Positions 1-64,000 of a DNA stretch of 64,000 bases are shown one piece after another. The notes under the pieces were generated by a model. The model had not been told where the DNA came from. It searched no databases and saw nothing but the letters and a program-made list of their open reading frames with translations. A program made the position numbers and the translations under genes. Origin of the DNA: Escherichia coli (GTDB lineage: Bacteria; Pseudomonadota; Gammaproteobacteria; Enterobacterales; Enterobacteriaceae). The DNA lies in assembly GCF_050920415.1 (NCBI RefSeq), contig NZ_CP169309.1; one strand, 5' to 3'. How positions within the stretch are numbered: position 1 is the first letter of the stretch; the number at the start of each line of letters is the position of its first letter.

Positions 1-411
1 GCCGGTCATACCACCGGCCCCAATGGCTGCCCCCCATGCTGCAAGGGTGGCTCCGGCGGTAAAGAATGATCCGGCAATGGCGGCAGCCCCCAGGACAATC
101 TGGAATACGCCACCTGACTTGGCCCCGGCGACTCTGGGAACAATATGAATCACAGCGCCATCAGGCAGAGTCTCATGTAACTGCGCCGTTAACCCGGACG
201 TGCTGACGTCCCGCCCGGCAATCCGTACCTGATACCAGCCGTCGCTCAGTTTCTGACGAAACGCCGGGAGCTGTGTGGCCAGTGCCCGGATGGCTTCAGC
301 CCCCGTTTTCACACGAAGGTCGATGCGGCGACCAAATCGTTGTAAATCCCCGTAAAGGCAGATGCGCGCCATGCCCGGTGACGCCAGAGGGAGTGTGTGC
401 GTCGCTGCCAT
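1..411 (-). CDS. I: tail tip assembly protein I (lambda gpI-like); partial, 3' end beyond window start
   Basis: Minus-strand translation from ATG at 409-411 reads MAATHTLPLASPGMARICLYGDLQRFG... to ...FTAGATLAAWGAAIGAGGMTG at the window edge; overlaps the 3' end of K by ~100 nt as in lambda. Confidence 0.85.
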   Translation of the reverse strand, partial: MAATHTLPLASPGMARICLYGDLQRFGRRIDLRVKTGAEAIRALATQLPAFRQKLSDGWYQVRIAGRDVSTSGLTAQLHETLPDGAVIHIVPRVAGAKSGGVFQIVLGAAAIAGSFFTAGATLAAWGAAIGAGGMTG

Positions 412-1052
412 TTGTCGGTGTACCTCTCTCGTTTGCTCAGTTGTTCAGGAATATGGTGCAGCAGCTCGCCGTCGCCGCAGTAAATTGCGGCGTGATTCGG
501 CACCGATGAACCAAAACAGCACAGCAGCACATCGCCCGGCTGTGCCGCTGACAACGGCACCTGATACAGCCCCGTCGCCTCCAGATTATCCAGATAGAGA
601 TTCTGGCCGTTACGCCACCAGTCATCCTCACGATGAAAGTCCGGCATCTCAATCCCCGCCAGATGATAAGCATCCCGGAACAGTGTGTAACAGTCCGTCA
701 CACCGTGCTCAAAGCGCCGCCCGGTGAGATGCGGCACACAGCGGAACTTATGAATCGTCCCCCGGCAGACCAGCCACCACGGCAAATCACTCTGCACCTG
801 CAGCCGCCGGTCGGCCTCACTCAGCCAGGGCAGACCACCGGGGTGGCTGTGGACCAGCGCCACAATCTCACCCTGCATTTCTGCCTGCAGCCAGTCTTCC
901 GGCGACATACGGAAATACGCCTCCGGCTCACCGGAGATATTCACGCAGGGGAAATATCTTTCCCCCTCCGGCGTGCTTACCACGAAGCCGCACGACTCCG
1001 CTGGCGCACATCGCCGGGCGTGCGCCAGAATCGCTGATTCTGTCTGTGTCAT
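309..1052 (-). CDS. K: tail tip assembly protein K (lambda gpK-like, HSHPGG JAMM/MPN-like motif)
   Basis: Track ORF 247 aa MTQTESAILAHARRCAPAESCGFVV...; the start could instead be the internal Met (MSPEDWLQ...). Confidence 0.85.
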   Translation of the reverse strand: MTQTESAILAHARRCAPAESCGFVVSTPEGERYFPCVNISGEPEAYFRMSPEDWLQAEMQGEIVALVHSHPGGLPWLSEADRRLQVQSDLPWWLVCRGTIHKFRCVPHLTGRRFEHGVTDCYTLFRDAYHLAGIEMPDFHREDDWWRNGQNLYLDNLEATGLYQVPLSAAQPGDVLLCCFGSSVPNHAAIYCGDGELLHHIPEQLSKRERYTDKWQRRTHSLWRHRAWRASAFTGIYNDLVAASTFV

Positions 1053-1057
1053 GGGAT

Positions 1058-1756
1058 TTACTGCGAAAGTTTGTTAATGGAAAGGAAGCCGCCAAAGTTG
1101 CCGACGTTATTGCGGAACTTACAACCGCTCAGGCATTTGCTGCATTTATCCTTCGTGATATCGGACGTTGGCTGGTCATATTCATCCGCGACAGCCGGAC
1201 CGCTATAACCGCACTCGTCACCGCGATAGGTCCAGGTGCAGGTGTTGGCCAGCATGATACGTCCCGGAAAAACAGCGCCATCCGTTTCCGTCGGCGTGGA
1301 CAGTACAAAGGAGGCACTCACCGCGCTCAGTTCGCTGCACTGCTCAATGCGCCAGCGGCTGATCACCTCCTGCTCCGGATCGGCATAACTGTTTCCGTTG
1401 ACGAAGTTCACCGCATCCAGAAAACGGGCGTAAACCTTACGCCGGACCACCGTTCCGCCGACCAGACTCTGCATATCTTCCGCCATCCCGGTGACCATAC
1501 CGTACAGGTTAGAAACCGTCAGCGTGGGGCGCGTACTGGTGCCTTTGCCATTCAGTTCAAAACCGCTCCCCTGAATGGGATACGGCTGATACTGTCGCCC
1601 CTGCCAGGTGACCGGCTCACCTTTTTCGTTCTGCTCATTACAGAAAAAATAACGTTCTCCACCGACCTCTGTCAGGTCGATTTCCCAGAGCACCACGCTG
1701 GCCGACTGCTCCGCACGGGTGCATTCATTCAGTGTTTCCTGCCGGATATCCTGCAT
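1058..1756 (-). CDS. L: minor tail protein L (lambda gpL-like)
   Basis: Track ORF 232 aa MQDIRQETLNECTRAEQSASVVLWEIDL...; length and sequence as recalled for lambda L. Confidence 0.9.
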   Translation of the reverse strand: MQDIRQETLNECTRAEQSASVVLWEIDLTEVGGERYFFCNEQNEKGEPVTWQGRQYQPYPIQGSGFELNGKGTSTRPTLTVSNLYGMVTGMAEDMQSLVGGTVVRRKVYARFLDAVNFVNGNSYADPEQEVISRWRIEQCSELSAVSASFVLSTPTETDGAVFPGRIMLANTCTWTYRGDECGYSGPAVADEYDQPTSDITKDKCSKCLSGCKFRNNVGNFGGFLSINKLSQ

Positions 1757-2085
1757 CAGTTCACCACCTGTTCAAACTCTGCGCTGAACTCAACACGCAG
1801 CATACTGACCCGCGACGACCATTTTGCGCAGGTCACCTTTATCTGCCGCCACTCATAAGGCGGCGTCCACAGAAAGGATTTCCAGCCCCCGTGCTCTTCC
1901 AGAAACGACTCCAGTACCGTGGCCTCCTCACGGGGGACAGAAAGCGTCACGCTGTACGTTTTCAGGTTGGCATTCAGCCCGGCAGGCGCTCGCTGAGAAT
2001 AGCCATCACCAAAGCGCACCTTTCTTACAGAAGGGACCGAAGCCACATCCATACCGGGTTTCACTTTCCAGCGGAAGGTCTTCAT
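1756..2085 (-). CDS. M: minor tail protein M (lambda gpM-like)
   Basis: Track ORF 109 aa MKTFRWKVKPGMDVASVPSVRKVRFGDGYSQRAPAGL...; abuts L and H. Confidence 0.9.
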   Translation of the reverse strand: MKTFRWKVKPGMDVASVPSVRKVRFGDGYSQRAPAGLNANLKTYSVTLSVPREEATVLESFLEEHGGWKSFLWTPPYEWRQIKVTCAKWSSRVSMLRVEFSAEFEQVVN

Positions 2086-4643
2086 CGTCCACCTCCGGAG
2101 AACAGGCCACCATCACGCATCTGTGTCTGAATTTCATCACGGGCACCCTTGCGGGCCATGTCATACACCGCCTTCAGAGCAGCCGGACCTATCTGCCCGT
2201 TCGTGCCGTCGTTGTTAATCACCACATGGTTATTCTGCTCAAACGTCCCGGACGCCTGCGACCGGCTGTCTGCCATGCTGCCCGGTGTACCGACATAACC
2301 GCCGGTGGCATAGCCGCGCATCAGCCGGTAAAGATTCCCCACGCCAATCCGGCTGGTTGCCTCCTTCGTGAAGACAAACTCACCACGGTGAACAATCCCC
2401 GCTGGCTCATATTTGCCGCCGGTTCCCGTAAATCCTCCGGTTGCAAAATGGAATTTCGCCGCAGCGGCCTGAATGGCTGTACCGCCTGACGCGGATGCGC
2501 CGCCACCAACAGCCCCGCCAATGGCGCTGCCGATACTCCCGACAATCCCCACCATTGCCTGCTTAAGCAGAATTTCTGTCATCATGGACAGCACGGAACG
2601 GGTGAAGCTGCGCCAGTTCTGCTCACTGCCGGTCAGCATCGCTGCCATATTCTGTGCAATACCATCAAAGGTCTGCGTGGCTGCACTTTTTACCTGCGAC
2701 ATACTGTCCGTGGCGCTCTCTTCCCACTCACTCCAGCCGGACTTCAGGCCTGCCATCCAGCTCCCGCGAAGCTGGTCTTCAGCCGCCCAGGTCTTTTTCT
2801 GCTCTGACATGACGTTATTCAGCGCCAGCGGATTATCGCCATACTGTTCCTTCAGGCGCTGTTCCGTGGCTTCCCGTTCTGCCGGCCGGTCAGTCAGCCC
2901 CCGGCTTTTCGCATCAATGGCGGCCCGTTTTGCCCGTTGCTGCTGTGCGAATTTATCCGCCTGCTGCGCCAGCGCGTTCAGGCGCTCCTGATACGTAACC
3001 TTGTCGCCAAGTGCAGCCAGCTGGCGTTTGTACTCCAGCGTCTCATCTTTATGCGCCAGCAGGGATTTCTCCTGTGCGGACAGCTGGCGACGTTGTGCCG
3101 CCTCCTCCAGTACCGCGAACTGACTTTCTGCCTTCCACAAATCCCGGCGCTGCTGGCTGATTTTCTCATTTGCTCCGGCATGCTTCTCCAGCGTCCGGAG
3201 TTCTGCCTGAAGCGTCAGCAGGGCAGCATGAGCACTGTCTTCCTGACGATCGCCCGCAGACACCTTCACGCCGGACTGTTTCGGCTTTTTCAGCGTCGCT
3301 TCATAATCCTTTTTCGCCGCCGCCATCAGCGTGTTGTAATCCGCCTGCAGGATTTTCCCGTCTTTCAGTGCCTTGTTCAGTTCTTCCTGACGGGCGGTAT
3401 ATTTCTCCAGCGGCGTCTGCAGCCGTTCGTAAGCCTTCTGCGCCTCTTCGGTATATTTCAGCCGTGACGCTTCGGTATCGCTCTGCTGCTGCGCATTTTT
3501 GTCCTGTTGAGTCTGCTGCTCAGCCTTCTTTCGGGCGGCTTCAAGCGCAAGACGGGCCTTTTCACGATCATCCCAGTAACGCGCCCGCGCTTCATCGTTA
3601 ACAAAATAATCATCCTTGCGCAGATTCCAGATGTCGTCTGCTTTCTTAAACGCAGCCTCTGCCTTAATCAGCATCTCCTGCGCGGTATCAGGACGACCAA
3701 TATCCAGCACCGCATCCCACATGGATTTGAAGGCCCGCGCAGTCCTGTCTGCCCAGGTCTCCAGCGTGCCCATGTTCTCTTTCAGGCGGCGGGTCTGGTC
3801 ATCAAACCCTTTCGTTGCGGCCTCGTTCGCCGCCTGCAATGCCCCGGCTTCATCGCCGGAACGCTGCAACTGAGCAACATACGCAATCTGCTCCGCCGTC
3901 ACGTTATGGAACTGGCGTGCCATCGCCGTCAGCCCCGACGTCGGGTCTGTGGTCAGCTTCCCGAAGGCTTCAGCGACCTTGTCCACCTCCACGCCGGATG
4001 CAGAGGAGAAACGCGCCACACTCTGGCTGATGGACGCAATCTGAGCCTCACCGCTTACCCCCGCCTTAACCAGTGCGCTGAGTGACTCGCTGGTCTGGTT
4101 AAACGTCAGCCCTGCCGCCTGCCCGGCTCTGGACAGGACCAGCATGCGATCTGCCGTCAGACCCGACTGATTGCCGGAAAGGACCAGCGTTTTGTTGAAA
4201 TCGGACAGGGTTGAGTTGCCCTGATACCAGGCATACGCCAGCGCACCGGTCGCCACCGCCAGCGAGGTGGCCCCCACCATCGGCAGGGTGATCGCACCGG
4301 CAAGCCCCCTGAACATGGGGATCATCCCGCCGAAGGAGTCCTTCACCTGCCCCCCCTGTTGCAGCAGGATCAGCCACGGACTTTGCCCGCCTGCAAGCTG
4401 CGTGGCCACGTCGGTGAACTGTGCAGGCAGCATACGCATGGCGGCTTTATACTGCCCGACGGAAATCCCCGCTTTCTGTGCAGCCAGCGCCTGTCGGCTC
4501 AGCGACTGTTCAACGACTGCCGCTGTTTTTTTCGCATCACTTTCCGTACCGGAAAAATGACGCCTGACTCTGGCCATCTGCTCGTCAAATCTGGCCGCAT
4601 CCAGACTTAAATCAACGACCAGATCGCCTACCGGTTCAGCCAT
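2082..4643 (-). CDS. H: tail tape measure protein (lambda gpH-like)
   Basis: Track ORF 853 aa MAEPVGDLVVDLSLDAARFDEQMARVRRHFSG...; Ala/Gln-rich coiled-coil body with a Gly-rich C-terminal region. Confidence 0.95.
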   Translation of the reverse strand: MAEPVGDLVVDLSLDAARFDEQMARVRRHFSGTESDAKKTAAVVEQSLSRQALAAQKAGISVGQYKAAMRMLPAQFTDVATQLAGGQSPWLILLQQGGQVKDSFGGMIPMFRGLAGAITLPMVGATSLAVATGALAYAWYQGNSTLSDFNKTLVLSGNQSGLTADRMLVLSRAGQAAGLTFNQTSESLSALVKAGVSGEAQIASISQSVARFSSASGVEVDKVAEAFGKLTTDPTSGLTAMARQFHNVTAEQIAYVAQLQRSGDEAGALQAANEAATKGFDDQTRRLKENMGTLETWADRTARAFKSMWDAVLDIGRPDTAQEMLIKAEAAFKKADDIWNLRKDDYFVNDEARARYWDDREKARLALEAARKKAEQQTQQDKNAQQQSDTEASRLKYTEEAQKAYERLQTPLEKYTARQEELNKALKDGKILQADYNTLMAAAKKDYEATLKKPKQSGVKVSAGDRQEDSAHAALLTLQAELRTLEKHAGANEKISQQRRDLWKAESQFAVLEEAAQRRQLSAQEKSLLAHKDETLEYKRQLAALGDKVTYQERLNALAQQADKFAQQQRAKRAAIDAKSRGLTDRPAEREATEQRLKEQYGDNPLALNNVMSEQKKTWAAEDQLRGSWMAGLKSGWSEWEESATDSMSQVKSAATQTFDGIAQNMAAMLTGSEQNWRSFTRSVLSMMTEILLKQAMVGIVGSIGSAIGGAVGGGASASGGTAIQAAAAKFHFATGGFTGTGGKYEPAGIVHRGEFVFTKEATSRIGVGNLYRLMRGYATGGYVGTPGSMADSRSQASGTFEQNNHVVINNDGTNGQIGPAALKAVYDMARKGARDEIQTQMRDGGLFSGGGR

Positions 4644-4685
4644 ACCGGACTCCTCCTGCGATCCCTTCTGATACTGTCATCAGCA

Positions 4686-5069
4686 TTACGTCATCTCCGT
4701 CATGTCCGCCACATCCGGGGAAGCGGGGATAACTTCATTCCCGTCCGGGCCAAAGCGGACACCTCCGGCAAGCCCTGCCGCTTTCTGCATCAGCACATCA
4801 TCTTCAGGCTCTTCGTCAGCCTCGCGCCGGTTCAGCAGACTGAAATCCAGCGGATGCATATCCGGATCGCTGAAAAACAGGCTGAGCACGGTGTACGTCA
4901 GCCCGGAAAAGTGCATATCCAGCAGAACATCATGAAAATAATGGGTACTGTAAAAGCGGTGCCAGTCGGCATACTCCGTGGATGACATCCCGGCAAGCAT
5001 GGCACGCCAGTCAGGTCGCCCCATCTCACGCGCCAGTTTCAGGGCAAAACTCAGCTCACCGTCGAACAC
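4686..5069 (-). CDS. T: tail assembly chaperone T-frame segment (partner of G in the G-T fusion); C-terminally truncated relative to lambda T
   Basis: Track ORF 127 aa ...FDGELSFALKLAREMGRPDWRAMLAGMSSTEYADWHRFYSTHYFHDVLL...; ends ...DMTEMT* 43 nt upstream of the H start instead of overlapping it. Confidence 0.75.
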   Translation of the reverse strand: MFDGELSFALKLAREMGRPDWRAMLAGMSSTEYADWHRFYSTHYFHDVLLDMHFSGLTYTVLSLFFSDPDMHPLDFSLLNRREADEEPEDDVLMQKAAGLAGGVRFGPDGNEVIPASPDVADMTEMT

Positions 5070-5472
5070 TTTCCCGCAGAAACAGGCTCTGCGGGCCCGG
5101 CGTCCTCTGTCTGTTCAGGGCATTATTCACCACAAACTCATACATACCAGACAGCCGGTACACCACGTTTTCAGCATGAGAAATTGCCTCCGTGGGCCAG
5201 GTGGTAAGCACTTCCTGCTCAATCTGTTTAACGGCTTCATTCATGGACGGCAGCTTTGTCTTCTGCGGATGGTTATGCCACAGGGACATCGCCACCAGAA
5301 ACGCGCCGGTTCTGATGGCGTCTTCCACAGTAAACTTCCGGTTGCTGTCTGACTCCGCCTGTTCTGCCTGCCGTTTCATCAGGGCGAGATGCTCAATGCG
5401 CTGCAGGGCTGACAGTTCAGAAAGCGTGACGGTCACACCGTTATGTTCAAATGATTCGGTTTTCAGGAACAT
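5056..5472 (-). CDS. G: tail assembly chaperone G (lambda gpG-like) with frame-changed C-terminus
   Basis: Track ORF 138 aa MFLKTESFEHNGVTVTLSELSALQRIEHLALMKRQAEQ... ending ...VVNNALNRQRTPGPQSLFLRESVRR; slippery heptamer GGGAAAG at 5069-5075 (minus strand). Confidence 0.8.
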   Translation of the reverse strand: MFLKTESFEHNGVTVTLSELSALQRIEHLALMKRQAEQAESDSNRKFTVEDAIRTGAFLVAMSLWHNHPQKTKLPSMNEAVKQIEQEVLTTWPTEAISHAENVVYRLSGMYEFVVNNALNRQRTPGPQSLFLRESVRR

Positions 5473-5487
5473 CGCTGACTCTCCGGA

Positions 5488-6227
5488 TTAACTGTCGGTG
5501 ACAGTGATTTCTGCAACCGCAGCAAGTTCACCATTACCGGATAAAACCGGAATGTTGACCTTACCTGCAGCAACGCCTTTCACGGTGATGGTCATACCAC
5601 TGACCGACACGGTGGCTTTTGTTTTATCCGCTGACACCGCACGGAAGCTCTTGTCAGTTGCGCCCTCCGGCTGGAATGCCACGGTCAGCGTGGTGCTCTG
5701 CCCTTTCACCACCGAGGAGCTGGCAGGCGTCACGGTCATACCGGTTGCCGCTGTTACCGTGCTGCGATTTCTGCCATTGACGGACGGCCCACATTGGTGA
5801 CCTTCACCGTACGGGTGATCACTTCCTTCGCCGTCACCGCCTTACCGATACTGCTGACCCAGCCACGGAACACATCGACCGTGCCGTTCGGGAAGCGGAT
5901 TTTATAGGCACGGGTATCACCTTCATTAAACCACGCCAGCAGCGCCTGCTGCCCCTGCTCTCCGGGCATCCACGCCAGCGTGAAGCTGGTATCTCCGGCG
6001 GATTTCTGCCCCTGCCCGGTCGCGGTCCAGTCCGCATCTTCATCATCGAGATAACTGTCGTCATAGGACTCAGCGGTCAGTTCGCCGGGCGTCAGGTCTT
6101 TAACTTTAGCCAGACGCGACCAGTCAACGTCTGAAAGCGGGTTCGCATAAGGGTCGCCGCTCCCGTTATAAACCCACAGGGTGGTCCCGGCACCTTTCAC
6201 CGGTATTGCTGGATTTGGTACAGGCAT
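5488..6227 (-). pseudogene. V: major tail tube protein V (lambda gpV-like) split by a single-base frameshift into a tube-domain ORF (5754-6227) and an Ig-like C-terminal domain ORF (5488-5739)
   Basis: ORF 5754-6257 contains [20 protein letters not shown]...[11 protein letters not shown]; ORF 5488-5739 ([26 protein letters not shown]...ITVTDS) is in a different frame; the two are contiguous in lambda V. Confidence 0.75.
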
Positions 6228-6234
6228 ATCGTCC

Positions 6235-6630
6235 TCACATTTCATAGGTAATGACATAAGTCAGATCGGCAGAACTCCACAGGCCCGCATCATCGTCGCG
6301 CCGGTAGTCATAGCCACTGGCCACCATACTGGTGATCAAATCTGACAGTGCCGGGATATCGCTCATCACCGGATAAATCCGGGACTCCATCCACGCATCC
6401 AGCTCTGAATCCGGCACCTGAGCAGGCAGGAAAACTTCGATATGCAGTTCCGCCTGCCAGGTATCGCTGTCCAGCTCTTCGCCCGTGTATTCAGCGCCGG
6501 TGAGATAAACGGCAACTGCCGGAAAATCCGCCTCATCAAAAACAGCGGGGCGACCATCAAAAAACGTCGCCCCGGTGTCATGCTTCTCCAGTGCATCCAG
6601 TACGGCTGCACGGAGTTCAGTATGTTTCAT
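6235..6630 (-). CDS. U: tail terminator protein U (lambda gpU-like)
   Basis: Track ORF 131 aa [31 protein letters not shown]... Confidence 0.9.
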
Positions 6631-7205
6631 CGCTTTATTACCATCCTCAGTTGATGCTGCAGCGCATAGCCCAGCTCTTTCGGAAGACGCTCACGCCGTA
6701 TCCGCTCAATATTCTGTTTAAACGCCGTGGTCAGCGGCACCGCCATCGGGATTTTCACCACATCAATGGGGTAACGGTTTTTCCCGGCCACACGCTGCAT
6801 GACATGCCAGCGGCCATTTTTCAGTTGCTGAATAAACGCGCCGGGAATACGACGGTTTCCCACCACAAGCACGCTGCCGCCACCTTTCAGGGCTGAACGC
6901 TGCCCCTTTTTACGACGCCTGCGTCGGGACAGGACAATCCGCGCGTTACCCAGCTTTATTACGGGCAAATCCCCCCGGTTAACCTTGATTCTGGCCTGCG
7001 GATTTTTGACCGTGGCCCTTTTCAGCCTGGCCCTTTCCTTTACCAGTTTCCGGCGTACCTTTGTCTCACGGGCAACCTGTGACGCCGACTGCGATATCGC
7101 GGATGAAGCAACGCGGTTAATGGCCATTGCGGCAGCACCGGGCACCGCCGTTCTGCTGATACGGCTGAGGTTTTCAACGGCCTGCTCAAGACCTTTTATG
7201 GCCAT
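6627..7205 (-). CDS. Z: tail completion protein Z (lambda gpZ-like)
   Basis: Track ORF 192 aa MAIKGLEQAVENLSRISRTAVPGAAAMAINRV... Confidence 0.9.
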   Translation of the reverse strand: MAIKGLEQAVENLSRISRTAVPGAAAMAINRVASSAISQSASQVARETKVRRKLVKERARLKRATVKNPQARIKVNRGDLPVIKLGNARIVLSRRRRRKKGQRSALKGGGSVLVVGNRRIPGAFIQQLKNGRWHVMQRVAGKNRYPIDVVKIPMAVPLTTAFKQNIERIRRERLPKELGYALQHQLRMVIKR

Positions 7206-7216
7206 ACATCCCCCTT

Positions 7217-7570
7217 TCAGCGGCGACGGTTAACGGCAGGCGGTACGCCCCGCCCAAGCCAGAGATGACAGCTTCCGCCATCATCCGGCGAAATCCGGTC
7301 TATCCAGAAGTTTTCCTCACCGATGGTCAGCGTGTCGCCGCGCCGCAGCTGCCGCACATCATCAGTCCGGACAAACATGGACGGGCTGGAGCCTTCAACG
7401 CGCACGCCCGGTCCGGCATAGCTGATATTTTCAGGGTCATCAAAAACACCACGTATCACAGCACCGGACTGCTCACCGGATGTCATGGTGGCTGACGTTC
7501 CCATGTACCCGCGTATCGTTTCATCGGCGCGGGCAATGGCAGCATCGAACAGGTTATCGAAATCAGCCAC
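7217..7570 (-). CDS. FII: head-tail connector protein FII (lambda gpFII-like)
   Basis: Track ORF 117 aa MADFDNLFDAAIARADETIRGYMGTSATMTSGEQSG... Confidence 0.9.
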   Translation of the reverse strand: MADFDNLFDAAIARADETIRGYMGTSATMTSGEQSGAVIRGVFDDPENISYAGPGVRVEGSSPSMFVRTDDVRQLRRGDTLTIGEENFWIDRISPDDGGSCHLWLGRGVPPAVNRRR

Positions 7571-7581
7571 AGCGCCTCCCG

Positions 7582-7977
7582 TTATTGCATTCTGGCCAGG
7601 CCGCGCTCTGTCATTTCGGCTGCCACACCGGCAGAGACACGGAACGCCGTTCCCGGCAGCACAAATGCCACAGGTTCATCCCGCGTGGCGTGAAGTGCAT
7701 CAGTATGCAGCGTCACCAGTGCCACAACCGTGACCAGATCAGCCGTATCAGTCACGGTATCCGGCTGCGCTGATACCACCTCATTTTCATGTCCGGTCAG
7801 CGCATTTTCCGGGCTGACAGATGTGTCCTGACCGGCAGCGTCATCCGTGTCATCAAGCTCCTCTTCCAGCTCTGCCACACGGAGCGCCAGTTCTTCTTTC
7901 GTCCCCGTCAGGCTGACATCACGGTTCAGTTGTTCACCCAGCGAGCGGAGACGGGCAATCAGTTCATCTTTCGTCAT
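7582..7977 (-). CDS. FI: DNA packaging protein FI (lambda gpFI-like)
   Basis: Track ORF 7582-8016; start chosen at internal Met (MTKDELIARLRSLGEQLNRDVSLTG...), giving 131 aa. Confidence 0.85.
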   Translation of the reverse strand: MTKDELIARLRSLGEQLNRDVSLTGTKEELALRVAELEEELDDTDDAAGQDTSVSPENALTGHENEVVSAQPDTVTDTADLVTVVALVTLHTDALHATRDEPVAFVLPGTAFRVSAGVAAEMTERGLARMQ

Positions 7978-8018
7978 GGACTCCTCCACAGAGAGAAAAT
8001 GGCCCCGAAGGGCCATGA

Positions 8019-9044
8019 TTACGCCAGTTGTACGGACACGAACTCATCAGGGTCAGCCAGCAGCATCAGCGGTGCTGACTGAATCATGGTGAACTCACGC
8101 GCCGGATCGCCGGTGGTCACCCAGTTTTTCGGGTAACGGGCAGAGGCGTTAATGCCTTCGCGCTGTGCGTCCGCATCCTGAATGCAGCCATAGGTGCGCA
8201 GACCGCGTGCCTGAGTGTTACCCAGCACCATCGTGTTGTCCGGCAGGAAGTTCTTTTTGACGCCGTTTTCCACGTACTGTCCGGAATACACGACGATGGC
8301 CACATCGCCATACATCCCCTTATAGGACACCGCTTTGCCCAGGTCTTTCACCGCTGTCTCCAGCTCGGAATTAGAGCCACGACGGGTATCCAGCTTCTCC
8401 CTGACGGCTTTGAAGGAACGGAACAGCGCCCAGCCTTTCGGATCGAACACGATGATATTCACCACACCGCTGGCGTTCAGCGCGTAGGCTTCGATATCGT
8501 CGGTCGGGTCATACGTGGACTTGTCACGCTTGCTCCACTCCGTGCCGCCGGACTGCGTGATGTTATTCTCCTCACTGCGGCCCATATCCACCTCAACCGG
8601 ATCGAAGGCTTCACCGGTCATGGTGTATTTGCCCTTAAGCACGGCAGAAACTGCCTGCATCTCTTCGACCTGAGCAATGGCCAGCTCTTCGTCACGCATG
8701 TTCTGCATGATGATGCGACGGCGGCGGTAAGCCGGGTCCGCCAGATTCTGCGGATCTTCATCCGGCAGGCGACGCAGGGTCATCTGCGGATTCACTTCAT
8801 GCTTCGGCTTGACATATCCCGGCGTAAATTCAGAGGTGGAGCCGCCACGGGAACGGATAACCTCACCGGAAACAATCGGCGAAACGTACAGCGCCATGTT
8901 TACCAGTCCCGGAATTTGTGAGAGATAGACTTTCTCCGTGGTGAAGGGATAGCTCTCACGGAAAAAGAGACGCAGAAACAGCGGATCAAACTTAAATTTC
9001 TGCTCATTTGCCGCCAGCAGTTGGGCGGTTGTGTACATCGACAT
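8019..9044 (-). CDS. E: major capsid protein E (lambda gpE-like)
   Basis: Track ORF 341 aa MSMYTTAQLLAANEQKFKFDPLFLRLFFRESYPF... Confidence 0.95.
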   Translation of the reverse strand: MSMYTTAQLLAANEQKFKFDPLFLRLFFRESYPFTTEKVYLSQIPGLVNMALYVSPIVSGEVIRSRGGSTSEFTPGYVKPKHEVNPQMTLRRLPDEDPQNLADPAYRRRRIIMQNMRDEELAIAQVEEMQAVSAVLKGKYTMTGEAFDPVEVDMGRSEENNITQSGGTEWSKRDKSTYDPTDDIEAYALNASGVVNIIVFDPKGWALFRSFKAVREKLDTRRGSNSELETAVKDLGKAVSYKGMYGDVAIVVYSGQYVENGVKKNFLPDNTMVLGNTQARGLRTYGCIQDADAQREGINASARYPKNWVTTGDPAREFTMIQSAPLMLLADPDEFVSVQLA

Positions 9045-9100
9045 AAAAAAATCCCGTAAAAAAAAGCCGCACAGGCGGCCTTTAGTGATGAAGGGTAAAG

Positions 9101-9433
9101 TTAAACGATGCTGATTGCCGTTCCGGCAAACGCGGTCCGTTTTTTCGTCTCGTCGCTGGCAGCCTCCGGCCAGAGCACATCCTCATAACGGAACGTGCCG
9201 GACTTGTAGAACGTCAGCGTGGTGCTGGTCTGGTCAGCAGCAACCGCAAGAATGCCAACGGCAGCACCGTCGGTGGTGCCATCCCACGCAACCAGCTTAC
9301 GGCTGGAGGTGTCCAGCATCAGCGGGGTCATTGCAGGCGCTTTCGCACTCAATCCGCCGGGCGCGGTTGCGGTATGAGCCGGGTCACTGTTGCCCAGCGG
9401 CTGGTAATGGGTAAAGGTTTCTTTGCTCGTCAT
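9101..9433 (-). CDS. D: head decoration protein D (lambda gpD-like)
   Basis: Track ORF 9101-9439; start at second Met gives 110 aa [27 protein letters not shown]... Confidence 0.9.
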
Positions 9434-9442
9434 AAACATCCC

Positions 9443-10742
9443 TTACACTGGTGTGTTCAGCAAATCGTTAACGGCATCAGATGCCGGGTTACCTGCAGCC
9501 AGCGGTGCCGGTGCCCCCTGCATCAGACGATCCAGCGCAGTGTCACTGCGCGCCTGTGCACTCTGTGGTGCTGCGGCCAGAATGCGGCGGGCCGTTTCCA
9601 CGGTCATACCGGGGGTTTCTGCCAGCACGCGTGCCTGTTCTTCGCGTCCGTGAGCCTCCTCACAGTTGAGGATCCCCATAATGCGACTGTTTTCTGCCGC
9701 AACCGCTGCGGTGATCTGCGCGTTCACGTCCGGCTGCGCCGCGCTGGCGTTTTCGCCCTCCGTCGCTGGCACCACGTCAGTAACGTCAGCCTGCGAAGCA
9801 GTGGCTGAAACAGTTGTTGATTGAGTCTCTTTGGTCATTCGCCCTCCTGAGAGACGGGATTTACGTGCATCCAGTGCATCACGCATGACGGTGATCGCAT
9901 CGGTGCTGTTAACAAGTTCATCAGCCAGTCCGGCATCAATGGCCTCCTGACCGCTGTACACTGCAGCCTCGGTATCCAGCACAGCCTGCACGGACAGGCC
10001 GGTATATGCCGACACCTTCTGCGCAAACATCTGGCGGGTTGCGTCCATCCGGGACTGCAGTGTCTCCCGGACGTCATCCGGAAGATGGCTGTAGGGGTTG
10101 CCATCCACCTTATGGCTGCCGCTGTAAATCAGCGTGATTTCCACACCCTGTTTCTCCAGCGCAGCACCGTAATTACTGTGAGCCATCATGACGCCGATGG
10201 AGCCTGTCCGGGCGGTCTGCGTGACCAGACGCCGGGAGGCGGCACTGGCAAGCAGCTGACCTGCACTGCAGTTCATGTCGTTGGCCAGCGCCCATACCGG
10301 TTTTATGTCACGCACACGGGCGATGATGTCAGCGCAGTCAAATGCCCCCGCCACCATCCCGCCGGGCGTGTCCATATCGAGCAGAATGCCGTCCACCATC
10401 GGATCGCTGGCAGCCTGTTGCAGACGGGCGATAATGCCGTTGTAACCGGTCATCCCCGAATACGGCTGCAGCGCCCGCGTCCGGCTGACCAGCGTGCCGG
10501 AAACCGGCAGCACGGCGATGCCGTTCATGACCTGATAACTGCGGGCCTGTCGTGGTCCGTCATCATCACCGGATAACGCCAGCGTCGCGGGTGTCTCCGG
10601 GGCAGTCAGGCTGTCACCGGACACCGCATCTGTCAGGCGGCTGATCCCAAGCTGGCCTGCAAGCGCACAAAAGAAAACCCGCGCATAGGCGGGTTCAAGC
10701 ATCAGCGGCTCATTAAAGGCCATACTGGCAATATGCGGGAGA

Positions 10743-10762
<20 letters not shown>
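9443..10762 (-). CDS. C: head maturation protease/scaffold C (lambda gpC-like; Nu3 scaffold expected nested in-frame in its 3' part)
   Basis: Track ORF 9443-10897; product from the in-frame GTG at ~10760-10762 is 439 aa (VTAELRNLPHIASMAFNEPLMLEPAYARVFF...), overlapping the portal gene end as in lambda. Confidence 0.85.
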
Positions 10763-14443
<3,681 letters not shown>

Positions 14444-14469
<26 letters not shown>

Positions 14470-14989
14470 TCAGCAACCCCGGTATCAGTTCATCCAGCGC
14501 GGCTGCTTTGTTCATGGCTTTGATGATATCCCGTTTCAGGAAATCAACATGTCGGTTTTCCAGTTCCGGAAAACGCCGCTGCACCGACAGGGGGATCCCG
14601 TCGAGAATACTGGCAATTTCACCTGCGATCCGCGACAGCACGAAAGTACAGAATGCGGTTTCCACCACTTCAGCGGAGTCTCTGGCATTTTTCAGCTCCT
14701 GTGCGTCGGCCTGCGCACGCGTAAGTCGATGGCGTTCGTACTCAATAGTCCCTGGCTGGAGATCTGTCTCGCTGGCCTGCCGCAGTTCTTCAACTTCCCG
14801 GCGCAGCTTTTCGTTCTCAATTTCAGCATCCCTTTCGGCATACCATTTTATGACGGCGGCAGAATCATAAAGCACCTCATTACCCTTGCCACCGCCTCGC
14901 AGAACGGGCATTCCCTGCTCCTGCCAGTTCTGAATGGTACGGATACTCGCACCGAAAATATCAGCCAGCTGCTTTTTGTTGACTTCCAT
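14444..14989 (-). CDS. nu1: terminase small subunit Nu1 (lambda gpNu1-like)
   Basis: Track ORF 181 aa MEVNKKQLADIFGASIRTIQNWQEQGMPVLRGGGKGNE... (winged-HTH N-terminus). Confidence 0.95.
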
Positions 14990-14999
14990 TGTTCATTCC

Positions 15000-15200
15000 A
15001 CGGACAAAAACAGAGAAAGGAAACGACAGAGGCCAAAAAGCTCGCTTTCAGCACCTGTCGTTTCCTTTCTTTTCAGAGGGTATTTTAAATAAAAACATTA
15101 AGTTATGACGAAGAAGAACGGAAACGCCTTAAACCGGAAAATTTTCATAAATAGCGAAACCCCGCGAGGTCGCCGCCCCGTAACCTGTCGGATCGCCGGA
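15000..15200 (-). other. cos: cos site (cosB-cosN-cosQ); 12-nt cohesive-end sequence GGGCGGCGACCT present as reverse complement at ~15167-15178
   Basis: Reverse complement of 15001-15200 matches the lambda cos region as I recall it (GGGCGGCGACCTCGCGGG...TTTATGAAAATTTTCCGGTTTAAGGCGTTTCC...; other side ...CGGGTCCTTTCCGGCGATCCGACAGGTTACG); sits immediately upstream of Nu1. Confidence 0.8.
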
Positions 15201-15377
15201 AAGGACCCGCAAAATGATAATAATTATCATCTACATGTCACAACGTGCATCTACGCCATCAAACCACGTCAAATAATCAATTATGACGCAGGTATCGTAT
15301 TAATTGATCCGCATCAACTTAACGTAAAAACAACTTCAGACAATACAAATCAGCGACACTGAATACGGGGCAACCTC

Positions 15378-15572
15378 ATGTCAACGAAGAACAGAACCCG
15401 CAGAACAACAACCCGCAACATCCGCTTTCCTAACCAAATGATTGAACAAATTAACATCGCTCTTGATCAAAAAGGGTCCGGGAATTTCTCAGCCTGGGTC
15501 ATTGAAGCCTGCCGTCGGAGGCTAACGTCAGAAAAGAGAGCATATACATCAATTAAAAGTGATGAAGAATGA
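15378..15572 (+). CDS. ylcI: DUF3950-family small protein (DLP12 YlcI-like)
   Basis: Track ORF 64 aa MSTKNRTRRTTTRNIRFPNQMIEQINIALDQKGSGNFSAWVIEACRRRL...; recalled as YlcI-like, ribbon-helix-helix-like. Confidence 0.6.
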   Translation: MSTKNRTRRTTTRNIRFPNQMIEQINIALDQKGSGNFSAWVIEACRRRLTSEKRAYTSIKSDEE

Positions 15573-15736
15573 ACATCCCGCGTTCTTCCCTCCGAACAGG
15601 ACGATATTGTAAATTCACTTAATTACGAGGGCATTGCAGTAATTGAGTTGCAGTTTTACCACTTTCCTGACAGTGACAGACTGCGTGTTGGCTCTGTCAC
15701 AGGTTAAGTAGTTTGAATGATTAGCAGTTATGGTGA

Positions 15737-15943
15737 TCAGTCAACCACCAGGGAATAATCCTTCATATTATTATCGTGCTTCACCAACGCTGCCTCAATT
15801 GCCCTGAATGCTTCCAGAGACACCTTATGTTCTATACATGCAATTACAACATCAGGGTAACTCATAGAAATGGTGCTATTAAGCATATTTTTTACACGAA
15901 TCAGATCCACGGAGGGATCATCAGCAGATTGTTCTTTATTCAT
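15737..15943 (-). CDS. ybcW: hypothetical protein (DLP12 YbcW-like)
   Basis: Track ORF 68 aa [40 protein letters not shown]... Confidence 0.6.
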
Positions 15944-16186
15944 TTTGTCGCTCCATGCGCTTGCTCTTCATCTAGCGGTTAAAATATTACTTCAAATCTT
16001 TCTGTATGAAGATTTGAGCACGTTGGCCTTACATACATCTGTCGGTTGTATTTCCCTCCAGAATGCCAGCAGGACCGCACTTTGTTACACAACCAATACT
16101 ATTAATTGAAAACATTCCTAATATTTGACATAAATCATCAACAAAACACAAAGAGGTCAGACCAGATTGAAACGATAAAAACGATA

Positions 16187-16639
16187 ATGCAAACTACGCG
16201 CCCTCGTATCACATGGAAGGTTTTACCAATGGCTCAGGTTGCCATTTTTAAAGAAATATTCGATCAAGTGCGAAAAGATTTAAACTGTGAATTGTTTTAT
16301 TCTGAACTAAAACGTCACAATGTCTCACATTATATTTACTATCTAGCCACAGATAATATTCACATTGTGTTAGAAAACGATAACACTGTGTTAATAAAAG
16401 GACTTAAAAAGGTTGTAAATGTTAAATTCTCAAGAAATACGCATCTTATAGAAACGTCCTTTGATAGGTTGAAATCAAGAGAAATCACATTTCAGCAATA
16501 CAGGGAAAATCTTGCTAAAGCAGGAGTTTTCCGATGGGTTACAAATATCCACGAACATAAAAGATATTACTATACCTTTGATAATTCATTACTATTTACT
16601 GAGAGCATTCAGAACACTACACAAATCTTTCCACGCTAA
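16187..16639 (+). CDS. ybcV: DUF1398-family protein (DLP12 YbcV-like)
   Basis: Track ORF 16106-16639; start chosen at internal Met [32 protein letters not shown]... Confidence 0.6.
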
Positions 16640-16929
16640 ATCATAACGTCCGGTTTCTTCCGTGTCAGCACCGGGGCGTTGGCATAATGCAATACGTGTA
16701 CGCGCTAAACCCTGTGTGCATCGTTTTTAATTATTCCCGGACACTCCCGCAGAGAAGTTCCCCGTCAGGGCTGTGGACATAGTTAATCCGGGAATACAAT
16801 GACGATTCATCGCACCTGACATACATTAATAAATATTAACAATATGAAATTTCAACTCATTGTTTAGGGTTTGTTTAATTTTCTACACATACGATTCTGC
16901 GAACTTCAAAAAGCATCGGGAATAACACC

Positions 16930-17223
16930 ATGAAAAAAATGCTACTCGCTACTGCGCTGGCCCTGCTTATTACAGGATGTGCTCAACAGACGTTTACTGT
17001 TCAAAACAAACAGACAGCAGTAGCACCAAAGGAAACCATCACCCATCATTTCTTCGTTTCTGGAATTGGGCAGAAGAAAACTGTCGATGCAGCCAAAATT
17101 TGTGGCGGCGCAGAAAATGTTGTTAAAACAGAAACCCAGCAAACATTCGTAAATGGATTGCTCGGTTTTATTACTTTAGGCATTTATACTCCGCTGGAAG
17201 CGCGTGTGTATTGCTCAAAATAA
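16930..17223 (+). CDS. bor: Bor lipoprotein (serum-resistance lysogenic conversion protein)
   Basis: Track ORF 97 aa MKKMLLATALALLITGCAQQTFTVQNKQTAVAPKET...; lipobox LITGC; opposite strand to late genes as in lambda. Confidence 0.85.
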   Translation: MKKMLLATALALLITGCAQQTFTVQNKQTAVAPKETITHHFFVSGIGQKKTVDAAKICGGAENVVKTETQQTFVNGLLGFITLGIYTPLEARVYCSK

Positions 17224-17254
17224 TTGCATGAGTTGCCCATCGATATGGTCAGCT

Positions 17255-17716
17255 CTATCTGCACTGCTCATTAATATACTTCTGGGTTCCTTCCAGTTGT
17301 TTTTGCATAGTGATCAGCCTCTCTCTGAGGGTGAAATAATCCCGTTCAGCGGTGTCTGCCAGTCGGGGGGAGGCTGCATTATCCACGCCGGAGGCGGTGG
17401 TGGCTTCACGCACTGACTGACAGACTGCTTTGATGTGCAACCGACGACGACCAGCGGCAACATCATCACGCAGAGCATCATTTTCAGCTTTCGCATCAGC
17501 TAACTCCTTCGTGTATTTTGCATCGAGCGCAGCAACATCACGCTGACGCATCTGCATGTCAGTAATTGCCGCGTTCGCCAGCTTCAGTTCTCTGGCATTT
17601 TTGTCGCGCTGGGCTTTGTAGGTAATGGCGTTATCACGGTAATGATTAACAGCCCATGACAGGCAGACGATGATGCAGATAACCAGAGCGGAGATAATCG
17701 CGGTTACTCTGTTCAT
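17255..17716 (-). CDS. Rz: spanin inner-membrane subunit Rz (i-spanin)
   Basis: Track ORF 17255-17728; contains [39 protein letters not shown]...; lambda Rz-like. Confidence 0.9.
17314..17496 (-). CDS. Rz1: spanin outer-membrane lipoprotein subunit Rz1 (o-spanin), embedded in Rz in the +1 frame
   Basis: Track ORF 60 aa [46 protein letters not shown]...; lipobox VVGC and Pro-rich segment. Confidence 0.85.
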
Positions 17717-18210
17717 TGCTGACCCCACAAACAGATTTCACGCTCAATCTCACGACGAGTCATGAGACCTTTCCATTGCTTACCGCCAGCATATGTCCAG
17801 CGACGTAGCTGATCACATGCGCCTTTGATATCGCCCTGGTTTATTTTGCGAAGAAGCGTCGATGTTCTGAAATTGCCAGCACCCACGTTGTAAACGAATG
17901 AGTAAAGAGCGCCGCGCATTGTTTCCGGTATATCGACTTTGATGTACGGGTTAATTTGTCTGGCGACCGTGGCAAGGTCTTTATTCAGGAGGGCTTTGCA
18001 TTCTGCTTTGGTATACGTTTTACCGAGCATGATGTCTTTTCCTGTATGCCCGTGACATACAGTCCATACACCAACAATATCTTTGTATGGTATGTAGCTG
18101 ACACCTTCCAGACCATCGTTACCACTTGGGCCAGTGATTAACACTGATGCTATAGCAATTGCTCCGCCACCAATAGCAGCAGCAACGGCTTTTCGTAATG
18201 ATGGAGGCAT
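17713..18210 (-). CDS. R: SAR endolysin (phage-21 R / DLP12 RrrD-type lysozyme)
   Basis: Track ORF 165 aa [44 protein letters not shown]...; N-terminal Gly/Ala-rich signal-arrest-release helix followed by a T4-lysozyme-like catalytic region. Confidence 0.85.
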
Positions 18211-18425
18211 TATTCACCTCTCGCAGCCTTGCGCTTATCTTCTTTAATCTTGAAATAAAGGTTTGTCAGGTACGTCAGCAGGCCAAATACCAGGCTACCC
18301 AGCACACCTATTGCTGCCCACTGTGAGGGCGTGACTTTATCGAGCAGCTGTAAAAACCAGTAACCGGCACTACCTGCTGAGGTGCCATAGGCGACACCCG
18401 TTGTTAACTTATCCATGGATTTCAT
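18210..18425 (-). CDS. S: pinholin (phage-21 S21 / DLP12 EssD-type holin)
   Basis: Track ORF 71 aa [71 protein letters not shown]; two TM segments and a charged C-terminus. Confidence 0.8.
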
Positions 18426-18532
18426 AACCCCACCTCGCAGACAAAGCGGGTGTAAATTGAGGGAATACTACGAAACGTAACAGACTCGGAGTCAGTGAAT
18501 AACTCAGGTATTGGGTTATCAGCTAATATCGA

Positions 18533-18570
18533 GACTCAAAAAATGGAAAAACCCGCTCGACGGCGGGTTT
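18533..18570 (-). terminator. putative rho-independent terminator on the late-gene strand, upstream of S
   Basis: Minus strand reads AAACCCGCCGTCGAGCGGGTTT followed by TTCCATTTTTTGAG (GC-rich stem plus T-run). Confidence 0.45.
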
Positions 18571-18998
18571 AAGCTGTGTGACGAAGTAACCACTCTTAAC
18601 AGCATAACCAATTTTTTACGTACGTAAACCACTAAATGATATTTGCGAGAATGCTACCGAGTATTGAAAACACCACTACAAATACATAAGCAAATCTCAA
18701 CAAATAACCAACAAATAATTTCCAGTGTTATTTTTAGCCGATTTAAATTGAACCTTCAAATTATAGAGCACTTATAAATAACAGCCGTTAATATAAATTG
18801 GCTAATAGATTTATTTTTATTCAGCCAAGAGCTATAAATAGGATTCGATAGAAAAAAGTTCAGATAAAAATAGAGATCTACTTCACAAATCAAACGAGAA
18901 ACCAAAACTTACATCTTGAAATAATCACATTGATTAGATGAATATTTATCGCGCAGTGACATCATTTTTTAATAATAGTTCAAAAAAAAGGGCTCACG

Positions 18999-20096
18999 AT
19001 GAAAAAATTAACAGTGGCAATTTCTGCTGTAGCTGCATCAGTACTGATGGCGATGTCTGCTCAGGCAGCTGAAATTTATAATAAAGACAGTAACAAGCTG
19101 GATCTGTACGGGAAAGTTAATGCTAAGCACTACTTCTCCTCTAATGATGCAGATGATGGTGATACTACTTATGCCCGTCTTGGCTTCAAAGGTGAAACCC
19201 AAATCAACGATCAGCTGACTGGTTTCGGTCAGTGGGAATATGAATTCAAAGGCAACCGCGCTGAATCTCAAGGTTCCTCCAAAGACAAAACCCGTCTTGC
19301 ATTTGCAGGCCTGAAATTCGGTGACTACGGCTCAATCGATTACGGCCGTAACTACGGTGTAGCATACGACATCGGTGCGTGGACTGACGTTCTGCCAGAA
19401 TTCGGTGGCGATACCTGGACCCAAACAGATGTGTTCATGACTGGTCGTACCACTGGTGTTGCAACCTATCGTAACAACGACTTCTTTGGTCTGGTTGATG
19501 GTCTGAACTTTGCTGCTCAGTACCAAGGCAAAAACGATCGTAGCGATTTCGATAACTACACTGAAGGTAACGGTGATGGCTTCGGTTTCTCTGCTACCTA
19601 TGAATACGAAGGATTCGGTATCGGTGCAACTTATGCGAAATCTGATCGTACCGACACTCAAGTTAATGCAGGGAAAGTTCTTCCTGAAGTATTTGCTTCC
19701 GGTAAAAATGCAGAAGTTTGGGCCGCAGGTCTGAAATATGACGCTAACAACATTTACCTGGCCACTACCTATTCTGAAACCCAGAATATGACTGTATTTG
19801 CTGATCACTTCGTTGCTAATAAAGCTCAAAACTTCGAAGCTGTTGCACAATATCAGTTCGATTTCGGTCTGCGTCCGTCCGTTGCTTACCTGCAATCTAA
19901 AGGTAAGGATCTTGGAGTATGGGGCGATCAGGACTTAGTCAAATATGTTGATGTAGGTGCAACCTATTACTTCAACAAAAATATGTCTACTTTCGTTGAT
20001 TACAAAATCAACCTGCTTGACAAAAATGACTTCACTAAAGCACTCGGTGTAAGCACTGATGACATCGTTGCTGTAGGTCTGGTTTACCAGTTCTAA
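18999..20096 (+). CDS. nmpC: outer membrane porin (NmpC/Lc-type general porin), apparently intact
   Basis: Track ORF 365 aa [46 protein letters not shown]...VGLVYQF; signal peptide and C-terminal aromatic residue typical of OmpC-family porins; lies between Q and S on the opposite strand as in DLP12/PA-2. Confidence 0.9.
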
Positions 20097-20104
20097 TCTG
20101 ATTA

Positions 20105-20146
20105 CGAAAAAGATATGTTGCGGGAGGCTTTGCCTCCCCAACATAT
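20105..20146 (-). terminator. putative late terminator tR' (minus strand), also usable as convergent terminator for nmpC
   Basis: Palindrome ATATGTTGGGGAGGC-AAAG-CCTCCCGCAACATAT followed on the minus strand by CTTTTTCG; ~100 nt downstream of a promoter-like sequence after Q. Confidence 0.45.
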
Positions 20147-20233
20147 AAGTGGCTCCCTCAAGCCACTTCCTTTAGGAGCACAACCTTGCTTCTAACTATA
20201 TAAACCTTCTGTTATATATTACCCTTTATTTTT

Positions 20234-20259
20234 GGGGGCGTTGCAACGCCCCATTTTTA
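20234..20259 (+). terminator. putative rho-independent terminator on the plus strand downstream of nmpC
   Basis: GGGGCGTTGCAACGCCCC followed by ATTTTTAA. Confidence 0.5.
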
Positions 20260-20285
20260 ATAACTTTTAGTAAACAACTGGCATA

Positions 20286-20669
20286 TTAATTAGAGTTATT
20301 AACAACGATATCCATCTCTAACCGGATATCTAATGCCATTAACATCCCTTCAATTATACCCTCAGCCTTCTGTAACCTTTTCCCGATATAACCATCAGAG
20401 CAGCAATGCTTACCTGCCAGTGACATGAATGTCATACCGACTACATAATAATCTACTAATAAATCGTGCAAATCGCTGTTGTTCTTTTTCAGACGGGCCA
20501 TGCACCCGCAAATGATCATCGCGTCATCGTCACAACATTGCGGGCGAGATTTTACTTTTGAAGTAATTAATCCCTTAAAACCGGCGGCAATGGACGACCA
20601 GGTCACATCTTCATGATTATTAGCCGCCCACGCTCCCCAACGCTCAAGAACCATCTGAATATCACGCAT
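20286..20669 (-). CDS. Q: late-gene antiterminator Q (phage-82 / DLP12 QuuD type)
   Basis: Track ORF 20286-20684; contains [34 protein letters not shown]...[18 protein letters not shown]... (127 aa from this Met); Cys cluster consistent with a zinc-binding Q. Confidence 0.8.
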
Positions 20670-20751
20670 CAACTTACTCCACAAAAATCAGACCAGAACG
20701 CCAATTACAAGCAAAAATCAACAAAATAGTATTAGTTGATTGTTATCTCTG

Positions 20752-20892
20752 ACTTCATACTCCTGCTCCTGTCAGGGTTTTGGCGTAATTCTTCAGTATC
20801 CGGTAATCGGTCAAAACAGAACCAGGAAAACGATATAAGCGCAGGCGCACCCAGCGGCGGCGAAGACGCTCTGCCATATAAGACTCAAACAT
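20752..20892 (-). CDS. ylcG: small DUF3927-like protein (DLP12 YlcG-like)
   Basis: Manual minus-strand translation [45 protein letters not shown]; start overlaps the rusA stop; below track size cutoff. Confidence 0.5.
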
Positions 20893-21254
20893 CATTCATT
20901 CCCCATTTCGGTGATGGTCAGTTCCAGCCTCCCACCTTTGGTAACAGGCATCTTCACAACGCGGTAATCAACGACCTGAGCATCATCCAGCCAGAAACCT
21001 GCTTTGGTGAGTGCGTCAAAAGCGGCCTTTTGCAGATTATCCAGGTCACGGCGACGGCGATCCGGCATGTGGCACTCAATACGGATTTTCACTGGCATAG
21101 CCAGGCCGATATCCAGCATTGCGTTTTTAATGATTCGGGTGACGTTATCGCGGTATGCCTGCCCTTCTGCGCTGATGTGTGTGCGCCCGCGATTATGGCG
21201 GTAATAGCGGTTATTGCTCGGAGGCCAGGGTAGTGTGATGTGGTAAGTATTCAC
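20892..21254 (-). CDS. rusA: Holliday junction resolvase RusA
   Basis: Track ORF 20892-21317; 120 aa from the GTG at 21252-21254 ([37 protein letters not shown]...); start overlaps the ybcO stop. Confidence 0.85.
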
Positions 21255-21541
21255 GCCTTGATTACCCCCTCTTTCAGCCAGATAACCTGCGTTCTCGCCA
21301 TACCTTCCAGCGCGCATTCTTTTGCGTACTCAGCATCGACAAAATGCGTGCGGCGGTCGATTTCGTCGTGACAGGCAGAACAGGCAATGGTGGCAATAAG
21401 GTCTGGCGGTTTAATACCGGTGCCGCACAATCCAGCCAGCCGGATATGTGCCAGTACAGACGTTTCAGGGTTGCCATTACATACGCCAGTGATTCTTACC
21501 TGGCATTCCCGACCACGCGCTGCTTTTCTCAAATCAGCCAT
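21251..21541 (-). CDS. ybcO: DUF1364-family protein (DLP12 YbcO-like, Cys-rich putative nuclease)
   Basis: Track ORF 21251-21580; start chosen at [35 protein letters not shown]... Confidence 0.7.
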
Positions 21542-21704
21542 GATTCCTCCTTGCTGCCAGTCGCAACCATTTTTTATCAACCAGGCTAGCGGTATATCCG
21601 AGCAGTGTTGGTATTTCGGATGGCTTCAGCTCAGGCTTACGCTTACGACGATTTGGTACTCTGTAGATGTGTCCGTTCATGACACGAATAAGCGGTGTAG
21701 CCAT
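21534..21704 (-). CDS. ninE: NinE-like small protein
   Basis: Manual translation [56 protein letters not shown]; ATG overlaps the ybcN stop (TAATG); below track size cutoff. Confidence 0.6.
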   Translation of the reverse strand: MATPLIRVMNGHIYRVPNRRKRKPELKPSEIPTLLGYTASLVDKKWLRLAARRNHG

Positions 21705-22159
21705 TACGCCTCCTGCTTGTCGCGCAGCAGCTGGAACTCGCAGCTCTGCGGAATAGTCAGGTGGCAGCCAATATTCATCGCCCAGGCTTCAACCTTACAC
21801 AGGAAGACATACATCTCTCCGGTATCAAGATCGGAAGTATGGCGTAACGACTGGATAGTAGTGATTTCGCCGGTTACGACATCAACCAGGTCCTTGGTTT
21901 CATAACCGAGGTATGTGTGTTTGAGAGCATCTTTTACCCAAGCTGGAGTGGCGAACGTTTTACCCCTGCTGATGAGGTATTCACTGATTTCGCTGTACCA
22001 CATGTGGCTGAGTGCATTCTGGGAAAGACTGCGTTTCTCACGCCACGGTTTAAGCACCATGCGAAAGCATTTGCCTTCCTCCAGATAAGGCTGGATCTGC
22101 TGGCCGATAGCGGTGAAGTTACCACGATGCAATTTGATGCCGTCTTGTGGGAGGTTCAC
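21704..22159 (-). CDS. ybcN: NinB-position protein (DLP12 YbcN-like)
   Basis: Track ORF 151 aa, GTG start preceded by [47 protein letters not shown]... Confidence 0.75.
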
Positions 22160-22193
22160 GCTTCACCTCCGCAGAGGTCAAACGCTGGATGCA

Positions 22194-22278
22194 AAAAATC
22201 GCAGGTGCATCTCTGCATCTGTGAAGGGAGAAGAGAGTTTGGATTGTATGTGCGCATAAACGTCCCCGTTTAGCGCAG
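22194..22278. repeat. ~85-bp direct repeat, copy A (partner at 24128-24211, ~93% identical)
   Basis: AAAAATCGCAGGTGCATCTCTGCATCTGTGAAGGGAGAAGAGAGTTTGGATTGTATGTGCGCATAAACGTCCCCGTTTAGCGCA; contains imperfect hairpin GCGCATAAACG-TCCCC-GTTTAGCGC. Confidence 0.75.
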
Positions 22279-22353
22279 AAGTCACCGGAGTTGTTCAAGC
22301 TCCAATGGCATGATTATGGCTGGTTGATTATTGGAAATCAAATGTGCTGAAAA

Positions 22354-22863
22354 TTAGTCTGCCAAGTCTTCCTCAGTCGCAACTGGGTAATTCCAAATAT
22401 CAAAAAAAGCTATAGCCTCCTGCCATTTGCTCCATAAGTTATCAAGTACTTGTGTAGGTTCCGTACTTTTAAAAACAGAATCAGCCGCATCACCGTTATG
22501 AACTTCCTCGTACAGTTCCATTATTAGCAGATTAACAAAGTACTGTTTCAACATTAATGCCTGATTACCTTCTTTCTGCTGGCTATCCTGCTTGATGAGC
22601 TCCATCGCCCGTACTAGGCACCTGATGATATCCGCTGCATCATTAACGCTCCATTCAGATCCGCGCTTATCTTTAGCTGATGAATTGGCTCTCTCAGCGC
22701 AAGCCTTTAAAGACTCATAAAGGTAAACTCTATTTTGTAGCTGCAGCGCTTTTTTTGACGTGCACCAACTTGCAAGCGCCGACCCCGCTGCGGCTAATGT
22801 GCCAAACGCAGAAATGCCTGCTGCTATTGCACTTAAGTCGGCACTGTCAAAGTTCCACATCAT
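22354..22863 (-). CDS. hypothetical protein with one N-terminal hydrophobic helix; no family recognised
   Basis: Track ORF 169 aa MMWNFDSADLSAIAAGISAFGTLAAAGSALASWCTSKK...; AT-rich upstream region; lies inside the repeat-bracketed cassette. Confidence 0.6.
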   Translation of the reverse strand: MMWNFDSADLSAIAAGISAFGTLAAAGSALASWCTSKKALQLQNRVYLYESLKACAERANSSAKDKRGSEWSVNDAADIIRCLVRAMELIKQDSQQKEGNQALMLKQYFVNLLIMELYEEVHNGDAADSVFKSTEPTQVLDNLWSKWQEAIAFFDIWNYPVATEEDLAD

Positions 22864-23036
22864 CGTTACACCTTATATAAACACCCCTCAGTAATATCCA
22901 ATAAGGTATGTGAACAATCAATATAATTTATATCCGTATCGGCACATAGCGATTTTAATGCTACTGATAATGGTATCTTTTAGATTATATCGTCCAGTTC
23001 CAGTACCCGTATTTTATGAAATGGACTCGCACATTA

Positions 23037-23078
23037 CCAAAAAAAATGCCAGCACTTCCGTCATCGCAGAATGCTGGC
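23037..23078 (-). terminator. putative rho-independent terminator downstream of the Bro-N-like gene
   Basis: Minus strand: GCCAGCA...TGCTGGC stem followed by ATTTTTTTTGG. Confidence 0.45.
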
Positions 23079-23098
23079 AGTATTTCTAACTAGTGACT

Positions 23099-23707
23099 TT
23101 ATTGCAACAGATTCTGACGGAAATATGGTAACACACGACTCCACTTATCATCCTGCCACGGTTGGAATTTTACATGCGCCGTTTCTCTGGCAAGGATTTC
23201 TCGCGCCCTGTTGAGTATCCGAGGATATTCTTGTTCGATTGAAGTGAATCTACCTGCTTCGCGATGCTCTGCGACCTGAAGAAGGGGCGTAACGTTCTGG
23301 CAGGCGGTTAACATCGTATCACTTGCTCGCCATAACCAGGCGAGTGTGCAAAGTTCGTTATCAGTGAATTGTTTTGTGATTGGGGATTGTTGAACTTCTC
23401 GATCGAGAATATCCAGAACCCAGCGGCGGAATTCTTTGGCCACAGGAGTACGAGCAAACATGGCGATCAAATGGGCTCCGCGAAGGCTAAATACTCGAGA
23501 CTCCTGCATTCCACGAGGGGTGGTCACTTTGACCACCCTTGTCATCATATCTGTGAATTCATCTGAGTGCCGAGAGTAAATGCGCTGAACTGCTTTATCG
23601 TCCGCATATTCCAGTGCTAAACCAACTTCAGTGGCAGTAAGCCAAATTCTGTTATTGTGGCAAATCGGGGTAAACGTCGTTTTGTGGAATGCTAATTGAG
23701 TAGTCAT
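23099..23707 (-). CDS. Bro-N / antirepressor-like domain protein
   Basis: Track ORF 202 aa MTTQLAFHKTTFTPICHNNRIWLTATEVGLALEYADDKAVQRIYSRHSDEFTD...; N-terminal region resembles Bro-N/KilA-N phage regulatory domains (pattern recognition only). Confidence 0.55.
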   Translation of the reverse strand: MTTQLAFHKTTFTPICHNNRIWLTATEVGLALEYADDKAVQRIYSRHSDEFTDMMTRVVKVTTPRGMQESRVFSLRGAHLIAMFARTPVAKEFRRWVLDILDREVQQSPITKQFTDNELCTLAWLWRASDTMLTACQNVTPLLQVAEHREAGRFTSIEQEYPRILNRAREILARETAHVKFQPWQDDKWSRVLPYFRQNLLQ

Positions 23708-23970
23708 AGTATCACCTCATCAGGTTAACCATCACCACCAACGACGCCAATCGACTGGTGGTGAACTGTGTAAGGTTGGCGTAACCGGCTACTCAAACCC
23801 GGCGCTTCCGAAGAAGCCCTCACACAGCCCACCATAATTTGGGCATAGCCGTGCTTAGCGCACAAAAAAACCGCTTAACGCGGTATGCGTTGAGTAGTAT
23901 CCCGGGACGCCAATCCCGTGTGCCGATTTTGCGGCAACGCACAGAATATAGCGCCGGATAAATCATGTCG

Positions 23971-24060
23971 TCAACCCCAGTAAATGGACACCATGATGAT
24001 CACAGCCATAGCTGCTACAACAGTTACAACTACCTCAGGCCAAAACATAACGATTTCCAT
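23971..24060 (-). CDS. candidate 29-aa hydrophobic micro-protein
   Basis: Manual translation MEIVMFWPEVVVTVVAAMAVIIMVSIYWG*, preceded by AGGTGA about 5 nt upstream; single predicted TM helix; below track size cutoff. Confidence 0.3.
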   Translation of the reverse strand: MEIVMFWPEVVVTVVAAMAVIIMVSIYWG

Positions 24061-24127
24061 ATCACCTTTAGCCGCCAGACGAATAGAGACTCCCAATTCT
24101 GGCTGTCGAAGTAAAACACCGAATGTA

Positions 24128-24211
24128 AAAAATCGTAGGTGCATTTCTGCATCTGTGAATGGAGATGAGAGTTTGGATTGTGTGTGCGCATAAACGTCCC
24201 CGTTTAGCGCA
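24128..24211. repeat. ~85-bp direct repeat, copy B (partner at 22194-22278)
   Basis: AAAAATCGTAGGTGCATTTCTGCATCTGTGAATGGAGATGAGAGTTTGGATTGTGTGTGCGCATAAACGTCCCCGTTTAGCGCA; about 6 mismatches versus copy A. Confidence 0.75.
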
Positions 24212-24519
24212 ACCCCACCACCGGGTGTTCAGGCCGACAGTAACTATATTATTCCCTACTGATTTTTGAAAATCAAAGGTCTTTATACGTCACACGAGAG
24301 CAAATATTTCCGAAGAAGAAACCTTTCGCCTTGAAAGGATAAAGAGTTCATTTCATAAATTGAAATATTCAATAAGAATATTGCAAAAAATGAAATTATT
24401 TACTAGCGAGTCTATCTAACTGATAATTATGAAGATTGTAAGCGGTAGCAATCACCCGCATACACATTGAACAGGATTTAATACAAAACGTCTTAAATTG
24501 TCCGTAAGGAATAGCACGA

Positions 24520-26022
24520 ATGACTCAAACTCCTCTATTACTTGCAATCATATTTTTATTGGTTGTTCTTGTTCTTTATATAGCTGCAATCAAACGCATC
24601 AAAAAAATACAATTAGAATTAAGTGATAGCAATCAAAAAAATGAAGAATACAAATCTCGCTTTGCAGATTATTTTAATGTAGAAGAAGAATGTAAGAAGC
24701 TTATTGAGAAAACAGAGCAAGAATGCTCCATAATAAAAGAAGAATCCCTAAAAGTAAAAGAAAATGCCAATAATGAACTAACAAACACCATTGAAAAAAT
24801 GGATGGTATCAATAAACAAATCCAAGAGCTAAGAAGAACTTATAAAGAGAAGAAAGAAATATATGATAAACTAGTAAGGCAAATTTCTATTTATTCAGAA
24901 GATGTTGAGCTAGCCGAACTAGGATTTTACGAACCTCATTTTAATTTTGAAGATTCAGAGCAATTTAAAAACAAAATAAAATCCATCAGGGATGAACAGA
25001 AATTAATGCTGCGGGATAAAACCCACTCTGGCGCAGTATATTGTACAACCCAATGGACTGTTGAAGGCTCTCGAGCAGAGGGTAAAAAAATGACAGACAG
25101 AAATATCAGGCTAACTACTAGAGCATTTAATAATGAATGTGATGCTGCAATTAGCAATTGCACGTGGAAAAACATCACTAAAATGGAAGAACGCATCACA
25201 AAGGCATTTGAGGCCATAAATAAACTAAACGAGCAAAATCACATATATATAAACACTAAATACCTCAATAAAAAACTTGAGGAATTGTGGCTTACCCATG
25301 AATATCGTGAGCAAAAACAGAAAGAAAAAGAAGAACAGGCAGAAATAAGGGCACAAATGAGAGAGGAGGAGCGTGCACAACGAGAAATAGAAAAGGCCAT
25401 GCAAGACGCAGAGGCAGAAGAGCGCCGTTATAAAAAAGCAATTGAAGCTGCAAGAAAGGAAATGGAAAAAGTTACTGGTGACATGAAGCAGCGCCTCGAA
25501 AATCGCATTGCCGAACTAGAACAGAGTTTGTCGCAGGCTGAATCAAAGCATCAAAGAGCATTATCCATGGCACAACAAACCAAACAAGGTCATGTTTATA
25601 TTATTTCGAACATAGGTTCTTTTGGGGAGAATGTTTATAAAATAGGCATGACACGACGTCTTGATCCGCAAGACCGTGTAAATGAGCTCGGTGATGCATC
25701 TGTTCCTTTTATTTTTGATGTACATGCCATGATTTATTCGGAGGACGCTCCATCATTAGAAAAAAAACTACATGATGTCTTCGATAAAAAGAGAGTCAAT
25801 CTTGTAAATCGTAGAAAAGAGTTTTTCTATGTTACTCTGGATGAGATCAAAGAAGCTGTTAAAAAACACTCTGATTCAGAAATTGAATTTATTGAGACAG
25901 CAGTCGCAAAAGACTTTAATGAGTCATTGGCTATTCGTAATCATGAAAATAAAAAAAGTGACAACAGCAACTCATCAATTATACCTGAGCGAAAAACCCC
26001 AGAGTTTGCAGATGCAATTTAA
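24520..26022 (+). CDS. membrane-anchored coiled-coil protein with C-terminal GIY-YIG/T5orf172-like domain (DUF4041-like architecture); candidate defence moron
   Basis: Track ORF 500 aa: N-terminal TM helix (LLLAIIFLLVVLVLYIAAI), ~300 residues Lys/Glu-rich coiled coil, then GHVYIISNIGSFGENVYKIGMTRRLDPQDRVNELG...EKKLHDVF...RKEFFYV; RBS AAGGAA; strongly AT-rich; opposite strand to flanking phage genes. Confidence 0.8.
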   Translation: MTQTPLLLAIIFLLVVLVLYIAAIKRIKKIQLELSDSNQKNEEYKSRFADYFNVEEECKKLIEKTEQECSIIKEESLKVKENANNELTNTIEKMDGINKQIQELRRTYKEKKEIYDKLVRQISIYSEDVELAELGFYEPHFNFEDSEQFKNKIKSIRDEQKLMLRDKTHSGAVYCTTQWTVEGSRAEGKKMTDRNIRLTTRAFNNECDAAISNCTWKNITKMEERITKAFEAINKLNEQNHIYINTKYLNKKLEELWLTHEYREQKQKEKEEQAEIRAQMREEERAQREIEKAMQDAEAEERRYKKAIEAARKEMEKVTGDMKQRLENRIAELEQSLSQAESKHQRALSMAQQTKQGHVYIISNIGSFGENVYKIGMTRRLDPQDRVNELGDASVPFIFDVHAMIYSEDAPSLEKKLHDVFDKKRVNLVNRRKEFFYVTLDEIKEAVKKHSDSEIEFIETAVAKDFNESLAIRNHENKKSDNSNSSIIPERKTPEFADAI

Positions 26023-26270
26023 TTAATTTGTAGTAGCAATAAAGCAGGCATCGTTGAGAATATTTTGTCAGCGATGCTTACTTCTCTAACAAAAACGGTG
26101 ATTACCAACGAACTAACGGACTTCAGGTAATCATAAGACAAATGGAACGACTCTCCGGTGATTAGATCCCTGCAATAACAGTAATTTTCTACTAACTGAA
26201 AAATCTTTAACTGCCGCTCCTATTTCTAAGCTGACTGCTAGATTACATGGTGTGTTACCGATGAAAACCG

Positions 26271-26573
26271 TCACAGCAAGTTTAAGTTCATATCTCCATA
26301 CACTGCCAACACTCGTTTCATCGCGGCACTCTGGCGACACTCCTTGAAAATCAGATTCGTGCTCACCTTTCCTTCCCGTTCTTCCCTGGTAGCGAACCGG
26401 TAATACACCGTTCGCCAGACCTTACCATCAACGACCAAGATTCCTGCCCGTGCCATTTTAGCCGCAGCCTGATTTATACTGGTTACTGTTGCGCCTGTTA
26501 CCGCAGCAACGTCCTGCGCACAGAAGCTCTTATGCGTCCCCAGGTAATGAATAATTGCCTCTTTGCCCGTCAT
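26271..26573 (-). CDS. ren: Ren protein (lambda Ren-like)
   Basis: Track ORF 100 aa MTGKEAIIHYLGTHKSFCAQDVAAVTGATVTSINQAAAKMARAGILVVDGKVW... Confidence 0.85.
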   Translation of the reverse strand: MTGKEAIIHYLGTHKSFCAQDVAAVTGATVTSINQAAAKMARAGILVVDGKVWRTVYYRFATREEREGKVSTNLIFKECRQSAAMKRVLAVYGDMNLNLL

Positions 26574-27271
26574 ACAGTTGCTCCTTTCAGTCCGAACTTC
26601 GCTTTGATTTCTGCGATCTTCGCCAGAGCCTGTGCACGATTTAGAGGTCTACCGCCCATGACAGGAAGTTGTTTTACTGGTTCAGGTATCGCCTCACCAC
26701 GGTTAATTCGCGCGGTCATACAAGTCAGTTCATCGGCAGCCTTGCGCCGTAATTCCGCATCAGTAAGCGCATTGGCCCGCATGTTCTGATACAGGTTGGT
26801 AACCAGCCAGTAGTGCGCGTTTGATTTCCACGGATAAGACTCTGCATCTGGATACAGGCCACGTTTCCGGCAATACTCGTAAACCATATCAACCAGCTCG
26901 CTGGCGTTTGGCAGCCCGGCGGTAACGGATGCTTCTTCCCGGCACCAGGCAACAAACTGCCCGGGTGATGGCAGGAATGGTCGATTCTGCCGACGGGCTA
27001 CGCGCATTCCTGCGTCAACCTGTTCCATCGTGGTGATCCCGTTTTCCCGGAAAGCCAGAACCCACTGGCGGCGGATTTCGTTCAGTTCGTTCTGGTCCCG
27101 GTTAGCCAGGCTCGCCGGGAAAGTTGCCAGTAACTGGCTGAACACACCATTGATGATCTGCGCTACCTGTTGTACCTGCGGCTTTTCGTCGTACTGTTCC
27201 GGCATGTTGTTGGCGATCCGGCGCATCTGCTCACGGTCAAAGTTAACCATCTGTGCGGCGATGTTTTTCAT
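26570..27271 (-). CDS. P: replication protein P (DnaB helicase loader, lambda P-like)
   Basis: Track ORF 233 aa MKNIAAQMVNFDREQMRRIANNMPEQYDEKPQVQQVAQIINGVF... Confidence 0.9.
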   Translation of the reverse strand: MKNIAAQMVNFDREQMRRIANNMPEQYDEKPQVQQVAQIINGVFSQLLATFPASLANRDQNELNEIRRQWVLAFRENGITTMEQVDAGMRVARRQNRPFLPSPGQFVAWCREEASVTAGLPNASELVDMVYEYCRKRGLYPDAESYPWKSNAHYWLVTNLYQNMRANALTDAELRRKAADELTCMTARINRGEAIPEPVKQLPVMGGRPLNRAQALAKIAEIKAKFGLKGATV

Positions 27272-28287
27272 AAATCCACCCCGTAAATCCAGTCAGTGTT
27301 TGTCAGGTCGAGTTTTGATTTTCCGGCTATCACGCCAGCCTGTTGCTTGTTACGGTTGATTTCGAGTTGGGTCCACTTGTCGCGGAGTTTGGCCGGACTT
27401 AGCACGTTACCGGACCAGAAGTTGTCCTGGCATGCCCAGCGGAACAGCACGCACATGTCGCGGTGGTTACGGCCGTCACGTTCACGCATCAGGCGGATAT
27501 CGTTAGCCCACCCTGCAAAATTCGGTTTTCTGGCTGATGGCGCGATGGTCTTCACCATGTCAAACATCCACTCTGCGGCGGTCAGGTCTTCTGCTGTCCC
27601 CCACCTGCTGCCGCTCTGAATTGCAGCATCTGGTTTCTCCACAGGAAGATCGTTTTCTGGTTGGTCAGAGGATTCGCCAGAATTCTCGGACGAAAAAGGT
27701 TTTATATTGTCTTTTGTTAGTTTGTCTTTTGTGTTTACCTGATTCGGGTAAGTGCCTTTACCTGATTTGGGTAAACTTTTCTTACCTGATTCAGGTAAAT
27801 TTACCTCTTTCAGGTAAACTTTATTTTTCTTACCTGATTCGGGTAATGTTGACCATTCACTGACCACATTATTAATGCCGATATTCCGCCCGCTCTGAAT
27901 AAAAATCCCACGCTTTACCAGAACACTTTTTGCAGCAGAACACTTGTGCGGCAATATCCCGGTCAACTCGGAAAGTTGCTCGTTGCTCACCCAATCCAGT
28001 TTTTTATTAAAGCCATATGTTTTGCGCATGACAGCCAGGAAGACCAGAAGCTGGTGCTGTGTTAATCCGGCCAGCATCACAGCTTCCAGCAACTCATTTG
28101 CAATGCGCGTATAACCATCATCGAGATCTGCCACGCGCGGCTCCTTTTGTGCCGCATCCGGCACTGGAAAATTGAATATCTCAGCAGTGTTTGCCATAAT
28201 TCCTCCCGCAATGAGTGTGTTACGATTTGCACCTGAAAGTCGGTTCTGTTCCCGCAGACCGACTTTCGCCATTTCTGAACCTGTCAT
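27268..28287 (-). CDS. O: replication initiator O (lambdoid O-like; origin iterons inside the gene)
   Basis: Track ORF 339 aa (start uncertain; internal Met at MANTAEIFNF...); C-terminal part resembles the lambda O P-interaction domain; iterons at 27735-27846 lie within the coding sequence. Confidence 0.8.
   Translation of the reverse strand: MTGSEMAKVGLREQNRLSGANRNTLIAGGIMANTAEIFNFPVPDAAQKEPRVADLDDGYTRIANELLEAVMLAGLTQHQLLVFLAVMRKTYGFNKKLDWVSNEQLSELTGILPHKCSAAKSVLVKRGIFIQSGRNIGINNVVSEWSTLPESGKKNKVYLKEVNLPESGKKSLPKSGKGTYPNQVNTKDKLTKDNIKPFSSENSGESSDQPENDLPVEKPDAAIQSGSRWGTAEDLTAAEWMFDMVKTIAPSARKPNFAGWANDIRLMRERDGRNHRDMCVLFRWACQDNFWSGNVLSPAKLRDKWTQLEINRNKQQAGVIAGKSKLDLTNTDWIYGVDL
27698..27846. 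repeat. ori: replication origin: five palindromic iterons (TACCTGATTCGGGTA-like) plus adjacent AT-rich segment
   Basis: Copies at ~27736-27750, 27759-27773, 27783-27797, 27802-27816, 27831-27845; AT-rich stretch 27698-27734 on the downstream side relative to O. Confidence 0.65.
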
Positions 28288-28823
28288 ATTGCCCCCAGCA
28301 TGGTGGTCACCATCGCCATTAATGGACCAGCCAGATCCGGGTCCACACGAAACATCGACACAATACCTTCACTCATTTCCTTCAGTTTCTGGTGGCGTGG
28401 TGCGTTGAGAATGACAGCCTGTTTTGCCTCACTGAGTTCCTTTTCCATTTCAGCCAACCGAGTCATGAAGCTATCCTGCTCAACCAGGTAACCGCGATAT
28501 TCCAGCGGTAGTACCGCCAGAATTGCCGGGGTCAGTTCACGCACGTTATTTCGGTATTTTTCAGAATCGAATTTGTTATCGAGGAAGCGGAACAGCTTCT
28601 GGCGTGCACGGCTGACATCATCAGGGAAATCGATGGTGCCGTCGCCCTGCTCCCGATACTCATTCACAATGAGTGCGGCAACGACATCCTGATTATCTAC
28701 AGCCGACCAGGCGCGGACGGCATCACGGATTTTTTCGTGGCCTGGAGCTTGTTTTGTTTGAGAACGATTTATCACCGCAGTCGGAATAAATCCGCTAGTC
28801 TGTTGGTATGTAAGTGGTTGCAT
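28284..28823 (-). CDS. YdaT-family protein (occupies the cII position)
   Basis: Track ORF 179 aa MQPLTYQQTSGFIPTAVINRSQ...ALIVNEYREQGDGTIDFP...RELTPAILAVLPLEYRGYL; resembles Rac YdaT by recollection. Confidence 0.5.
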   Translation of the reverse strand: MQPLTYQQTSGFIPTAVINRSQTKQAPGHEKIRDAVRAWSAVDNQDVVAALIVNEYREQGDGTIDFPDDVSRARQKLFRFLDNKFDSEKYRNNVRELTPAILAVLPLEYRGYLVEQDSFMTRLAEMEKELSEAKQAVILNAPRHQKLKEMSEGIVSMFRVDPDLAGPLMAMVTTMLGAI

Positions 28824-28892
28824 AATTGACTCCTTTAGTTTGAATTGACTGTTAAGTTGATTGCTTATTGTTAAAGAGCGTGAAATGGAAAT

Positions 28893-29123
28893 TTAAGCTG
28901 CGTTCTTTTCGGTGTGTGGAAACAACTTCGGAAGATCCGGGCGAATCTGGTATGCCTTCACAACTCCACCAGTAGCCGTAACAATGCTGCCGACATGTTC
29001 AGGGGATACCTTTGCTTTGTTGTGAAGCCACTTATAGACGGCCTGCTGTGAAACTTCGCAGGCATCGCCTAGTTTCTTTTGTGAACCAACGATATTGATC
29101 GCTGTTTTGATTGCTGGGTTCAT
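28893..29123 (-). CDS. cro: Cro/YdaS-type HTH regulator (cro analogue)
   Basis: Track ORF 76 aa MNPAIKTAINIVGSQKKLGDACEVSQQAVYKWLHNKAKVSPEHVGSIVTATGG...; divergent from the repressor gene. Confidence 0.65.
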   Translation of the reverse strand: MNPAIKTAINIVGSQKKLGDACEVSQQAVYKWLHNKAKVSPEHVGSIVTATGGVVKAYQIRPDLPKLFPHTEKNAA

Positions 29124-29227
29124 AACAACCTCCGTGGTTAATCCGAATCAAGATTAAAACTATGGTTGTTTTTAGTCAACAACCATTTTCGTTTGATGAA
29201 ATAAAACCTTGGTTGTACATTTGATCT
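29124..29227. promoter_or_regulatory. immunity-region operator/promoter region between divergent cro-like and cI genes
   Basis: Inverted repeats with half-site TGGTTGT/ACAACCA (e.g. ATGGTTGTTTTTAGTCAACAACCAT); same half-site recurs in the putative OL/PL region. Confidence 0.5.
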
Positions 29228-29917
29228 ATGAAAACAACACTCTCAGAAAGACTTAAAGAAGCCAGATTAGCGCGAGGCCTTACACAAAAGGCGCTTGGGG
29301 ATTTGGTCGGGGTTAGCCAAGCTGCTATTCAGAAAATCGAAACAGGGAAAGCTAACCAAACAACTAAAATCGTGGAGATCGCGAACGCTTTGGGTGTGCG
29401 CGCAGAATGGTTATCTTCTGGCGTTGGAAATATGTCAGACAGTACAGTGCAACCAATACAATCAACTGTCAGCCATTCCAAATACTTCAAAATTGACGTT
29501 CTTGATATAGAAGTCAGTGCCGGGCCAGGTGTAATCAACCGTGAGTTTGTAGAAGTTCTACGCTCGGTTGAGTACTCGTTTGACGATGCTCGTCACATGT
29601 TCGATGGCAGGAAGGCGGAAAATATCCGCATCATTAACGTGCGAGGTGACAGCATGTCAGGGACGATCGAACCAGGTGACCTGCTGTTCGTTGATATCAC
29701 TGTTAAATCTTTCGACGGTGATGGCATCTATGCGTTTCTGTACGACGACACTGCCCATGTAAAACGTCTTCAAATGATGAAGGATAAGCTGCTGGTTATC
29801 TCTGATAACAAGAGCTACTCGCCGTGGGACCCGATCGAGAAAGACGAGATGAACCGGGTGTTCATATTCGGTAAGGTCATTGGAAGCATGCCGCAGACGT
29901 ACAGGAAGCATGGTTAA
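29228..29917 (+). CDS. cI: CI-type repressor (XRE-family HTH + S24 LexA-like autopeptidase domain)
   Basis: Track ORF 229 aa MKTTLSERLKEARLARGLTQKALGDLVGVSQAAIQKIETGK...GDSMSGTIEPGDLLFVD...KRL; HTH and Ser/Lys-dyad motifs. Confidence 0.85.
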   Translation: MKTTLSERLKEARLARGLTQKALGDLVGVSQAAIQKIETGKANQTTKIVEIANALGVRAEWLSSGVGNMSDSTVQPIQSTVSHSKYFKIDVLDIEVSAGPGVINREFVEVLRSVEYSFDDARHMFDGRKAENIRIINVRGDSMSGTIEPGDLLFVDITVKSFDGDGIYAFLYDDTAHVKRLQMMKDKLLVISDNKSYSPWDPIEKDEMNRVFIFGKVIGSMPQTYRKHG

Positions 29918-30146
29918 TTTATCTACGACTTAAGGGAGCGAAGGTTAAGGTTTATACCACTCGGATTAGATATTGCACTAAATTCTCTATAAGAACGCCA
30001 AATCTGTTTGCATATTTCAGTAAATATTCTCGTTGTTAGCTGAGATTTGTTGCTACTGTCAGCAAAATGTCCCCCTATCTCGTAGCGGTTTTTATTTCGA
30101 ATCATTATGTTAAGATGTTTCTGATTATAATGAATGGAAACATAAA

Positions 30147-30527
30147 ATGAGAAAAATCCTAATCGCTGCCATGATGGCATCTGTATTGGCTGGGTGTGCT
30201 TCTTCAGGCAACCAGCAACTCAAAAATGAAACTGAAATTAGTGTCCAGTCTAAACTTCAGGAAGGTAAAACAACCAAGAATGAGGTTAAATCTTACTTTG
30301 GTTCTCCTGATGCTGTTTCATATACTGACAGTGGAAACGAGATCTGGAAGTACGCCTTTGCAAAAGTAAAAGTTAATGGCACCACTTTTATTCCATTCTA
30401 TGGATTATTCCATAATGGAACGAACGGTACGAAAAAAGAACTTACTATTCTTTTTAACGATGACACGATTAAGAAATACACAATGTCAGAAACCCAAATA
30501 AACTCGAAATCAGGTTGGGCTGACTGA
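30147..30527 (+). CDS. lipoprotein of unknown function, located directly downstream of cI (rex position)
   Basis: Track ORF 126 aa MRKILIAAMMASVLAGCASSGNQQLKNETEISVQSKLQEGK...; lipobox LAGC; AT-rich; followed by a terminator. Confidence 0.7.
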   Translation: MRKILIAAMMASVLAGCASSGNQQLKNETEISVQSKLQEGKTTKNEVKSYFGSPDAVSYTDSGNEIWKYAFAKVKVNGTTFIPFYGLFHNGTNGTKKELTILFNDDTIKKYTMSETQINSKSGWAD

Positions 30528-30535
30528 TAATCATA

Positions 30536-30560
30536 CCCGGCAACCGCGCCGGGTTTTCTT
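30536..30560 (+). terminator. putative rho-independent terminator after the lipoprotein gene
   Basis: CCCGGCAACCGCGCCGGG followed by TTTTCTTTTCC. Confidence 0.55.
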
Positions 30561-30684
30561 TTCCTCCCCCTCATAACTCATACCGTCCAAAAAACCACCA
30601 CACCTCACTTCAGTTATCGCTATGCGATGCAAGTCACAAAATAAATCCATCCTAAATACAACCAGTTATATTTAAAACAACCGA

Positions 30685-30731
30685 CAAAACAACTTTTGTT
30701 GTTGACGATAAAACAACTATAGTTTTAAATA
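30685..30731 (+). promoter_or_regulatory. putative PL promoter with overlapping OL operators
   Basis: TTGACG (30702-30707), 17-bp spacer, TTAAAT (30725-30730); flanked by AACAACTTTTGTTGTT and AAAACAAC matching the OR half-site. Confidence 0.4.
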
Positions 30732-30803
30732 AATTCATCGCAACGACACAACGATACGGTAACCACCTGTTTCACCGTGGCGATGACCGCTTAGATCCGC
30801 AGT

Positions 30804-31214
30804 TTGAATTTCAGCAGGCTTCGGGGAGTGCGAGGGGTGAAACGGACGCGTGAACGTCGGTGTGACCAGCTGAAATCAACACAACACTTTATACCTCAGT
30901 CGCTTCAACGAGGCGGCTTAGTTATGACAACCGGCGGCCATCCACCGCCTGAATACGCGCAGAAGTCTCTATATGTTCAGCAGCCCAGCTTACGGGCAGG
31001 AGTTTTTATGGTTCATCAACATTACGGAACGCAGACCGTTAATCGCGGTGCGGTCATGCCAGGAATGCTGGTCAAACACAAAGATGGTACCTGGACTGCA
31101 TCAGCTAATTTACGCGGACGGCTTTATCTGCATCGCGGCATCGAGCGCACTTATACCCGTGATTTGCTCGTGGAAGTTTTTCTCGACGGACGCGGTAACG
31201 GCCTCAATCACTAA
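30804..31214 (+). CDS. hypothetical early-left protein; possibly an N-type antiterminator if a non-ATG start is used (ATG-initiated product would be 30924-31214)
   Basis: Track ORF 136 aa with TTG start; in-frame arginine-rich segment [12 protein letters not shown] resembles N-protein ARM motifs; first ATG ([14 protein letters not shown]...) has GAGG about 10 nt upstream; ends 75 nt before gam. Confidence 0.4.
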
Positions 31215-31289
31215 TCCCCTTTCCTGTTTTCCTAATCAGCCTGGCATTTCGCGGGCGATATTTTCACAGCCATTTTCAGGAGTTCAGCC

Positions 31290-31586
31290 ATGAACGCTTA
31301 TTACATTCAGGATCGTCTTGAGGCTCAGAGCTGGGCGCGTCACTACCAGCAGATCGCCCGTGAAGAGAAAGAGGCAGAACTGGCAGACGACATGGAAAAA
31401 GGCCTGCCCCAGCACCTGTTTGAATCGCTATGCATCGATCATTTGCAACGCCACGGGGCCAGCAAAAAAGCCATTACCCGTGCGTTTGATGACGATGTTG
31501 AGTTTCAGGAGCGCATGGCAGAACACATCCGGTACATGGTTGAAACCATTGCTCACCACCAGGTTGATATTGATTCAGAGGTATAA
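31290..31586 (+). CDS. gam: Gam (RecBCD inhibitor), short GamS form
   Basis: Track ORF 98 aa [52 protein letters not shown]... Confidence 0.9.
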
Positions 31587-31591
31587 AACGG

Positions 31592-32377
31592 ATGAGTACA
31601 GCACTCGCAACGCTGGCAGGGAAGCTGGCTGAACGTGTCGGCATGGATTCTGTCGACCCACAGGAACTGATCACCACTCTTCGCCAGACGGCATTTAAAG
31701 GTGATGCCAGCGATGCGCAGTTCATCGCATTGTTGATCGTCGCCAACCAGTACGGCCTTAATCCGTGGACGAAAGAAATTTACGCCTTCCCTGATAAGCA
31801 GAACGGCATCGTTCCGGTGGTGGGCGTTGATGGCTGGTCCCGCATCATCAATGAAAACCAGCAGTTTGATGGTATGGACTTTGAGCAGGACAATGAATCC
31901 TGCACATGCCGGATTTACCGCAAGGACCGCAATCATCCGATCTGCGTTACCGAGTGGATGGATGAATGCCGCCGCGAACCATTCAAAACCCGCGAAGGCA
32001 GAGAAATCACGGGGCCGTGGCAGTCGCATCCCAAACGGATGTTACGTCATAAAGCCATGATTCAGTGTGCCCGTCTGGCCTTCGGATTTGCTGGTATCTA
32101 TGACAAGGATGAAGCCGAGCGCATTGTCGAAAATACCGCATACACTGCAGAACGTCAGCCGGAACGCGACATCACTCCGGTTAACGATGAAACCATGCAG
32201 GAGATTAACACTCTGCTGATTGCCCTGGATAAAACATGGGATGACGACTTATTGCCGCTCTGTTCCCAGATATTTCGCCGCGACATTCGCGCATCGTCAG
32301 AACTGACACAGGCCGAAGCAGTGAAAGCTCTCGGATTCCTGAAACAGAAAGCCACTGAGCAGAAGGTGGCAGCATGA
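31592..32377 (+). CDS. bet: Bet (Red-beta single-strand annealing protein)
   Basis: Track ORF 261 aa [48 protein letters not shown]... Confidence 0.95.
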
Positions 32378-33054
32378 CACCGGACATTATCCTGCAGCGT
32401 ACCGGGATCGACGTGAGAGCTGTCGAACAGGGGGATGATGCATGGCACAAATTACGGCTCGGCGTCATCACCGCTTCAGAAGTTCACAACGTGATAGCAA
32501 AGCCCCGCTCAGGAAAGAAGTGGCCTGACATGAAAATGTCCTACTTCCACACCCTGCTTGCCGAGGTTTGCACCGGTGTGGCTCCGGAAGTTAACGCTAA
32601 AGCACTGGCCTGGGGAAAACAGTACGAGAACGACGCCAGAGCCCTGTTTGAGTTTACTTCCGGCGTGAATGTTACTGAATCCCCGATCATCTATCGCGAC
32701 GAAAGTATGCGCACCGCCTGCTCTCCCGATGGTTTATGCAGTGACGGCAACGGCCTTGAACTGAAATGCCCGTTTACCTCCCGGGATTTCATGAAATTCC
32801 GGCTCGGTGGTTTCGAGGCAATAAAATCGGCTTACATGGCCCAGGTGCAGTACAGCATGTGGGTGACGCGAAAAGATGCCTGGTACTTTGCCAACTATGA
32901 CCCACGAATGAAGCGTGAAGGCCTGCATTATGTCGTGATTGAGCAGGATGAAAAGTACATGGCGAGTTTTGACGAGATGGTGCCGGAGTTCATCGAAAAA
33001 ATGGACGAGGCACTGGCTGAAATTGGTTTTGTATTTGGGGAGCAATGGCGATGA
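32374..33054 (+). CDS. exo: Exo (Red-alpha 5'-3' exonuclease)
   Basis: Track ORF 226 aa [49 protein letters not shown]... Confidence 0.95.
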
Positions 33055-33233
33055 AGCATCCTCACGATAATATCCGGGTAGGCGCGATCACTTTCGTCTA
33101 CTCCGTTACAAAGCGAGGCTGGGTATTTCCCGGCCTTTCTGTTACCCGAAATCCCCTGAAAGCACAGCGGCTGGCTGAGGAGATAAATAATAAACGGGGA
33201 GCTGTATGCACAAAGCATCTCCTGTTGAGTTAA
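33045..33233 (+). CDS. small hypothetical protein (lambda orf60a-position)
   Basis: Track ORF 62 aa [50 protein letters not shown]...; start overlaps the exo stop. Confidence 0.55.
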
Positions 33234-33397
33234 GAACGAGCATTGAGATGGCACATAGCCTCGCTCAAATTGGAGTCAGGTTTGTGCCAATACCAGTAGA
33301 AACAGACGAAGAATTTCATACGTTAGCCGCATCCCTTTCACAAAAGCTGGAAATGATGGTGGCGAAAGCAGAAGCAGATGAGAGAGACCAGGTATGA
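33206..33397 (+). CDS. small hypothetical protein (lambda orf63-like)
   Basis: Track ORF 63 aa [50 protein letters not shown]... Confidence 0.55.
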   Translation: MHKASPVELRTSIEMAHSLAQIGVRFVPIPVETDEEFHTLAASLSQKLEMMVAKAEADERDQV

Positions 33398-33473
33398 CAA
33401 CCACTGAATGCATTTTTCTGGCAGCGGGCTTCATATTCTGTGTGCTTATGCTTGCCGACATGGGACTTGTTCA

Positions 33474-33689
33474 ATGACACATCAGCAAGAAAACGCCCTT
33501 CGCAGTATTGCCCGTCAGGCTAATTCTGAAATCAAAAAAGCCAGACAGCAGTTCCCGGATAAAAACGTCGATGATATTTGCCGTAGCGTACTGAAGAAGC
33601 ACCGCGAAACGGTAACGCTGATGGGATTCACACCGACTCATTTAAGCCTGGCGATCGGCATGTTAAACGGCGTCTTTAAGGAACGGTGA
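33474..33689 (+). CDS. small hypothetical protein (lambda orf61-like)
   Basis: Track ORF 33408-33689; start chosen at internal ATG 33474 (MTHQQENALRSIARQANSEIKKARQQFPDKNVDD...). Confidence 0.5.
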   Translation: MTHQQENALRSIARQANSEIKKARQQFPDKNVDDICRSVLKKHRETVTLMGFTPTHLSLAIGMLNGVFKER

Positions 33690-33787
33690 GCATGAAAAAC
33701 AAAATCATCATGGAGCTACAGGCTCCTTTTTTATTATTCGCATTCACCCTCAAGCGTATTAACCAACAATTCAGGGATTAATGAAAG

Positions 33788-34006
33788 ATGGCAGACATCA
33801 TTGATTCAGCATCAGGAATTGAAGAATTACAGCGCAACACAGCAATAAAAATGCGCCGCCTGAACCACCAGGCTATATCTGCCACTCATTGTTGTGAGTG
33901 TGGCGATCCGATAGATGAACGAAGACGCCTGGCCGTTCAGGGTTGTCGGACTTGTGCAAGTTGCCAGGAGGAGATCGAACTTAAGAACAAACAATGGGGA
34001 CTGTGA
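33788..34006 (+). CDS. DksA/TraR-family C4 zinc-finger protein
   Basis: Track ORF 72 aa MADIIDSASGIEELQRNTAIKMRRLNHQAISATHCCECGDPIDERRRLAVQGCRTCASCQEE...; CxxC...CxxC motif. Confidence 0.75.
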   Translation: MADIIDSASGIEELQRNTAIKMRRLNHQAISATHCCECGDPIDERRRLAVQGCRTCASCQEEIELKNKQWGL

Positions 34007-34053
34007 TGGCCTCAAAGCAGCAAATTTCAACATCGTCCAACTGAGGTGTAAAA

Positions 34054-34332
34054 ATGTTCAGAATCATTTTTCCTAACACCTGGTACGTCGACCACCACGG
34101 CACTCCCTGCAAAATCCTGCGTTCTACCCACAACAAAGTTCACTACATCCGAAAAGGCAGAACATGTATCGCCAGCATGTTCCGCTTTAATCATGACTTT
34201 GAACCTGTGAATAAAGCTGATGCAGATCGGATAGCAGAAGAGATCGAAACGGCAGAACACATTAAGAAGTTACGTGACATGCGTTCAAAAAGCAGAGGTA
34301 ACCATGGAATCATACAGCCTCACACTCGATGA
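34054..34332 (+). CDS. hypothetical protein
   Basis: Track ORF 92 aa MFRIIFPNTWYVDHHGTPCKILRSTHNKVHYIRKGRTCIASMFRFN...; no family recognised. Confidence 0.4.
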   Translation: MFRIIFPNTWYVDHHGTPCKILRSTHNKVHYIRKGRTCIASMFRFNHDFEPVNKADADRIAEEIETAEHIKKLRDMRSKSRGNHGIIQPHTR

Positions 34333-34675
34333 GGCCTGTCAGTTTCTTAAGATATCCAGACCAACCGCCACCAACTGGATACGAACAGGCCGCCTACAGG
34401 CAACACGTAAAGATCCAACCAAGCCAAAATCTCCTTACCTCACAACACGGCAAGCCTGCATTGCGGCGCTTCAGTCTCCGCTGCATACTGTCCAGGTGAG
34501 CGCGGGTGATGGCATAACAGAGGAAAGAAAATGTCACTCTTCCGCAGAAATGAAATATGGTATGCCTCGTATTCGCTCCCGGGCGGGAAACGAATTAAGG
34601 AATCTCTTGGCACAAAGGACAAGCGGCAAGCTCAGGAGTTGCACGACAAGCGAAAAGCAGAACTCTGGCGAGTAG
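34304..34675 (+). CDS. xis: excisionase-like protein (AlpA/Xis-type HTH), overlapping int start
   Basis: Track ORF 34274-34675; [37 protein letters not shown]... has the HTH pattern of AlpA/Xis-family excisionases; the open frame runs ~145 nt into int. Confidence 0.5.
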
Positions 34676-35694
34676 AAAAGCTAGGGGATTTACCTGATGT
34701 CACTTTTGAAGAGGCCTGCCTAAGATGGCTTGAGGAAAAAGCTGATAAAAAATCTCTCGATTCAGATAAAAGCCGGATTGAGTTCTGGCTTGAACATTTT
34801 GAGGGTATAAGGCTTAAAGATATCTCGGAGGCAAAGATTTACTCTGCTGTAAGCAGAATGCATAACAGAAAGACGAAAGAAATATGGAAACAGAAAGTTC
34901 AGGCCGCCATCAGGAAAGGTAAAGAACTGCCTGTTTATGAACCAAAGCCAGTATCAACTCAGACAAAGGCAAAGCATCTTGCCATGATAAAGGCCATTCT
35001 CCGTGCTGCAGAACGCGACTGGAAGTGGCTGGAAAAAGCGCCTGTCATCAAGATACCAGCGGTCAGAAACAAGCGAGTCAGATGGCTGGAAAAGGAGGAA
35101 GCAAAACGCCTTATTGATGAGTGCCCCGAACCACTGAAATCTGTCGTCAAGTTTGCGCTGGCAACTGGTCTGAGAAAGTCGAACATCATAAATCTGGAAT
35201 GGCAACAAATCGACATGCAGCGACGAGTTGCCTGGGTGAATCCAGAAGAGAGCAAATCAAACCGCGCCATTGGTGTGGCGCTAAACGATACCGCCTGTAA
35301 AGTGTTGCGTGATCAAATAGGCAAGCATCACAAATGGGTGTTTGTACATACCAAGGCGGCTAAGCGAGCAGATGGAACATCAACGCCTGCGGTCAGGAAG
35401 ATGCGCATCGACAGCAAGACATCATGGCTATCAGCTTGTCGTCGTGCAGGAATTGAAGATTTCCGTTTCCATGACCTCAGACACACCTGGGCAAGCTGGC
35501 TGATTCAGTCAGGCGTCCCATTATCAGTGCTTCAGGAAATGGGCGGATGGGAGTCCATAGAAATGGTTCGTAGGTATGCTCACCTTGCGCCTAATCATTT
35601 GACAGAGCATGCGAGGAAAATAGACGACATTTTTGGTGATAATGTCCCAAATATGTCCCACTCTGGAATTATGGAGGATATAAAGAAGGCGTAA
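34531..35694 (+). CDS. int: tyrosine site-specific integrase
   Basis: Track ORF 387 aa [47 protein letters not shown]...[39 protein letters not shown]; catalytic R..HxxR..Y signature; ends 15 nt from the tRNA 3' end. Confidence 0.95.
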
Positions 35695-35730
35695 CTGATT
35701 GAATTGTAATGGCGCGCCCTGCAGGATTCG
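35695..35730. other. prophage-host junction (att site overlapping the 3' end of argU); exact core not determinable without the distal copy
   Basis: int stop at 35694 and tRNA 3' end (CCA) at 35710; the second att copy is off-window. Confidence 0.5.
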
Positions 35731-35786
35731 AACCTGCGGCCCACGACTTAGAAGGTCGTTGCTCTATCCAACTGAGCTAAGGGCGC
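35710..35786 (-). tRNA. argU: tRNA-Arg (anticodon UCU)
   Basis: Reverse complement reads GCGCCCTTAGCTCAGTTGGATAGAGCAACGACCTTCTAAGTCGTGGGCCGCAGGTTCGAATCCTGCAGGGCGCGCCA; D- and T-arm consensus, anticodon loop CUUCUAA, 3' CCA. Confidence 0.9.
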
Positions 35787-36028
35787 GTTGATACCGCAAT
35801 GCAGTGTAATCGCGTGAATTATACGGTCAACCCTTGCTGAGTCAATGGCTTTTGATCTGGTTGCTGAACAAGTGAACGACCACGTCTGATTTTCTGATTT
35901 ATTTCGCTATAGCGGCAAACAAACGCACCCCGCTGCGCATCTGAATCAAGAAAACCCGTATTTTCATGTATCAAAGTACAATTTCCAGCCCTAACGGAAA
36001 ATTGTCCTACCCTGTGAGACTGGTAACT

Positions 36029-36661
36029 ATGAAACCAACGTCGGTGATCATTATGGATACCCATCCTATCATCAGAATGTCCATTGAAGTTCTGTTGCAA
36101 AAAAACAGTGAATTGCAGATTGTCCTGAAAACGGATGATTACCGCATAACCATCGATTATCTCCGAACCCGTCCTGTTGATTTAATCATTATGGATATAG
36201 ACTTGCCCGGTACAGACGGTTTTACCTTCCTGAAAAGAATCAAACAAATCCAGAGTACGGTGAAGGTATTATTTTTATCATCAAAATCAGAATGCTTTTA
36301 TGCGGGCAGAGCGATACAAGCGGGTGCTAACGGTTTTGTCAGTAAATGCAATGATCAGAATGATATTTTTCATGCCGTCCAGATGATTCTCTCTGGATAC
36401 ACTTTTTTTCCCAGTGAAACGCTCAACTATATAAAAAGTAATAAATGCAGCACCAATAATTCAACAGCTACGGTGCTATCTAATCGTGAAGTGACTATAT
36501 TACGCTATCTGGTTAGCGGATTATCTAATAAAGAAATTGCCGACAAACTATTACTTAGCAATAAAACAATTAGTGCGCATAAATCTAATATTTATGGCAA
36601 ACTCGGTTTGCATTCAATTGTAGAACTTATCGACTACGCCAAATTATATGAATTAATATAA
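36029..36661 (+). CDS. fimZ: fimbrial response regulator FimZ (receiver domain + LuxR-type HTH)
   Basis: Track ORF 35966-36661; start at ATG 36029 gives 210 aa MKPTSVIIMDTHPIIRMSIEVLLQKNSELQIVLKTDD... Confidence 0.9.
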   Translation: MKPTSVIIMDTHPIIRMSIEVLLQKNSELQIVLKTDDYRITIDYLRTRPVDLIIMDIDLPGTDGFTFLKRIKQIQSTVKVLFLSSKSECFYAGRAIQAGANGFVSKCNDQNDIFHAVQMILSGYTFFPSETLNYIKSNKCSTNNSTATVLSNREVTILRYLVSGLSNKEIADKLLLSNKTISAHKSNIYGKLGLHSIVELIDYAKLYELI

Positions 36662-36663
36662 TA

Positions 36664-37179
36664 TTAATTATAATTGATCATAAATATCGCATCCGCTTTC
36701 GCCACACCTGGTTGGACACCGCTGGCTAACGCTCGATAATTGGCAAAAAAGTTTAGCGTTACATTGCCATTTGCATCTACCTCCTCAGTCGGGCTCGCCT
36801 CGCCCAGCGCAAGCCGGGAGCGATCGCTCTTGCGTAATTCGATGGCGACGGTTTGTGCCATTGCGGGATCGTCCAGGGCCAGCAGGTTGGCATCGGATGC
36901 CGGCGTTCCCGTAAATAAAATCGCGACTGATCCCGGAGGACATCCTTCCAGGCGCAGACTAAAAGGAACAGGTGCCGTGGTATCGCCAGCGGTCAGTAGT
37001 TGTGTCGTAGGCCATCTGCCTAAATCTACCGTCTTATCAACATCCGCTGTGTTTACGGTACAGGAGAAATCAACAACGTTACCGTGCAAATTGATATTAA
37101 TCGTTCCTAAAGGGTCAGCTGCCCATCCACTGGAACTCCACAGTAGCCCGCAGAAACAGCTAAAGATTACTCTTCTCAT
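36664..37179 (-). CDS. sfmF: fimbrial minor subunit SfmF
   Basis: Track ORF 36664-37374; start at internal Met gives 171 aa MRRVIFSCFCGLLWSSSGWAADPLGTININLHGN... Confidence 0.85.
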   Translation of the reverse strand: MRRVIFSCFCGLLWSSSGWAADPLGTININLHGNVVDFSCTVNTADVDKTVDLGRWPTTQLLTAGDTTAPVPFSLRLEGCPPGSVAILFTGTPASDANLLALDDPAMAQTVAIELRKSDRSRLALGEASPTEEVDANGNVTLNFFANYRALASGVQPGVAKADAIFMINYN

Positions 37180-37189
37180 TCTCCGTACC

Positions 37190-38197
37190 TCATTGATAAT
37201 CGACGCGTAAATACCCCAGCGCGCTAAACGGCCCTTCGGTCGGTTTTTGACCGGTAATACTGATAGGCCAGGCGCGAAGTGTGACATTGGCTGCCGCAGC
37301 TGCATCCAGACGGAAAGGAATAACGCTATTGAGATCGTTAGGCGTGATCGGCGTATCGTTCTGATCGGCGACAATAAAACCTAAATCCTGATTGTCCGAC
37401 ACCATCGCCTGACCAGAAACGGCACTGGCTTCCAGACGCATTGTTAAATAAGCCTGCGCAGCAACATTCGTACATTTGATCGCAATATTCTTGGTTTGTG
37501 GCATGACACCATTAGGTCGATTCCCCGGCCCTGCCGCACTAAATAACGATGCACCGATATCACCAAAATCAAATTCAACAATTTGCCCGGCATTTAATTC
37601 GCAGTTTTGCGGTACTTCAACCCGGCCACCAAAACTAATGGTATAAACAGGTGTAACCAACGGATCGTAAGGCGTTGATGTCACATACACGGTAAACATC
37701 ACCTGTCTGGGGATCTCCACCATGTTAATAAAAGGACGAATAACCTTTAAACGAAATATCAAACGAGAATCCATCACCCCGAACGGAAGGTTTTGCGAAA
37801 CGTTAGGATCTGTTCCCATACGGATATAATTTTGCGGGGGAAACTGAATATCCATCACGCTATCAACCAGACTCATCGCACCTAATAGATAATCATTTAA
37901 TTGCATATATTTATAATTATCGATAGTTTCCTGAACAACAAAGTTGGTGACATAACTACGGTATGTATAATTCACCAGCGTACCGGGTGGGCAAATTGCT
38001 GACACACCTACCCAGCCGGATTTTTCCGGTAAAACAACAATCTGACCTGGCTGGTTATTGGTGCTATTAAAGACATTTGAGAGATCATAGTGTTCATCTT
38101 CTGCTACGCCAGTACTATTTGCACAAACAGTAGCCCACGATATGTTCGTTAACCACAAACATGCCATTGCCAATAATGACCTGCAGATTATCTTCAT
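37190..38197 (-). CDS. sfmH: fimbrial adhesin-like subunit SfmH (FimH-like)
   Basis: Track ORF 335 aa MKIICRSLLAMACLWLTNISWATVCANSTGVAEDEHYDL... Confidence 0.85.
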   Translation of the reverse strand: MKIICRSLLAMACLWLTNISWATVCANSTGVAEDEHYDLSNVFNSTNNQPGQIVVLPEKSGWVGVSAICPPGTLVNYTYRSYVTNFVVQETIDNYKYMQLNDYLLGAMSLVDSVMDIQFPPQNYIRMGTDPNVSQNLPFGVMDSRLIFRLKVIRPFINMVEIPRQVMFTVYVTSTPYDPLVTPVYTISFGGRVEVPQNCELNAGQIVEFDFGDIGASLFSAAGPGNRPNGVMPQTKNIAIKCTNVAAQAYLTMRLEASAVSGQAMVSDNQDLGFIVADQNDTPITPNDLNSVIPFRLDAAAAANVTLRAWPISITGQKPTEGPFSALGYLRVDYQ

Positions 38198-38209
38198 TGA
38201 TAATTTCCT

Positions 38210-40819
38210 TTATGAGCCAGGATGTGTGCAAACTGCCGAAATAACAGTGACGGCTTGCTGTAAGCTTTGCTTCGGCAATACATAGTGCGCAATGCAGCGT
38301 GAGTTCGCGCCGTCTCCCCACTGAACCAGTAATTCACCAGACAATGGCGCACCACTTAAATAAACTTGCCCGTCATCACCCACCATACTGGTTATTCCGG
38401 TACTGTTTTCCCGTACCAGTGATCCAAACGGCACCGGTTTTCCGCCCTGGGTAACGGTAATGAGCGCCCGCACGCCTATGCGGGTATCAAAATTGGCACG
38501 AACCAACGCGCCTTGCGTCGGCACAACGCTGCTAATATTTTTTTCAACATCGATGGAATTCCCCATCGTATTGGTATCAAGCGCGATACGGTTATACCGA
38601 TAAACCGTGGCATACGGCATCACCGCATAGCCGCGCCAGTCGGTTAAAATTCCAGTTTGATTTTCAATGCGTACACCGCCTGCGCCAGGCGCTTTAATCA
38701 AAACATTGGTATCCCCTAAAGGCTGGCTCAGCGTTATACCATTTTCATGCCCGACCACACCGCCAGACAGCTGCCAGTTAACGTCATGTTGATCGCGGTC
38801 GTAGTTATACCCGACCCCCAGCGTACCGTAAGCGGCCTGCCAGTTTGCCGTGGCGCTGCCCGTGTACCCATTATTCGAGGTATCGCCCTGGCTTACGTGA
38901 TAACTCAGGTTGTGGCCTTCCAGTAAGGTCCCACCAACGCCTGCCAGCCAGCTATTTTGCCCGTTGCTGTTACGGTTGGCGTTAAAGGAGGCATAAGCGC
39001 GATCGAGCGCATTTTCCCGGGTGTAGCGACGTTTGGTCAGAACATTGAAAGGCACTGAAACATTAAGTCCGACAATACGTTCGTTATCGGGGATCCCTAC
39101 AGATTCATTCCACGAAAATGAGAGTGAATAACTGATGCCAACCCAGCTGCTGGTATACCCCACCTGATACCAGGTATCTGAATCCGAAGTATTCCAGTAT
39201 TTTTGATGGGTACCAGAAATATAAAGCGAGCCAAAGTCATTAAGTGATTGTGAAATATTTAACTGCAAACGGTCTTTACGACTAAAGCGTAAATTGTGGT
39301 AATTCACGATTATCGGTTCATCGCGATGCTCACCGTCATAATCGTAATCATATTCGTACCCCTCCATTCGACGATACGCAACATCATCAAGGGTATAAAA
39401 ACCTTGTGTCGAATAGCGGTAACCCATTAACTGAAAATTGGTGCCGAAAGTGTTCATTGATTTCGCATAGAGGAAGCGAATGGAATCCCCCTCATGACGA
39501 CTGTCGTCGGCTAACTGACTGCGCGCATGCGTTACATCCAGCGACACTGCGCCCCAGTTCCCGAGGTTGCGCCCCAGCCCTAACAAAAAGGCGGTGTAAT
39601 TTGCAGATAATTGCGTCCCGCCGTAGGCAGTAAATTCCTGTGGTAAACCGCCGAGTGCCGTGCCCTGAAAAAAGAAAGGCGACGATTGCTGACTATTACC
39701 GCTACGAAAATCGCCCGCCGTCAGGTCAAATTTGAAACGCCCTTCGCGTTGTAAAATTGGCACTGTTGAATACGGAATAGTGTAATTCTGCTGATTACCA
39801 TCGCGTTCGTCGATGGTGACGTCCAGATCGCCATTTGAAGATGTCGGGTGCAAATCTGTAATTTCGAAAGCGCCGGGGGAAACATAGCTTTGATAGATAA
39901 TAAAACCATTTTGCCGAATCGTTAGCTGGGCCGCCGTACGGGCAATCCCACGTACCGTTGGGGCAAACCCTTGCTGGCTATCTGGATACATATTATCAGA
40001 AGAATAAAGCCGTACACCTCGAAATCCGACGCCATCGAAAATATCACTCCCTGTATTACCGTCTCCCATTACCAGTTCACTTTTCAGCGGAATAATGGCG
40101 CGCTGTACCCAGGTGCCAATATTATTCCACTGTTCTGAATGATATCCATTTCCGCGAAAATAGTTCCAGGAACCATTGTTGCGTAAACGCCACGGGCCAA
40201 TATTAATCCCACTAAGTTCACTAAAAAAATAGCTATCGTTACCATTACCTCTGTTACCGGTGAAATTATAATTCAGGAGTAAAGCAGGAATACCTTCATC
40301 CCACTCTTCAGGCGGAATGTAACCGTGAGCGCTACTCAACAACGCTATCTGAGGAATAGTGATGTTCAGGCGCATCGCTGCAAAATCAAAGTTAATTGTG
40401 GCATCAGGTACAGCTTTCAGTAAATTAATGCATTTATTATTTTGCTGCTGGGCTAACTCGGGGAATGCACTGCTATTAAGGCCAATTCGTTCAAGGAGTG
40501 CCTGGTTAAAACAAGGCATTAACCCACCTGATTTATCACCTGTATTTACTGTCGTCGATTCAAATACGATATCCTGTGAACCAATGAACTCATCATTACG
40601 CCAGAGATCCACCCGATACACACCCGCAGGTTGATGATTACCTCTCTCAAAGCGCGATAAATCAGCAACGGATGTGCCATTCTCTAATAAAAATGCCGGG
40701 TTGAAATAACTTTCCGCATAACTTAAAAAGGAGGGTAAAATGGCAAGAGATGAATAACAAATTCCGGCCAGACACCAGGTATACCTCTGCGGAATATCCG
40801 TAGTAGTGGGTATTTTCAT
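38210..40819 (-). CDS. sfmD: fimbrial outer membrane usher SfmD
   Basis: Track ORF 869 aa [45 protein letters not shown]... Confidence 0.9.
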
Positions 40820-40849
40820 AATTAGCTCTGATATTGTCAGATGATTCGG

Positions 40850-41542
40850 TTAGTTTAAGTTCACTTCTCTGACCGGAGTTACTGAACCATAATCATTAAC
40901 GGTCTGAAATTTCAGTTTTCCCCGCACTCCTGAGGGTAAGGGAATTTGTGAATTAACTCTGGGTGCAGCCATAGCATTCCCCAACTTTTGGCTGCCCACT
41001 TGCAGGTTAACCAGGGTGACATAAAAAGGTGATGGATTATGAACATTGATATAGTTACCGGATCGCGAAAACTTGAGTGTGTCCGGCGCTTCTGCGGGTA
41101 ATTCTTGTAGCTGAATTGGACGGAGAAATAACTTCATGCGCGATAAAATCGCCAGTTGCAAAACATTCCTGCCGTTCAATGCATTTTTATCTACCGAAGG
41201 GATCGTCTTAACATTCATCCAGAACAAAGACTCACGATCTGCCGCCAGCGGTGGACCGGTGTAAATAATACGCAAGGTATTTTCGCTTTTGGGTTCACTA
41301 ACAAACAGTGGCGGTGTAATGATGAATGACTTTTCTTTTACACCGCTACTGTTTTCAATCCACGAATTGACCAGAAAGCGCTCATTGGTATGGCTATTTC
41401 TAATCCATACCGCAGTCTGTTTAGCATCAGCGGGATAAATAATACGCGTGGCACCTAATGCGATCCCTCCGGCAGCATGGGCGCTGGCCGAAATGATTAA
41501 ATAAAATATAATGGGCATCAATAACTTTATTTTAGTCATCAT
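40850..41542 (-). CDS. sfmC: fimbrial periplasmic chaperone SfmC
   Basis: Track ORF 230 aa [49 protein letters not shown]... Confidence 0.9.
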
Positions 41543-41761
41543 AGTTAATACGCCTTGTGTATTCCTGACGGCAAAAATAAGGAGTATAAAGAAATGATTG
41601 CTTTGGTTTATTACAACACATCATTCCCTTTTCATTTAATAAAGCGGCATGATACAAAGTGAGCGTGATTTCGATTTACATTGCCACCATACCGCTTCAG
41701 ACAACCGGTACATTACTTTGTTATAAGACGTGATATATAATTCAAAACTACGTAGTTTTGA

Positions 41762-42304
41762 TTATTCGTATCTCATAATAAAAGTCGCGTCAGCATTTGC
41801 TTGCCCTGCTGATGCACTTGTACCGGTGCCTTTATAACGCGCAGAAAAATGAAGAACGTTGGTCCCGGGGATCAAGTTCTGGTTGGTTGAGAAGCTATTC
41901 CCATCAGGTTTGAGAATTGCGGATGTATTATCAAGTATTTCAATACCGACACCCGTTGCTGTTGTTGTATTGGTACTGGATGCAATGGCCAATAAATTAT
42001 CATTGATTGCATCCGCCTGACCAGAAAATGCAACGGCAGCATTAGCGGCAACAACAGGATCGCAGTCGTTCAACTGTATAGTGAATGGAATTAATGCAGA
42101 GGTATTACCAACAGCATTGAAAATATCGGTACGATATTGACCGAGTGTGACAACCTGGTCTGCCGAGTCAGTATTCACTGAACAGGCAGCATTCACCAGT
42201 TCGCCTTCAAAGTGAATTGTACCGCCATCTACAACGGCAGCATAACTACCCGTAGCGGCGAATAGTGCGGCAGCCAGCGCAGACGAAATAAATCTTAATT
42301 TCAT
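41762..42304 (-). CDS. sfmA: fimbrial major subunit SfmA
   Basis: Track ORF 41762-42337; start at ATG 42302-42304 gives 180 aa [43 protein letters not shown]... Confidence 0.9.
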
Positions 42305-42775
42305 ATATATTCCTTCAATCTCATTTATCGACTCCACATCCGTATATAACCGATTACTTTATTTAAGACACTGATAGTAGTAAAATTCCTTTTTATCCTC
42401 TAAGAATGTCTTAATTGAAAATATGCACTCTATTCTAAAAAATAGAGAGCCCCGTTAGATGAATATTTCCGCGCAAAATATATTCAACACAAATATAGAC
42501 CTGAAGCGGTAAATTACCAGGCTGAAAATTCTTTTTATATTGTCAGGTATTTCTTAAATTATCTTAATCCTTAGACAAGGAAATAAATCAGTTCCAGATT
42601 TACAACGTCATCATGGACGAAAAATGAAGCTTTCAATCTCAGCGACGGTGCGCCTCACCTTCGCAAGAGGTCGCTTCACGCGATAAATCTGAAACGAAAC
42701 CTGACAGCGCGCCCCGCTTCTGACAAAATAGGCGCATCCCCTTCGACCTACGTAACAGATGGAATCCTCTCTCTG

Positions 42776-43642
42776 ATGGCAGCAAAGATTATTGACGGTA
42801 AAACGATTGCGCAGCAGGTGCGCTCTGAAGTTGCTCAAAAAGTTCAGGCACGTATTGCAGCTGGACTGCGGGCACCAGGACTGGCCGTAGTACTGGTGGG
42901 TAGCAACCCTGCATCGCAAATTTATGTCGCAAGCAAACGCAAAGCTTGTGAAGAAGTCGGGTTCGTCTCCCGTTCTTATGACCTCCCGGAAACCACCAGC
43001 GAAGCGGAGCTGCTGGAGCTTATCGATGCGCTGAATGCCGACAACACCATTGATGGCATTCTGGTCCAACTGCCGTTACCGGCGGGTATTGATAACGTCA
43101 AAGTGCTGGAACGAATTCACCCGGACAAAGACGTTGACGGTTTCCATCCTTATAACGTCGGTCGTCTATGCCAGCGCGCGCCGCGTCTACGTCCTTGCAC
43201 CCCGCGTGGTATCGTCACACTGCTTGAGCGATACAACATTGATACCTTCGGTCTTAACGCCGTGGTGATTGGCGCATCGAATATCGTCGGTCGCCCAATG
43301 AGCATGGAACTGCTGCTCGCAGGTTGCACCACCACCGTGACTCACCGCTTCACTAAAAATCTGCGTCATCACGTAGAAAATGCCGATCTACTGATCGTTG
43401 CCGTCGGTAAACCGGGCTTTATTCCTGGTGACTGGATCAAAGAAGGCGCGATTGTGATTGATGTTGGCATCAACCGTCTGGAAAATGGCAAAGTTGTGGG
43501 CGACGTGGTGTTTGAAGACGCGGCTAAACGCGCCTCATACATTACGCCTGTTCCGGGCGGCGTTGGCCCGATGACGGTTGCCACGCTGATCGAAAACACG
43601 CTACAGGCGTGCGTTGAATATCATGATCCACAGGGTGAGTAA
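42776..43642 (+). CDS. folD: bifunctional methylenetetrahydrofolate dehydrogenase/cyclohydrolase
   Basis: Track ORF 288 aa [51 protein letters not shown]... Confidence 0.95.
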
Positions 43643-43643
43643 C

Positions 43644-43856
43644 ATGGCGACATTTTCTTTAGGTAAACATCCGCACGTTGAGCTGTGCGACTTGCTGAAA
43701 CTGGAAGGCTGGAGCGAAAGCGGTGCGCAGGCGAAAATCGCGATTGCCGAAGGCCAGGTGAAAGTCGACGGCGCGGTTGAAACGCGCAAACGCTGCAAAA
43801 TCGTCGCCGGTCAGACAGTGAGTTTTGCAGGTCACAGCGTACAGGTTGTTGCCTGA
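43644..43856 (+). CDS. ybcJ: S4-like RNA-binding protein YbcJ
   Basis: Track ORF 43614-43856; start at ATG 43644 gives 70 aa MATFSLGKHPHVELCDLLKLEGWSESGAQAKIAIAEGQVKVDGAVETRKRCKIV... Confidence 0.85.
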   Translation: MATFSLGKHPHVELCDLLKLEGWSESGAQAKIAIAEGQVKVDGAVETRKRCKIVAGQTVSFAGHSVQVVA

Positions 43857-43863
43857 TCCCTTT

Positions 43864-43895
43864 CCCGGCCTGTATCAACAGGCCGGTTCTCTTTT
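43864..43895 (+). terminator. putative rho-independent terminator after folD-ybcJ
   Basis: CCCGGCCTGTATCAACAGGCCGG followed by TTCTCTTTT. Confidence 0.55.
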
Positions 43896-43963
43896 CAGAC
43901 TTTTGCCCTCTACGCCCCGTTCATCCATGCTGATAGCATCGACATTTTGCCGAAGCGACCATC

Positions 43964-44485
43964 ATGCCAACCGTTATTACGCACGCCGCCGTTCCCCTTT
44001 GCATTGGTTTAGGGTTGGGTTCGAAAGTCATCCCTCCGCGCCTGTTATTTGCCGGAATCATCCTGGCGATGCTGCCCGATGCTGATGTATTGACATTTAA
44101 ATTTGGCGTTGCTTACGGCAATGTTTTTGGTCATCGCGGGTTCACCCATTCGCTGGTGTTTGCGTTTGTTGTCCCGCTGTTATGTGTGCTGATTGGACGT
44201 CGATGGTTCAGGGCTGGGCTGATTCGCTGCTGGCTGTTTTTAACCGTTTCGTTGCTATCGCACAGCTTGCTGGATTCGGTAACCACTGGCGGTAAAGGCG
44301 TTGGCTGGCTGTGGCCGTGGTCAGATGAACGCTTTTTCGCTCCCTGGCAGGTGATTAAAGTCGCGCCGTTTGCATTGTCTCGTTACACCACGCCGTACGG
44401 GCATCAGGTGATTATTTCTGAATTGATGTGGGTGTGGTTGCCGGGGATGCTACTGATGGGAATGTTGTGGTGGCGCAGACGATAA
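43964..44485 (+). CDS. ybcI: inner membrane protein YbcI (membrane-bound metal-dependent hydrolase family)
   Basis: Track ORF 173 aa MPTVITHAAVPLCIGLGLGSKVIPPRLLFAGIILAMLPDADVL... Confidence 0.85.
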   Translation: MPTVITHAAVPLCIGLGLGSKVIPPRLLFAGIILAMLPDADVLTFKFGVAYGNVFGHRGFTHSLVFAFVVPLLCVLIGRRWFRAGLIRCWLFLTVSLLSHSLLDSVTTGGKGVGWLWPWSDERFFAPWQVIKVAPFALSRYTTPYGHQVIISELMWVWLPGMLLMGMLWWRRR

Positions 44486-44520
44486 CCGGATGCGAAAACT
44501 CGCATCCGGCAATAGCGCAA

Positions 44521-45906
44521 TTACTTACGACGCCAGGTGGTCCCTTGCGGGCCATCTTCCAGCACGATCCCCATCTCGTTAAGACGGTCACGCGCCGCAT
44601 CTGCCGCCGCCCAGTCTTTCGCTTTACGGGCATCCAGACGCTGTTGAATTAAGGCTTCAATCTCAGCCACTTCGCTGTCGTCTGCCTGCGCGCCGCTTTG
44701 CAGGAACGCTTCCGGTTCTTGCTCCAGCAGGCCCAGCACGGCTGAAAGTTTACGCAGATGAGACGCCATCGCGTTTGCCGCTGCCATATCTTCTGCTTTC
44801 AGACGGTTCACTTCACGCGCCATATCAAACAGCACGGAATAGGCTTCCGGGGTGTTGAAATCGTCGTCCATCGCTTCAATAAAGCGCGCTTCAAACGCTT
44901 CGCCACCGGCAGGCGCAACGGTTTTATCTGTGCCGCGCAGCGCAGTGTAGAGGCGCTCCAGCGCCGCACGCGCCTGCTTCAGATTCTCTTCGCTGTAGTT
45001 CAGCTGGCTGCGATAGTGGCCCGACATCAGGAAGTAACGCACGGTTTCCGCGTCGTAGTATTTCAGCACATCACGCACGGTAAAGAAGTTACCCAGCGAT
45101 TTGGACATCTTCTCTCGGTCAACCATTACCATCCCCGAGTGCATCCAGTAGTTCACATACTGACCATCATGGGCACAGGTGGACTGCGCGATTTCGTTCT
45201 CGTGGTGCGGGAACATCAGGTCTGAACCACCGCCGTGGATATCAAAGTGGTTACCCAACTGCTTGCAGTTCATTGCCGAACATTCAATGTGCCAGCCTGG
45301 ACGGCCTGCGCCCCACGGAGACGGCCAGCTCGGTTCGCCCTCTTTCGACATCTTCCACAGAACGAAGTCCATCGGGTTGCGTTTGTCGTCGACCACGTCA
45401 ACGCGCGCGCCTGCCTGCAGCTGGTCGAGATCCTGACGCGACAGCACGCCATAAGTTGGATCGGTCGGTACGTCGAACATCACGTCGCCGTTGTCCGCCA
45501 CATAAGCGTGACCTTTGGCGATCAGTTGTTCAGTGAGTTCAATGATTTCTGCGATATGGTGCGTCGCGCGCGGCTCCATATCCGGGCGCAGAATGTTCAA
45601 AGCATCAAAATCTTTGTGCATTTCGGCGATCATGCGATCCACCAGCGCTACAAAGCTTTCGCCATTTTCATTGGCACGCTTGATGATTTTGTCGTCGATA
45701 TCGGTAATGTTGCGCACATACTTCAGCTTATAGCCGAGGAAACGCAAATAGCGTGCAACCACGTCAAAGGCAACAAAGGTACGCCCGTGACCGATATGAC
45801 AGAGATCGTAAACGGTGATTCCACACACGTACATGCCGACTTCCCCGGCGTGAATAGGCTTAAATTCCTCTTTTTGGCGTGTCAGAGTATTGAAGATTTT
45901 TAGCAT
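44521..45906 (-). CDS. cysS: cysteine--tRNA ligase
   Basis: Track ORF 461 aa [48 protein letters not shown]...KMSKSLGN; class I HIGH and KMSKS motifs. Confidence 0.95.
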
Positions 45907-46079
45907 CGAAGATTCCGTTTAGACATGTGTGGGTAATTGAGTTGCGTATAATACCCATATTTCCCGCGCGAATCAGCATACATTGCGTGATGATCCGATC
46001 GTGCGGTTATGCTATAACACCACCCTATATATGACCCGAATCGGGTTGAAGCACCAATCAAACGGAACAGGATGCAAAA

Positions 46080-46574
46080 ATGGTTACTTTCCACACCAAT
46101 CACGGCGATATTGTCATCAAGACTTTTGACGATAAAGCACCTGAAACAGTTAAAAACTTCCTGAACTACTGCCGCGAAGGTTTTTACAACAACACTATTT
46201 TCCACCGTGTTATCAATGGTTTCATGATTCAGGGCGGCGGTTTTGAACCGGGCATGAAACAAAAAGCCACCAAAGAACCGATCAAAAACGAAGCCAACAA
46301 CGGTCTGAAAAATACCCGTGGTACGCTGGCAATGGCCCGTACTCAGGCACCGCACTCTGCAACTGCACAGTTCTTCATCAACGTGGTTGATAACGACTTC
46401 CTGAACTTCTCTGGCGAAAGCCTGCAAGGTTGGGGTTACTGCGTGTTTGCTGAAGTGGTTGAAGGCATGGACGTGGTAGACAAAATCAAAGGTGTAGCAA
46501 CCGGTCGTAGCGGTATGCACCAGGACGTGCCAAAAGAAGACGTTATCATTGAAAGCGTGACCGTTAGCGAGTAA
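46080..46574 (+). CDS. ppiB: peptidyl-prolyl cis-trans isomerase B (cyclophilin)
   Basis: Track ORF 164 aa [54 protein letters not shown]... Confidence 0.95.
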
Positions 46575-46576
46575 TC

Positions 46577-47299
46577 GTGGCGACACTCTTTATTGCAGAT
46601 CTTCATCTCTGCGTGGAAGAACCGGCGATCACCGCCGGTTTTCTGCGTTTTTTAGCGGGGGAAGCCCGCAAGGCCGACGCGCTGTATATTCTTGGCGATC
46701 TGTTTGAAGCATGGATTGGCGATGACGATCCCAACCCACTCCATCGCCAGATGGCCGCAGCGATCAAAGCGGTATCCGATTCCGGCGTTCCCTGTTATTT
46801 CATTCATGGCAACCGTGATTTTCTGCTCGGCAAACGCTTTGCCCGTGAAAGCGGGATGACGTTATTGCCGGAAGAAAAAGTGCTCGAACTTTATGGCCGT
46901 CGGGTGCTGATTATGCATGGCGACACGCTGTGCACCGATGACATCGGTTATCAGGCTTTTCGCGCCAAAGTCCACAAGCCGTGGCTGCAAACGCTATTCC
47001 TCGCCCTGCCGTTGTTTGTGCGCAAACGCATTGCCGCGCGAATGCGAGCGAACAGCAAAGAAGCCAACAGCAGTAAATCGCTGGCGATCATGGACGTTAA
47101 CCAAAACGCGGTGGTCAGTGCGATGGAAAAGCATCAGGTGCAATGGTTGATTCACGGGCATACGCATCGCCCGGCGGTGCATGAACTGATCGCCAATCAG
47201 CAACCTGCTTTTCGTGTCGTGTTGGGTGCCTGGCATACGGAAGGTTCGATGGTGAAAGTCACGGCAGATGACGTTGAGTTGATCCATTTTCCATTTTAA
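46577..47299 (+). CDS. lpxH: UDP-2,3-diacylglucosamine diphosphatase
   Basis: Track ORF 240 aa, GTG start, [50 protein letters not shown]... Confidence 0.95.
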
Positions 47300-47328
47300 A
47301 AAACGCGCAACTTTGCTGATTTCATAGC

Positions 47329-47346
47329 CGCGCAACCGTTTTCCTT
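47329..47346 (+). promoter_or_regulatory. putative PurR operator (PUR box) upstream of purEK
   Basis: CGCGCAACCGTTTTCCTT resembles the PurR box consensus ACGCAAACGTTTTCNT; ~70 nt upstream of purE. Confidence 0.45.
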
Positions 47347-47416
47347 GCTCTCTTTCCGTGCTATTCTCTGTGCCCTCTAAAGCCGAGAGTTGTGCACCAC
47401 AGGAGTTTTAAGACGC

Positions 47417-47926
47417 ATGTCTTCCCGCAATAATCCGGCGCGTGTCGCCATCGTGATGGGGTCCAAAAGCGACTGGGCTACCATGCAGTTCGCCGCCGAA
47501 ATCTTCGAAATCCTGAATGTCCCGCACCACGTTGAAGTGGTTTCTGCTCACCGCACCCCCGATAAACTGTTCAGCTTCGCCGAAAGTGCCGAAGAGAACG
47601 GTTATCAGGTAATTATTGCGGGCGCAGGCGGCGCAGCGCACCTGCCGGGCATGATTGCCGCCAAAACGCTGGTGCCAGTGCTGGGTGTGCCAGTACAGAG
47701 CGCCGCACTGAGCGGTGTCGATAGCCTCTACTCCATCGTACAAATGCCGCGCGGCATTCCGGTGGGTACGCTGGCGATTGGTAAAGCTGGCGCGGCAAAC
47801 GCGGCGTTACTGGCAGCACAAATTCTTGCGACTCATGATAAAGAACTGCACCAGCGTTTGAATGACTGGCGCAAAGCACAAACTGATGAAGTGCTGGAAA
47901 ACCCGGACCCGCGAGGTGCGGCATGA
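47417..47926 (+). CDS. purE: N5-carboxyaminoimidazole ribonucleotide mutase
   Basis: Track ORF 47390-47926; start at ATG 47417 gives 169 aa [49 protein letters not shown]... Confidence 0.95.
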
Positions 47927-48990
47927 AACAGGTTTGCGTCCTCGGTAACGGGCAGTTAGGCCGTATGTTGCGCCAGGCAGGCGAACCGTTAGGCATTGCT
48001 GTCTGGCCGGTCGGGCTGGACGCTGAACCGGCGGCGGTGCCCTTTCAACAAAGCGTGATTACCGCTGAGATCGAACGCTGGCCGGAAACCGCATTAACGC
48101 GCGAGCTGGCACGCCATCCGGCCTTTGTGAACCGCGATGTGTTCCCGATTATTGCCGACCGTCTGACTCAGAAGCAGCTTTTCGACAAGCTTCACCTGCC
48201 GACTGCACCGTGGCAGTTACTTGCCGATCGCAGTGAGTGGCCTGCGGTGTTTGATCGTTTAGGTGAACTGGCGATTGTTAAGCGTCGTATTGGTGGCTAT
48301 GACGGTCGCGGTCAATGGCGTTTACGCGCCGATGAAACCGCACAGTTACCAACTGAATGCTACGGCGAATGTATTGTCGAGCAGGGCATTAACTTCTCTG
48401 GCGAAGTATCGCTGGTTGGCGCGCGCGGCTTTGATGGCAGCACTGTGTTTTATCCGCTGACGCATAACCTGCATCAGGACGGTATTTTGCGCACCAGCGT
48501 CGCTTTCCCGCAGGCCAACGCACAGCAGCAGGCGCAGGCCGAAGAGATGCTGTCGGCGATTATGCAGGAGCTGGGCTATGTGGGCGTGATGGCGATGGAG
48601 TGTTTTGTCACGCCGCAAGGTCTGCTGATCAACGAACTGGCTCCGCGTGTGCATAACAGCGGTCACTGGACACAAAACGGTGCCAGCATCAGCCAGTTTG
48701 AGCTGCATCTGCGGGCGATTACCGATCTGCCGTTACCGCAACCGGTAGTGAATAGTCCGTCGGTGATGATCAACCTGATTGGTAGCGATGTGAATTATGA
48801 CTGGCTGAAACTGCCGCTGGTGCATCTGCACTGGTACGACAAAGAAGTGCGTCCGGGCCGTAAGGTGGGGCATCTGAATTTGACCGACAGCGACACATCG
48901 CGTCTGACCGCAACGCTGGAAGCCTTAATCCCGCTGCTGCCGCCAGAGTATGCCAGCGGCGTGATGTGGGCGCAGAGTAAGTTCAGTTAA
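47923..48990 (+). CDS. purK: N5-carboxyaminoimidazole ribonucleotide synthase
   Basis: Track ORF 355 aa [49 protein letters not shown]... Confidence 0.95.
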
Positions 48991-49007
48991 CCTGGTGCTC
49001 AAATTCT

Positions 49008-49205
49008 TGCCGGATGCAGCGTGAACACCTTATCCGACCTACTAATCCGGTACCCATTGTAGGCCTGATAAGACGCGTCAAGCGTCGCATCAGGCATGGT
49101 GCGCCGATTACCGGATGCGGCGTGAACGCCTTATCCGACTACCAATCCGGTACCCATTGTAGGCCTGATAAGACGCGTCAAGCGTCGCATCAGGCATGGT
49201 GCGCC
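49008..49205. repeat. REP/BIME element: two tandem ~95-bp units of paired REP palindromes
   Basis: GCCGGATGCAGCGTGAACACCTTATCCGACCTAC...TGTAGGCCTGATAAGACGCGTCAAGCGTCGCATCAGGCA repeated twice with few mismatches, between convergent purK and ybcF. Confidence 0.75.
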
Positions 49206-49223
49206 ATATGCTGGATGCTCCCA

Positions 49224-50120
49224 TCACGACAGCGAAATACAGGTCCCCGCTTCGCCCGCCAGCGTCTCTTCAATCCGCGATAAAGCCCCAATCCACGCAG
49301 GTTTACCACGGCTTCTGACATAGCCACTCACCGCCGTTACCTTCGGCCCCATCGCCCCATCGGCTTTGGCAAATGGCGCTAACTCATCCGGTGTGGCATG
49401 GCGAATGGCGCGTTGCTGCGGCGTTCCCCAGTTTTCATAAACCGCGTCAGCATCGGTGAGGATCACCAGTCCATCGGCATTAATCTGCTCGGCAAGCAAC
49501 GCCGCGGCGAGATCTTTATCAATCACCGCTTCACTCCCTGCTCCGTCATCCGTCACCGGAACACCGCCGCCGCCACTGCAAATCACCACATGCCCCTCTT
49601 TGAGCAACAACTCGATGGCTTCGCTGTCGAGAATTTTACGAGGCTGGGGAGATGCCACCACCCGGCGTAAATATTTGCCATCACGCTTCATTTTCCAGCC
49701 GTAAGCCGTTTCCAGTGCCTCTTGTTCTTCTGGCTGATAAACCGGGCCGATAAACTTCTCTGGCTGCAAAAACGCCGGATCATCAGACGAAACTTCAATG
49801 CGTGTCAGCACCGTCGTCACAGGCGGCATCTGCGGCTGTGCGCTCAAACTCTGCGCCAGCATATAGCCAATCATCCCCTGACTTTCCGCCACCAGCACAT
49901 CCAGTGGATACGGTTCGACCTCTTTCCACGCCAGATTCTGTAACGCCAACAACCCCACCTGCGGCCCGTTGCCGTGAACAATCGCCAGCCGATAAGCACG
50001 CGCCAGGCGCGCCAGCGCGGGAACAGCACTGGCAATATTGCGATATTGATTTTCTGCCGTCAGCGCCTCACCGCGCTGGAGTAAGGCATTGCCCCCAAGA
50101 GCTACAACCAGTGTTTTCAT
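49224..50120 (-). CDS. ybcF: carbamate kinase-like protein
   Basis: Track ORF 298 aa [56 protein letters not shown]... Confidence 0.9.
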
Positions 50121-50932
50121 GGTGTTCCTTGTAATAATTGTTGACCAAGCCAGAACCCCAGCAGCGTATCAGCCCCTGACGTATGCCCCAGCGCCAGCAG
50201 CGAATCAATCGCAACAGCGGTACGTTTCGGGCAACTCAGAGCATGAACAAAGTGCAGGAGTGGCGAGGCGAAGTATCCTTGCGCGGCATAACGTAAATAA
50301 TTAACGCTCACCGCTGTGGTAACGAGTTGAAGATTGTCGGAACAGGCAAAAAACGGGCGACCGGAGCGCGCATCTAAAGCGCCATAATACCAGGCTGCCA
50401 GCAGCATTCCCGTTAGCGTGTCATCATGACTCGGCGTTAATCCCGGCCCTTTACCCAGCCAGTGCCGCCAGTCGGTCTTAACGCCATTGAGCGCGGCCTG
50501 AAAACAGTGACGAAACTGGCGTAATTCAGCGGGAAGCGGATCGCCTGCCGCCAACGCCAGCGGCCCGAAAAGCCCGGTTTCCTCCGCGCGTTGCATCCAT
50601 GCCGCTGCAAGTGGTTGAGGATGCGCAGGCGGCGTAATACGCAGCAAACAATAACGCTGTGGCTGTTTAACCGTGAAACGCCCGAGGCGAATCCCTTGAG
50701 CCATAACCTGTGGTCGTTCATTGCCGCATAATCCACCGCATAACGCATCGAATTGCGCGCGGCGAAGCACCCATCCTCCGGGACCGAAACCACTTCCCTG
50801 ACGATGCAGCGTTAACAATTCACCGCTTTCCGTCATCAGGTTAATCGCCCGCCGCCACACGCCCGCTAACCGCCAGGACTGGCGATAATTCGGTGCACTA
50901 CGGCTGGCAAGCAGAGGATGGATGATCGTCAT
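50117..50932 (-). CDS. ylbF: YlbF protein (uncharacterised, allantoin-cluster associated)
   Basis: Track ORF 50117-51025 overlaps ylbE; start chosen at internal Met [32 protein letters not shown]... (271 aa), leaving a 10-nt gap to ylbE. Confidence 0.8.
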
Positions 50933-50942
50933 TGCGCGTTCC

Positions 50943-52202
50943 TCAACCAATCCCCATGCTTTCAGCCAGAGCTTCCAGCGCCTGTTCAAAGCACGCCAGC
51001 GGTGCCCGCACAGTGCCTGCACCAATCTGCCCGATCCCCGCCTCTTTATGGGCGATACCCGTATTGATGAGTGGTGTAATGCCGGTTTCTACCACGCGAC
51101 GAATATCCAGCCCCAGGCACGCGCCCTGGAAATCCCAGCCAGGGATCTGCAACTGCATATTGCGCTCAAGGAAGATTTCTGCCATCTCTTCAGATACCGC
51201 TCTGGCTGCTTCCATGCCACCCGCACCGACAAAGCGCGTTACGCCAGGCGCTGCGATCATCGCGGCACCACCGATACCAAAGGTTTCGGTAATCGCGCTA
51301 TCGCCCATATCCGGGTTCGCCTGCTCCTGCGAGAAGCCGGTGAAAAACAGACCTTGCGGAGTGTTAACTGGCGCAGTAAACCAGCGCTCGCCCAGCCCGC
51401 TGACCCGAATCCCGAACATATTGCCGTTGCGGGTCATAGCCGTGACGATGCTGCCCGCGCGGATCATCGCGCCTGCATCCATCGCCGCCTTGCAATAGGC
51501 CATCGCGAGGTTGAGGAAGAACTGATCGGTCACGCTGAGGAAATCCATCACTTCCGCGATGTGCTGTTTATCGTGATTGAGGCGAGCAATTTGTGGGGCC
51601 AGCGCACGCATTAACAGTGCTGAGGAAGCAATATTGCGCTGATGGAATTCATCGCCCATCGTAATGCCCTGCGCCATCATCGCGGTGAGATCGATACCGC
51701 GCTCCATGCGCCCCAGCGCCGCGCTTAATACCGGCATTAACACATCACGCATCCAGCGATGGCGAGTCAGGACATCTTCGCCGTAAGCGCCAAAACGCAT
51801 CACTTTACCGATACCTTCATTGAGGTTGCAGTACGCCCGGTTACCGTCGGTCACGTTCTCGACCACCAGCATCGGCATACTGGCAGAAGTAATTCCGCCC
51901 ATTGGCCCGACGGCATTCACATGGTGACAAGGAATGAAGTTCACTTCCCCCTGCTCCAGCATCGCCAGTGCCTGCGCTTCATCTTTCGCCCAGCCTTCAA
52001 ACAGACACGCACCCACGCACGCCCCTTTCATGGGGCCGGTCATCTCCTGCCAGCGCATCGGCGGCCCGGCGTGAAGCAGTGTTTTACCCTGATTTAATTC
52101 ATTAATGAGTGAAGACGCCGGTTGCACATCCAGCCAGTGTGGACGAGCGCGACGAATTTGTTCGATAACCGCAGCATTGGCTTGCGCCACTGATGTAAAC
52201 AT
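50943..52202 (-). CDS. ylbE: YlbE protein (DUF1116 family), uninterrupted here
   Basis: Track ORF 419 aa [51 protein letters not shown]... Confidence 0.85.
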
Positions 52203-52211
52203 GGGAACCCC

Positions 52212-53879
52212 TTATTGCAAACATTCTAATAAACGAGCCAGTTTTTTATTGCCGCCAGCGACTGGTGACCATTGGTAATGCACAACCGGTTTGCTGGCGC
52301 TTTGTAGTTCCAGCGCAAAGCTGCGTAATCCGATGTTAATCACGGCGACGTTTTCCAGTAATGACGGTGTGTGTGGCTGTGTGGCAGGCGAGAGCGGATG
52401 AATTAACGCCGCCGCCAGCAAGGTGGCTTCCGGCAGCGAACTCACTACCGCGATCCCTGCATCTTCCAGCGTGGCGATTTGTTGCGAGCGGCATTGCGGG
52501 TCACGTTCAGTGCCTGTCACCGTGGCAATGGCATACAGTGGTTGATTGTCTGGACGCGCGGCACAGGCTTTTTGCCAGGCGCTTACCAGCGAGGCTGCAG
52601 GATCGGTGGTCGCACCGAAGCCAATCACCACATCAAGCAGCAATACGCGCACTTGCGGTTTAGCGCCGAGATCGGCAATTAACTGGTTGCGTAAGGTTGG
52701 GTCGATCATCGGATGGGGACGCCCGACGGTGTAAAAATCATCGCCGAGGTCAATAATCTGGTGACCATCGGCGTCGAGCATCATGCCGTGATGATGGGTA
52801 TCGTCGGCTACCACGCCAAGATGCGCGGCAAGTAATCCCGCCGCTTCGGCGGCTAACGTACCGCCGGTATACAAGCCGCAAATAAGTCCGCTGCTGACAG
52901 GTGCTATTGCGTTACGTCGCGCCGTAACGCGTGAAAGCAGGCAAGCCAGGCGTGCAGCCTCATCCAGCGAGGAGGCAAACCAGACATTCTCGTCGCGGGC
53001 CACCGCCGGGATATAACCTAAAAACAGCGCCACCGTTGGTTTGCCGGTTGCTTTCATGGCATTAACAATTTTCAGACGCACAGCTTCGGCAGGCGGTTTT
53101 GAAACAAACGCCAGCACTTCGCTTTTCTCATCTACACTGAGCATTTCCAGCGCCGTTAGCGCACTGATGCCGCCCACGTCACGGCTGAGGTCGCGCCCGC
53201 CAAGACCAATCGCGTGAGTAATTCCCTCACCTGCCAGTGCAATCTGCGAACACAGTTCCTGAATCCCGGTACCGGAAGCGCCAATGACGCCAATGTTGCC
53301 TTCCGGCATCACGTTAGCAAAAGCCAGCGGCGTGGCGGCAATCATCGATGTACCGCAGTCCGGCCCCATCACCAGCAAACCTTTTTCCCGCGCGTGGGTT
53401 TTAAGTTGGATTTCATCTTCCAGCGTGACGTTATCGGAGAACATCATCACGTTGAGGTTGCGATCCAGCGCCTGGTTCGCCAGTTCCGCCGCATACTCGC
53501 CAGCCACTGAAATCAGCGCCAGATTGGCATTGGGTAATTTCTGACAGGCACTGTCCCAGCGACGCACCAGCGTCAACGCCTGGCTGCTGCCCGTTCCCTG
53601 CGCCAGTTGCTTTAGCGCCTCTTCAAGCTGCTGCATAATCGCCTGCGCGATCCCCGCATCCGCCGCTTCGCTACGAATTGCCACGCAAATATCGTTCGGC
53701 GTGGCGTTATTAAAATCGTCATGCCAGAAACCTGTGGTATCTAATAACGCTTTATTGGCGGGCGTACCCATCATTACGGAAACATCATCAACATTTTCTG
53801 ATTCGCTGAGTTTTCGTGAAATAATCATTAAACTGACCGAATCCTGAAAACACCCTTTTTTAATAAAGGCGTGGATCAT
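52212..53879 (-). CDS. fdrA: FdrA (succinyl-CoA synthetase alpha-like CoA-binding protein)
   Basis: Track ORF 555 aa MIHAFIKKGCFQDSVSLMIISRKLSESENVDDVSVMMGTPANKALLDTTGF... Confidence 0.9.
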   Translation of the reverse strand: MIHAFIKKGCFQDSVSLMIISRKLSESENVDDVSVMMGTPANKALLDTTGFWHDDFNNATPNDICVAIRSEAADAGIAQAIMQQLEEALKQLAQGTGSSQALTLVRRWDSACQKLPNANLALISVAGEYAAELANQALDRNLNVMMFSDNVTLEDEIQLKTHAREKGLLVMGPDCGTSMIAATPLAFANVMPEGNIGVIGASGTGIQELCSQIALAGEGITHAIGLGGRDLSRDVGGISALTALEMLSVDEKSEVLAFVSKPPAEAVRLKIVNAMKATGKPTVALFLGYIPAVARDENVWFASSLDEAARLACLLSRVTARRNAIAPVSSGLICGLYTGGTLAAEAAGLLAAHLGVVADDTHHHGMMLDADGHQIIDLGDDFYTVGRPHPMIDPTLRNQLIADLGAKPQVRVLLLDVVIGFGATTDPAASLVSAWQKACAARPDNQPLYAIATVTGTERDPQCRSQQIATLEDAGIAVVSSLPEATLLAAALIHPLSPATQPHTPSLLENVAVINIGLRSFALELQSASKPVVHYQWSPVAGGNKKLARLLECLQ

Positions 53880-54195
53880 AACAACTCCTTAAAAATTGCA
53901 CCCATGGCAATTGCACGAGCAGTGTTAATGTGGCGATTACGGTATCGATGGATGGTGACAAATAAGGTGATGAATATCACACGGAGATTATTAGCAAAAG
54001 AATTCAAATAACCGCCAGACTATTACGCGTTATTTTTTAATAAGCATAGTTGTTTTAAAAACCAGGTTAAAAGCGAGCGGATTATCAAATAAATTCTAAC
54101 TATATTTTTTTGCCTGTCTGGATCACATAATCCAGATATTTTCCCTGTATGTTAATTGCAGTCATGCTTCACACCGTCGTTAAAAAGGAAGACAG

Positions 54196-55245
54196 ATGAA
54201 AATCAGTCGGGAAACACTCCACCAGCTAATCGAGAATAAACTCTGCCAGGCTGGGTTAAAACGTGAGCACGCTGCAACCGTGGCTGAAGTATTGGTTTAC
54301 GCCGATGCCAGAGGGATCCACTCTCATGGCGCGGTGCGCGTTGAATACTACGCAGAGCGCATATAAAAAGGCGGCACCAACCGCGAACCAGAGTTTCGTC
54401 TTGAAGAAACCGGACCGTGCTCGGCAATTTTACATGCCGACAATGCCGCCGGACAGGTCGCGGCAAAAATGGGTATGGAACATGCCATCAAAACCGCCCA
54501 GCAAAAAGGCGTTGCGGTGGTCGGTATCAGCCGGATGGGTCACAGCGGCGCAATCTCTTATTTTGTGCAGCAGGCAGCCCGCGCCGGATTGATTGGCATT
54601 TCGATGTGCCAGTCCGATCCAATGGTGGTGCCGTTTGGCGGCGCGGAAATTTACTACGGCACTAACCCACTGGCCTTTGCCGCGCCGGGAGAAGGCGACG
54701 AGATTCTTACTTTTGATATGGCGACTACCGTACAGGCGTGGGGGAAAGTTCTCGATGCACGCTCGCGCAATATGTCTATCCCGGATACTTGGGCGGTCGA
54801 TAAAAACGGTGCACCAACAACCGATCCCTTCGCGGTTAACGCCCTGCTCCCGGCTGCCGGACCGAAAGGTTATGGCCTGATGATGATGATCGACGTCCTC
54901 TCAGGCGTCTTACTCGGCTTACCGTTCGGGCGTCAGGTCAGTTCGATGTATGACGATTTACACGCCGGACGTAATTTGGGGCAATTACATGTAGTTATTA
55001 ATCCGAACTTTTTCTCCTCCAGCGAATTATTCCGTCAACATCTTAGCCAGACCATGCGCGAATTAAATGCCATTACCCCCGCGCCCGGTTTTAACCAGGT
55101 TTATTATCCCGGACAGGATCAGGATATTAAACAACACAAAACCGCCGTCGAAGGTATCGAAATTGTTGATGATATTTACCAGTATTTAATTTCCGACGCG
55201 CTTTATAACACGTCATACGAAACGAAAAATCCCTTTGCGCAATAA
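54196..55245 (+). pseudogene. allD: ureidoglycolate dehydrogenase gene allD interrupted by an in-frame TAA at codon 57 (54364-54366)
   Basis: ATG 54196 reads MKISRETLHQLIENKLCQAGLKREHAATVAEVLVYADARGIHSHGAVRVEYYAERI-TAA-KGGTNREPEFRLEETGPCSAILHADNAAGQVAAK and continues in the same frame into the 258-aa track ORF 54469-55245; total 349 codons; the stop is confirmed by the antisense track ORF reading ...LFI... across it. Confidence 0.75.
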
Positions 55246-55266
55246 TTGTTGAGACAGGACTTTCTT

Positions 55267-56502
55267 ATGATTACACATTTCCGTCAAGCCATAGAAGAAA
55301 CGCTGCCCTGGCTTTCCTCTTTTGGCGCTGACCCAACGGGTGGAATGACCCGTTTACTTTATTCGCCGGAGTGGCTGGAAACCCAGCAGCAATTTAAAAA
55401 AAGAATGGCAGCAAGTGGGCTGGAAACACGTTTCGATGAAGTGGGGAATTTATACGGCCGCCTGAACGGCAGCGAATACCCCCAGGAAGTGATTCTGAGC
55501 GGTTCGCATATTGATACCGTGGTTAACGGCGGTAACCTCGACGGACAATTCGGCGCACTGGCGGCGTGGCTGGCGATTGACTGGCTGAAAACGCAATACG
55601 GCGCGCCGCTGCGAACGGTCGAAGTGGTGGCAATGGCGGAAGAAGAAGGCAGCCGCTTCCCGTATGTCTTCTGGGGCAGTAAAAATATCTTTGGGCTGGC
55701 GAATCCTGACGACGTGCGGAATATCTGTGATGCCAAAGGAAATAGTTTTGTCGATGCAATGAAGGCTTGCGGATTTACTCTGCCGAACGCCCCACTAACT
55801 CCGCGTCAGGATATTAAAGCCTTTGTCGAACTGCATATCGAACAGGGCTGTGTGCTGGAAAGTAATGGGCAGTCAATTGGCGTGGTGAATGCAATTGTCG
55901 GGCAACGTCGCTATACGGTGACGCTGAACGGCGAATCAAACCATGCAGGCACCACGCCGATGGGTTATCGTCGTGATACGGTTTACGCTTTCAGTCGCAT
56001 TTGCCATCAGTCAGTTGAGAAAGCGAAAAAGATGGGCGATCCGCTGGTGCTGACCTTTGGCAAGGTGGAGCCGCGCCCGAATACGGTGAATGTAGTGCCG
56101 GGTAAAACCACGTTCACCATTGATTGTCGTCATACCGACACTGCCATGTTGCGCGATTTTACCCAACAGTTAGAAAACGACATGCGGGCGATTTGCGATG
56201 AAATGGACATTGGTATTGATATCGATTTATGGATGGACGAAGAACCCGTGCCGATGAACAAGGAGCTTGTCGCCACCCTGACAGAATTGTGTGAAAGCGA
56301 AAAACTGAATTATCGGGTAATGCACAGTGGTGCCGGGCACGACGCACAAATTTTCGCGCCTCGCGTGCCGACCTGCATAATTTTCATTCCCAGCATCAAC
56401 GGGATCAGCCATAACCCGGCGGAACGCACCAATATTACCGACCTTGCCGAAGGGGTCAAAACGTTGGCACTCATGCTTTATCAACTTGCCTGGCAGAAAT
56501 AA
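55267..56502 (+). CDS. allC: allantoate amidohydrolase
   Basis: Track ORF 55246-56502; start at internal Met gives 411 aa MITHFRQAIEETLPWLSSFGADPTGGMTRLLYSPEWLETQQQFKK... Confidence 0.9.
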   Translation: MITHFRQAIEETLPWLSSFGADPTGGMTRLLYSPEWLETQQQFKKRMAASGLETRFDEVGNLYGRLNGSEYPQEVILSGSHIDTVVNGGNLDGQFGALAAWLAIDWLKTQYGAPLRTVEVVAMAEEEGSRFPYVFWGSKNIFGLANPDDVRNICDAKGNSFVDAMKACGFTLPNAPLTPRQDIKAFVELHIEQGCVLESNGQSIGVVNAIVGQRRYTVTLNGESNHAGTTPMGYRRDTVYAFSRICHQSVEKAKKMGDPLVLTFGKVEPRPNTVNVVPGKTTFTIDCRHTDTAMLRDFTQQLENDMRAICDEMDIGIDIDLWMDEEPVPMNKELVATLTELCESEKLNYRVMHSGAGHDAQIFAPRVPTCIIFIPSINGISHNPAERTNITDLAEGVKTLALMLYQLAWQK

Positions 56503-56512
56503 GGAGTTATAA

Positions 56513-57298
56513 ATGGGATATTTAAATAACGTCACCGGTTACCGCGATGATTTACTGGCTAACCGTGCGATTGTTAAACACGGTAATTTCGCGCTGCTAA
56601 CCCCGGACGGTCTGGTAAAAAATATTATTCCGGGCTTTGAAAATTGTGACGCGACAATCCTCTCCACGCCAAAGCTGGGGGCCTCTTTTGTTGATTATCT
56701 GGTCACACTGCATCAAAACGGCGGCAACCAACAGGGCTTCGGTGGTGAAGGAATTGAAACGTTCCTGTATGTGATTTCTGGAAATATCACTGCCAAAGCC
56801 GAAGGGAAAACATTTACCTTAAGCGAAGGTGGCTATCTTTATTGCCCGCCGGGTTCCTTAATGACGTTTGTTAATGCTCAGGCCGAAGACAGCCAAATAT
56901 TCTTGTATAAGCGCCGCTATGTTCCGGTAGAAGGCCATGCGCCGTGGCTGGTTTCTGGCAATGCCAGCGAACTGGAACGCATTCACTATGAAGGTATGGA
57001 CGATGTGATCTTGCTGGACTTCCTGCCCAAAGAGTTAGGTTTTGATATGAACATGCATATCCTCTCTTTTGCGCCAGGTGCCAGCCACGGTTATATCGAA
57101 ACTCACGTCCAGGAACACGGTGCCTATATTCTTTCCGGTCAGGGGGTTTATAACCTCGACAATAACTGGATCCCGGTGAAAAAAGGCGATTACATCTTTA
57201 TGGGCGCTTATTCCTTACAGGCCGGTTATGGCGTAGGGCGTGGTGAAGCGTTTAGTTATATTTATTCGAAGGATTGTAACCGCGACGTTGAGATTTAA
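56513..57298 (+). CDS. allE: (S)-ureidoglycine aminohydrolase (cupin)
   Basis: Track ORF 261 aa MGYLNNVTGYRDDLLANRAIVKHGNFALLTPDGLVKNIIPGFENCDATIL... Confidence 0.9.
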   Translation: MGYLNNVTGYRDDLLANRAIVKHGNFALLTPDGLVKNIIPGFENCDATILSTPKLGASFVDYLVTLHQNGGNQQGFGGEGIETFLYVISGNITAKAEGKTFTLSEGGYLYCPPGSLMTFVNAQAEDSQIFLYKRRYVPVEGHAPWLVSGNASELERIHYEGMDDVILLDFLPKELGFDMNMHILSFAPGASHGYIETHVQEHGAYILSGQGVYNLDNNWIPVKKGDYIFMGAYSLQAGYGVGRGEAFSYIYSKDCNRDVEI

Positions 57299-57340
57299 GT
57301 CATACCACACGCCTGATTATTTTTAGCTATGTTGGATTTT

Positions 57341-57367
57341 GCCACGGTTTATACCGTGGCTTTTTTT
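57341..57367 (+). terminator. putative rho-independent terminator after allE
   Basis: GCCACGGTTTATACCGTGGC followed by TTTTTTT. Confidence 0.6.
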
Positions 57368-57382
57368 GTAGTCAATTCAGGT

Positions 57383-57410
57383 AAAAAAAAGATGCGATAT
57401 AAATCGCATC
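57383..57410 (-). terminator. putative rho-independent terminator after glxK (convergent)
   Basis: Minus strand: GATGCGATTTATATCGCATC followed by TTTTTTTTACC. Confidence 0.55.
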
Positions 57411-57427
57411 CGCTTTAAAGGTAAGAG

Positions 57428-58573
57428 TCAGTTTTTAATTCCCTGACCTATTTTAATGGCGCAGGCAATATTTCGCGCACTGTTGAAGAGATTGGTTTCA
57501 CCGCTGGCGAGCACTTCGGCTAAAGGTGCCAGACGTGGCAAAATGCTGAATACCGCGTCAATGCCGTACTGGTGCACCACTTCCACGCCATCACCCAATA
57601 CACCAGCAATCCCAACCACCGGGACATTAAACTGCTTCGCCACCGACGCCACACCCAGCGGCGCTTTACCGCCTGCCGTTTGCGAGTCGATGCGCCCTTC
57701 CCCGGTGATCACCAGTGCTGCACCCTGCACCGCCTGCGCAAGATTGACCGCATTCAACACAATCTCAATACCCGGTTTAATATCCGCATTGAGGAATACC
57801 GCCGCCGCAATGCCCATACCGCCCGCCGCACCGCCGCCCGCCATCTGGCAGACGTTGATTTCAGTTAGCTGTTGTAAAACACGGGCGTAATTTTGCAGCC
57901 CCTGTTCCAGCTCTTCGACCATTTCTGGCGTTGCCCCTTTTTGCGGGCCAAACACCGCCGCCGCGCCGCGTGCCCCTACCAACGGATTATCTACATCGCA
58001 CGCTACTTCAATATGGCAGTTCGCCAGGCGCGGATCGCACTCCTCCATCTCAATGCTTGCCACGCGCGCTAAATTGCCACCGTTAGCCGCCAGCGCCTGA
58101 CCGTCGGCATCAAGGAAACTCGCACCAAGCGCCTGCGCCATGCCCATACCGCCGTCGACCGTCGCGCTACCACCAATGCCGAGAATAATATGGCGAATAT
58201 CGTTATCCAGCGCATGGCGAATTAACTCCCCCGTACCAAAACTGGAGGCCAGCAACGGATTACGCTTTTCAGGCTCGACCAGCATCAGGCCACTTGCCGC
58301 CGCCATCTCAATCACCGCCGTTTTCCCGTCGCCGGTAAGGCCATAAAAAGCATTCACTGTTTCCCCCGTCGGCCCACAGACTTCAAGCGTCACGATTTTG
58401 CCGCCCGTCGCTGCGACCATCGCATCCACCGTTCCTTCGCCGCCATCCGCTATCGGCAAACAGATATAGTGCGCATCGGGAAATATGGTCGAAAACCCGG
58501 CTTTAATTGCCTGACAACATTTTTCTGCACTTAAGCTCTCTTTAAACGAGTCTGGCGCAATGACAATCTTCAT
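57428..58573 (-). CDS. glxK: glycerate 2-kinase
   Basis: Track ORF 57428-58579; start at [48 protein letters not shown]... (381 aa). Confidence 0.9.
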
Positions 58574-58594
58574 TATCAATCCTTTTTCAACAAA

Positions 58595-59902
58595 TTATTC
58601 GATGCGTTCCCACGGAATAAGATTATCCATAAGAACAGCCAGTAAAATTCCGACCAGTAAGCCGTTACTGAGCAGAGGACGAAGCGTTAATGGAAGGTCT
58701 TGCAGATACACAGGCGGTAATGCCATTAAAAATATGCCGACAAATAACGGCAATGCGAGTCGATAAATATTGCGAGCGGTAAACGTTATTTGCTGACTAA
58801 ACACCAGCGCGGAAAAGAGTAAAGGCAGATAAGAAACCAGCATGACCGCGCTACTCACTGGTAAGGGGATACTGCAAAACAGTCGCGTGAATGCCGGAAC
58901 CAGTGCCACCAGCAGGCAAATAACGCTGCCATAAATAAACGAACGCCGCGTGTAATCGCCAGTCTGGGTTAATAAACCAATGGATGAAACGAACGGTGAA
59001 AATGGAATTACCGCCAACGGCACGGTTATCAGCGTCATAAATCCGGTCGCCACAAAGCTGCGCCGGTAACGCGAATTCCCCGCGCCCTGTTGCGGATAAA
59101 AAACATCCGTTCCGCGAATCGCACCGTAGGTATTACTGATATTTACCAGACCTGTAATCACCGCCGTCAGAATAATCCCCGGCGACAAAGCACCGCCACT
59201 GCCGAGCGGGAACCACTGCCAGTGCAACTCACCGGAGAGCGAATGCGAAGAAGGAAAGCAAAAGTACCACAACAACCAGCCGGTTATGGTACCGACCAGC
59301 AGGCCATAACGGGCAAAACGTTGCGGCAGGAAGATAATCATCGCCAGTACCAGGCACATCACCGCCACCGAGAGCGCGAACGGCGGTAACTGAATTTTAA
59401 AATTCGGGTCGGCTATGCCAAACGGCAGGCCGAGCATACCTTTGAAAAAGATAGTGGTCAGCTGCGCGCCCAGCATCAACATAAACAAGACCATCACAGA
59501 CGGCGTAAATAACCACGCCAGGCGATGACCTAATCCGCTAAAACCAATCAACATCGTCAGCACGCCAGAGAGCGCAATTCCCACCGCCAGGCTGGTAGCA
59601 ATATCGTTGATCGGTGTCCCGCGCGATGCTTCGCCAAGGGTGATAGTAAGGATGGTTCCCCACCACAGGCCACCCGGCCCTTCCATAATAGCGCGACGAT
59701 GACCGCAGAACGCCTGAGCGAAGCAGGCCAGTGCGGTAGCAAGAAAAGCATATTGCGTGAGCGTAAGCAGGCTACTTTGCGGCAACTGAAAAGCAGAAAG
59801 TAGCGTAGGAGGAACCACAACAGTGTTGCAAAAAATAAAGAAAAACCACTGAAATCCTGATAACAGGCTTTCGCGGCTGACTGCAAAATTGAACATAAAC
59901 AC
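58595..59902 (-). CDS. ybbY: putative purine permease (nucleobase:cation symporter-2 family)
   Basis: Track ORF 435 aa, multi-TM, MFMFNFAVSRESLLSGFQWFFFIFCNTVVVPPTLLSAFQLPQSS... Confidence 0.85.
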   Translation of the reverse strand: MFMFNFAVSRESLLSGFQWFFFIFCNTVVVPPTLLSAFQLPQSSLLTLTQYAFLATALACFAQAFCGHRRAIMEGPGGLWWGTILTITLGEASRGTPINDIATSLAVGIALSGVLTMLIGFSGLGHRLAWLFTPSVMVLFMLMLGAQLTTIFFKGMLGLPFGIADPNFKIQLPPFALSVAVMCLVLAMIIFLPQRFARYGLLVGTITGWLLWYFCFPSSHSLSGELHWQWFPLGSGGALSPGIILTAVITGLVNISNTYGAIRGTDVFYPQQGAGNSRYRRSFVATGFMTLITVPLAVIPFSPFVSSIGLLTQTGDYTRRSFIYGSVICLLVALVPAFTRLFCSIPLPVSSAVMLVSYLPLLFSALVFSQQITFTARNIYRLALPLFVGIFLMALPPVYLQDLPLTLRPLLSNGLLVGILLAVLMDNLIPWERIE

Positions 59903-59952
59903 ACCTTAACCGGAGAATGCCCGCCGCAAGGACGGGCATTGCAGGGGCCAGA

Positions 59953-61314
59953 TTACTGCTGATGTTTAAGGATAAATTGACCTTTCGGCGCAACAGGGAA
60001 GCCCTGTTCGATGTCGTAAATCACATCACCACGTAAGAGGGTTTTCGTGATACGCGCGCCAATGGTACGGCCAACATACGGGCTGACTTTGTGGCGATAT
60101 TCCAGATCGTCATTGGTAAGAACATAGCTGCTATTCGGCTGAATGAAGACGAAGTCGGCATCTTTTCCTGGGGCGATCCGGCCTTTTTGCTGCAAACCGA
60201 AAATATCTGCTGCGTTAGTTGCCATTAATTTGCCGAACATCGGCAGAGACATACCACGTTTCTGTACTGCTTCATCGAACATCACGTCCATGCAGCTTTG
60301 CAGACCGGCGATACCGCCCCATGCTTTCATGATGTTGCCTGCTTTCATTTCCGGCGGGCATGGAGAGTGGTCGGAAACCAGGCAGTCGATTTCACCGTTA
60401 AACAGTTTTTCCCACATGCCTTTCTGGTTTTCCAGATCGCGGATCGGTGGTGAACACTTCGCCAGAGTACCGATTTCTTCGAACTGATCGGTATCCAGTA
60501 CAAAGTAATGCGGGCAGGATTCACAGGTAACGTCCTGGCCTTCCTGACGCGCACGAGTCACCTCTTCAACACCTTCCGGGCTGCTGATGTGGCAAACGTG
60601 CAGACGGCAACCGGCGACTTTCGCCAGGTACAGTACGCGGCGAATCGCTTCCACTTCGGTAAACACCGGACGCGAAGCCACATAGTCATGAGCGGTTACG
60701 CGACCTTCGCGCTTCGCTTCTTCGCCCAGTTCGTCACAGATCAGCGCATTTTCGCAGTGCACCAGCACTGGCTGACCCAGTTCGCCCAGCTTCTGTGCGC
60801 CTTTGAAAAACTGCCAGTCGTTTACGTCACGGAAGTCGTTGTCGATACCGCGATCGCCACAGGTTGCAACGAAGCATTTGAAGCCGACAACGCCCACTTC
60901 ATCCAGCTCATGCAGACGGTCGATGTTGTAAGACACCAGGCCACCGAGTTGCGCCGCATCGATAGTCAGCTTGCCTTTAGCGGCATCAAACTTCAGTTCA
61001 ATCGATGCGCGGTCAACCGTTGCAGGCAGCTGGTTGAGCGGCATTTCGATCATGGTGGTGATACCCCCTTTTGCCGCTGCGCGAGTACCCGTTTCATAAC
61101 CTTCCCAGTGGCTACGACCCGGTTCAGAAATATGGGTGTGCGCATCAACCATGCCTGGCGAAACCACCAGACCAGACGCATCCATAACTTCTTTTGCATC
61201 GCCCAGATCCTGACCGATAGCAGCAATTTTTCCGCCTTTAACGGCGATATCTACAACGCGAGCTTCGTTTTCTAAAATAACGGTGCCGTTTTTAATGATT
61301 AAATCAAAAGACAT
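59953..61314 (-). CDS. allB: allantoinase
   Basis: Track ORF 59953-61362; start at internal Met gives 453 aa [61 protein letters not shown]... Confidence 0.9.
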
Positions 61315-61374
61315 AACAAACTCCTTGTAAAATACAGATTGGTTTTTTAACTCAATGTTCAATATCGGGATTAA

Positions 61375-62829
61375 TTAACCTGTGACTTTTTGTTCTCCTG
61401 TTTTTTCTGCTGCAGTACGTTTCTTTAATAAGGCGTAGGCCGCAAAGGCGACAATAACGCCGACAAACCATGAAATGCGTGATAAAGGCTCCATGAACGG
61501 AATAAATTTACCACCGAGAGATAAAATAACGGCGACCAAAGTTACTGAGAACGCGGTGAGGTTAAAGCCGTTATCATAATATTTATAATCGCCTGCTGCG
61601 GTGTACAGCTCATCAAGATTAATTTGCCCACGCATCACCACAAAATAATGCGCCATCATCACACCAATGACCGGACCAAGCATTCCGCCGATAATATCGA
61701 GGAACAGATAAATACTGTCCTGATTTTCCATTAACTTCCACGGGCAGATCAGCAGGCTAATAATACTGGCAATCAGTACGCCATTTTTATAAGTCAGTTT
61801 CGTCGGCGCAATAGCGGCAATCTGATATCCGGCTGGAATAATATTACCGGTGGCATTAGTGGAAATGGTCGTCATCAGAATAACCAGTACCGCAAAGAAC
61901 GAGGCAAACAGGCTATCCCAACGCTGAACAATATCCAGCACGTTCCAGGTGTCAGCGCCGTAGTGAATACTGGCTCCGGCAATAATACATACCCCGGCGA
62001 CCGCAAACAGAATATAGGCCACAACTAAACCCAGCGTTTGCCCCAGCGCCTGCTCACGAAACGAGTGGGCGTTTTGCGTAAAGTCGGATGCGCTCACCGC
62101 CGGTGCCGCCCAGACCGCAACCACCGCGTTGATCACCACCAAAAACAGGAAGCCACTGTTTTCTGCTTTCTGAATACCGCTCGGGATGTAGTCAAAGATG
62201 GGACCAATCCCGACGAGCGAAATCGCCCAAATTGCCATGCCGCCGAAAACGATATAGATACACGGATTAAGAATAGCGGTGAATTTATTTAAAACTTTGC
62301 CACCACCGAAACCGATTCCGACGTTCACCAGCCAGAAGAGTACGAAAGTGATTAAGCCCGGTAGAGAAAGCCCTAACAGGGTAAAATCACCACCGAGAGT
62401 TAAAAATCCCGGCCAGATTTTGCCAATCAGGATCAAGCAGGCCAGCGATCCGGCGTAACATTGCAGGCCAAACCACATAATGGCAGCAATCCCGCCTCTT
62501 AATAATCCGGGAAACAGTGCACCACGTACGCCGTAAGAAGCACGCAGGATCATGGCAAACGGTACGCCGTATTTACTGCCCGTAGCACCGTTTAATACCA
62601 TTACCGCGGCAATGAAAAAGGCACTGAGGATAATTGCCAGCATAATACTAAAGGTAGACAAGCCGAGAATAAAAAAGCCGCCAACCATCACATAATTGGG
62701 AACGTTATGAACCGAACCCATCCATAAGGTAAAATAGTTAAATGTTTTCCAGGTCCGCTGGCTTTGCGTTTTCGGCAATAGATCTTCGCTATAGCCGCGT
62801 TGCTGGAATAGTTTTCTCTGATGTTCCAT
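61375..62829 (-). CDS. allP: allantoin permease (NCS1 family)
   Basis: Track ORF 484 aa MEHQRKLFQQRGYSEDLLPKTQSQRTWKTFNYFTLWMGSVHNVPNYVMVGG... Confidence 0.9.
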   Translation of the reverse strand: MEHQRKLFQQRGYSEDLLPKTQSQRTWKTFNYFTLWMGSVHNVPNYVMVGGFFILGLSTFSIMLAIILSAFFIAAVMVLNGATGSKYGVPFAMILRASYGVRGALFPGLLRGGIAAIMWFGLQCYAGSLACLILIGKIWPGFLTLGGDFTLLGLSLPGLITFVLFWLVNVGIGFGGGKVLNKFTAILNPCIYIVFGGMAIWAISLVGIGPIFDYIPSGIQKAENSGFLFLVVINAVVAVWAAPAVSASDFTQNAHSFREQALGQTLGLVVAYILFAVAGVCIIAGASIHYGADTWNVLDIVQRWDSLFASFFAVLVILMTTISTNATGNIIPAGYQIAAIAPTKLTYKNGVLIASIISLLICPWKLMENQDSIYLFLDIIGGMLGPVIGVMMAHYFVVMRGQINLDELYTAAGDYKYYDNGFNLTAFSVTLVAVILSLGGKFIPFMEPLSRISWFVGVIVAFAAYALLKKRTAAEKTGEQKVTG

Positions 62830-62998
62830 AAATCCCTCTTAATTTCACGTATCGAATAACGCTGTTTTTAATCTAGCTATGAGGAACAAATAAAAAACAA
62901 ATATTATTTTAAATACTGAAGCAACATCTTTGGCTGCTTTCTTTTTTAATATTGCTGGCCGATTCATTTTCTGATATCGGCCATTTTTATTGCGGGTA

Positions 62999-63877
62999 TC
63001 AGGCCAGTTTATGGTTAGCCATTAATTCCAGCGCCTGCACTAACGCAGAGTGATCCAACTGGCTGCCACCGTTTGCCGCACAGGTATTAAACAATTCCTG
63101 GCAGGTCGCGGTGTTTGGCAGGTTCAGCGCCAGTGCTTTCGCACTTTGCAGTGCCAGGTTGAGATCTTTCTGGTGCAGCGCAATTTTGAAACCTGGATTA
63201 AAGGTGCGTTTAATCATGCGCTCACCGTGAACTTCCAGAATACGTGAGGAAGCAAAGCCGCCCATCAGCGCCTGGCGCACACGTACCGGATCCGCTCCGG
63301 CTTTTGAAGCAAACAGCAGGGCTTCAGAAACCGCTTCAATATTGAGCGCCACGATAATCTGATTTGCCACTTTGCAGGTCTGGCCGTCGCCGTTACCGCC
63401 CACGAGGGTGATATTTTTACCGAGCAATTCAAACAGCGGTTTAACACGTTCAAATACCGCTTCGTCGCCGCCAACCATAATCGACAACGTCCCTTCACGC
63501 GCGCCGATTTCACCGCCGGAGACGGGCGCATCGAGATAATCGCCGCCCAGTTCATTCACCTGACGAGCGAAACGCTTAGTTTCAATCGGGGAAATGGAGC
63601 TCATATCAACAATGGTTTTGCCCTTCAGCGAGGCTTTGGTACAACCATTTTCACCAAACAGAACTTCTTCAACCTGTGGCGTATCCGGCACCATAATAAA
63701 AATGATGTCCGATGCTTCCGTTACCTGGCGCGCAGTTTCAACACTGACGGCACCCAGTGACAGTAATTCATCAACAACCGGACCAATGGTTGTGACATGC
63801 AGTTGATGACCGGCACGCGCCAGATTAATGGCCATCGGTGTACCCATAATGCCTAAGCCAATAAATCCCAGTTTCAT
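62999..63877 (-). CDS. glxR: tartronate semialdehyde reductase
   Basis: Track ORF 292 aa MKLGFIGLGIMGTPMAINLARAGHQLHVTTIGPVVDELLSLGAVSVETARQV...; Rossmann GxGxxG at N-terminus. Confidence 0.9.
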   Translation of the reverse strand: MKLGFIGLGIMGTPMAINLARAGHQLHVTTIGPVVDELLSLGAVSVETARQVTEASDIIFIMVPDTPQVEEVLFGENGCTKASLKGKTIVDMSSISPIETKRFARQVNELGGDYLDAPVSGGEIGAREGTLSIMVGGDEAVFERVKPLFELLGKNITLVGGNGDGQTCKVANQIIVALNIEAVSEALLFASKAGADPVRVRQALMGGFASSRILEVHGERMIKRTFNPGFKIALHQKDLNLALQSAKALALNLPNTATCQELFNTCAANGGSQLDHSALVQALELMANHKLA

Positions 63878-63976
63878 AATTAACCTCTTTTAAATTTCGA
63901 TTTTCCTGAATTCAGACAACACGATCCCCTGCCAACTTAGCGGCCTAAAAAAGCATTGCCTGAACAGCGTTACGTT

Positions 63977-64000
63977 TTAACGGTACGGATCCATCCAGCG
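63977..64000 (-). CDS. 3' end of an upstream minus-strand gene (by K-12 synteny possibly hydroxypyruvate isomerase hyi); only ~7 codons in window
   Basis: Minus-strand frame reads ...RWMDPYR* with stop at 63977-63979; identity rests on gene order only. Confidence 0.25.
   Translation of the reverse strand, partial: RWMDPYR

Follow-up and report, generated by a model that had tools for sequence, protein, structure and literature searches.

Each of two direct repeats in the window (the whole 64-kb stretch of Escherichia coli DNA that was analysed) is probably the core of a conserved cis-regulatory leader at the head of the nin operon, which runs from orf/ninB to Q; the leader would act by translational coupling and attenuation, and its duplication would stem from a cassette added by recombination. 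Comparison among family members shows three covarying hairpins (HP1, HP2 and HP3) in the RNA of the minus strand and a putative sigma-70-type promoter at a fixed distance; the transcription start, termination at a U-run and translation of a leader ORF are predicted features. The element fronts an operon that ends in Q, which is the lysis switch and, in related phages, also the switch for Shiga-toxin release. To our knowledge, it has so far been taken neither for an RNA family nor for a control element.

Relation of the two copies

The repeat search returned a single family of this kind, with copy A at 22174–22277 and copy B at 24108–24211 (104 nt, 89% identity, spacing 1934 nt). In the core of the repeat, 22189–22277 against 24123–24211, identity reaches 93% over 89 nt by both BLAST and direct count. 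The first-pass annotation had placed the copies at 22194–22278 and 24128–24211 with ∼93% identity, and the repeat search, BLAST and the direct count all bear this out. The unit length of ∼85 bp given there was too short; weaker similarity reaches upstream across TTGATT-17-CATAAT/AATAAT and the first hairpin. The similarity of the two copies is far beyond chance. A covariance model made from other phages only matched copy A at 22191–22310 (minus strand, E = 1.7e-14) and copy B at 24125–24245 (minus strand, E = 1.9e-13), with no further matches elsewhere in the 64-kb window. Within a minus-strand unit of ∼190 nt, the repeat is the segment with the highest conservation.

Pairwise comparison of 35 unique 82-type segments gave a median identity of 93.3%, and copies A and B match each other at just this level. 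The two copies are no closer to each other than random family members from different phages; thus, as judged from these alignments, they are two alleles of the family and not a recent tandem duplication.

Organization of copy A

On the minus strand the unit consists, in this order, of a sigma-70-like promoter, HP1, HP2, a leader ORF enclosing HP3 and a U-run, a hairpin HP4, and a stop codon that overlaps the next start codon. The promoter-like site of copy A (22313–22341, consensus scan) has a −35 hexamer TTGATT (22341–22336), a 17-nt spacer and a −10 hexamer CATAAT (22318–22313); a palindrome search showed that TTGATT is enclosed in TTGATTTCCAATAATCAA. HP1, the 5′-proximal stem-loop (22281–22309, GCCAUUGGAG-CUUGAACAA-CUCCGGUGAC), folds with −9.4 kcal/mol. 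HP2 (22252–22276, GCGCUAAACG-GGGA-CGUUUAUGCGC) is the hairpin recorded earlier as GCGCATAAACG-TCCCC-GTTTAGCGC, with an RNA fold of −13.7 kcal/mol. It is indeed present in both copies, at 22252–22276 and 24186–24210, but the accompanying statement that there is no T-run did not hold: a T-run stands after a second hairpin, located downstream, at 22193–22199 and 24127–24133.

The leader ORF has its Shine-Dalgarno sequence in the loop of HP2, GGGA, and its AUG (22257–22255) inside the 3′ arm. This ORF of 33 codons (22156–22257, from the ORF list) is the counterpart of orf33 of phage 82 and of ylcH of K-12. Within it lie HP3 (CACAGAUGCA-GAGA-UGCACCUGCG, 22200–22223) and the sequence AUUUUUU (22193–22199), together spanning 22193–22223; HP3 has a GNRA loop, two A.C mismatches and a folding energy of −7.3 kcal/mol, and it resembles a terminator or a pause site (terminator-like in the scan). 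HP4 (22157–22185, GCGUUUGACCUC-UGCG-GAGGUGAAGCGUG; −16.8 kcal/mol, z = −2.6) pairs, in the predicted fold, the GUG start of ybcN as well as its Shine-Dalgarno sequence, and the leader stop codon UGA overlaps this GUG (GUGA). With both the overlap and the sequestered ribosome site, copy A appears to have the arrangement of a translationally coupled gene pair.

The gene behind the leader, ybcN (21704–22159, minus strand), encodes an Orf/NinB-family recombination mediator (NCBIfam PRK09741, 3e-84; PHROG 72, NinB/Orf), and the annotation of the identical phage PhiR26_1 agrees. It is the first gene of the nin operon and is followed by ninE, ybcO, rusA and Q (20286–20684). The first-pass annotation contained neither the leader ORF nor the hairpin with the U-run; it also lacked the hairpin covering the Shine-Dalgarno sequence and the promoter that the IsrK/C4-Ant module, described below, has to itself.

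Conservation and covariation in the family

The 82-type version of the element was found in 2885 of 5426 complete E. coli genomes, with up to four copies per genome, and its relatives are spread across Enterobacteriaceae. Family members are almost always located upstream of an Orf/NinB-family gene, and in every locus examined the element lies between replication/accessory genes and orf/ninB. A scan of the window from 19000 to 29000 with Rfam 15 (E ≤ 1) gave no match at 22150–22345 or 24100–24280; the only matches were those to C4, isrK and c4-a1b1 in the cassette.

In 82 distinct sequences, standard pairs fill 93.2% of the cells of HP1–HP3, compared with 67.4% after shuffling and 24–30% when the partners were slid. 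Two-sided compensatory changes occur at 25 of the 29 pairs in this set (11/11 in HP1, 10/10 in HP2 and 4/8 in HP3). The GU/UG pairs (115) outnumber the AC/CA mismatches (43), indicating that the structure belongs to the RNA of the minus strand. The suggestion that the repeat is a duplicated regulatory or RNA element is therefore well supported: each copy belongs to a conserved family of putative promoters and structured leaders with strong base-pair covariation.

The most conserved feature of the family is the near-invariant loop of HP1, CCUGAACAA (consensus YCUGRRCAA), carried on a covarying stem; some variants have two or three tandem hairpins with this same loop. The loop plays no part in the coupling and attenuation model considered below. 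The outer pairs of HP1 covary, yet a transcription start ∼7 nt past the −10 hexamer would exclude them, which suggests that the structure has a role in transcripts reading through from upstream as well. The stem of HP2 is formed by more than 10 unrelated sequences among the variants listed, every time with AUG or GUG in the 3′ arm, and the start codon in this arm was seen also in divergent variants retrieved without any constraint on HP3. Compensatory variants of HP3 include CACAGAUGCA/UGCACCUGCG, CACCGAUGGC/GCCACCGGCG, ..GAC/GUC.. and ..GCU/AGC..; in divergent variants its sequence is replaced by an unrelated hairpin, still followed by a U-run. Folding energies of HP3 range from −4.4 to −11 kcal/mol; for an intrinsic terminator it is weak, having in addition two A.C mismatches and an A ahead of the U-run.

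The fourth hairpin, HP4, is predicted in most members by folding of single sequences. In 198 of 217 elements 75% or more of the downstream Shine-Dalgarno sequence is base-paired, in three sequence versions of −14 to −19 kcal/mol, a figure to be read with the fact that most family sequences were retrieved by DNA patterns within HP3 or HP4, which inflates apparent conservation there. The start codon of the leader ORF has a fixed place. Of 200 unique elements, 185 have a leader ORF of 31–33 codons and 194 have a leader stop codon that overlaps the next start codon (GTGA in 113, ATGA in 81). The peptide sequence is poorly conserved and had no match among NCBIfam or PHROG families. A second reading frame is free of stop codons too in 161 of 223 elements; thus, openness of the frame alone is weak evidence. 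A promoter-like site scoring at least 9/12 at the fixed distance was found in 163 of 240 members, against 4–8 of the 240 when control positions were scored and 23 of the 240 after shuffling. The promoter-like site is kept at this distance also in members with a replaced sequence. An alternative promoter architecture is present in some variants.

Copy B and the cassette

The promoter-like site of copy B (24248–24276, minus strand; TTGATT-17-AATAAT, consensus scan) also lies in a palindrome, TTGATTTTCAAAAATCAG. HP1 of this copy (24218–24240, CUGUCGG-CCUGAACAC-CCGGUGG) has a different allele of the stem, in which three pairs are G.U, and folds weakly (−3.7 kcal/mol), while HP2 (24186–24210) has the same sequence as in copy A. 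In HP3 with its U-run (24127–24157, CACAGAUGCA-GAAA-UGCACCUACG, then AUUUUUU; −4.4 kcal/mol) a G-to-A change loses one pair. The leader ORF (24030–24191, 53 codons in the ORF list) crosses the ribosome site and the start of the micro-ORF behind it and ends 30 nt within the micro-ORF in a different frame. Folding gave no significant hairpin in the place of HP4, and no stop/start overlap is present in copy B, which makes coupling to the micro-ORF less clear.

The micro-ORF headed by copy B (23971–24060, minus strand) encodes a hydrophobic peptide of 29 aa, MEIVMFWPEVVVTVVAAMAVIIMVSIYWG (PHROG 4612, 1.7e-16); its ATG is preceded by AAAGGUGAU. The micro-ORF is kept in loci L006 and L041. Behind it is an RNA control module (23754–23974, minus strand) with a promoter-like site of its own, TTGACG-18-TATATT (23974–23945, by scan), an IsrK/c4-a1b1-like RNA with a terminator (23951–23864, Rfam and terminator scan) and a C4 antisense RNA (23839–23754, Rfam). 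The scores of C4 (74.8 bits) and isrK (58.7) are above the gathering thresholds of 45 and 50; c4-a1b1 (39.6) is below its threshold of 46.7. The module is followed, on the same strand, by a gene for an antirepressor of the Ant/Bro-N type (23099–23707, 202 aa; PHROG 245 and other anti-repressor Ant families, ∼3e-56). The cargo has the composition of a c4/ant module like that of P1 immI, the antirepressor gene being preceded by a C4 antisense RNA. The distal slot of the cassette, which is variable, is occupied by a gene for a 169-aa protein whose N-terminus is hydrophobic and which has no assigned function (22354–22863, minus strand; PHROG 1779); PADLOC gave no match for it.

Gain and loss of the cassette

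In four loci from related phages (L014, L047, L066 and L028) the sequence corresponding to window positions 26100–24108 (98–99% identity) is joined directly to that corresponding to 22277–21600 (97–98%). These loci have one hybrid copy of the repeat at the junction and lack the 1.9-kb cassette. In two others, L006 and L041, two copies surround the same micro-ORF/C4/Ant module; the distal genes, including that in the slot of the 169-aa protein, are different. Among 240 elements the type of HP1, the type of HP2 and the type of the downstream gene reassort freely, and flanking identity falls outside the conserved patch. The repeat thus has the properties of a mosaic joint, a conserved patch between non-homologous modules with products that do and do not contain the intervening DNA.

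The first-pass annotation had proposed a recombination joint for gain of moron genes, a proposal to which the cassette-free loci with hybrid copies, the two-copy loci with other distal genes and the free reassortment all lend weight. It had set this against the chance that the repeat is part of a longer segment, conserved in the same arrangement in all related phages, with no association with cassette boundaries. A longer conserved promoter/leader segment upstream of orf/ninB does exist in all related phages; the association with cassette boundaries is nevertheless real.

We suggest that homologous recombination in the conserved patch of ∼100 nt joined in a cassette bringing an allele of the unit with it. 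Copy B would now head the gene of the 29-aa membrane peptide, the IsrK/C4-Ant module behind it having its own promoter, and copy A would keep control of ybcN through Q. Recombination between copies A and B could then remove the cassette precisely.

Proposed mechanism and alternative explanations

In the model that we favour, the leader ORF passes through a G-poor linker, HP3 with the U-run, and HP4. HP2 would throttle initiation at the leader ORF, and the downstream gene would be translated only after a ribosome translating the leader has melted HP4 and reinitiated, i.e. by translational coupling. With no translating ribosome, HP3 and the U-run would pause or terminate transcription, possibly with Rho acting on the C-rich, G-poor linker. 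Given throttling by HP2, burial of the ribosome site in HP4 and pausing at HP3, the default state of the unit is proposed to be off or low. It was shown that expression of rusA, downstream of the element in DLP12, requires insertions that supply a promoter (PMC4118853); we count this low native expression in favour of the model. A search for a mutually exclusive antiterminator structure found none, and the peptide list contained no regulatory codon run; an alternative pairing, AUGCAGAAA/UUUCUGCAU, is present in the E. coli types and is not kept in the Klebsiella types. If true, the leader model would explain the silent nin genes (ybcN, rusA) of cryptic prophages such as DLP12 and the way in which these phages replace lambda tR2. 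It would also explain the build-up of accessory and defence genes at this place, with the leader serving as a portable expression signal and as a homology patch for gain and loss of cassettes.

A promoter, 5′ hairpins, an unstructured G-poor linker and a hairpin with a U-run are also an architecture like that of Hfq-dependent sRNAs, and the element could be a gene for a trans-acting sRNA of ∼115–125 nt, made in lysogens from its own promoter and aimed at host or phage mRNAs. It would comprise HP1, HP2, the C/U-rich single-stranded linker as seed and HP3 with the U-run as terminator/Hfq site, read-through into ninB being a by-product. Prophage genomes do carry multiple copies (up to four per E. 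coli genome), and the adjacent IsrK is a known dual sRNA/mRNA (PMC4825925). We consider this explanation unlikely, as the linker is the least conserved part and is wholly different between element types, HP3 is a weak terminator, and a purely trans role leaves the conserved start codon, the stop/start overlap and HP4 unexplained; moreover, of the prophage sRNAs checked (svsR, Pas and HnrS) none maps at the position of the element. It is also possible, though quite improbable, that HP1–HP3 form an RNA that binds a factor or modifies RNA polymerase (a put-like antiterminator or a nut-like loading site), with the HP1 loop as recognition element, so that transcription reaches Q independently of N and tR2. 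The nearly invariant loop YCUGRRCAA over a covarying stem, its repetition in two or three tandem hairpins of some variants, the reading of the loop as a boxB-like GNR(N)A pentaloop and the location of the element at the position of lambda tR2 would all suit such a function, as would the presence of the element in HK639, a phage that uses a put-type RNA and not N. However, the covariance model R1 run with filters off had no match in lambda and only a best E of 0.36 in HK022 (24000–30000 and 30000–40751), the element does not adjoin PL or PR, and the scan for terminators from ybcN towards Q, which reached down to 21500, found none. The closing U-A of the boxB type is not conserved, with the closing A being C in copy B (CCUGAACAC), and no lambda-type nut was found: the HP1 loop can be read as GRRCA, with no boxA of the CGCUCUUUA type beside HP1. 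A genuine boxA, CGCTCTTTAACAA, is located downstream of cro. Finally, the phages that host the element are of different immunity and Q types, which makes a phage-specific N or Q partner unlikely.

Two other explanations take the RNA structure as incidental or absent. The conserved entity could be a small protein, YlcH/Orf33 (31–33 aa), with a function of its own, since no variant has lost the ORF, its start or its frame and the C-terminal motif S-x-M-x-K-x-T-x-DFLH-S/P-A recurs. Yet the x positions of this motif coincide with the covarying stem bases of HP3, where radical swaps (Q/P, Q/A/T, C/A/V and C/G) keep the pairing. As judged by eye from the sequences and the lists of peptides, substitutions in the N-terminal half affect mostly the first two codon positions, and many members have other residues in place of D, F, L and H with U-richness kept. 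The last residues are set by the ribosome site of the next gene, no protein family match was found, and the product of copy B has 53 aa and a different tail. All this makes the protein a very unlikely target of the conservation. As for the DNA level, record X92588 labels HP1 a ‘possible regulator-binding site’, and a palindrome over the −35 hexamer is seen in both copies and many relatives; HP1, HP2 and TTGATT-N6-AATCAA at −35 might then be operators for a repressor, and the repeat a duplicated operator/promoter with no function at the RNA level. A DNA-binding site would be expected to conserve the sequence of its arms, whereas the arms of HP1, HP2 and HP3 vary freely and stay complementary, with many G.U pairs that are A.C on the opposite strand; the −35 palindrome is missing from Klebsiella-type promoters and has no resemblance to the CI operators of this phage. 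We think it highly improbable that operators account for the repeat, though the −35 palindrome taken by itself could be one. We also offer, as a speculation with rather low odds, that the HP1-HP2-HP3 leader represents an undescribed class of phage riboregulator whose loop would recruit a host or phage factor or contact RNA polymerase or the ribosome. Such an RNA checkpoint, in about half of E. coli genomes, would gate orf-to-Q expression, hence the lytic programme, independently of the N/tR2 logic.

Comparison with known systems

The orf33 region of phage 82 (X92588) is the same element, with 97% identity to copy A, and its record annotates putative −35/−10 sequences (the same hexamers), the HP1 palindrome, a ribosome-binding site and a 33-codon ORF overlapping orf151. 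The K-12 prophage DLP12 has the same element (ylcH) between ybcM and ybcN. These records carry a hypothetical gene and putative signals only, with no entry for RNA structure, covariation, HP3 with the U-run, HP4, the spread of the element across genera or its role as a joint.

Lambda tR2 is likewise a hairpin with a U-run in the ren-ninB gap, directly upstream of the orf/ninB start; however, it is a strong GC hairpin with no promoter, leader ORF or extra hairpins, and neither its sequence nor the covariance model shows similarity to the element. With leader-peptide attenuators and coupled leaders (pyrBI, trp, his; mok/hok) the element shares a short promoter-proximal ORF, a hairpin with a U-run within reach of the ribosome, an occluded downstream ribosome site and the stop/start overlap. 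It differs from them in having no regulatory codon run or demonstrated alternative antiterminator hairpin, in the placement of the leader start in a hairpin with the Shine-Dalgarno sequence in its loop, and in the extra 5′ hairpin with the invariant loop. RNAs of the HK022 put type suppress downstream terminators in cis through the zinc-binding domain of the RNA polymerase beta′ subunit. They resemble the element as tandem stem-loops just downstream of a phage promoter, under structural selection as sense-strand RNA; put RNA, though, lies at PL/PR, while the element lies in the nin region, has a leader ORF and translational signals, and gave no covariance-model match.

The cassette has C4 and IsrK matches and an Ant-type antirepressor in the same order as P1/P7 immI (c4-icd-ant) and Gifsy-1 (isrK-orf45-anrP). 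This likeness is that of the cargo and not of the repeat, and the cassette adds a leader copy and the gene of a 29-aa membrane peptide ahead. The repeat itself is comparable to the linkers, or mosaic joints, of lambdoid phages and their relaxed homologous recombination (PMC3945230), where a short conserved patch likewise lies between variable modules and products with and without a cassette arise; the patch described here, however, would be a promoter/RNA unit rather than a neutral linker.

The repeat and its prophage setting

The prophage in the window is lambdoid, DLP12/phage-82-like, with its early-right operon on the minus strand, where O (28287-27268) is followed by P (27271-26570) and ren (26573-26271). 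A PD-Lambda-1 defence gene of 500 aa (24520-26022, plus strand; PADLOC, 1.9e-198) opposes this operon and lies directly upstream of copy B, the repeat that precedes a small cassette. After copy B come, on the minus strand, a 29-aa hydrophobic micro-ORF (24060-23971), an IsrK/c4-a1b1-like RNA with a C4 antisense RNA (23951-23754) and an Ant-type antirepressor gene (23707-23099); the gene of a 169-aa protein (22863-22354, minus) lies between the antirepressor and copy A, the repeat in front of ybcN. From ybcN (22159-21704, minus), a gene of the Orf/NinB family, the series continues through ninE, ybcO and rusA and ends with Q (20684-20286, minus). In the region compared, 26100-21600, phage PhiR26_1 (PV340555) is identical to the window. 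A consensus boxA, CGCTCTTTAACAA, is present just past cro (28865-28880, minus), with no obvious boxB hairpin after it. An intact NmpC/OmpD-like porin gene (18999-20096, plus) separates Q from the lysis genes; at its position one related phage locus (L270) has an IS5 transposase. In K-12 DLP12 the porin gene is disrupted by IS5.

The first-pass annotation had described two direct repeats of about 85 bp bracketing the cassette, and had proposed that they were either a recombination joint or a duplicated regulatory or RNA element. The repeat was borne out: it extends over 104 nt (22174-22277 and 24108-24211) with 89% identity and has a core of 89 nt with 93% identity; the hairpin quoted at the time was found in both copies. 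The interpretation is supported as well, in the form of a regulatory leader that doubles as a mosaic joint.

Related loci were collected by BLAST against phage records and by three DNA-pattern scans, yielding several hundred loci from IMG/VR; an extra scan covered one genome per species. Read as the window's minus strand, all retrieved loci share one architecture, a promoter-like site and then hairpin HP1, hairpin HP2, a linker and hairpins HP3 and HP4. A covariance model derived from other phages identified exactly two sites in the 64-kb window, copies A and B (E ~1e-13 to 1e-14). Of 5426 complete E. coli genomes, 2885 contain the version resembling the phage 82 orf33 region (82-type), some of them in as many as four copies, and relatives were also seen in Klebsiella, Enterobacter, Citrobacter, Leclercia, Siccibacter, Raoultella, Trabulsiella, Lelliottia and other genera. 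The gene following the element almost always belongs to the Orf/NinB family, being either of the 151-aa YbcN type or of the 145-149-aa NinB type.

Conserved RNA structure

The stem of HP1 varies freely in sequence, and its 9-nt loop, YCUGRRCAA, is almost invariant. HP2 consists of a 10-11-bp stem with the loop GGGA and is followed by a G-poor linker of ~30 nt. HP3 in E. coli has the form CACAGAUGCA-GAAA-UGCACCUGCG, with two A.C mismatches, and is followed by AUUUUYUGCAU. HP4 pairs the Shine-Dalgarno sequence and the start codon of the next gene; in 198 of 217 elements 75% or more of this Shine-Dalgarno sequence is paired, by hairpins of three sequence versions with energies of -14 to -19 kcal/mol (copy A, -16.8 kcal/mol, z = -2.6).

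The covariance model was built from 18 phi80-type sequences with three hairpins specified; 83 matches were aligned, giving 82 distinct rows. In this alignment, which was fitted to the structure and assembled with retrieval patterns located in HP3 or HP4, standard pairs occupy 93.2% of cells, compared with 67.4% after column shuffling and 24-30% after partners were slid by 1-3 columns. Two-sided changes were seen in 25 of 29 pairs; all pairs of HP1 and HP2 covary, as do four pairs of HP3. To offset the retrieval bias a second set was gathered via HP4 and the ybcN start only, and here canonical HP3 was present in 115 of 136 elements. Since G.U pairs (115) exceed A.C mismatches (43) in the aligned elements, the selected molecule is the minus-strand RNA rather than a DNA palindrome. 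An alternative pairing of HP3, AUGCAGAAA/UUUCUGCAU, favoured by the single-sequence fold of copy A, was rejected: it is not kept in Klebsiella-type variants, whereas the GNRA hairpin covaries. RNAalifold on a plain MAFFT alignment gave a poor consensus with HP2 variants misaligned, and the model-based alignment was used instead.

The divergent remainder of the second set (L275, L290, L293, L311 and L320) has an unrelated hairpin in place of HP3, still followed by a U-run; the loop of HP1 is retained there, as are HP2 and the leader ORF described below. L275 keeps both A.C mismatches of HP3 (window 22200-22223) though its stem, CACUGACGUC-ACCA-GGCGCCAGCG, is otherwise wholly different.

An Rfam scan at a permissive threshold produced no match on either repeat copy, and there is no Rfam family for the element; in the literature on ylcH, ybcN and ninB as to sRNA, promoter or terminator we found no description of it. 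The element is common, well supported by covariation and uncharacterised so far.

Leader ORF

The 3′ arm of HP2 holds an AUG (once GUG) 5-6 nt past the GGGA loop in every variant, across more than ten unrelated stem sequences; because of this fixed distance we take the GGGA loop for a Shine-Dalgarno sequence. In 185 of 200 unique elements the leader ORF starting there is open over 31-33 codons, and in 194 of the 200 its stop codon and the following gene's start overlap (GTGA in 113, ATGA in 81). A second reading frame is free of stops too in 161 of 223 elements, so that openness alone would be insufficient; the argument for the leader ORF draws on its fixed start codon and on the overlap of stop and start. 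The DLP12 element of MG1655 matches 571539-571658 of MFDpir (NZ_CP060708). In K-12 DLP12 the leader ORF corresponds to a 33-codon ORF between ybcM and ybcN, which RefSeq labels only 'hypothetical protein' and which we take to be ylcH; in phage 82 it is orf33 (X92588).

The leader peptide is poorly conserved and has no NCBIfam or PHROG match. From reading of the sequences and peptide lists, N-terminal differences fall mainly at codon positions 1 and 2, and D, F, L and H of the C-terminal motif vary while U-richness stays; the variable residues of this motif are exactly the covarying bases of the HP3 stem. What is conserved appears to be the translation of the leader ORF, not its product. The pattern of substitutions in the element speaks against two rival readings, a functional YlcH peptide and DNA operators.

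Promoter-like site

The usual promoter-like site is TTGATT-17-CATAAT, with the -35 often within the palindrome TTGATT-N6-AATCAA; other members have, at the same place, TTGCTT-17-GATAAT or an extended -10 (TGTTATAAT). Of 240 unique elements, 163 have a site matching at least 9/12 at the fixed distance, as compared with 4-8 of 240 at control positions and 23 of 240 in shuffles. Insulation by a terminator upstream of the element was rejected, one being present within ~330 nt in only 42 of 221 elements.

The 18-bp palindrome lies over the -35 of both copies (22324-22341 and 24259-24276) and of most E. coli-type relatives; Klebsiella-type promoters are without it. Control by the phage's own CI repressor was discarded, as the OR operators (ATGGTTGTT...AACAACCAT, 29150-29190) are unrelated to the palindrome, which is a candidate operator for some other regulator.

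Copy B and its cassette

In copy B, HP1 is a weak allele (-3.7 kcal/mol), HP3 has one pair broken (-4.4 kcal/mol) and no significant HP4-like hairpin was found. Its leader ORF, with 53 codons, overruns the start of the micro-ORF instead of stopping at a start codon. The IsrK/C4-Ant module has its own promoter-like site, TTGACG-18-TATATT (23974-23945, minus), better than that of copy B, and an intrinsic terminator lies behind the isrK-like RNA. The membrane peptide is probably all that copy B serves. Rfam models on 23754-23974 (minus) scored 74.8 bits for C4, 58.7 for isrK and 39.6 for c4-a1b1, the last below its gathering score.

The micro-ORF peptide (23971-24060, minus), overlapped by the copy B leader ORF, belongs to PHROG 4612 and is usually annotated as a 57-aa ORF. 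Downstream of the antirepressor (23040-23085, minus) there is a long GC-rich inverted repeat with a T-run (GAAATACTGCCAGCAT...ATGCTGGCATTTTTTT, RNA strand), which by its sequence looks like a terminator insulating the 169-aa gene; the terminator scan missed it, probably owing to its large loop.

Empty sites and cassette exchange

Four related loci (L014, L047, L066 and L028) represent empty sites. They match 26100-24108, comprising PD-Lambda-1 and the promoter, HP1 and repeat of copy B, at 98-99%, and this segment is joined straight to 22277-21600 (repeat and ybcN, 97-98%) via a single hybrid copy, precisely without the 1.9-kb cassette. The HP2-HP3 part of L014 matches copy A at 98.9%, which places the crossover near the start of the repeat. 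The difference between the two states may reflect an insertion in the window or a deletion at the empty sites.

Two other loci, L006 and L041, have two copies each, bracketing the same micro-ORF/C4/Ant module, with different distal slots. The slot of L006 encodes a 118-aa protein; that of L041 (11824-12621), just upstream of the ybcN leader, encodes a 138-aa protein, HEPN-like by eye from its N-terminal sequence, and a 133-aa partner. The slot in front of this leader acts as a hot spot of accessory or defence genes.

Across 240 elements the types of HP1, of HP2 and of the downstream gene are found in reassorted combinations. Copies A and B share 93.3% identity, the same as the median for pairs of 82-type elements taken from different phages; recent tandem duplication was therefore rejected, and the cassette arrived with its own leader allele.

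Proposed mechanism and alternatives

We propose a cis-acting leader coupled to translation. The start of the leader ORF would be held in HP2, and the downstream gene would be translated only by a ribosome that had read the leader ORF and unfolded HP4, a double lock. Without a translating ribosome HP3 and its U-run would pause or stop transcription, perhaps with Rho acting on the G-poor linker too. The predicted default state is OFF or low, in agreement with the reported requirement of rusA in DLP12 for insertions supplying a promoter (PMC4118853). We consider the model as a whole moderately probable, and its termination step less so; the grade is no higher because the model is silent on what opens HP2 and assigns no function to the invariant loop of HP1.

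No feature of the element is better conserved than that loop (22291-22299 and 24225-24233, minus), which persists in the most divergent variants too; none of the models so far accounts for it. It would be explained if the element were put- or nut-like, modifying RNA polymerase or loading a factor; however, with filters off the covariance model had no match in HK022 or lambda, and neither similarity nor position supports such a function. The succession of promoter, hairpins, linker and hairpin with U-run would suit a trans-acting sRNA in outline, but the linker is unconserved and the translational signals would be left unexplained, which disfavours this reading. Of the known prophage sRNAs checked (svsR at the 3′ end of cI, Pas near Q and the lysis genes, HnrS in late genes), none maps to the element.

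In one element type (L161, L134, L135 and L248, all ahead of the GATG anchor) two or three tandem hairpins with the same loop (CCUGAACCA, UCUGAACAA, CCGAACA) precede HP2, and this may point to several sites at which a single factor binds. The word of the HP1 loop, CCTGAACAA with one mismatch or none, is found 31 times in the window; 14.7 are expected, and 0 of 100 shuffles reach 31. Two of the 31, near the immunity region, were inspected and dismissed on position or strand.

Comparison with known systems

The HP1 loop resembles the GNR(N)A pentaloop of boxB-type hairpins and has AACAA in common with boxA. The cassette, with its promoter, isrK and C4 RNAs and terminator, is an antirepressor control module of the P1 immI/Gifsy-1 IsrK-AnrP type, here placed in the nin region, and the layout of the copy B leader ORF over the 29-aa peptide is reminiscent of how small membrane toxins such as mok/hok are coupled. 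Lambda differs: at this position, the ren-ninB gap, it has the intrinsic terminator tR2, and the covariance model shows no trace of the element in it. The element itself is probably a leader-ORF-coupled attenuator doubling as a mosaic joint.

Follow-up and report, generated by a model that had tools for sequence, protein, structure and literature searches.

ORF169, a 169-residue reading frame of a lambdoid Escherichia coli prophage, is a genuine functional gene as judged from the integrity and constraint of its copies, and the best-supported description of its product, as predicted from the protein sequence, is that of a cytoplasmic binding module tethered to the membrane and encoded among conflict genes. 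The family to which it belongs, PHROG 1779, is already catalogued and uncharacterised, and ORF169 is a well-delimited, prophage accessory or moron-class member of it. For the window, by which we mean the whole 64,000-nucleotide stretch of E. coli DNA that was analysed, what is gained is a clear delimitation of the gene, together with its family, its predicted topology, the boundaries of its module and a candidate control element.

The ORF169 gene and its family

The gene and its ribosome-binding site lie on the minus strand.

22354..22863, minus strand: ORF169 coding sequence, 169 residues plus stop (ORF call; PHROG 1779 member)
22869..22874, minus strand: Shine-Dalgarno sequence AAGGTG, 5 nt 5' of the first ATG (from the sequence)

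An earlier, sequence-only reading had proposed an uncharacterised single-pass membrane-type protein of 169 residues at this position, and the reading frame, the Shine-Dalgarno sequence and a lone hydrophobic segment are all in place. The frame opens with ATGATG; in the alleles L037 and L040 the first ATG is replaced by ATA, so that the second must serve as the start. The annotation (WP_000990010.1) reads only "hypothetical protein." Could the frame be a chance or decaying one that has no function? Such a reading can appeal to this label and to the small size of the family, but it is refuted in practice. Essentially all full-length copies retrieved are intact (the sole frameshifted copy is L043), and between lineages dN/dS is 0.09-0.16 where dS can be estimated, with pN at 0.14-0.26 and pS at 0.65-0.88, synonymous sites of the compared lineages thus being near saturation. 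It is because of this combination of intact copies and strong purifying selection that we regard the gene as genuine. The conservation of motifs and length, the confident, structured core of the AlphaFold2 model and the spread of the family over several enterobacterial genera (41 clusters at 90% identity) likewise argue against a chance frame.

ORF169 matches the phrog_1779 profile over its entire length (E=1.7e-102, with residues 1-169 aligned to all 169 positions of the profile), as do, with E values from 1e-20 to 1e-77, all 10 of the distant homologues tested against PHROG 1779. Because the family has no functional annotation, membership tells us nothing about mechanism, and the PHROG matches of ORF169 and its homologues are to unknown-function families only. 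Domain libraries were similarly uninformative. Pfam returned no family for ORF169 even at E<=10, and 23 homologues searched in the same way added nothing; NCBIfam gave no model match, and PADLOC-DB 2.0 gave no family for ORF169, with stray matches in 3 of 10 homologues (E 0.002-0.04, 11-16 bits). A family profile searched against PDB sequences found nothing at E<0.1 (best E=0.13). The observation that the ~130-residue soluble part has no recognisable motif was therefore borne out in the Pfam, NCBIfam, PADLOC and PDB searches, and the remote-homology check that had been recommended, by Foldseek, yielded only family members below E=0.01 in AFDB50 and nothing below E=0.1 in BFVD.

The family itself is small and enterobacterial. 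With the single sequence as query, 14 clusters (90% identity) were recovered; a profile run against 5.8 billion clusters recovered the 41 mentioned above, none with a Pfam domain; and an exhaustive phmmer search of 1.84 billion representatives at 50% identity gave 22 matches, all belonging to one small enterobacterial family. The hosts, where named, are E. coli, Citrobacter, Enterobacter, Hafnia, Pantoea, Scandinavium and Dryocola. One name calls for comment. Three relatives in the AlphaFold database, from Citrobacter and Pantoea, are clear ORF169 homologues by Foldseek and bear the UniProt name DUF4760; proteins of that family have ~150-190 residues, a size similar to that of ORF169. The DUF4760 model (PF15956) itself matches neither ORF169 at E<=10 nor, at E<=0.1, a single one of the 23 family members searched, and the precomputed Pfam field is "-" for all 41 clusters. 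To our knowledge, DUF4760 has no known function in any case. Literature searches on the ORF169 accession, the PhiR26 phage name and DUF4760 returned nothing functional, with one incidental mention of DUF4760.

Predicted anchor, topology and fold

Alignments, hydropathy and structure prediction divide the protein into three parts.

22765..22836, minus strand: predicted transmembrane anchor, residues ~10-33, rich in Ala/Gly/Ser (hydropathy and flank charges, 23 homologues)
22381..22764, minus strand: predicted cytoplasmic all-alpha domain of 5-6 helices, residues ~34-161
22357..22380, minus strand: acidic C-terminal tail ATEEDLAD, residues 162-169 (alignments)

The N-terminal hydrophobic helix that had been pointed out beforehand, LSAIAAGISAFGTLAAAGSALASW, is present and is marginal, with a best 19-residue Kyte-Doolittle mean of 1.59; residues 12-31 form the sole hydrophobic peak of the protein on this scale. 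Among 22 homologues the anchor scores 1.5-2.5 (most of them 1.8-2.5), and its N-terminal place is constant. Summed on the Hessa scale, the free energy comes to +2.7 kcal/mol for ORF169 and is about zero or negative for most homologues. The charges flanking the segment are +0/-2 on the N-terminal side and +3/-0 on the C-terminal side, homologues having 0-2 K/R in the N-flank and 2-5 K/R in the 15 residues past the helix, and both the hydrophobic segment and the positive-inside asymmetry are kept in 23 of 23 homologues. Since K/R residues are absent before the segment and three follow it, and since this bias is kept family-wide, we predict that ORF169 is a bitopic inner-membrane protein with an uncleaved anchor, oriented N-out/C-in, and with ~10 residues in the periplasm. 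A signal peptide or lipoprotein was considered and rejected: there is no positive n-region, a W immediately precedes the Cys (position -1), and the family does not conserve this Cys.

The anchor also has a patterned surface. Five small residues (S18, A24, A26, A29 and S32) are invariant in the alignment of close homologues, and in the 23-sequence alignment A29 and S32 remain invariant while S18, A24 and A26 are kept at >=90%; by this alignment evidence, small residues are conserved along one side of the anchor helix. Does the segment have to be an anchor at all? One alternative is a soluble protein that oligomerises through an Ala-rich helix, another a toxic helix that forms pores. The borderline hydrophobicity of this allele, on both scales, would suit such a reading, as would the AlphaFold2 model, which draws the segment as continuous with the soluble helix that follows, and the small-residue pattern is also compatible with helix-helix packing in solution. 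Most homologues are clearly hydrophobic here, however, the charge asymmetry holds in all 23, and across the family the sequence of the segment drifts while its hydrophobic character and position are retained, all of which makes this reading improbable.

For the remainder of the protein, an AlphaFold2 model built from 23 homologues (mean pLDDT 77.6, pTM 0.67) is all-alpha, with a long helix at residues 7-63 that includes the anchor, followed by a bundle of 5-6 helices. The core scores 76-94, the anchor region has a low pLDDT of 50-62, and the tail is poorly ordered, drawn as a low-confidence short helix. Motifs conserved across the family in the alignments are LKACAERAN, W71, NDAA(D/N)I and LKxYF. 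At the C terminus, both the close-homologue and the 23-sequence alignments give the consensus [AV][TS][DE]xDLxD, and the modelled disorder of this acidic D-L-x-D tail is consistent with its being a docking peptide.

Prophage setting and candidate control elements

The window prophage is of the DLP12/lambda type and adjoins tRNA-Arg(TCT) at 35710-35786, with the integrase gene (34531-35694) beside the tRNA. On the minus strand the order is replication O and P, ren, SNIPE (on the opposite strand), antirepressor, ORF169 and ylcH, and then ybcN, ninE, ybcO, rusA, ylcG and quuD, past which lies an OmpC-like porin gene on the opposite strand.

26271-26573, minus strand: ren
24520-26022, plus strand: SNIPE/PD-lambda-1 (PADLOC E=2e-198)
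23099-23707, minus strand: Bro-N + P22AR-C antirepressor gene
22156-22257, minus strand: ylcH

ORF169 sits at the distal end of the interval that runs from ren to the ylcH/ybcN (nin) operon; SNIPE and the antirepressor operon precede it there, and it can be separated from either. The corresponding interval of K-12 DLP12, from ren to ylcH, holds emrE, ylcJ, ybcK, ybcL and ybcM and lacks ORF169, and from these different contents we conclude that the interval is a cargo hotspot. A prophage accessory or moron-type position had been claimed for the gene, and it does lie in a variable cargo interval of a lambdoid prophage. The repeats that were said to bracket the cassette are likewise there, as a 104-nt direct repeat at 22174-22277 and 24108-24211 (89% identical). 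Mosaic breakpoints among E. coli genomes fall into three left-boundary classes: position 24211, position 23409, which is within the antirepressor gene, and position 22940. The last is found in L043, whose homology to the window begins 77 nt 5' of the ORF169 ATG.

The distribution of the gene is sporadic. Many E. coli chromosomes match segment 20000-27500 at 99-100% identity, as does a phage that can be cultivated, PhiR26_1 (PV340555), in which ORF169 is 100% identical; the depositors of that record labelled PD-lambda-1 and left ORF169 "hypothetical." The allele occurs in ~179 of 5,426 complete E. coli genomes and its flanking sequence in 2,882, carriers including O104:H4 HUSEC2011 and EAEC 55989, and only 2 of 50,697 isolated phages have a family member. 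HUSEC2011 carries a decaying prophage in which ORF169 is intact while the genes for antirepressor, RusA and terminase have become pseudogenes. From these comparisons of genome sequences, we regard ORF169 as an accessory, mobile gene of temperate enterobacterial phages. Morons in the Hendrix/Juhala sense, in lambdoid phages, include bor, lom and HK97 gp15. ORF169 resembles them in its presence or absence between related phages (179 versus 2,882 genomes), in its deviating composition (GC 44.5%, GC3 42.9%, versus a GC of 50.9% in ybcN, 50.5% in ren, 54.3% in P and ~51% in the nin flanks), in having a candidate promoter and in the terminators downstream of distant members; it differs in that the putative promoter is weak, the window has no strong terminator after the gene, and the gene is always co-directional with early genes.

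What separates ORF169 from the gene before it? The upstream gene had been called Bro-N-like, and it proves to encode a Bro-N + P22AR-C antirepressor. The hairpin and T-run reported at 23037-23078 also hold, the stem occupying 23047-23079 and being followed by U8 at 23039-23046. Three RNA elements lie directly upstream of the antirepressor gene; they are listed here with the terminator that follows that gene and with a hairpin downstream of ORF169.

23754-23839: C4 antisense RNA (Rfam, 74.8 bits)
23864-23936: isrK (Rfam, 58.7 bits)
23899-23951: c4 a1b1 target (Rfam, 39.6 bits, below the 46.7-bit gathering score; permissive E-value scan only)
23039..23079, minus strand: putative intrinsic terminator of the isrK-orf45-antirepressor operon, 13-bp stem plus U8 (folding and Gifsy-1 analogy)
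22283..22307, minus strand: covarying hairpin with loop C-UUGAACA-A, 3' boundary marker, part of the ylcH/nin leader

The stem folds at -22.6 kcal/mol (z = -3.0), and none of 200 shuffles folds as well. The arrangement of isrK, C4 and antirepressor resembles P1 immI and the isrK-orf45-anrP-isrJ locus of Gifsy-1, where a ~900-nt transcript of that composition runs from the isrK promoter and ends past the antirepressor gene (PMC4825925). Because the RNA elements match this arrangement, the hairpin and T-run are best read, by analogy, as terminating the isrK/C4-RNA-antirepressor operon, with ORF169 outside it. Two further ideas were dropped. One was that ORF169 corresponds to a gene of the Gifsy-1 isrK locus; that locus is situated between Q and the lysis genes, and it contains no counterpart. 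The other was a functional coupling to the antirepressor, as the association is lineage-specific and a terminator stands between the two genes. The covarying hairpin at 22283..22307, considered as a terminator of ORF169, was also set aside: it is present in K-12 DLP12, which has no ORF169, and it thus belongs to the nin leader.

Between the antirepressor gene and ORF169 lies the AT-rich spacer of 235 bp that had been described, with the following elements.

22864..23098, minus strand: 235-bp spacer, 36.6% GC (window 50.4%)
22880..22929, minus strand: conserved upstream element, AAT(T), -35-like and -10-like sequences and dyad (7-lineage alignment)
22916-22921, minus strand: -35-like TTGATT, with a 17-nt spacer to the -10-like sequence
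22893-22898, minus strand: -10-like GATATT
22903-22910 and 22880-22887, minus strand: 8-bp dyad arms around the -10-like element

Outside the E. coli lineage only the last 60-75 nt of the spacer are conserved. An element of ~60 nt is common to the window and six other lineages, whose proteins are 63-76% identical and whose synonymous sites are saturated; in the 7-lineage alignment AAT, TTG and GATATTA are invariant and their spacing is fixed. A sigma70 promoter would show such a TTG-17-GATATT pattern, and we infer a candidate, weak one: it matches 8 of 12 consensus positions, has G at the first -10 position and was missed by a promoter scan, and chance alone would produce the bare pattern 0.64 times in the window. 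The dyad pairs at 87.5%, versus 34-56% in slid controls, with 2 compensatory pairs and several G-U pairs, and 37-46 of 500 shuffles reach the observed values. Because of the compensatory and G-U pairs, we modestly prefer an RNA hairpin over a DNA palindrome as the likely form of the dyad. The L006 and L055 alleles have a perfect TATAAT, immediately after which come a CCCCTC...GAGGGG hairpin, a T-run and the start codon.

Downstream, canonical terminators lie within ~90 nt past the stop codon in the PL-side homologues L054, L058, L065, L067 and L071 (in four of them within ~45 nt). A search for a strong terminator after ORF169 in the window found none, only a weak hairpin and T-run inside ylcH (22200-22217), and so no strong terminator separates the gene from ybcN...quuD, the nin-Q operon; a promoter active in lysogens would be awkward for this reason. 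The proposal that ORF169 forms an independent transcription unit thus survives in part. The terminator of the antirepressor operon, the conserved 60-nt element and the terminators of five distant homologues support it, whereas the full spacer is not conserved (the gap is 45-110 nt elsewhere), the promoter matches at 8 of 12 positions, and no strong terminator follows here. From the operon terminator, the conserved upstream element and the relatives' own terminators, a semi-autonomous, moron-like unit is plausible on sequence grounds. The weak promoter match, a pattern that is not rare, the overlap of one homologue with its preceding gene and the lack of a strong terminator before nin-Q call for caution.

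Genomic contexts and candidate roles

In 14 of 14 independent contexts, the ORF169 gene lies in the early non-structural or accessory region of a temperate phage or remnant and is co-directional with the flanking phage early genes.

PR side, between replication genes and ninB/Q: this window, L003, L004, L006, L055, L063, L072
PR side, between ren and ninB: PhiR5_1 (L060)
PL side, between recombination genes and xis/int: L054, L058, L065, L067, L071
Early accessory region, preceded by an Ead/Ea22 gene and followed by a Phd/Fic pair and a DUF968 gene: L061

There is no conserved partner gene, because the upstream neighbour of ORF169 differs in each context. Neighbours often belong to defence or cargo systems: SNIPE in the window, Phd/Fic in L061, RT-SLATT in L054, and, in L072, an Abi_2 gene on the opposite strand and a cloacin/immunity pair. 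In four contexts (L058, L063, L065 and L071), Dam, other DNA methylases or DndB adjoin the homologue.

Such neighbours bear on the suggestion, made when the gene was first noted, that ORF169 is a superinfection-exclusion or abortive-infection factor; that suggestion is neither refuted nor supported beyond position. We posit a mechanism in which ORF169 would be transcribed at least partly from its own weak sigma70-type promoter, with a predicted start near 22886, the dyad forming a hairpin only in read-through transcripts. Tethered to the inner membrane, the protein would serve as a binding module on the cytoplasmic side, would oligomerise or dock via the small-residue face of its transmembrane helix, and would use its helical domain and acidic tail to capture a partner, thereby interfering, in an exclusion or abortive manner, with a superinfecting phage while its genome enters or immediately afterwards. 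A role of this kind in exclusion or defence, with expression at least partly from the gene's own promoter and suggested by position, is possible and held tentatively. It is favoured by the accessory, mobile status of the gene, its defence and cargo neighbours, its own cis-elements and its retention in HUSEC2011. It is weakened by the lack of homology to known exclusion, abortive-infection and defence families (Pfam at E<=10, PADLOC and PHROG), the weak promoter, the co-directional contexts with short gaps, the marginal hydrophobicity and the "hypothetical" label in PhiR26_1. The neighbourhood case for it is anecdotal.

How does ORF169 compare with known factors? The superinfection-exclusion proteins SieA and SieB of P22, SieB of lambda, Imm of T4 and gp15 of HK97 are small prophage inner-membrane proteins in accessory or moron positions. 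ORF169, with its predicted membrane location, is like them a small prophage-encoded membrane protein, but it has no sequence or profile similarity to them (Pfam), and we know of no description of a large structured cytoplasmic domain and acidic tail for SieA/SieB, Imm or gp15. SNIPE offers a second comparison: PhoA/LacZ-alpha fusions revealed an N-out anchor and a cytoplasmic body (PMC13190303), the topology predicted for ORF169, and the two genes share a prophage hotspot. They lie on opposite strands, though, and in most contexts ORF169 occurs without SNIPE. Sequence comparison showed no similarity between the two proteins, and ORF169 has no nuclease or DUF4041 domain.

In its boldest form, the exclusion proposal would make ORF169/PHROG 1779 a new single-gene, membrane-anchored anti-phage factor of unseen fold, acting from the cytoplasmic face via an acidic docking tail and forming, with SNIPE and the antirepressor switch, a defence-rich ren-nin hotspot; we rate this as rather unlikely. 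If an exclusion or defence role were true, a compact, structurally orphan system would be added to the prophage arsenal, and the ren-to-nin interval of lambdoid prophages would be a defence hotspot beside SNIPE; otherwise, ORF169 is one of many uncharacterised prophage accessory genes. With copies in the cultivable PhiR26_1 as well as in pathogenic lineages (O104:H4 HUSEC2011 and EAEC 55989), ORF169 lends itself to straightforward experiments.

The same contexts can be read in another way. ORF169 may be a delayed-early lytic protein, made from the PR operon (in relatives, PL) under antitermination and serving membrane-based host takeover or counter-defence, not protection of the lysogen. Because the gene is co-directional with early genes in all 14 contexts, expression by read-through is equally possible. 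The placement of every context in an early region fits this reading, as do the upstream gaps, which are usually 45-110 nt in other lineages (one copy overlapping the preceding gene), and nin regions, which antiterminated polymerase reads, typically have such upstream hairpins and terminators. Early genes of the anti-restriction type, DNA methylases among them, often adjoin the gene, and no strong terminator intervenes between ORF169 and the nin-Q operon in the window. Some autonomy is nonetheless suggested by the promoter-like element and by the gene-proximal terminators of distant members; in L072-L074 the upstream gene (Abi_2) is divergent and the gap is 515 nt; ORF169 stays intact in degraded prophages; and it has no similarity to known anti-defence or takeover proteins. 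We give delayed-early takeover or counter-defence the status of a tentative candidate, about equally likely as exclusion or defence. The strengths that we attach to roles are not exhaustive, the remainder belonging to roles not considered.

Finally, might ORF169 not be a conflict gene at all, serving instead as a membrane tether for phage early functions, whether replication and repair factors or the antirepressor switch? We consider this a long shot. The link to the antirepressor is confined to one recent E. coli lineage (>95% identical) and is absent from L003, L004, L006, L063 and L072, a terminator separates the two genes in the window, and adjacency to a homologue of DNA polymerase III theta represents two independent events only. 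In favour of a tether, the acidic tail resembles a docking peptide, the E. coli copies always follow a P22AR-C-type antirepressor gene or its remnant, and the theta homologue adjoins the ORF169 gene in two independent arrangements, downstream of it in L006-L008 and upstream in L054.

A cargo hotspot between ren and ylcH

The interval from ren to ylcH, the gene that opens the nin operon, is a cargo hotspot. This conclusion comes from a comparison of window positions 22156-26573 with the DLP12 prophage of K-12 MG1655 (locus L070), in which emrE, ylcJ, ybcK, ybcL, and ybcM lie between the two genes, whereas the window prophage carries SNIPE, an antirepressor switch, and ORF169, the predicted membrane-anchored protein of family PHROG 1779. 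In HUSEC2011, the same interval holds leftovers of emrE and a zinc-ribbon gene. The features of the window interval are as follows.

22174-22277 and 24108-24211: copies of a 104-nt direct repeat (89% identity)
Within 23754-23951, - strand: C4 antisense RNA (74.8 bits)
Within 23754-23951, - strand: isrK Hfq-binding RNA (58.7 bits)
Within 23754-23951, - strand: c4 a1b1 target (39.6 bits, under the gathering score of 46.7 bits)
24520-26022, + strand: SNIPE, formerly PD-lambda-1 (500 aa, DUF4041/GIY-YIG)

The direct repeat, which includes the ylcH start and a weak hairpin with a T-run, is a recombination footprint at a conserved linker; its copy B is a truncated "pre-nin" leader that remains 5' of the inserted isrK-antirepressor-ORF169 segment. 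In that segment, the three RNA elements lie immediately 5' of the Bro-N/P22AR-C antirepressor gene (23099-23707), and the set resembles the immI switch of P1 and the isrK-orf45-anrP switch of Gifsy-1, although the latter is located after Q rather than between ren and nin. The SNIPE gene runs antisense to the early operon; its product is a membrane-bound nuclease that cleaves phage DNA at the injection stage (PMC13190303).

A covarying hairpin in the nin leader

Just 5' of ylcH/ninB, we find a hairpin with an invariant loop and a highly variable stem.

22283-22307 and 24217-24241, - strand: covarying hairpin, both copies in the window

Further copies occur in L003, L004, L006, and L055, which are comparison loci bearing PHROG 1779 homologues, and in K-12 DLP12 (L070 7326-7336). 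Across copies, the 9-nt loop reads C-YUGAACA-M, and the sequence of the 8-bp stem is wholly different from copy to copy; in the alignment, 95.8% of cells are paired, compensatory changes are seen at 6 of the 8 pairs, and pairing as good was reached in none of 500 shuffles. Lambda has the terminator tR2 at the matching site, immediately before ylcH/ninB, but the hairpin described here has no U-run. An Rfam scan of the hairpin returned nothing at E<=1. One possibility is that the nin leader uses it as a boxB-like, processing or antitermination element.

Surroundings of ORF169 homologues

The sole clearly damaged ORF169 copy is in another E. coli locus (L043 6001-6510); it matches cluster P0002 and has a frameshift within the anchor-coding part. 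Similarity of this locus to the window begins just 77 nt before the ATG.

A gene for DNA polymerase III theta (HolE/Hot-like) directly adjoins PHROG 1779 members in two distinct arrangements.

L006 6567-6824, likewise L007 and L008: theta gene 3' of the member
L054 6756-7004: theta gene 5' of and overlapping the member

At L071 6528-6600, 3' of a distant homologue, the 11-nt unit CATTCGTGAAA is present in three tandem copies, and a strong terminator (CCGCCAcucuGGCGG with T8) comes next.

Remaining prophage and flanking chromosome

18999-20096, + strand: intact OmpC/NmpC-like porin gene
35710-35786, - strand: tRNA-Arg(TCT), adjoining the integrase gene
49062-49140 and 57305-57371, - strand: Rfam matches (naRNA4 and STnc480) in the flanking chromosome

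Flanked by the Q antiterminator gene and the lysis cassette, the porin gene is encoded on the opposite strand; its K-12 DLP12 counterpart, nmpC, is broken by IS5. The tRNA-Arg(TCT) gene is the probable attachment site.

Follow-up and report, generated by a model that had tools for sequence, protein, structure and literature searches.

An antirepressor-type Bro-N gene of a lambdoid Escherichia phage lies behind IsrK-like and C4-like RNAs

The gene found at positions 23099..23707, on the minus strand of the 64-kb stretch of DNA that was analysed (hereafter the window), raises the question of which elements it works with. The window matches the lambdoid Escherichia phage PhiR26_1 at 100% identity; that phage is on record as a complete genome, its listed host being K-12 MG1655. 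The gene, here called ant, belongs to a module located between ren and ybcN. The original prediction had grouped ant with a membrane protein and a micro-ORF, and had suggested that the three be studied as a unit. The comparisons described below indicate instead that the conserved partners of ant are the IsrK-like and C4-like RNAs encoded upstream of it, and not the neighbouring proteins. Because these partners are two regulatory RNAs, ant would be a new example of a known prophage-waking switch, and we consider it likely that the locus encodes a prophage antirepressor in a self-contained operon governed by RNA-RNA pairing of the P1 immI type. Antirepressors allow temperate phages to be switched on without the classical RecA-dependent cleavage of the repressor, and they can wake several prophages together.

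The ant gene and its product

The ant ORF is real. It occupies the exact minus-strand frame from the ATG at 23707 to the TAA at 23099, encodes a 202-aa protein whose translation contains both peptide stretches quoted in the original prediction, is preceded by a Shine-Dalgarno sequence (GAGGTG, 23718-23713) and is followed, 20 nt past the stop codon, by an intrinsic terminator. The ORF is also unbroken in alleles down to 58% identity. The N-terminus of Ant had been described as a Bro-N/KilA-N domain. Only the first half of this description holds, because the Pfam search placed Bro-N on residues 17-100 (E 7.6e-10) and returned no KilA-N match even at E<=10. The C-terminal half, which had been left unassigned, corresponds to the P22 antirepressor C-terminal domain (P22_AR_C, residues 110-180, E 6.2e-17, with 71/73 positions of the Pfam model covered). 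Ten PHROG families named 'anti-repressor' matched Ant, the top one being phrog_245 (2.8e-56), and a search of 5.8 billion proteins identified 4195 relatives; among the matches listed, PF02498 was present in 120/120 and PF10548 in all but one, which is truncated. RefSeq names the protein 'P22AR C-terminal domain-containing protein', and neither NCBIfam nor PADLOC produced a match to it. Taken together, the PHROG, Pfam and relatives searches support the view that Ant is an antirepressor-type phage regulator with a Bro-N domain.

The AlphaFold2 model of Ant (pLDDT 74.7) predicts an N-terminal domain built of a beta-hairpin plus a helix, a C-terminal domain of three helices and, at residues 181-202, a disordered tail. 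A PDB sequence search found no solved relative below E 0.5, and the Foldseek comparison of the model with the PDB gave nothing below E 0.19, the only matches being weak and SKI/Dachshund-like.

Bro-N domains can also bind DNA, and Ant might be a DNA-binding transcription regulator acting through this domain rather than a protein-binding antirepressor. The SKI/Dachshund folds that the N-terminal model weakly resembles are winged-helix-like and DNA-binding, but these matches are not significant (E >=0.19). There is also a precedent in the Vibrio satellite PLE, where a Bro-network protein acts as a repressor, and Bro-network proteins have been called 'DNA-interactive' (PMC10111431). We nevertheless regard a DNA-binding role as unlikely: the C-terminal domain of Ant is common to the P22 antirepressor, its nearest PHROG families are all antirepressors, and the controls over ant (C4/IsrK) and over its sister alleles (sar, with arc and mnt) are of three types that only antirepressor genes are known to have.

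If Ant is an antirepressor, as we favour, its target would be a CI-type repressor. The resident repressor (29228-29917) consists of an HTH domain followed by a C-terminal region with a GDSM serine motif, which at the motif level reads as the S24/LexA type. We found no coupling between the N-terminal allele of Ant and the resident CI allele: all of the multi-locus C4-type N-terminal classes of Ant (4/4) each occur with three CI types, and CI types A and B differ solely in the HTH domain.

Leader RNAs and their pairing sites

The ant operon spans 23974-23039 on the minus strand (~0.93 kb) and contains ant as its sole long gene. A sigma-70 promoter comes first, then a separately terminated IsrK-like sRNA, a C4-like antisense RNA, ant and a strong terminator. 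The PisrK-like promoter (23945..23974, minus; TTGACG, 18-nt spacer, TATATT) is the top promoter-like site within 22000-24550, with 10/12 positions matching. Both hexamers are invariant in 14/14 aligned leaders, Gifsy-1 included, and the homology between loci has its left edge ~5 nt upstream of the -35. The IsrK-like RNA (23864..23936, minus) scores 58.7 bits with the Rfam isrK model (gathering 50) and ends in an intrinsic terminator (stem 23884-23870, then a U tract); the c4-a1b1 model overlaps it (23951-23899) at 39.6 bits, under its gathering score of 46.7. The C4-like RNA (23754..23839, minus; Rfam C4 74.8 bits, gathering 45) lies upstream of ant on the same strand, with 46 nt between it and the ant ATG. 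It is overlapped by a 36-codon, orf45-like upstream ORF (23725..23835, minus), whose start codon is an invariant AUG within the 5' strand of the C4 stem and whose stop lies 17 nt short of the ant ATG. The same AUG is the orf45 start of Gifsy-1 (PMC4825925). This upstream ORF is open in four leader types, in differing frames, and broken in one locus (L032), and its peptide sequence is not conserved among leader types. It is the only ORF between C4 and ant, where no icd-like gene was found. The ant translation-initiation region follows (23696..23750, minus), and the operon closes with the intrinsic terminator at 23039..23078 (minus; GCCAGCA...TGCTGGC, then A and eight T).

The order isrK, C4, ant is kept in front of all ant alleles that are >=75% identical, and Gifsy-1 has the same order ahead of its experimentally studied antirepressor gene, anrP. 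The leader module was present in 307/5426 complete E. coli genomes (~6%), O157:H7, O26 and O111 strains among them. In the 40 records among the matches listed, the leader RNAs lie under no annotated feature and the start of ant alone is annotated.

The C4-like RNA exposes two segments, both on the minus strand: b' (23796-23789, UUGAGUAG), in the loop of its second inner hairpin, and a' (23782-23776, ACGCCAA), in the single-stranded stretch ahead of its closing stem. Each segment has one complementary site in the IsrK-like RNA and one flanking the ant start, over 7 bp for a'/a1/a2 and 8 bp for b'/b1/b2. The putative decoy sites in the IsrK-like RNA are a1 (23913-23907, minus, UUGGCGU) and b1 (23897-23890, minus, CUACUCAA). 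The corresponding target sites, a2 (23750-23744, minus, again UUGGCGU, at -43 of ant) and b2 (23703-23696, minus, identical to b1, in ant codons 2-4, +4 to +11), bracket the ribosome-binding site of ant. The 10-mer GATTGGCGTC has two occurrences in the whole 64-kb window, at a1 and a2, with 0.15 expected by chance, and shuffling the window loop gave 8 bp on both sides in 8/2000 trials. The site-mapping script was checked on the P1 GenBank record, where it recovered a1, a2 and b2 exactly and 7/8 nt of b1. By the same annotated record the UUGGCG sites correspond to 'a', which rules out labelling them 'b'.

The b'/b1/b2 sites covary in five classes (window, L041/L054, L047, Gifsy-1 and P1), and in all five b2 lies within -19 to +11 of the first translated start codon. 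Cognate b matches reach 6-9 bp, and most non-cognate ones 4-6 bp. The leader structure, tested as the three IsrK-region hairpins plus C4, had 97.8% paired cells, compared to 36-45% with the partners slid. Eleven leader pairs change on both sides, with 8/11 falling in the long stem and the first inner hairpin of C4; within the IsrK-like RNA the stem of the first hairpin covaries and the a1 hairpin is invariant. Compensatory change thus affects both the RNA stems and the b'/b1/b2 sites, a pattern that implies selection on pairing. The joint change of the a/b sites from class to class also provides a ready-made series of compensatory-mutation tests.

Around the start codon, 11-15 of the 19 nt from the ant Shine-Dalgarno to the AUG are paired in the predicted free leaders of the window, L041, L047 and Gifsy-1, and a hairpin sequestering the AUG is 83.5% paired across leaders, compared to 30-53% in slid controls. 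We also considered a three-way RNA switch, in which CACCACC would pair either with the 5' strand of C4 or with GGUGGUG, which would itself either form the a2 hairpin or sequester the ant AUG. We do not claim it, because the folds obtained with the C4 5' strand blocked differed among the four leader types; the constrained folds revealed no single consistent switch across them.

The covariation also bears on the idea that the module is a decaying remnant, conserved merely because it is young, and that Ant has no target in this phage. An identical cassette does exist in an E. coli chromosome with a truncated ren and no replication or immunity genes within 4 kb after it, and, as mentioned, ant alleles are uncoupled from CI alleles. 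However, we find this idea hard to credit when PhiR26_1 stands as a complete phage genome, the ORF survives unbroken in distant alleles, the RNA stems and b sites change in a compensatory manner, and the leader recurs in hundreds of E. coli genomes (the 307 of 5426 above).

Neighbours and boundaries of the module

The cassette in which ant had been grouped with its protein neighbours is bracketed by two 104-nt direct repeats, the left copy at 24108..24211 being 89% identical to the right one at 22174..22277. The right copy is orf33 proper, translationally overlapping ybcN, and the repeat corresponds to the orf33 segment ahead of orf151/ybcN in phage 82; the pair is a boundary feature outside the ant operon. 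The linkage of the three genes is not conserved, since both neighbours come and go across relatives. The gene for the 169-aa membrane protein was found with just two ant alleles, of 100% and 68% identity, and was missing from the 94-96%, 74-78% and <=64% alleles. Its diverged homologues in other genera always lie directly upstream of ninB/ybcN, without a Bro-N neighbour. In the window, the strong terminator separates ant from this gene, which has its own Shine-Dalgarno and a promoter-like site. Homology among ant alleles breaks at the ant stop codon, and 13 aligned loci present seven downstream contexts, one of which, in O157:H7, is a HEPN gene pair. On the other side, the 29-codon micro-ORF precedes the ant promoter, and several loci that carry the RNA leader and ant lack it; it is absent where ren abuts the promoter and also from every distant allele. 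Neither the 169-aa protein nor the micro-ORF matched NCBIfam or PADLOC, and the former matched nothing in Pfam.

That the three genes form a functional unit, for instance a defence or anti-defence cassette, is therefore very improbable: all three do lie between the repeats, in a variable region where the defence gene PD-Lambda-1 is found too, and the 169-aa gene also follows the 68% allele (L058/L059) and the 'Rha protein' gene of PhiR5_1, the latter with the same sar-like match, but most ant alleles lack it, its homologues elsewhere keep the ninB/ybcN position, it is cut off from ant by the terminator, the sequence after ant is so variable, the micro-ORF is lost where the leader and ant stay, and 0/3 of the proteins match PADLOC.

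Relationship to known switches and proposed mechanism

The conserved association of ant is with its leader RNAs, and one of the closest known parallels to this arrangement is the isrK-orf45-anrP locus of the Salmonella prophage Gifsy-1. Both loci share identical promoter hexamers, an IsrK with its terminator, a C4-like RNA (STnc1160/orf45 in Gifsy-1) and an antirepressor gene in the same order. Their a1, a' and a2 sequences do not differ, the upstream ORF begins in each at the one invariant AUG, and the two antirepressors agree in their first four residues (MTTQ). The proteins themselves are unrelated, AnrP being an ORF6N protein and Ant a Bro-N plus P22_AR_C protein; only their first ~50 residues align, weakly (37% identity, E 0.003). 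The b'/b1/b2 specificity also differs, being CGGUGA(U) in Gifsy-1 and UUGAGUAG in the window, and b2 abuts the Shine-Dalgarno in Gifsy-1, whereas here it lies on ant codons 2-4. The upstream ORF has 45 codons and overlaps the start in Gifsy-1, as opposed to 36 codons ending 17 nt short of ant. Finally, the Gifsy-1 locus is downstream of Q, rather than between ren and ybcN, and has isrJ downstream (100 bits), of which no match was found near ant at E<=1 (18000-30000 searched).

In Gifsy-1, the compensatory mutants G28/G31 with C162/C159 proved the pairing that we term a1-a', and IsrK provided in trans raised anrP translation >100-fold (PMC4825925). AnrP induced the Gifsy-1 prophage (PMC4825925; Hershko-Shalev et al. 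2016). The published activation model combines alternative folds with upstream-ORF coupling and does not involve a2/b2 sites, and over-expression of the C4-equivalent RNA did not relieve IsrK toxicity (PMC4825925).

The immI region of P1 and P7 (c4-icd-ant) resembles the window in several respects. Its C4 RNA shares the Rfam family and the fold, and has two exposed segments that each have one site upstream and one downstream of c4; the two downstream sites flank the ribosome-binding site of whichever gene is translated first, and the output is an antirepressor. It differs in that the first translated gene is icd, whereas in the window icd is absent and ant itself carries b2; in that P1 b2 lies on the Shine-Dalgarno and not inside the coding sequence; and in the sequences of a' and b'. 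The P1 Ant1/Ant2 proteins are unrelated to the window Ant (BLASTP best E 11). The upstream sites of the window, unlike those of P1/P7, sit in a separately terminated sRNA, a C1-type operator is not evident, and the host element is of the lambdoid kind, its CI being LexA-like.

The P22 immI region (mnt, arc, sar, ant) is related through the antirepressor C-terminal domain of Ant. Sister ant alleles (<=74% identity overall), which are 90-95% identical to the window ant over residues 76-202, occupy the same prophage position, where a sar-like antisense RNA and genes of the Mnt-like and Arc-like types precede them, the sar-like matches scoring 30-41 bits, below the Rfam gathering score of 43. In contrast, sar, arc and mnt are absent from the window, where the N-terminal 75 residues of Ant and the leader are of the C4 type. 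The immunity system of P4 (CI RNA, seqA, seqC) is similar in that an RNA processed from an untranslated leader pairs with its own upstream and downstream sites. P4 immunity, however, acts by terminating the transcription of replication genes, and no antirepressor is translated as its output. In satellite 'Bro zones', relatives of P4 CI and seqA are reported to be picked up by the Rfam C4 and isrK models (PMC10111431; PMC4825925). On these comparisons, the ant operon is best described as the lambdoid counterpart, in E. coli, of the P1 immI and Gifsy-1 isrK-orf45-anrP switch, with an antirepressor of a different family.

The analysis establishes the gene and its domains, the RNA elements with their folds, the covarying site pairs and the limits of the module. 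The processing of the RNAs, the direction of the regulation and the protein target of Ant we infer as follows. Transcription from the single promoter would generate the 73-nt IsrK-like RNA, whose terminator would stop most transcripts, while those that read through would contain the 86-nt C4-like RNA and then ant. The exposed C4 segments would pair with a2, at -43 of ant, and with b2, in codons 2-4, bracketing the ribosome-binding site and leaving ant untranslated in the lysogen. As the IsrK-like RNA accumulates, with its exact copies of the sites (a1/b1), it would compete for C4, or for the C4 segment of the long transcript. Ribosomes could then load on ant, a step in which ribosomes translating the 36-codon upstream ORF through C4 would probably assist. 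Ant would finally bind and inactivate a repressor of the CI type, whether the LexA-like CI of this phage or one made by a co-resident prophage, opening a RecA-independent route of induction. Several of the observations above count against this scheme: the c4-a1b1 score below gathering, the lack of an icd-like gene, the position of b2 within the coding sequence, the published Gifsy-1 model and its toxicity result, the inconsistent constrained folds, the uncoupled Ant and CI alleles, and the capacity of Bro-N domains to bind DNA.

More broadly, we propose, with slightly less than even confidence, that the lambdoid isrK-C4-ant modules of E. coli and Salmonella constitute one family of RNA 'immunity' systems, with one constant a-site and four or more b-site specificities that can be exchanged, in which C4 directly blocks the antirepressor start, as in P1, and the IsrK decoy titrates C4. 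Some b-sites cross-match between modules: the L025-type b' pairs over 9 bp with codons 3-6 of Gifsy-1 anrP, and the L047-type b' over 8 bp with codons 8-10 of the window ant. Because the a-site is common and these b-sites cross-match, the RNAs of one prophage could, if this proposal is correct, set the induction threshold of others in the same cell. The advance is incremental, extending a known mechanism to a new gene family and a new type of host phage. It also offers a simple unifying reading of P1 c4 and Gifsy-1 IsrK, a link that, as far as we surveyed, has not been drawn in the literature on these systems. In Rfam, the C4 and c4-a1b1 models are placed together in one clan.

The antirepressor gene and its protein neighbors

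The gene ant runs on the minus strand from an ATG at 23707 to a TAA at 23099 and encodes 202 aa, a translation that contains both peptides quoted in the original prediction. The protein has two Pfam matches, Bro-N at residues 17-100 (E 7.6e-10) and, at residues 110-180 (E 6.2e-17), P22_AR_C, which is the domain that forms the C-terminal part of the P22 phage antirepressor. The C-terminal half, described initially as unassigned, thus has an assignment, and the alternative KilA-N label found no match in the Pfam search. Ten PHROG families named 'anti-repressor' match the protein, and a search of 5.8 billion proteins returned 4195 relatives. All of the 120 relatives listed have PF02498, and PF10548 is missing from just one of them, which is truncated; their source names include 'P22AR C-terminal domain-containing protein' and 'prophage antirepressor-like protein'. 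Taken together, the intact ORF, the Pfam and PHROG matches and the relatives confirm the proposed Bro-N phage regulatory gene: ant is a genuine member of the antirepressor family. The steps from Ant to prophage induction would be those expected of its protein family.

It had also been proposed that ant works as a unit with a 169-aa membrane protein and a 29-codon micro-ORF, the three genes forming a cassette. Co-occurrence across loci argued otherwise, since neither neighbor is constant, and ant and its protein neighbors are not a unit. The 169-aa protein (22354-22863, minus strand), with an Ala/Gly-rich hydrophobic N-terminus, was found only with the 100%-identical ant allele and with one 68% allele; it had no match in Pfam, NCBIfam or PADLOC, and its family comprises only 14 clusters in the 5.8 billion proteins. 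Diverged homologs in lambdoid prophages of several genera always lie directly 5' of ninB/DUF1367 or ybcN-type genes, and no Bro-N gene is found near them in these other prophages. The gene is situated past the ant terminator, has its own Shine-Dalgarno and promoter-like site, and may be an orphan moron in a fixed slot. Homology between ant alleles stops at the stop codon, with seven different sequences after ant in 13 aligned loci; the slot 3' of ant holds variable cargo. At the single O157:H7 locus retrieved (strain Z852; L087, 6001-7982), ant is followed not by the 169-aa gene but by a gene with a HEPN domain and its partner ORF.

Upstream, homology ends about 5 nt ahead of the ant operon's -35 hexamer, and what comes before is either the micro-ORF or ren itself. 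The micro-ORF (23971-24060, minus strand; 29 codons, MEIVMFWPEVVVTVVAAMAVIIMVSIYWG) is hydrophobic, belongs to phrog_4612 and has a good Shine-Dalgarno, and its TGA stop overlaps that -35 hexamer. Its relatives keep a core of 29-31 aa with two different hydrophobic tails, while in-frame 5' extensions vary or break, which suggests that it encodes a real small membrane peptide.

The RNA leader of ant

Three Rfam matches lie on the minus strand directly 5' of ant: c4-a1b1 (23951-23899; 39.6 bits, below the gathering score of 46.7), isrK (23936-23864; 58.7 bits, gathering score 50) and the C4 antisense RNA (23839-23754; 74.8 bits, gathering score 45). TTGACG-N18-TATATT (23974-23945, minus strand), which scores best among the promoter-like sites here, would place the transcription start on base 1 of the isrK match; an intrinsic terminator closes this match. 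A strong hairpin with a run of eight T follows the ant stop codon at 20 nt. The promoter and the terminator after ant therefore define an operon spanning 23974-23039, in which ant is the sole long ORF. A 36-codon ORF starts at an invariant AUG in the 5' strand of C4 and stops 17 nt before ant; its frame is open in four leader types and broken in one locus, and the peptide is not conserved. In the predicted free leaders most of the ant Shine-Dalgarno/AUG region is base-paired, and no single RNA switch valid for all leader classes could be derived from the predicted folds.

Among 79 viral contigs encoding relatives of the ant protein, all representatives whose ant allele reached 75% identity had isrK and C4 above their gathering scores, at the same positions. 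We aligned 14 distinct leaders, Gifsy-1 included. Both promoter hexamers are invariant, and the first IsrK hairpin stem and the C4 stems show compensatory remodelling. Over this alignment 97.8% of cells are paired, compared to 36-45% with slid partners, and 11 pairs have both-sided changes. The terminator varies between leader types, and its column-for-column alignment was not achieved. The leader module is present in 307 of 5426 complete E. coli genomes, and O157:H7, O26:H11 and O111 strains carry a leader that is 88% identical; none of the 40 records listed has an annotation under the RNA leader itself.

Pairing sites and the proposed control of ant

Sites were searched as the longest Watson-Crick complements of two exposed C4 segments, a' and b', using as positive control the P1 GenBank record, which annotates a1, b1, c4, a2, b2, icd and ant1/ant2. 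In this control the annotated a1, a2 and b2 were recovered exactly, and b1 in 7 of 8 nt. In the window, a' (ACGCCAA, 23782-23776) lies in a single-stranded stretch of C4, and its complement UUGGCGU occurs within the IsrK-like RNA (a1, 23913-23907) and at -43 relative to the ant AUG (a2, 23750-23744); the 10-mer around a1/a2 has no other copy in the 64 kb, with a chance expectation of 0.15. The second inner hairpin loop of C4 holds b' (UUGAGUAG, 23796-23789), complementary to CUACUCAA within the IsrK-like RNA (b1, 23897-23890) and in codons 2-4 of ant (b2, 23703-23696).

The a triplet is constant in the enteric set, and the b triplet changes jointly between leader classes. In the window class b' UUGAGUAG accompanies b1/b2 CUACUCAA, with b2 at +4; the other pairs are (U)GAUUACC and GGUAAUC(A) in the class of loci L041 and L054 (b2 at -10), UCGUUUUGA and UCAAAACGA in that of locus L047 (-19), CGGUGA(U) and (A)UCACCG in Gifsy-1 (-19), and (U)CACUAAC and GUUAGUG(A) in P1 (-18). 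Cognate matches are 6-9 bp long, compared to mostly 4-6 bp for non-cognate ones, and of 2000 shuffled window loops, 8 reached 8 bp on both sides. The a/b pairings are probably functional, the three-way covariation of b being the strongest support. Two longer non-cognate matches were also seen: the L047-class b' loop matches, as an 8-bp complement, CAAAACGA in codons 8-10 of the window ant (23686-23678 region), and that of the L025 class matches codons 3-6 of Gifsy-1 (L086) anrP as a 9-bp complement. Both could be relics or real sites of cross-talk.

The simplest reading of ant control, by analogy, would be the logic of P1. C4, either still part of the long transcript or released by processing, would pair with a2 and b2, bracketing the ant ribosome-binding site and keeping Ant off; the IsrK-like RNA, which has its own terminator and copies of both sites, would compete for C4, which would account for IsrK being an activator in Gifsy-1. 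Gifsy-1 has the same order, c4-a1b1/isrK, C4 and anrP, followed by isrJ. There, anrP is driven by the isrK promoter, the long transcript is not translated, IsrK in trans raises translation of anrP by over 100-fold, acting through an upstream ORF, and AnrP induces the prophage (PMC4825925). The compensatory mutants G28/G31 with C162/C159 prove the pairing called a1-a' here, and the downstream a2/b2 sites are unmentioned in that study (PMC4825925). Ribosomes passing through C4 may help to open the leader, as shown for orf45, and the 36-codon frame, which four leader types keep open, fits this. A link between the C4 and isrK models and the 'Bro zones' of satellites is already on record (PMC10111431). 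The covarying b triplets and the reading of IsrK as a decoy, which we infer from sequence comparison, are apparently unstated in the literature found on these systems.

The module is immI-like and controlled by RNA, with ant as its output, and one leader type serves unrelated antirepressors, the ORF6N protein AnrP in Gifsy-1 and Ant1/Ant2 in P1. Sister ant alleles at the same prophage position, 90-95% identical over residues 76-202 and only 31-53% over residues 1-75, have P22-type control, in which Mnt-like and Arc-like genes are accompanied by a sar-like antisense RNA that scores 30-41 bits against a gathering score of 43. Such loci are L058 (2340-3654), L057, L062, L064-L072, L081 and L004. 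Two different systems of antisense-RNA control have thus been swapped on a single gene, the mosaic joint lying near residue 75. The viral contig L039 carries two tandem isrK-C4-ant modules (303-1143 and 2772-3591) that differ in b'/b1/b2 specificity and in the N-terminal half of Ant. Among the compared loci there was no coupling between the N-terminal class of Ant and the resident CI type, types A and B differing only in the HTH domain.

The prophage setting

Many E. coli chromosomes, as well as the lambdoid Escherichia phage PhiR26_1, contain the 2.2-kb stretch around ant at 100% identity. Upstream of ant, on the minus strand, are cro, cII, O, P and ren, and downstream ybcN, ninE, ybcO, rusA, ylcG and Q. 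In the CI repressor (29228-29917, plus strand) an HTH domain precedes a C-terminal region with a GDSM serine motif, which, read at the level of motifs alone, is of the S24/LexA type.

The cassette is bracketed by 104-nt direct repeats (22174-22277 and 24108-24211; 89% identical), which correspond to the 'orf33' segment preceding orf151/ybcN in phage 82 and duplicate the start of 'orf33'. Similar promoter-like sites with a common -35 hexamer, TTGATT, lie upstream of each repeat (24276-24248 and 22341-22313), the second coinciding with a promoter that the phage 82 record marks as putative. From its flanking repeats, the cassette looks like a recombinational insertion at a repeated linker sequence of the nin region.

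Adjoining the cassette, between it and ren, is a PD-Lambda-1 defence gene (24520-26022, plus strand; 500 aa, PADLOC E 1.9e-198, full-length match), named DUF4041 protein in RefSeq and present only in some carriers of the identical ant allele. Read by eye, its translation is hydrophobic at the N-terminus, and its middle region is long, charged and rich in Glu and Lys. E. coli MLI023K1 (L003, NZ_CP116913.1, 8172-10201) carries the identical ant cassette and PD-Lambda-1 beside a truncated ren, beyond which are TraR/DksA, an Ea22-like pseudogene and torI, and O, P and cI are absent; a rearranged or defective prophage has thus retained the module.

A gene for a 365-aa porin (18999-20096, plus strand; OmpD/porin in matching records), typical of lysogenic conversion, separates Q from the lysis genes. 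Further Rfam matches in the window, all on the minus strand, are a tRNA (35713-35786, 72 bits), which may mark the prophage end, naRNA4/CssrE (49062-49140, 73 bits) and STnc480 (57305-57371, 85.5 bits).

Follow-up and report, generated by a model that had tools for sequence, protein, structure and literature searches.

The gene at positions 24520..26022 (plus strand) of the 64,000-nucleotide stretch of Escherichia coli DNA analysed here (the window) is almost certainly the already published SNIPE, also named PD-λ-1, carried as a ren/nin-junction moron by a PhiR26_1-like lambdoid prophage at the argU (DLP12) site. Gene, allele and prophage are already known, and the architecture has been named PD-λ-1 (2022) and then SNIPE (2025 preprint, Nature 2026). 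PD-λ-1 was discovered in ECOR26 (Vassallo et al. 2022, Nat Microbiol, PMC9519451), its source being protein RCP76574.1, encoded at 49060-50562 of contig QOXL01000020 (PMC9519451 supplement). It was renamed SNIPE and characterized by Saxton et al. (bioRxiv 2025, 10.1101/2025.11.03.685801; Nature 2026, PMC13190303). An earlier reading of this DNA, made by a model without database searches (the sequence-only reading), had proposed a single-gene anti-phage module and named profile HMM searches, PADLOC and the genomic context of homologues as ways to check it. The proposal is borne out by a full-length match to PD-Lambda-1 in PADLOC and by the published defence phenotype of the identical allele.

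The assignment is based on several lines of evidence. The protein matches the PADLOC model PD-Lambda-1 PDLC03976 with E = 1.9e-198, residues 1-485 falling on positions 1-485 of a 491-position profile, and a second PD-Lambda-1 model, PDLC03977, with E = 7e-195. An ORF of 1.5 kb at 35% GC with a full-length profile match of E = 1e-198 is far beyond chance. The gene measures 1503 bp both in the window and as PD-λ-1 in ECOR26, and the Pfam families and their coordinates are those of the PD-λ-1 HHpred table in the Vassallo supplement. The SNIPE paper names nine residues (E414, E223, W257, L253, E264, K305, T319, I308 and N250), each of which is found at the same position in the window protein. For 24 published SNIPE primers, every gene-specific portion is an exact match; together they sample 515 nt between the ATG and a point 36 nt downstream of the stop codon, and one of them, oDS8, matches exactly at 26020-26058. 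In addition, a tblastn search of a phage collection returned 100% identity over 500 aa to the 'PD-lambda-1' of Escherichia phage PhiR26_1 (PV340555.1). The identity to the ECOR26 clone rests on the gene length, the nine residues, the 515 nt sampled and the identical PhiR26_1 protein. On domain level, the transmembrane segment (5-24), DUF4041 (197-252) and GIY-YIG domain (357-449) are alike in the window protein and in ECOR26 SNIPE/PD-λ-1, and no difference was detected. In RefSeq, the protein is WP_000195116.1, called either 'SNIPE associated domain-containing protein' or 'DUF4041 domain-containing protein' where the same DNA occurs in other E. coli. The exact SNIPE protein is present on at least 1000 contigs and its cluster comprises 975 members; RCP76574.1 is absent among the cluster members listed. 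A literature search on PhiR26 or ECOR26 found nothing relevant. We presume that PhiR26_1 originates from the work of Brenes and Laub in 2025.

The domain anatomy of the window protein (Glu 13.6%, Lys 11%) follows from concordant Pfam matches, published primer boundaries and a full-length AlphaFold2 model (mean pLDDT of 75). This model consists of a helix over residues 5-124, a mixed α/β region at ∼146-244 (DUF4041), a helical hairpin at 246-353 and a β-β-α-β-α-β-α domain at 357-450. At the N-terminus, the hydropathy maximum (19-residue window, Kyte-Doolittle mean of 3.37) begins at residue 6, as anticipated by the sequence-only reading, which had seen one N-terminal transmembrane helix. This helix corresponds to residues 5-24 (PLLLAIIFLLVVLVLYIAAI; 24532..24591, plus strand): the AlphaFold2 helix starts at residue 5, and on the window sequence the ΔTM primers oDS47/48 fuse codon 4 to codon 25, resulting in the removal of residues 5-24. 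It is followed by a long, Lys/Glu-rich cytoplasmic α-helix (residues 25-124; 24592..24891), which the model draws as a single helix with the transmembrane segment. The N-terminal helical region has been described as a variable 'adapter' (PMC13190303). Next comes the DUF4041 core (residues 197-252; 25108..25275), published to bind DNA and to contact the tape measure protein; Pfam places DUF4041 (PF13250) at residues 198-252 (E = 1.2e-19), and the ΔDUF4041 primers oDS51/52 remove residues 197-252 on the window sequence. DUF4041 is connected to the nuclease by a helical hairpin linker (residues 246-353; 25255..25578) made of the AlphaFold2 helices 246-317 and 321-353, in which the window protein has the wild-type residues at the published gain-of-function sites E264K, K305N, I308V and T319A. 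The stretch of ∼300 heptad-like residues initially proposed is therefore only partly right: the helices are indeed Lys/Glu-rich, but the globular DUF4041 region (∼146-252) splits the helix ending at residue 124 from the hairpin at 246-353. In its anatomy of the protein, the sequence-only reading had not set DUF4041 apart as a globular domain of its own.

The C-terminal GIY-YIG domain of the T5orf172/MUG113 type, which had also been recognized in the sequence-only reading, spans residues 357-449 (25588..25866, plus strand). Pfam identifies T5orf172 at 357-449 (E = 6.9e-17) and MUG113 at 373-449 (E = 7e-19), so that with DUF4041 all three families are recovered by the profile search. In line with the GIY-YIG superfamily, the domain displays a three-stranded sheet with flanking helices, the GIY and YIG elements, and the conserved Arg, Glu and Asn. 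The codon of the catalytic residue Glu414 (GAA) is present at 25759..25761 and is exactly flanked by the E414A primers oDS92/93. A Foldseek search with the elongated full AlphaFold2 model gave no significant match, its globular matches being Slx1 structures only, and a sequence search of the PDB returned no relative, the best match (E = 0.078) lying on the charged helix. The SNIPE authors also state that structures are still needed (PMC13190303).

As described in the sequence-only reading, the ORF list contains a 500-aa plus-strand ORF at 24520..26022 (ATG start, 500 aa plus stop), opposite to the flanking genes. Its AT-rich composition is likewise evident, with a GC content of 35.1% versus 50.4% in the whole window. 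Local GC values range from 0.29 to 0.40 over the gene and its upstream region, as against 0.49-0.56 in the flanking phage genes. The gene has its own AT-rich intergenic region upstream (24212..24519; GC 0.31-0.35), and the ribosome-binding site initially noticed is found as a Shine-Dalgarno-like AAGGAA at 24506..24511 (plus strand), 8 nt before the ATG and covered with an exact match by the published primer oDS48. The sole plus-strand match to a sigma-70-like consensus upstream of SNIPE is TTTACT-17-GATAAT (24399-24427; 9/12 positions), and a promoter scan of this upstream region gave no convincing signal, the region not being clearly enriched over shuffles. Besides, the upstream part of the original functional PD-λ-1 clone was limited to the 62 nt preceding the ATG (Vassallo et al. 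2022, PMC9519451). Since the putative promoter at 24399-24427 lies outside these 62 nt, it may not be the SNIPE promoter. On the other side, a terminator scan detected no terminator-like site in the intergenic interval (26023..26270) where SNIPE and ren converge.

The mode of action of the identical allele is well documented. SNIPE is constitutive and inserted in the inner membrane through its N-terminal transmembrane helix, with DUF4041 and the nuclease in the cytoplasm (PMC13190303). Defence is abolished by E414A or by deletion of DUF4041, which promotes DNA binding (PMC13190303). The ΔTM form moves to the nucleoid, causes double-strand breaks in host DNA and is highly toxic, a toxicity that E414A also removes (PMC13190303). 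Since the untethered protein is toxic and breaks host DNA, the nuclease has no intrinsic discrimination between self and non-self, and it is membrane tethering that keeps it off the chromosome (PMC13190303). By proximity labelling, SNIPE has ManYZ (the mannose permease) and the λ tape measure protein as neighbours; the tape measure protein is also where escape mutations fall, and it is recovered by crosslinking from SNIPE residue 250 (PMC13190303). Against the BASEL phages, SNIPE acts on most siphoviruses, in a ManYZ-independent manner, and on no myovirus or podovirus, while DUF4041 substitutions result in stronger defence against Bas14-18 (PMC13190303). The mechanism is also covered in a review (PMC12904381).

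These data bear directly on the most serious competing explanation, namely an abortive-infection or toxic effector whose nuclease, once released or activated by infection, would degrade the DNA of the host and sacrifice the infected cell for the benefit of the population, an alternative that the sequence-only reading had offered. The high toxicity of the ΔTM form and the breaks that it introduces in host DNA would fit such an effector, and many single-gene nuclease defences work in this mode. However, cells carrying the identical allele do not lyse upon infection and grow to confluence, and high-MOI cultures survive, unlike those of the abortive-infection control PD-λ-3 (PMC13190303). In addition, radiolabelled λ DNA is cut upon injection, whereas a resident λ prophage is left untouched and induces normally in SNIPE cells (PMC13190303). 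Because infected cells survive, SNIPE is a direct defence; for λ, abortive infection is refuted by the published MOI and microscopy data, and we consider it very improbable for this gene.

Even less probable is a selfish homing endonuclease of the GIY-YIG/T5orf172 type, which would propagate itself through cuts in related phage genomes devoid of the SNIPE gene and would not serve to protect the host. Domains of the T5orf172 and GIY-YIG families are characteristic of homing endonucleases in phages (PMC10448857), and the gene is AT-rich, patchily distributed among related prophages and located at a recombination-prone module junction, as could be expected for such an element. Yet the membrane anchor and DUF4041 take the place of sequence-specific DNA-binding modules, Pfam revealing no HTH, zinc-finger or NUMOD domain, and the membrane tether keeps SNIPE away from intracellular DNA, the replicating genome of a resident λ being spared. 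Moreover, homologues occupy lysogeny modules or moron slots and are not found in or beside conserved target genes. This is apparent from nine divergent phage-borne homologues (29-53% identity): in seven of them (CDMH1, PLE3, EJ-1, Poushou, Mask, MPV1 and a P2-like coliphage), the gene lies between a cI-like repressor and the integrase, on the repressor strand. In Salmonella phage ES18, the homologue gp19, previously marked as a 'possible moron', sits just upstream of the tape measure gene, and a Klebsiella homologue adjoins the replication gene RepB. More precisely, ES18 gp19 (2659-4188) belongs to the tail gene cluster, with one small moron gene (gp20) before the tape measure gene, whose product is the recognition target of SNIPE in incoming phages. 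In the alignment of 10 homologues, the N-terminal region is the most variable and can barely be aligned, and the nuclease domain is strongly conserved, with G357, V359, Y360, K374-I375-G376, R379, R380, H402, E414 and N430 invariant. The same conservation profile has been published for 474 homologues (PMC13190303).

Finally, the least credible alternative, an SMC-, ParA- or 'chromosome segregation ATPase'-like structural protein, is suggested by the names of homologues in public phage and genome records and by weak matches (NCBIfam ASRP at E = 6e-4, JetC and LmuB at E = 0.03-0.3), but these are far under the cut-offs (18.6 bits versus a curated 300) and limited to the Lys/Glu-rich helices, and neither an ATPase domain (Pfam, NCBIfam, AlphaFold2 model) nor Walker A/B motifs are present. 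The NCBIfam ASRP match (18.6 bits, cut-off 300), together with a sub-threshold MazE match, was dismissed as coiled-coil compositional noise. Mis-annotation of SNIPE homologues is widespread, with names such as 'chromosome segregation ATPase', 'AAA-ATPase', 'ParA', 'putative regulatory protein' or 'replication'. Since the helices are charged and no ATPase domain accompanies them, the labels 'chromosome segregation ATPase' and 'ParA' are compositional artefacts.

With SNIPE as the preferred identity, the prophage around the gene is also recognized. Window positions 12520-35711 align without gaps or rearrangement to the first 23.2 kb of PhiR26_1 (99.76% identity). All 55 substitutions fall within 12709-15978, over the Nu1/A terminase genes and shortly past them, far from SNIPE; the segment 15979-35711, which includes the whole early region and SNIPE, is consequently 100% identical. 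Such a cluster of substitutions in the packaging genes resembles a mosaic patch left by recombination. With a closely related complete genome as reference, the prophage can be placed beside tRNA-Arg and fimZ, which is the DLP12 attachment site. SNIPE converges on ren (26271..26573, minus strand; Ren-like phrog_142, E = 2.5e-41; 'protein ren' in RefSeq), the final gene of the O-P-ren replication block, and is antisense to the pR-driven O-P-ren-nin-Q operon. Toward higher coordinates, its neighbours all lie on the minus strand and comprise ren and the genes of a helicase loader (P-like), an initiator (O-like) and a CII-like protein. The start of the O-like initiator is ambiguous, namely 27268-28287 (339 aa, 1020 nt) in PhiR26_1 versus 27268..28197 in RefSeq for a related genome. 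Of 5426 complete E. coli genomes, 131 contain this SNIPE DNA, in every case on the chromosome and beside ren. In several complete E. coli genomes (H1, H20-H24), the region equivalent to window positions 24200-26300 is interrupted by IS5 or ISEc48, and two genome records annotate the SNIPE CDS as two pieces, suggesting repeated inactivation by insertion sequences. From these insertions in other genomes, SNIPE, which is intact in the window, is dispensable and sometimes disrupted.

Other parts of the prophage deserve mention. According to the PhiR26_1 annotation, plus-strand accessory genes encode Bor (16930-17223), an OmpD/NmpC-like porin (18999-20096) and a small lipoprotein (30147-30527). The porin gene sits between Q and the lysis genes, and the lipoprotein gene adjoins cI; the lipoprotein is BamE-like in RefSeq for a related genome and has no PADLOC match. 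More generally, PADLOC gave no match for five neighbouring accessory or early genes. At ∼15000-17500, the window follows PhiR26_1 (YbcW, YbcV, Bor), whereas the otherwise nearly identical prophage of strain 23-AB02114 encodes a DUF1398 protein and a regulator of the Rha family there. This segment, between the terminase and lysis genes, forms a further exchangeable module. The annotation of NZ_CP172871.1 is not transferable at ∼15-17 kb, the window following PhiR26_1 there.

The ren/nin junction had been regarded from the outset as a moron hotspot, in agreement with the differing cargo of the three layouts examined. In K-12 DLP12, the junction harbours emrE-ylcJ-ybcK-ybcL-ybcM; in strain E8, it contains SNIPE alone, and in the window SNIPE is accompanied by a two-gene cassette. 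Roughly 3,700 E. coli genomes possess the junction between ren and ylcH/ybcN. The placement of SNIPE between ren and the NinB-position gene, both on the minus strand, accordingly needs an amendment: SNIPE adjoins ren and the strands are right, but two minus-strand ORFs and a small ylcH-like ORF come before NinB/YbcN (21704..22159, minus strand; phrog_72). The two ORFs encode a Rha/Ant-like protein with a P22AR C-terminal domain (23099..23707, minus strand) and a phrog_1779 protein of uncharacterised function (22354..22863, minus strand). A 104-nt direct repeat (22174-22277 and 24108-24211, 89% identical), corresponding to the ylcH-like ORF upstream of ybcN/NinB, brackets this 1934-bp cassette, in which the Rha/Ant-like and phrog_1779 genes are both on the minus strand. 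The whole arrangement with the cassette is found in 83 of 130 SNIPE-carrying genomes; strain E8 is without it. PADLOC has no match for either cassette protein. Three joint readings of this native setting may be put forward, and we hold them at a low probability. The ylcH-like repeats could act as recombination linkers that shuffle the ren/ninB cargo, a conjecture we would rather doubt than defend. Equally speculative is a role of the Rha/Ant-like and phrog_1779 cassette as a defence or counter-defence module alongside SNIPE. The third, of similarly slender likelihood, is that the orientation of SNIPE against the pR operon might result in lysogen-specific expression.

SNIPE shares features with several known systems. 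As in Zorya and Kiwa, membrane localization confines its action to the incoming genome, and Zorya has also been proposed to end in DNA cleavage. However, Zorya (ZorAB motor) and Kiwa (KwaA-KwaB lattice) are multi-protein systems that sense envelope perturbation, whereas SNIPE consists of one polypeptide and binds directly to the injection machinery (ManYZ, tape measure protein); the PADLOC match of the SNIPE protein to ZorA is at chance level (E = 0.12). Superinfection exclusion proteins of the HK97 gp15 type are likewise prophage morons of the inner membrane that target the tape-measure-dependent DNA entry of siphoviruses, but they block entry without a nuclease, while SNIPE lets injection begin and cuts with its GIY-YIG domain. 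Among nucleases, SLX1, I-TevI, the UvrC N-terminal domain, R.Eco29kI and PD-T4-3 share the GIY-YIG fold and the Tyr/Arg/Glu/Asn constellation with SNIPE, yet have neither transmembrane anchor nor DUF4041. They owe their specificity to the structure, sequence or modification of the DNA; SNIPE owes its own to its subcellular position.

Extended to the window prophage, the published mechanism would operate as follows. As reported for the identical protein, SNIPE in the inner membrane would associate with ManYZ and the tape measure protein of an infecting siphovirus, and its GIY-YIG domain (catalytic residue E414) would cleave the phage DNA during injection, the cell surviving. In this lysogen, a promoter of its own probably drives SNIPE, in the direction opposite to the repressed pR operon, and the host would be protected from superinfection by λ-like and other siphoviruses. 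Such expression in the lysogen fits the position of seven of the nine phage homologues between repressor and integrase, in the same orientation as the repressor.

To conclude, the window adds one more instance of a PhiR26_1-like prophage carrying SNIPE, with no further new biology. Besides, a defence gene and its catalytic motif were recognizable by a model from the raw DNA letters. For the SNIPE family, the meaning lies in the way self is told from non-self, which is by the location of the DNA as it enters through the membrane and not by its sequence or modification.

Follow-up and report, generated by a model that had tools for sequence, protein, structure and literature searches.

The adjacent genes for a 76-aa HTH protein and a 179-aa protein very probably encode the Cro and CII side of the immunity switch in a functional temperate phage of the lambda-like kind, rather than forming a toxin module. 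This reading is carried by the family and fold of the proteins, the gene order, the operators, an M3-like RNA locus and the identity of the region to a viable phage, all of which are observed directly. The window, meaning the whole 64,000-nucleotide stretch of E. coli DNA that was analysed, is an ordinary, very common lambda-like prophage. Both reading frames are on the minus strand where the original prediction placed them, the ydaS-like gene at 28893-29123 and the ydaT-like gene at 28284-28823, and the peptides EYREQGDGTIDFP and TPAILAVLPLEYR that it quoted are found in the translation. Each gene has a good Shine-Dalgarno sequence, GGAGG for the 76-aa frame and AAGGAG 7 nt upstream of the 179-aa frame. 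That the pair resembles YdaS/YdaT is borne out by sequence, fold and gene order, all of which agree. The pair also fills the cro/cII slot between OR and O as proposed, and there is no lambda-type cII. On one side it adjoins the divergently transcribed gene of a cI-like S24 repressor; immediately downstream come genes resembling O, P and Ren.

On its sequence matches, the 76-aa HTH protein is a Cro analogue of the YdaS family. It matches the Pfam families YdaS_toxin (PF15943, E=7.9e-17) and P22_Cro (1e-4) and the PHROGs family phrog_35, 'transcriptional repressor' (E=1.3e-27), and its closest solved structures are the Cro proteins 3bd1 and 5w8y. The gene is labelled 'Cro' in GenBank PV340555. 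It is the first gene downstream of PR, adjoining the repressor operators, with an operator palindrome 39 bp upstream of its ATG. Judging from its relatives, the protein would share the OR operators with the cI-like repressor; the YdaS of CP-933P bound OR, the repressor's own operators, in EMSA (PMC8630535).

The sequence of the 179-aa protein supports its assignment as a YdaT-family CII of the phi80 type, a predicted regulator of lysogeny establishment. Its Pfam match is YdaT_toxin (PF06254, E=7.3e-30), over residues 67-154 and model positions 1-90 of 92, and PF06254 is present in all 120 of the homologues listed. In PHROGs it falls in phrog_163, 'CII-like transcriptional activator' (E=1.4e-66). 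Following an N-terminal all-alpha, five-helix HTH (POU-like) domain is a long alpha-helix, through which the relatives tetramerise. Arginine 79 occupies an invariant column of alignment A1 and aligns with R57 in the HRW motif of the recognition helix of Rac YdaT; the recognition-helix arginine is needed for DNA binding in both CP-933P (Arg60; PMC9986795) and Rac (R57; PMC11879457). Compared with the characterised YdaTs, the protein has about 40 more residues; in a monomer model its N-terminal tail is disordered and its C-terminal end adds two helices. Since its first 28 residues are kept as protein across synonymous changes, the 179-aa form is the one translated. DNA binding, tetramer formation, promoter activation and a role in lysogeny would follow by extension from the relatives. 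Membership in the lambda CII family was rejected, with an hhalign probability of 0.7% for A1 against lambda CII and no Pfam Phage_CII match; by these comparisons, the protein is an analogue of lambda CII by position and not a member of its family.

The family names invite a different interpretation, in which the two genes form a module like a type II toxin-antitoxin system, with the YdaT-like protein as toxic effector and the YdaS-like HTH protein as antitoxin or autoregulator. We regard this as highly improbable. Both Pfam names contain the word toxin, as does the RefSeq product name of the ydaT-like gene, 'toxin YdaT domain-containing protein', and overexpression of Rac YdaS and YdaT slows growth (PMC5700377, PMC5700373). 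However, the toxicity of overexpressed Rac YdaT has been traced to activation of rcsA (PMC11879457), and overproduced lambda CII is likewise toxic, as reported by Jobling (PMC5917428). CP-933P YdaT is non-toxic, and that pair was shown not to be a toxin-antitoxin system (PMC8630535). For the relatives, the interpretation is already largely refuted. The fold of the 179-aa protein is that of a DNA-binding HTH transcription factor and no known toxin fold, and PADLOC returned no match for either protein. An NCBIfam search matched no model to the 179-aa protein, and the two proteins together yielded one match only, at a sub-threshold 20 bits, to a carph-isopro domain, which is not a toxin-antitoxin family. 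The two genes are not a self-contained two-gene operon but cistrons 1 and 2 of a long early right operon that continues into O and P. If the pair is the Cro/CII half of a switch, growth inhibition on overexpression would come as a by-product of the activity of a strong transcription factor.

The OR region is the 104-bp gap (29124-29227) between the cro-like and cI-like genes. It contains a perfect palindrome, ATGGTTGTT-N7-AACAACCAT, at 29162-29186, and the repeat search found further half-sites at 29124-30 and 29210-16. The palindrome overlaps a minus-strand PR-like promoter, TTGACT-17-TAATCT, and is unique in the window against 0.05 occurrences expected by chance. On the plus strand, the cI-like repressor (29228-29917) combines an HTH domain with an S24 autopeptidase domain; it matches phrog_4 (E=8.7e-73) and phrog_6201, 'CI-like repressor', its C-terminal matches are of the LexA/UmuD type, and PV340555 annotates the gene as cI. 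From sequence reading and gene order, OL/PL is placed at 30688-30735 (plus strand) as an operator/promoter block like OR/PR (GTTGTTGACGATAAAACAACTATAGTTTTAAAT), directed toward kil-gam-bet-exo.

At the other end of the pair, an M3/oop-like antisense RNA gene (28172-28277, plus strand) lies between the stop codon of the cII-like gene and the start of O. Its promoter, TTGAAT-17-CATAAT at 28172-28200, scored 9/12 in the scan with an extended TG, and its -10 overlaps the O start codon. A terminator-like hairpin lies at about 28235-28267, with a T-rich tail after it (RNA fold -24.6 kcal/mol, z=-3.0). An Rfam search of the immunity region matched no family, including at this RNA, while the locus aligns with the annotated phi80 M3 RNA and the M3-like RNA of HK639, and also with mEp237 and PHB10. 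The O-like replication initiator (27268-28197, minus strand) probably starts at the ATG at 28197 rather than at 28287. In the long O frame, the match to phrog_277 starts at residue 31, GGGAGG-N5-ATG is found at 28197, and this start matches the arrangement of phi80 gene 15. It leaves about 86 bp from the ydaT-like stop to O, which houses the antisense RNA gene.

In the mechanism that we propose, PR (minus strand, about 29150-29180) would be active after infection or induction and express the ydaS-like (cro) and ydaT-like (cII) genes, O and P. The 76-aa Cro would bind the OR operators that it shares with the cI-like repressor, and turn down PRM and PR. The 179-aa CII would bind at or near the cro/cII junction and activate a weak promoter on the opposite (plus) strand, and transcription from there would read antisense through cro into cI, making the first repressor and establishing lysogeny. 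The M3/oop-type antisense RNA, with its promoter over the O start codon, probably limits cII expression.

The promoter and binding site for CII are candidates placed at the junction (28824-28892, plus strand) by repeats and by analogy. On the cI-sense strand, a direct repeat, TTGACT-N6-TTGATT (28845-28862), is followed by a weak promoter-like TTGATT-18-TGAAAT, and AATTGACT occurs twice, at 28824 and 28843. The window holds no second copy of this repeat pattern, which was defined after the site had been seen. In CP-933P both the PRE and the YdaT box also sit at the ydaS/ydaT junction, as does the YdaT box in Rac (PMC8630535, PMC9986795, PMC11879457). A consensus promoter scan called none at the junction; its sole plus-strand match in cro is TTCACA-17-AACAAT at 28957-28985. 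The canonical YdaT box, TTGATT-N6-AATCAA, is absent from the junction, where no sequence comes closer than 9/12 (28857-74); the start of PR has a 10/12 match (29134-51). As a positive control, the same search recovered the Rac box at 11/12. Over the whole window, boxes with up to 3 mismatches are not enriched (41 matches versus 36.9 expected). The whole genome of phi80 also has no YdaT box with one mismatch or none, and therefore the phi80-type CII may recognize another sequence.

Two other candidate sites were tried and rejected. A DNA site shared across nine diverse junctions was sought, and the recurrent match, at +48 (ATGATAAAYCG...TCAA), coincides with the conserved MINRAQ codons, where any DNA signal is inseparable from protein constraint. 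The cro-cII spacing is only 2-30 bp in most of those junctions. An inverted repeat, GATTTAT-N13-ATAAATC (28766-28792), at the 5' end of the ydaT-like gene is missing in phi80 and other phages. The interval 33700-34600, before xis/int, holds no convincing CII-type site or promoter. In addition, two unrelated cro alleles precede one and the same ydaT allele, the sequences parting exactly at the ydaT ATG, and hence a site in the junction would not be co-inherited with the YdaT-like protein.

Box matches elsewhere in the window raise the question of whether the main targets of the YdaT-like transcription factor are outside the junction, at promoters of the nin region, at host promoters as with Rac YdaT at rcsA, or at both, with cI establishment secondary or otherwise achieved. 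An exact TTGATT-N6-AATCAA box occurs at 22324-22341 and another, matching at 11/12, at 24259-24276, both lying across the -35 and spacer of their own TTGATT-17-(C/A)ATAAT promoter. The first promoter (22313-22341) is upstream of ybcN-rusA-Q and the second (24248-24276) upstream of isrK/C4/Rha; repression of the two would delay expression of Q and the antirepressor. Phage 82, HK639, CobraSix and KO-TP1 have the same arrangement of box and promoter, and HK225 has a symmetric variant of the arms, TTGATA...TATCAA. The YdaTs of Rac and CP-933P are only about 30% identical and yet bind the same box (PMC11879457). Among IMG/VR loci that carry the nin promoter and extend far enough upstream for cII to be typed, cII is of the YdaT/phi80 type in 20, of the lambda type in 4 and of neither detectable type in 3. 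An exclusive link between the nin box and YdaT-type cII is ruled out by the 4 of 24 typed loci with lambda-type cII, which have a perfect box and no YdaT gene. Moreover, phi80 itself lacks such a box, co-occurrence of the box and cII type may be mere shared ancestry of linked modules, and TTGATT is also simply a good -35 hexamer. We think it quite doubtful that the main targets are outside the junction. The milder proposal, that the YdaT/phi80-type CII has a second target set in the palindromes over the two nin promoters, we also consider unlikely. If it holds, CII on the nin boxes would silence Q-proximal and antirepressor-type transcription while the lysogeny decision is being made, providing a protein-operator counterpart to the CII-dependent paQ antisense control of lambda, and the boxes would be open to cross-talk from the YdaTs of resident cryptic prophages such as Rac. 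The nin-promoter boxes are an unexplained lead and a concrete second question for CII work in a viable phage.

Such a phage is available. PhiR26_1 is viable, plates on K-12 and is 100% identical to the window over the 1051 bp tested, and its record already names the two genes Cro and cII. Published experiments all used defective prophages, and a PhiR26_1-type phage would therefore be a good test bed for a YdaT-type CII in a real lysis-lysogeny decision. The same DNA was matched in 2223 of 5426 complete E. coli genomes. The Cro/CII naming of the pair is already on record, and 'toxin' in the family names is a historical mislabel. The main import is for annotation; about 40% of complete E. coli genomes have this gene, which still carries a toxin name in RefSeq.

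The order repressor, cro-like gene, YdaT-type gene and replication genes recurs in eight other phages, including phi80, mEp237, HK639, PHB10, CobraSix and Klebsiella phages, while the repressors and replication modules differ among them. The original prediction likened the pair to that of the Rac prophage. The family assignment stands, but the nearest characterised relative of the 179-aa protein is the product of phi80 cII (X13065; JX871397, PHI80_49), with 66% identity over the full 179-180 aa, both tails included, versus 34% for Rac YdaT. The phi80 gene is named cII in both records. Phi80 cII was defined genetically by clear-plaque mutants. The gene belongs to the same PHROG family and likewise comes after a Cro-like gene (about 73 aa) and before M3 RNA and an O-like gene. 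The Cro-like partner of phi80 is unrelated in detail, with only 12 of 26 residues aligning; its repressor and operators differ; and its cro-like and cII-like genes are 30 bp apart, versus 69 bp in the window.

Rac resembles the window in having ydaS/ydaT divergent from the repressor, and the two YdaTs have the recognition-helix arginine in common. The Rac YdaS is 30% identical to the 76-aa protein. Rac differs in that its YdaT is 140 aa, the replication genes that follow are ydaU and ydaV, and its repressor, RacR, is without an S24 domain. The Rac YdaT box spans the ydaT ATG, where the window has no such box; Rac YdaT, acting at this box over its own start codon, gives 29-fold activation of a reverse promoter for racR (PMC11879457). 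CP-933P YdaT (PDB 8bt1) and its homologue 3c4r are only weakly similar to the 179-aa protein (phmmer E=5.5e-4), which has about 27 additional N-terminal and about 40 additional C-terminal residues, the latter forming two helices. By its structure, the CP-933P protein is an HTH tetramer; it binds TTGATT-N6-AATCAA (PMC9986795) and activates a PRE-like promoter, PRE933P (PMC8630535). The CP-933P junction carries the box and the prophage is defective, whereas the window junction lacks the canonical box and the phage is viable. The 222 symmetry of the tetramer in the YdaT relatives suits inverted repeats, in contrast to the direct repeat TTGC-N6-TTGC bound by lambda CII (PMC9986795). The likeness to lambda is one of layout, in that the gene holds the same map slot, an oop-like antisense RNA follows it, and its product would be expressed from PR and activate the synthesis of repressor.

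The cro and cII positions of this lambda-like prophage are occupied by a pair of known kind, already labelled Cro and cII in the record of Escherichia phage PhiR26_1 (PV340555; host E. coli K-12 MG1655), which is 100% identical over 1051 bp around the pair. Both ORFs lie on the minus strand where the original prediction put them, each behind a strong ribosome-binding site, and the peptides it quoted are found in the translation. Its naming of a YdaS-like Cro analogue and a YdaT-like protein in the cro/cII slot was right. The 76-aa cro-like product (28893..29123) matches Pfam YdaS_toxin (PF15943, E=7.9e-17), with weaker P22_Cro and HTH_3 matches, and PHROGs phrog_35, "transcriptional repressor". 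The 179-aa cII-like product (28284..28823) matches YdaT_toxin (PF06254, E=7.3e-30) and phrog_163, "CII-like transcriptional activator" (E=1.4e-66). NCBIfam has no model for the 179-aa protein, and PADLOC returned no defence-system match for either member of the pair. Among the listed database homologues are four entries of 233–248 aa (P0002, P0003, P0007 and P0012) in which the YdaT-like protein is lengthened at the N terminus; P0002 and P0007 bear YdaS and YdaT domains together, and one of the four comes from a eukaryotic proteome set. They are more likely products of contamination and of faulty gene calling or assembly than true fusions.

Of 5426 complete E. coli genomes, 2223 contain the same 1051 bp; the RefSeq product name of the larger gene in them is "toxin YdaT domain-containing protein". 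The original prediction left undecided whether such a protein is a regulator or a toxin; for close relatives, published work has settled this in favor of the regulator. On the basis of gene context, Jobling made the case that Rac YdaS/YdaT are Cro/CII and that toxicity under overexpression is no ground for calling them toxins (PMC5917428). Jurenas et al. found that CP-933P YdaS and the repressor both bind the intergenic operators, and that CP-933P YdaT, which is non-toxic, activates a PRE-like promoter in the ydaS–ydaT interval that is silent without it (PMC8630535). The YdaT structure of Prolic-Kalinsek et al. is a tetramer in which a four-helix bundle carries the POU-like HTH domains, and their footprinting gave the site as TTGATT-N6-AATCAA (PMC9986795). 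In Rac, Wons et al. located the box ATGATTCATGAAAATCAA across the ydaT start codon; with it, a reverse promoter that lies within ydaS and feeds racR was activated 29-fold. Rac and CP-933P YdaT bind each other's boxes despite 30% identity, and the toxicity was traced to activation of host rcsA (PMC11879457). The toxin–antitoxin view of the YdaS/YdaT family is therefore superseded by this work on the Rac and CP-933P relatives. What remains of value is the correction of the "toxin" label and the unexplained boxes at nin-region promoters.

The neighbourhood is a lambdoid immunity region, reversed in the window. The plus strand encodes, at 29228..29917, a cI-like repressor that has an S24 autopeptidase domain, and O-like, P-like and Ren-like genes follow the pair on the minus strand. 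The 104 bp between the cro-like and cI-like genes contain a perfect palindrome, ATGGTTGTT-N7-AACAACCAT (29162-29186), which occurs once in the window (chance expectation 0.05); it overlaps the PR-like promoter and is flanked on both sides by more half-sites. A close counterpart of this operator and promoter, OL/PL (~30688-30735), faces kil-gam-bet-exo. Between cI and PL, the rexAB slot holds a plus-strand lipoprotein gene (30147-30527). The stretch from PL (~30700) to kil/gam (30530-31290 inspected) shows no obvious ORF for an N-like antiterminator, and the PhiR26_1 record annotates none there. Between ren and the nin genes, opposite to the early right operon, a 500-aa gene (24520-26022, plus strand) matches the PD-Lambda-1 defence protein of PADLOC (E=1.9e-198), in agreement with the PV340555 annotation. 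A tRNA-Arg(TCT) on the minus strand (35710-35786), adjoining the end of the integrase gene (34531-35694), marks the junction with the chromosome; the host DNA beyond includes the sRNA genes naRNA4 (49062-49140) and STnc480 (57305-57371).

In the switch that we propose, PR would transcribe the cro-like and cII-like genes, O and P, and the Cro-like protein would compete with the repressor at OR. The YdaT-type CII would activate leftward (plus-strand) transcription across cro into cI, and its own expression would be tempered by a short antisense RNA. A locus for that RNA becomes visible once the O start is reconsidered. The longest O ORF starts at 28287 (minus strand), overlapping the cII-like stop codon; since the O-family PHROG match starts only at its residue 31, and a strong Shine–Dalgarno, GGGAGG-N5-ATG, lies at 28197 (minus strand), this form is probably mis-started. 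The true start is probably the ATG at 28197, leaving an 86-bp gap that is masked in PV340555, which uses the long form. On its plus strand, the gap carries a promoter, TTGAAT-17-CATAAT, whose −10 overlaps the O start codon, and a hairpin that folds stably (−24.6 kcal/mol, z=−3.0) and is followed by a T-rich tail. In alignments, the unit as a whole matches the M3 RNA that the phi80 record annotates and describes as the lambda oop homologue, as well as the "M3-like RNA" of HK639. This antisense RNA is new to the present analysis, not to the literature.

A YdaT site at the cro/cII junction is harder to place. The published box has no good copy there, the best matching 9 of 12 positions; 10 positions match at the start of the PR transcript (29134-29151). 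In the cI sense, the junction shows a direct repeat, TTGACT-N6-TTGATT, followed by a weak promoter-like TTGATT-18-TGAAAT; the repeat pattern is unique in the window, yet it was defined post hoc, after being seen. The sole plus-strand consensus promoter match inside cro, TTCACA-17-AACAAT (28957-28985), resembles the Rac reverse promoter inside ydaS and is no more frequent than chance predicts. IMG/VR loci L004-L083 carry the same ydaT allele (at least 97% identity) behind either of two cro/repressor modules that are unrelated to each other, the recombination point falling precisely on the ydaT ATG (28823 in the window). The second module has an 11/12 box, TTGATAATGACAAATCAA, spanning its cro ATG, and its cI shares the C-terminal S24 half with that of the window. 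Only 2-30 bp separate cro from cII in most phages of the phi80 type; therefore, any site must lie in coding DNA, masked by protein constraint.

Better boxes stand at two minus-strand nin-region promoters, each overlapping the −35 and spacer, with the palindrome TTGATT-N6-AATCA(A/G) across both. The only exact box in the window (22324-22341) is in TTGATT-17-CATAAT (22313-22341), before ybcN-ybcO-rusA-ylcG-Q, and an 11/12 copy (24259-24276) is in TTGATT-17-AATAAT (24248-24276), before isrK, a C4 antisense RNA and a Rha-family gene. This combination of promoter and palindrome recurs in HK639, CobraSix, KO-TP1 and phage 82, whose record lists it as a putative promoter; HK225 has a symmetric variant, TTGATA...TATCAA. 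We scanned IMG/VR for the box-plus-promoter pattern, counting only loci with enough upstream DNA for cII typing; cII was of YdaT/phi80 type in 20 of the 24 loci of assignable type, and three more had neither detectable type. This pattern is suggestive of, though far from proof for, a second CII target through which Q might be held back. Against it stand the four box loci with lambda-type cII, the relatedness of the IMG/VR loci to each other, and phi80, whose whole genome has no box copy at one mismatch or fewer.

Downstream of the two promoters are copies of a conserved leader of ~90 nt (22185-22309 and 24120-24215, minus strand), each comprising the first codons of a short ORF, MRT[HY]NPNS..., and the hairpin GCGC-TAAACG-GGGA-CGTTTA-TGCGC, whose loop is GGGA. 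The stem covaries, with three compensatory pairs in HK639, HK225 and KO-TP1, and the leader could be an RNA control element of the ybcN-rusA-Q operon. The first copy further bears an inverted repeat, GTCACCGGAG...CTCCGGTGAC, a "possible regulator-binding site" in the phage 82 record. The C4 RNA (23754-23839, 74.8 bits) and isrK (23864-23936, 58.7 bits), both on the minus strand and above their Rfam gathering scores, lie directly upstream of the Rha-family gene (23099-23707); together they form an antirepressor control cassette of the P1/Gifsy type, an insertion in the nin region.

The closest named relative of the 179-aa protein, 66% identical along its full length, is the product of phi80 cII, a gene so named in the 1988 early-region record (X13065) and the complete genome (JX871397). 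Rac YdaT is 34% identical, and the solved CP-933P YdaT (8bt1) is a marginal match (E=5.5e-4). Unlike the characterised 140-aa YdaTs, the protein has a 27-residue N-terminal tail, predicted to be disordered, and two additional C-terminal helices. In phi80, CobraSix, mEp237, HK639 and Klebsiella phages, the tail peptide is kept while its codons vary synonymously; this shows that the tail is translated, and hence that the start codon giving 179 aa is the right one. By analogy, we infer that these extra tails may set the stability of the protein, as in lambda CII.
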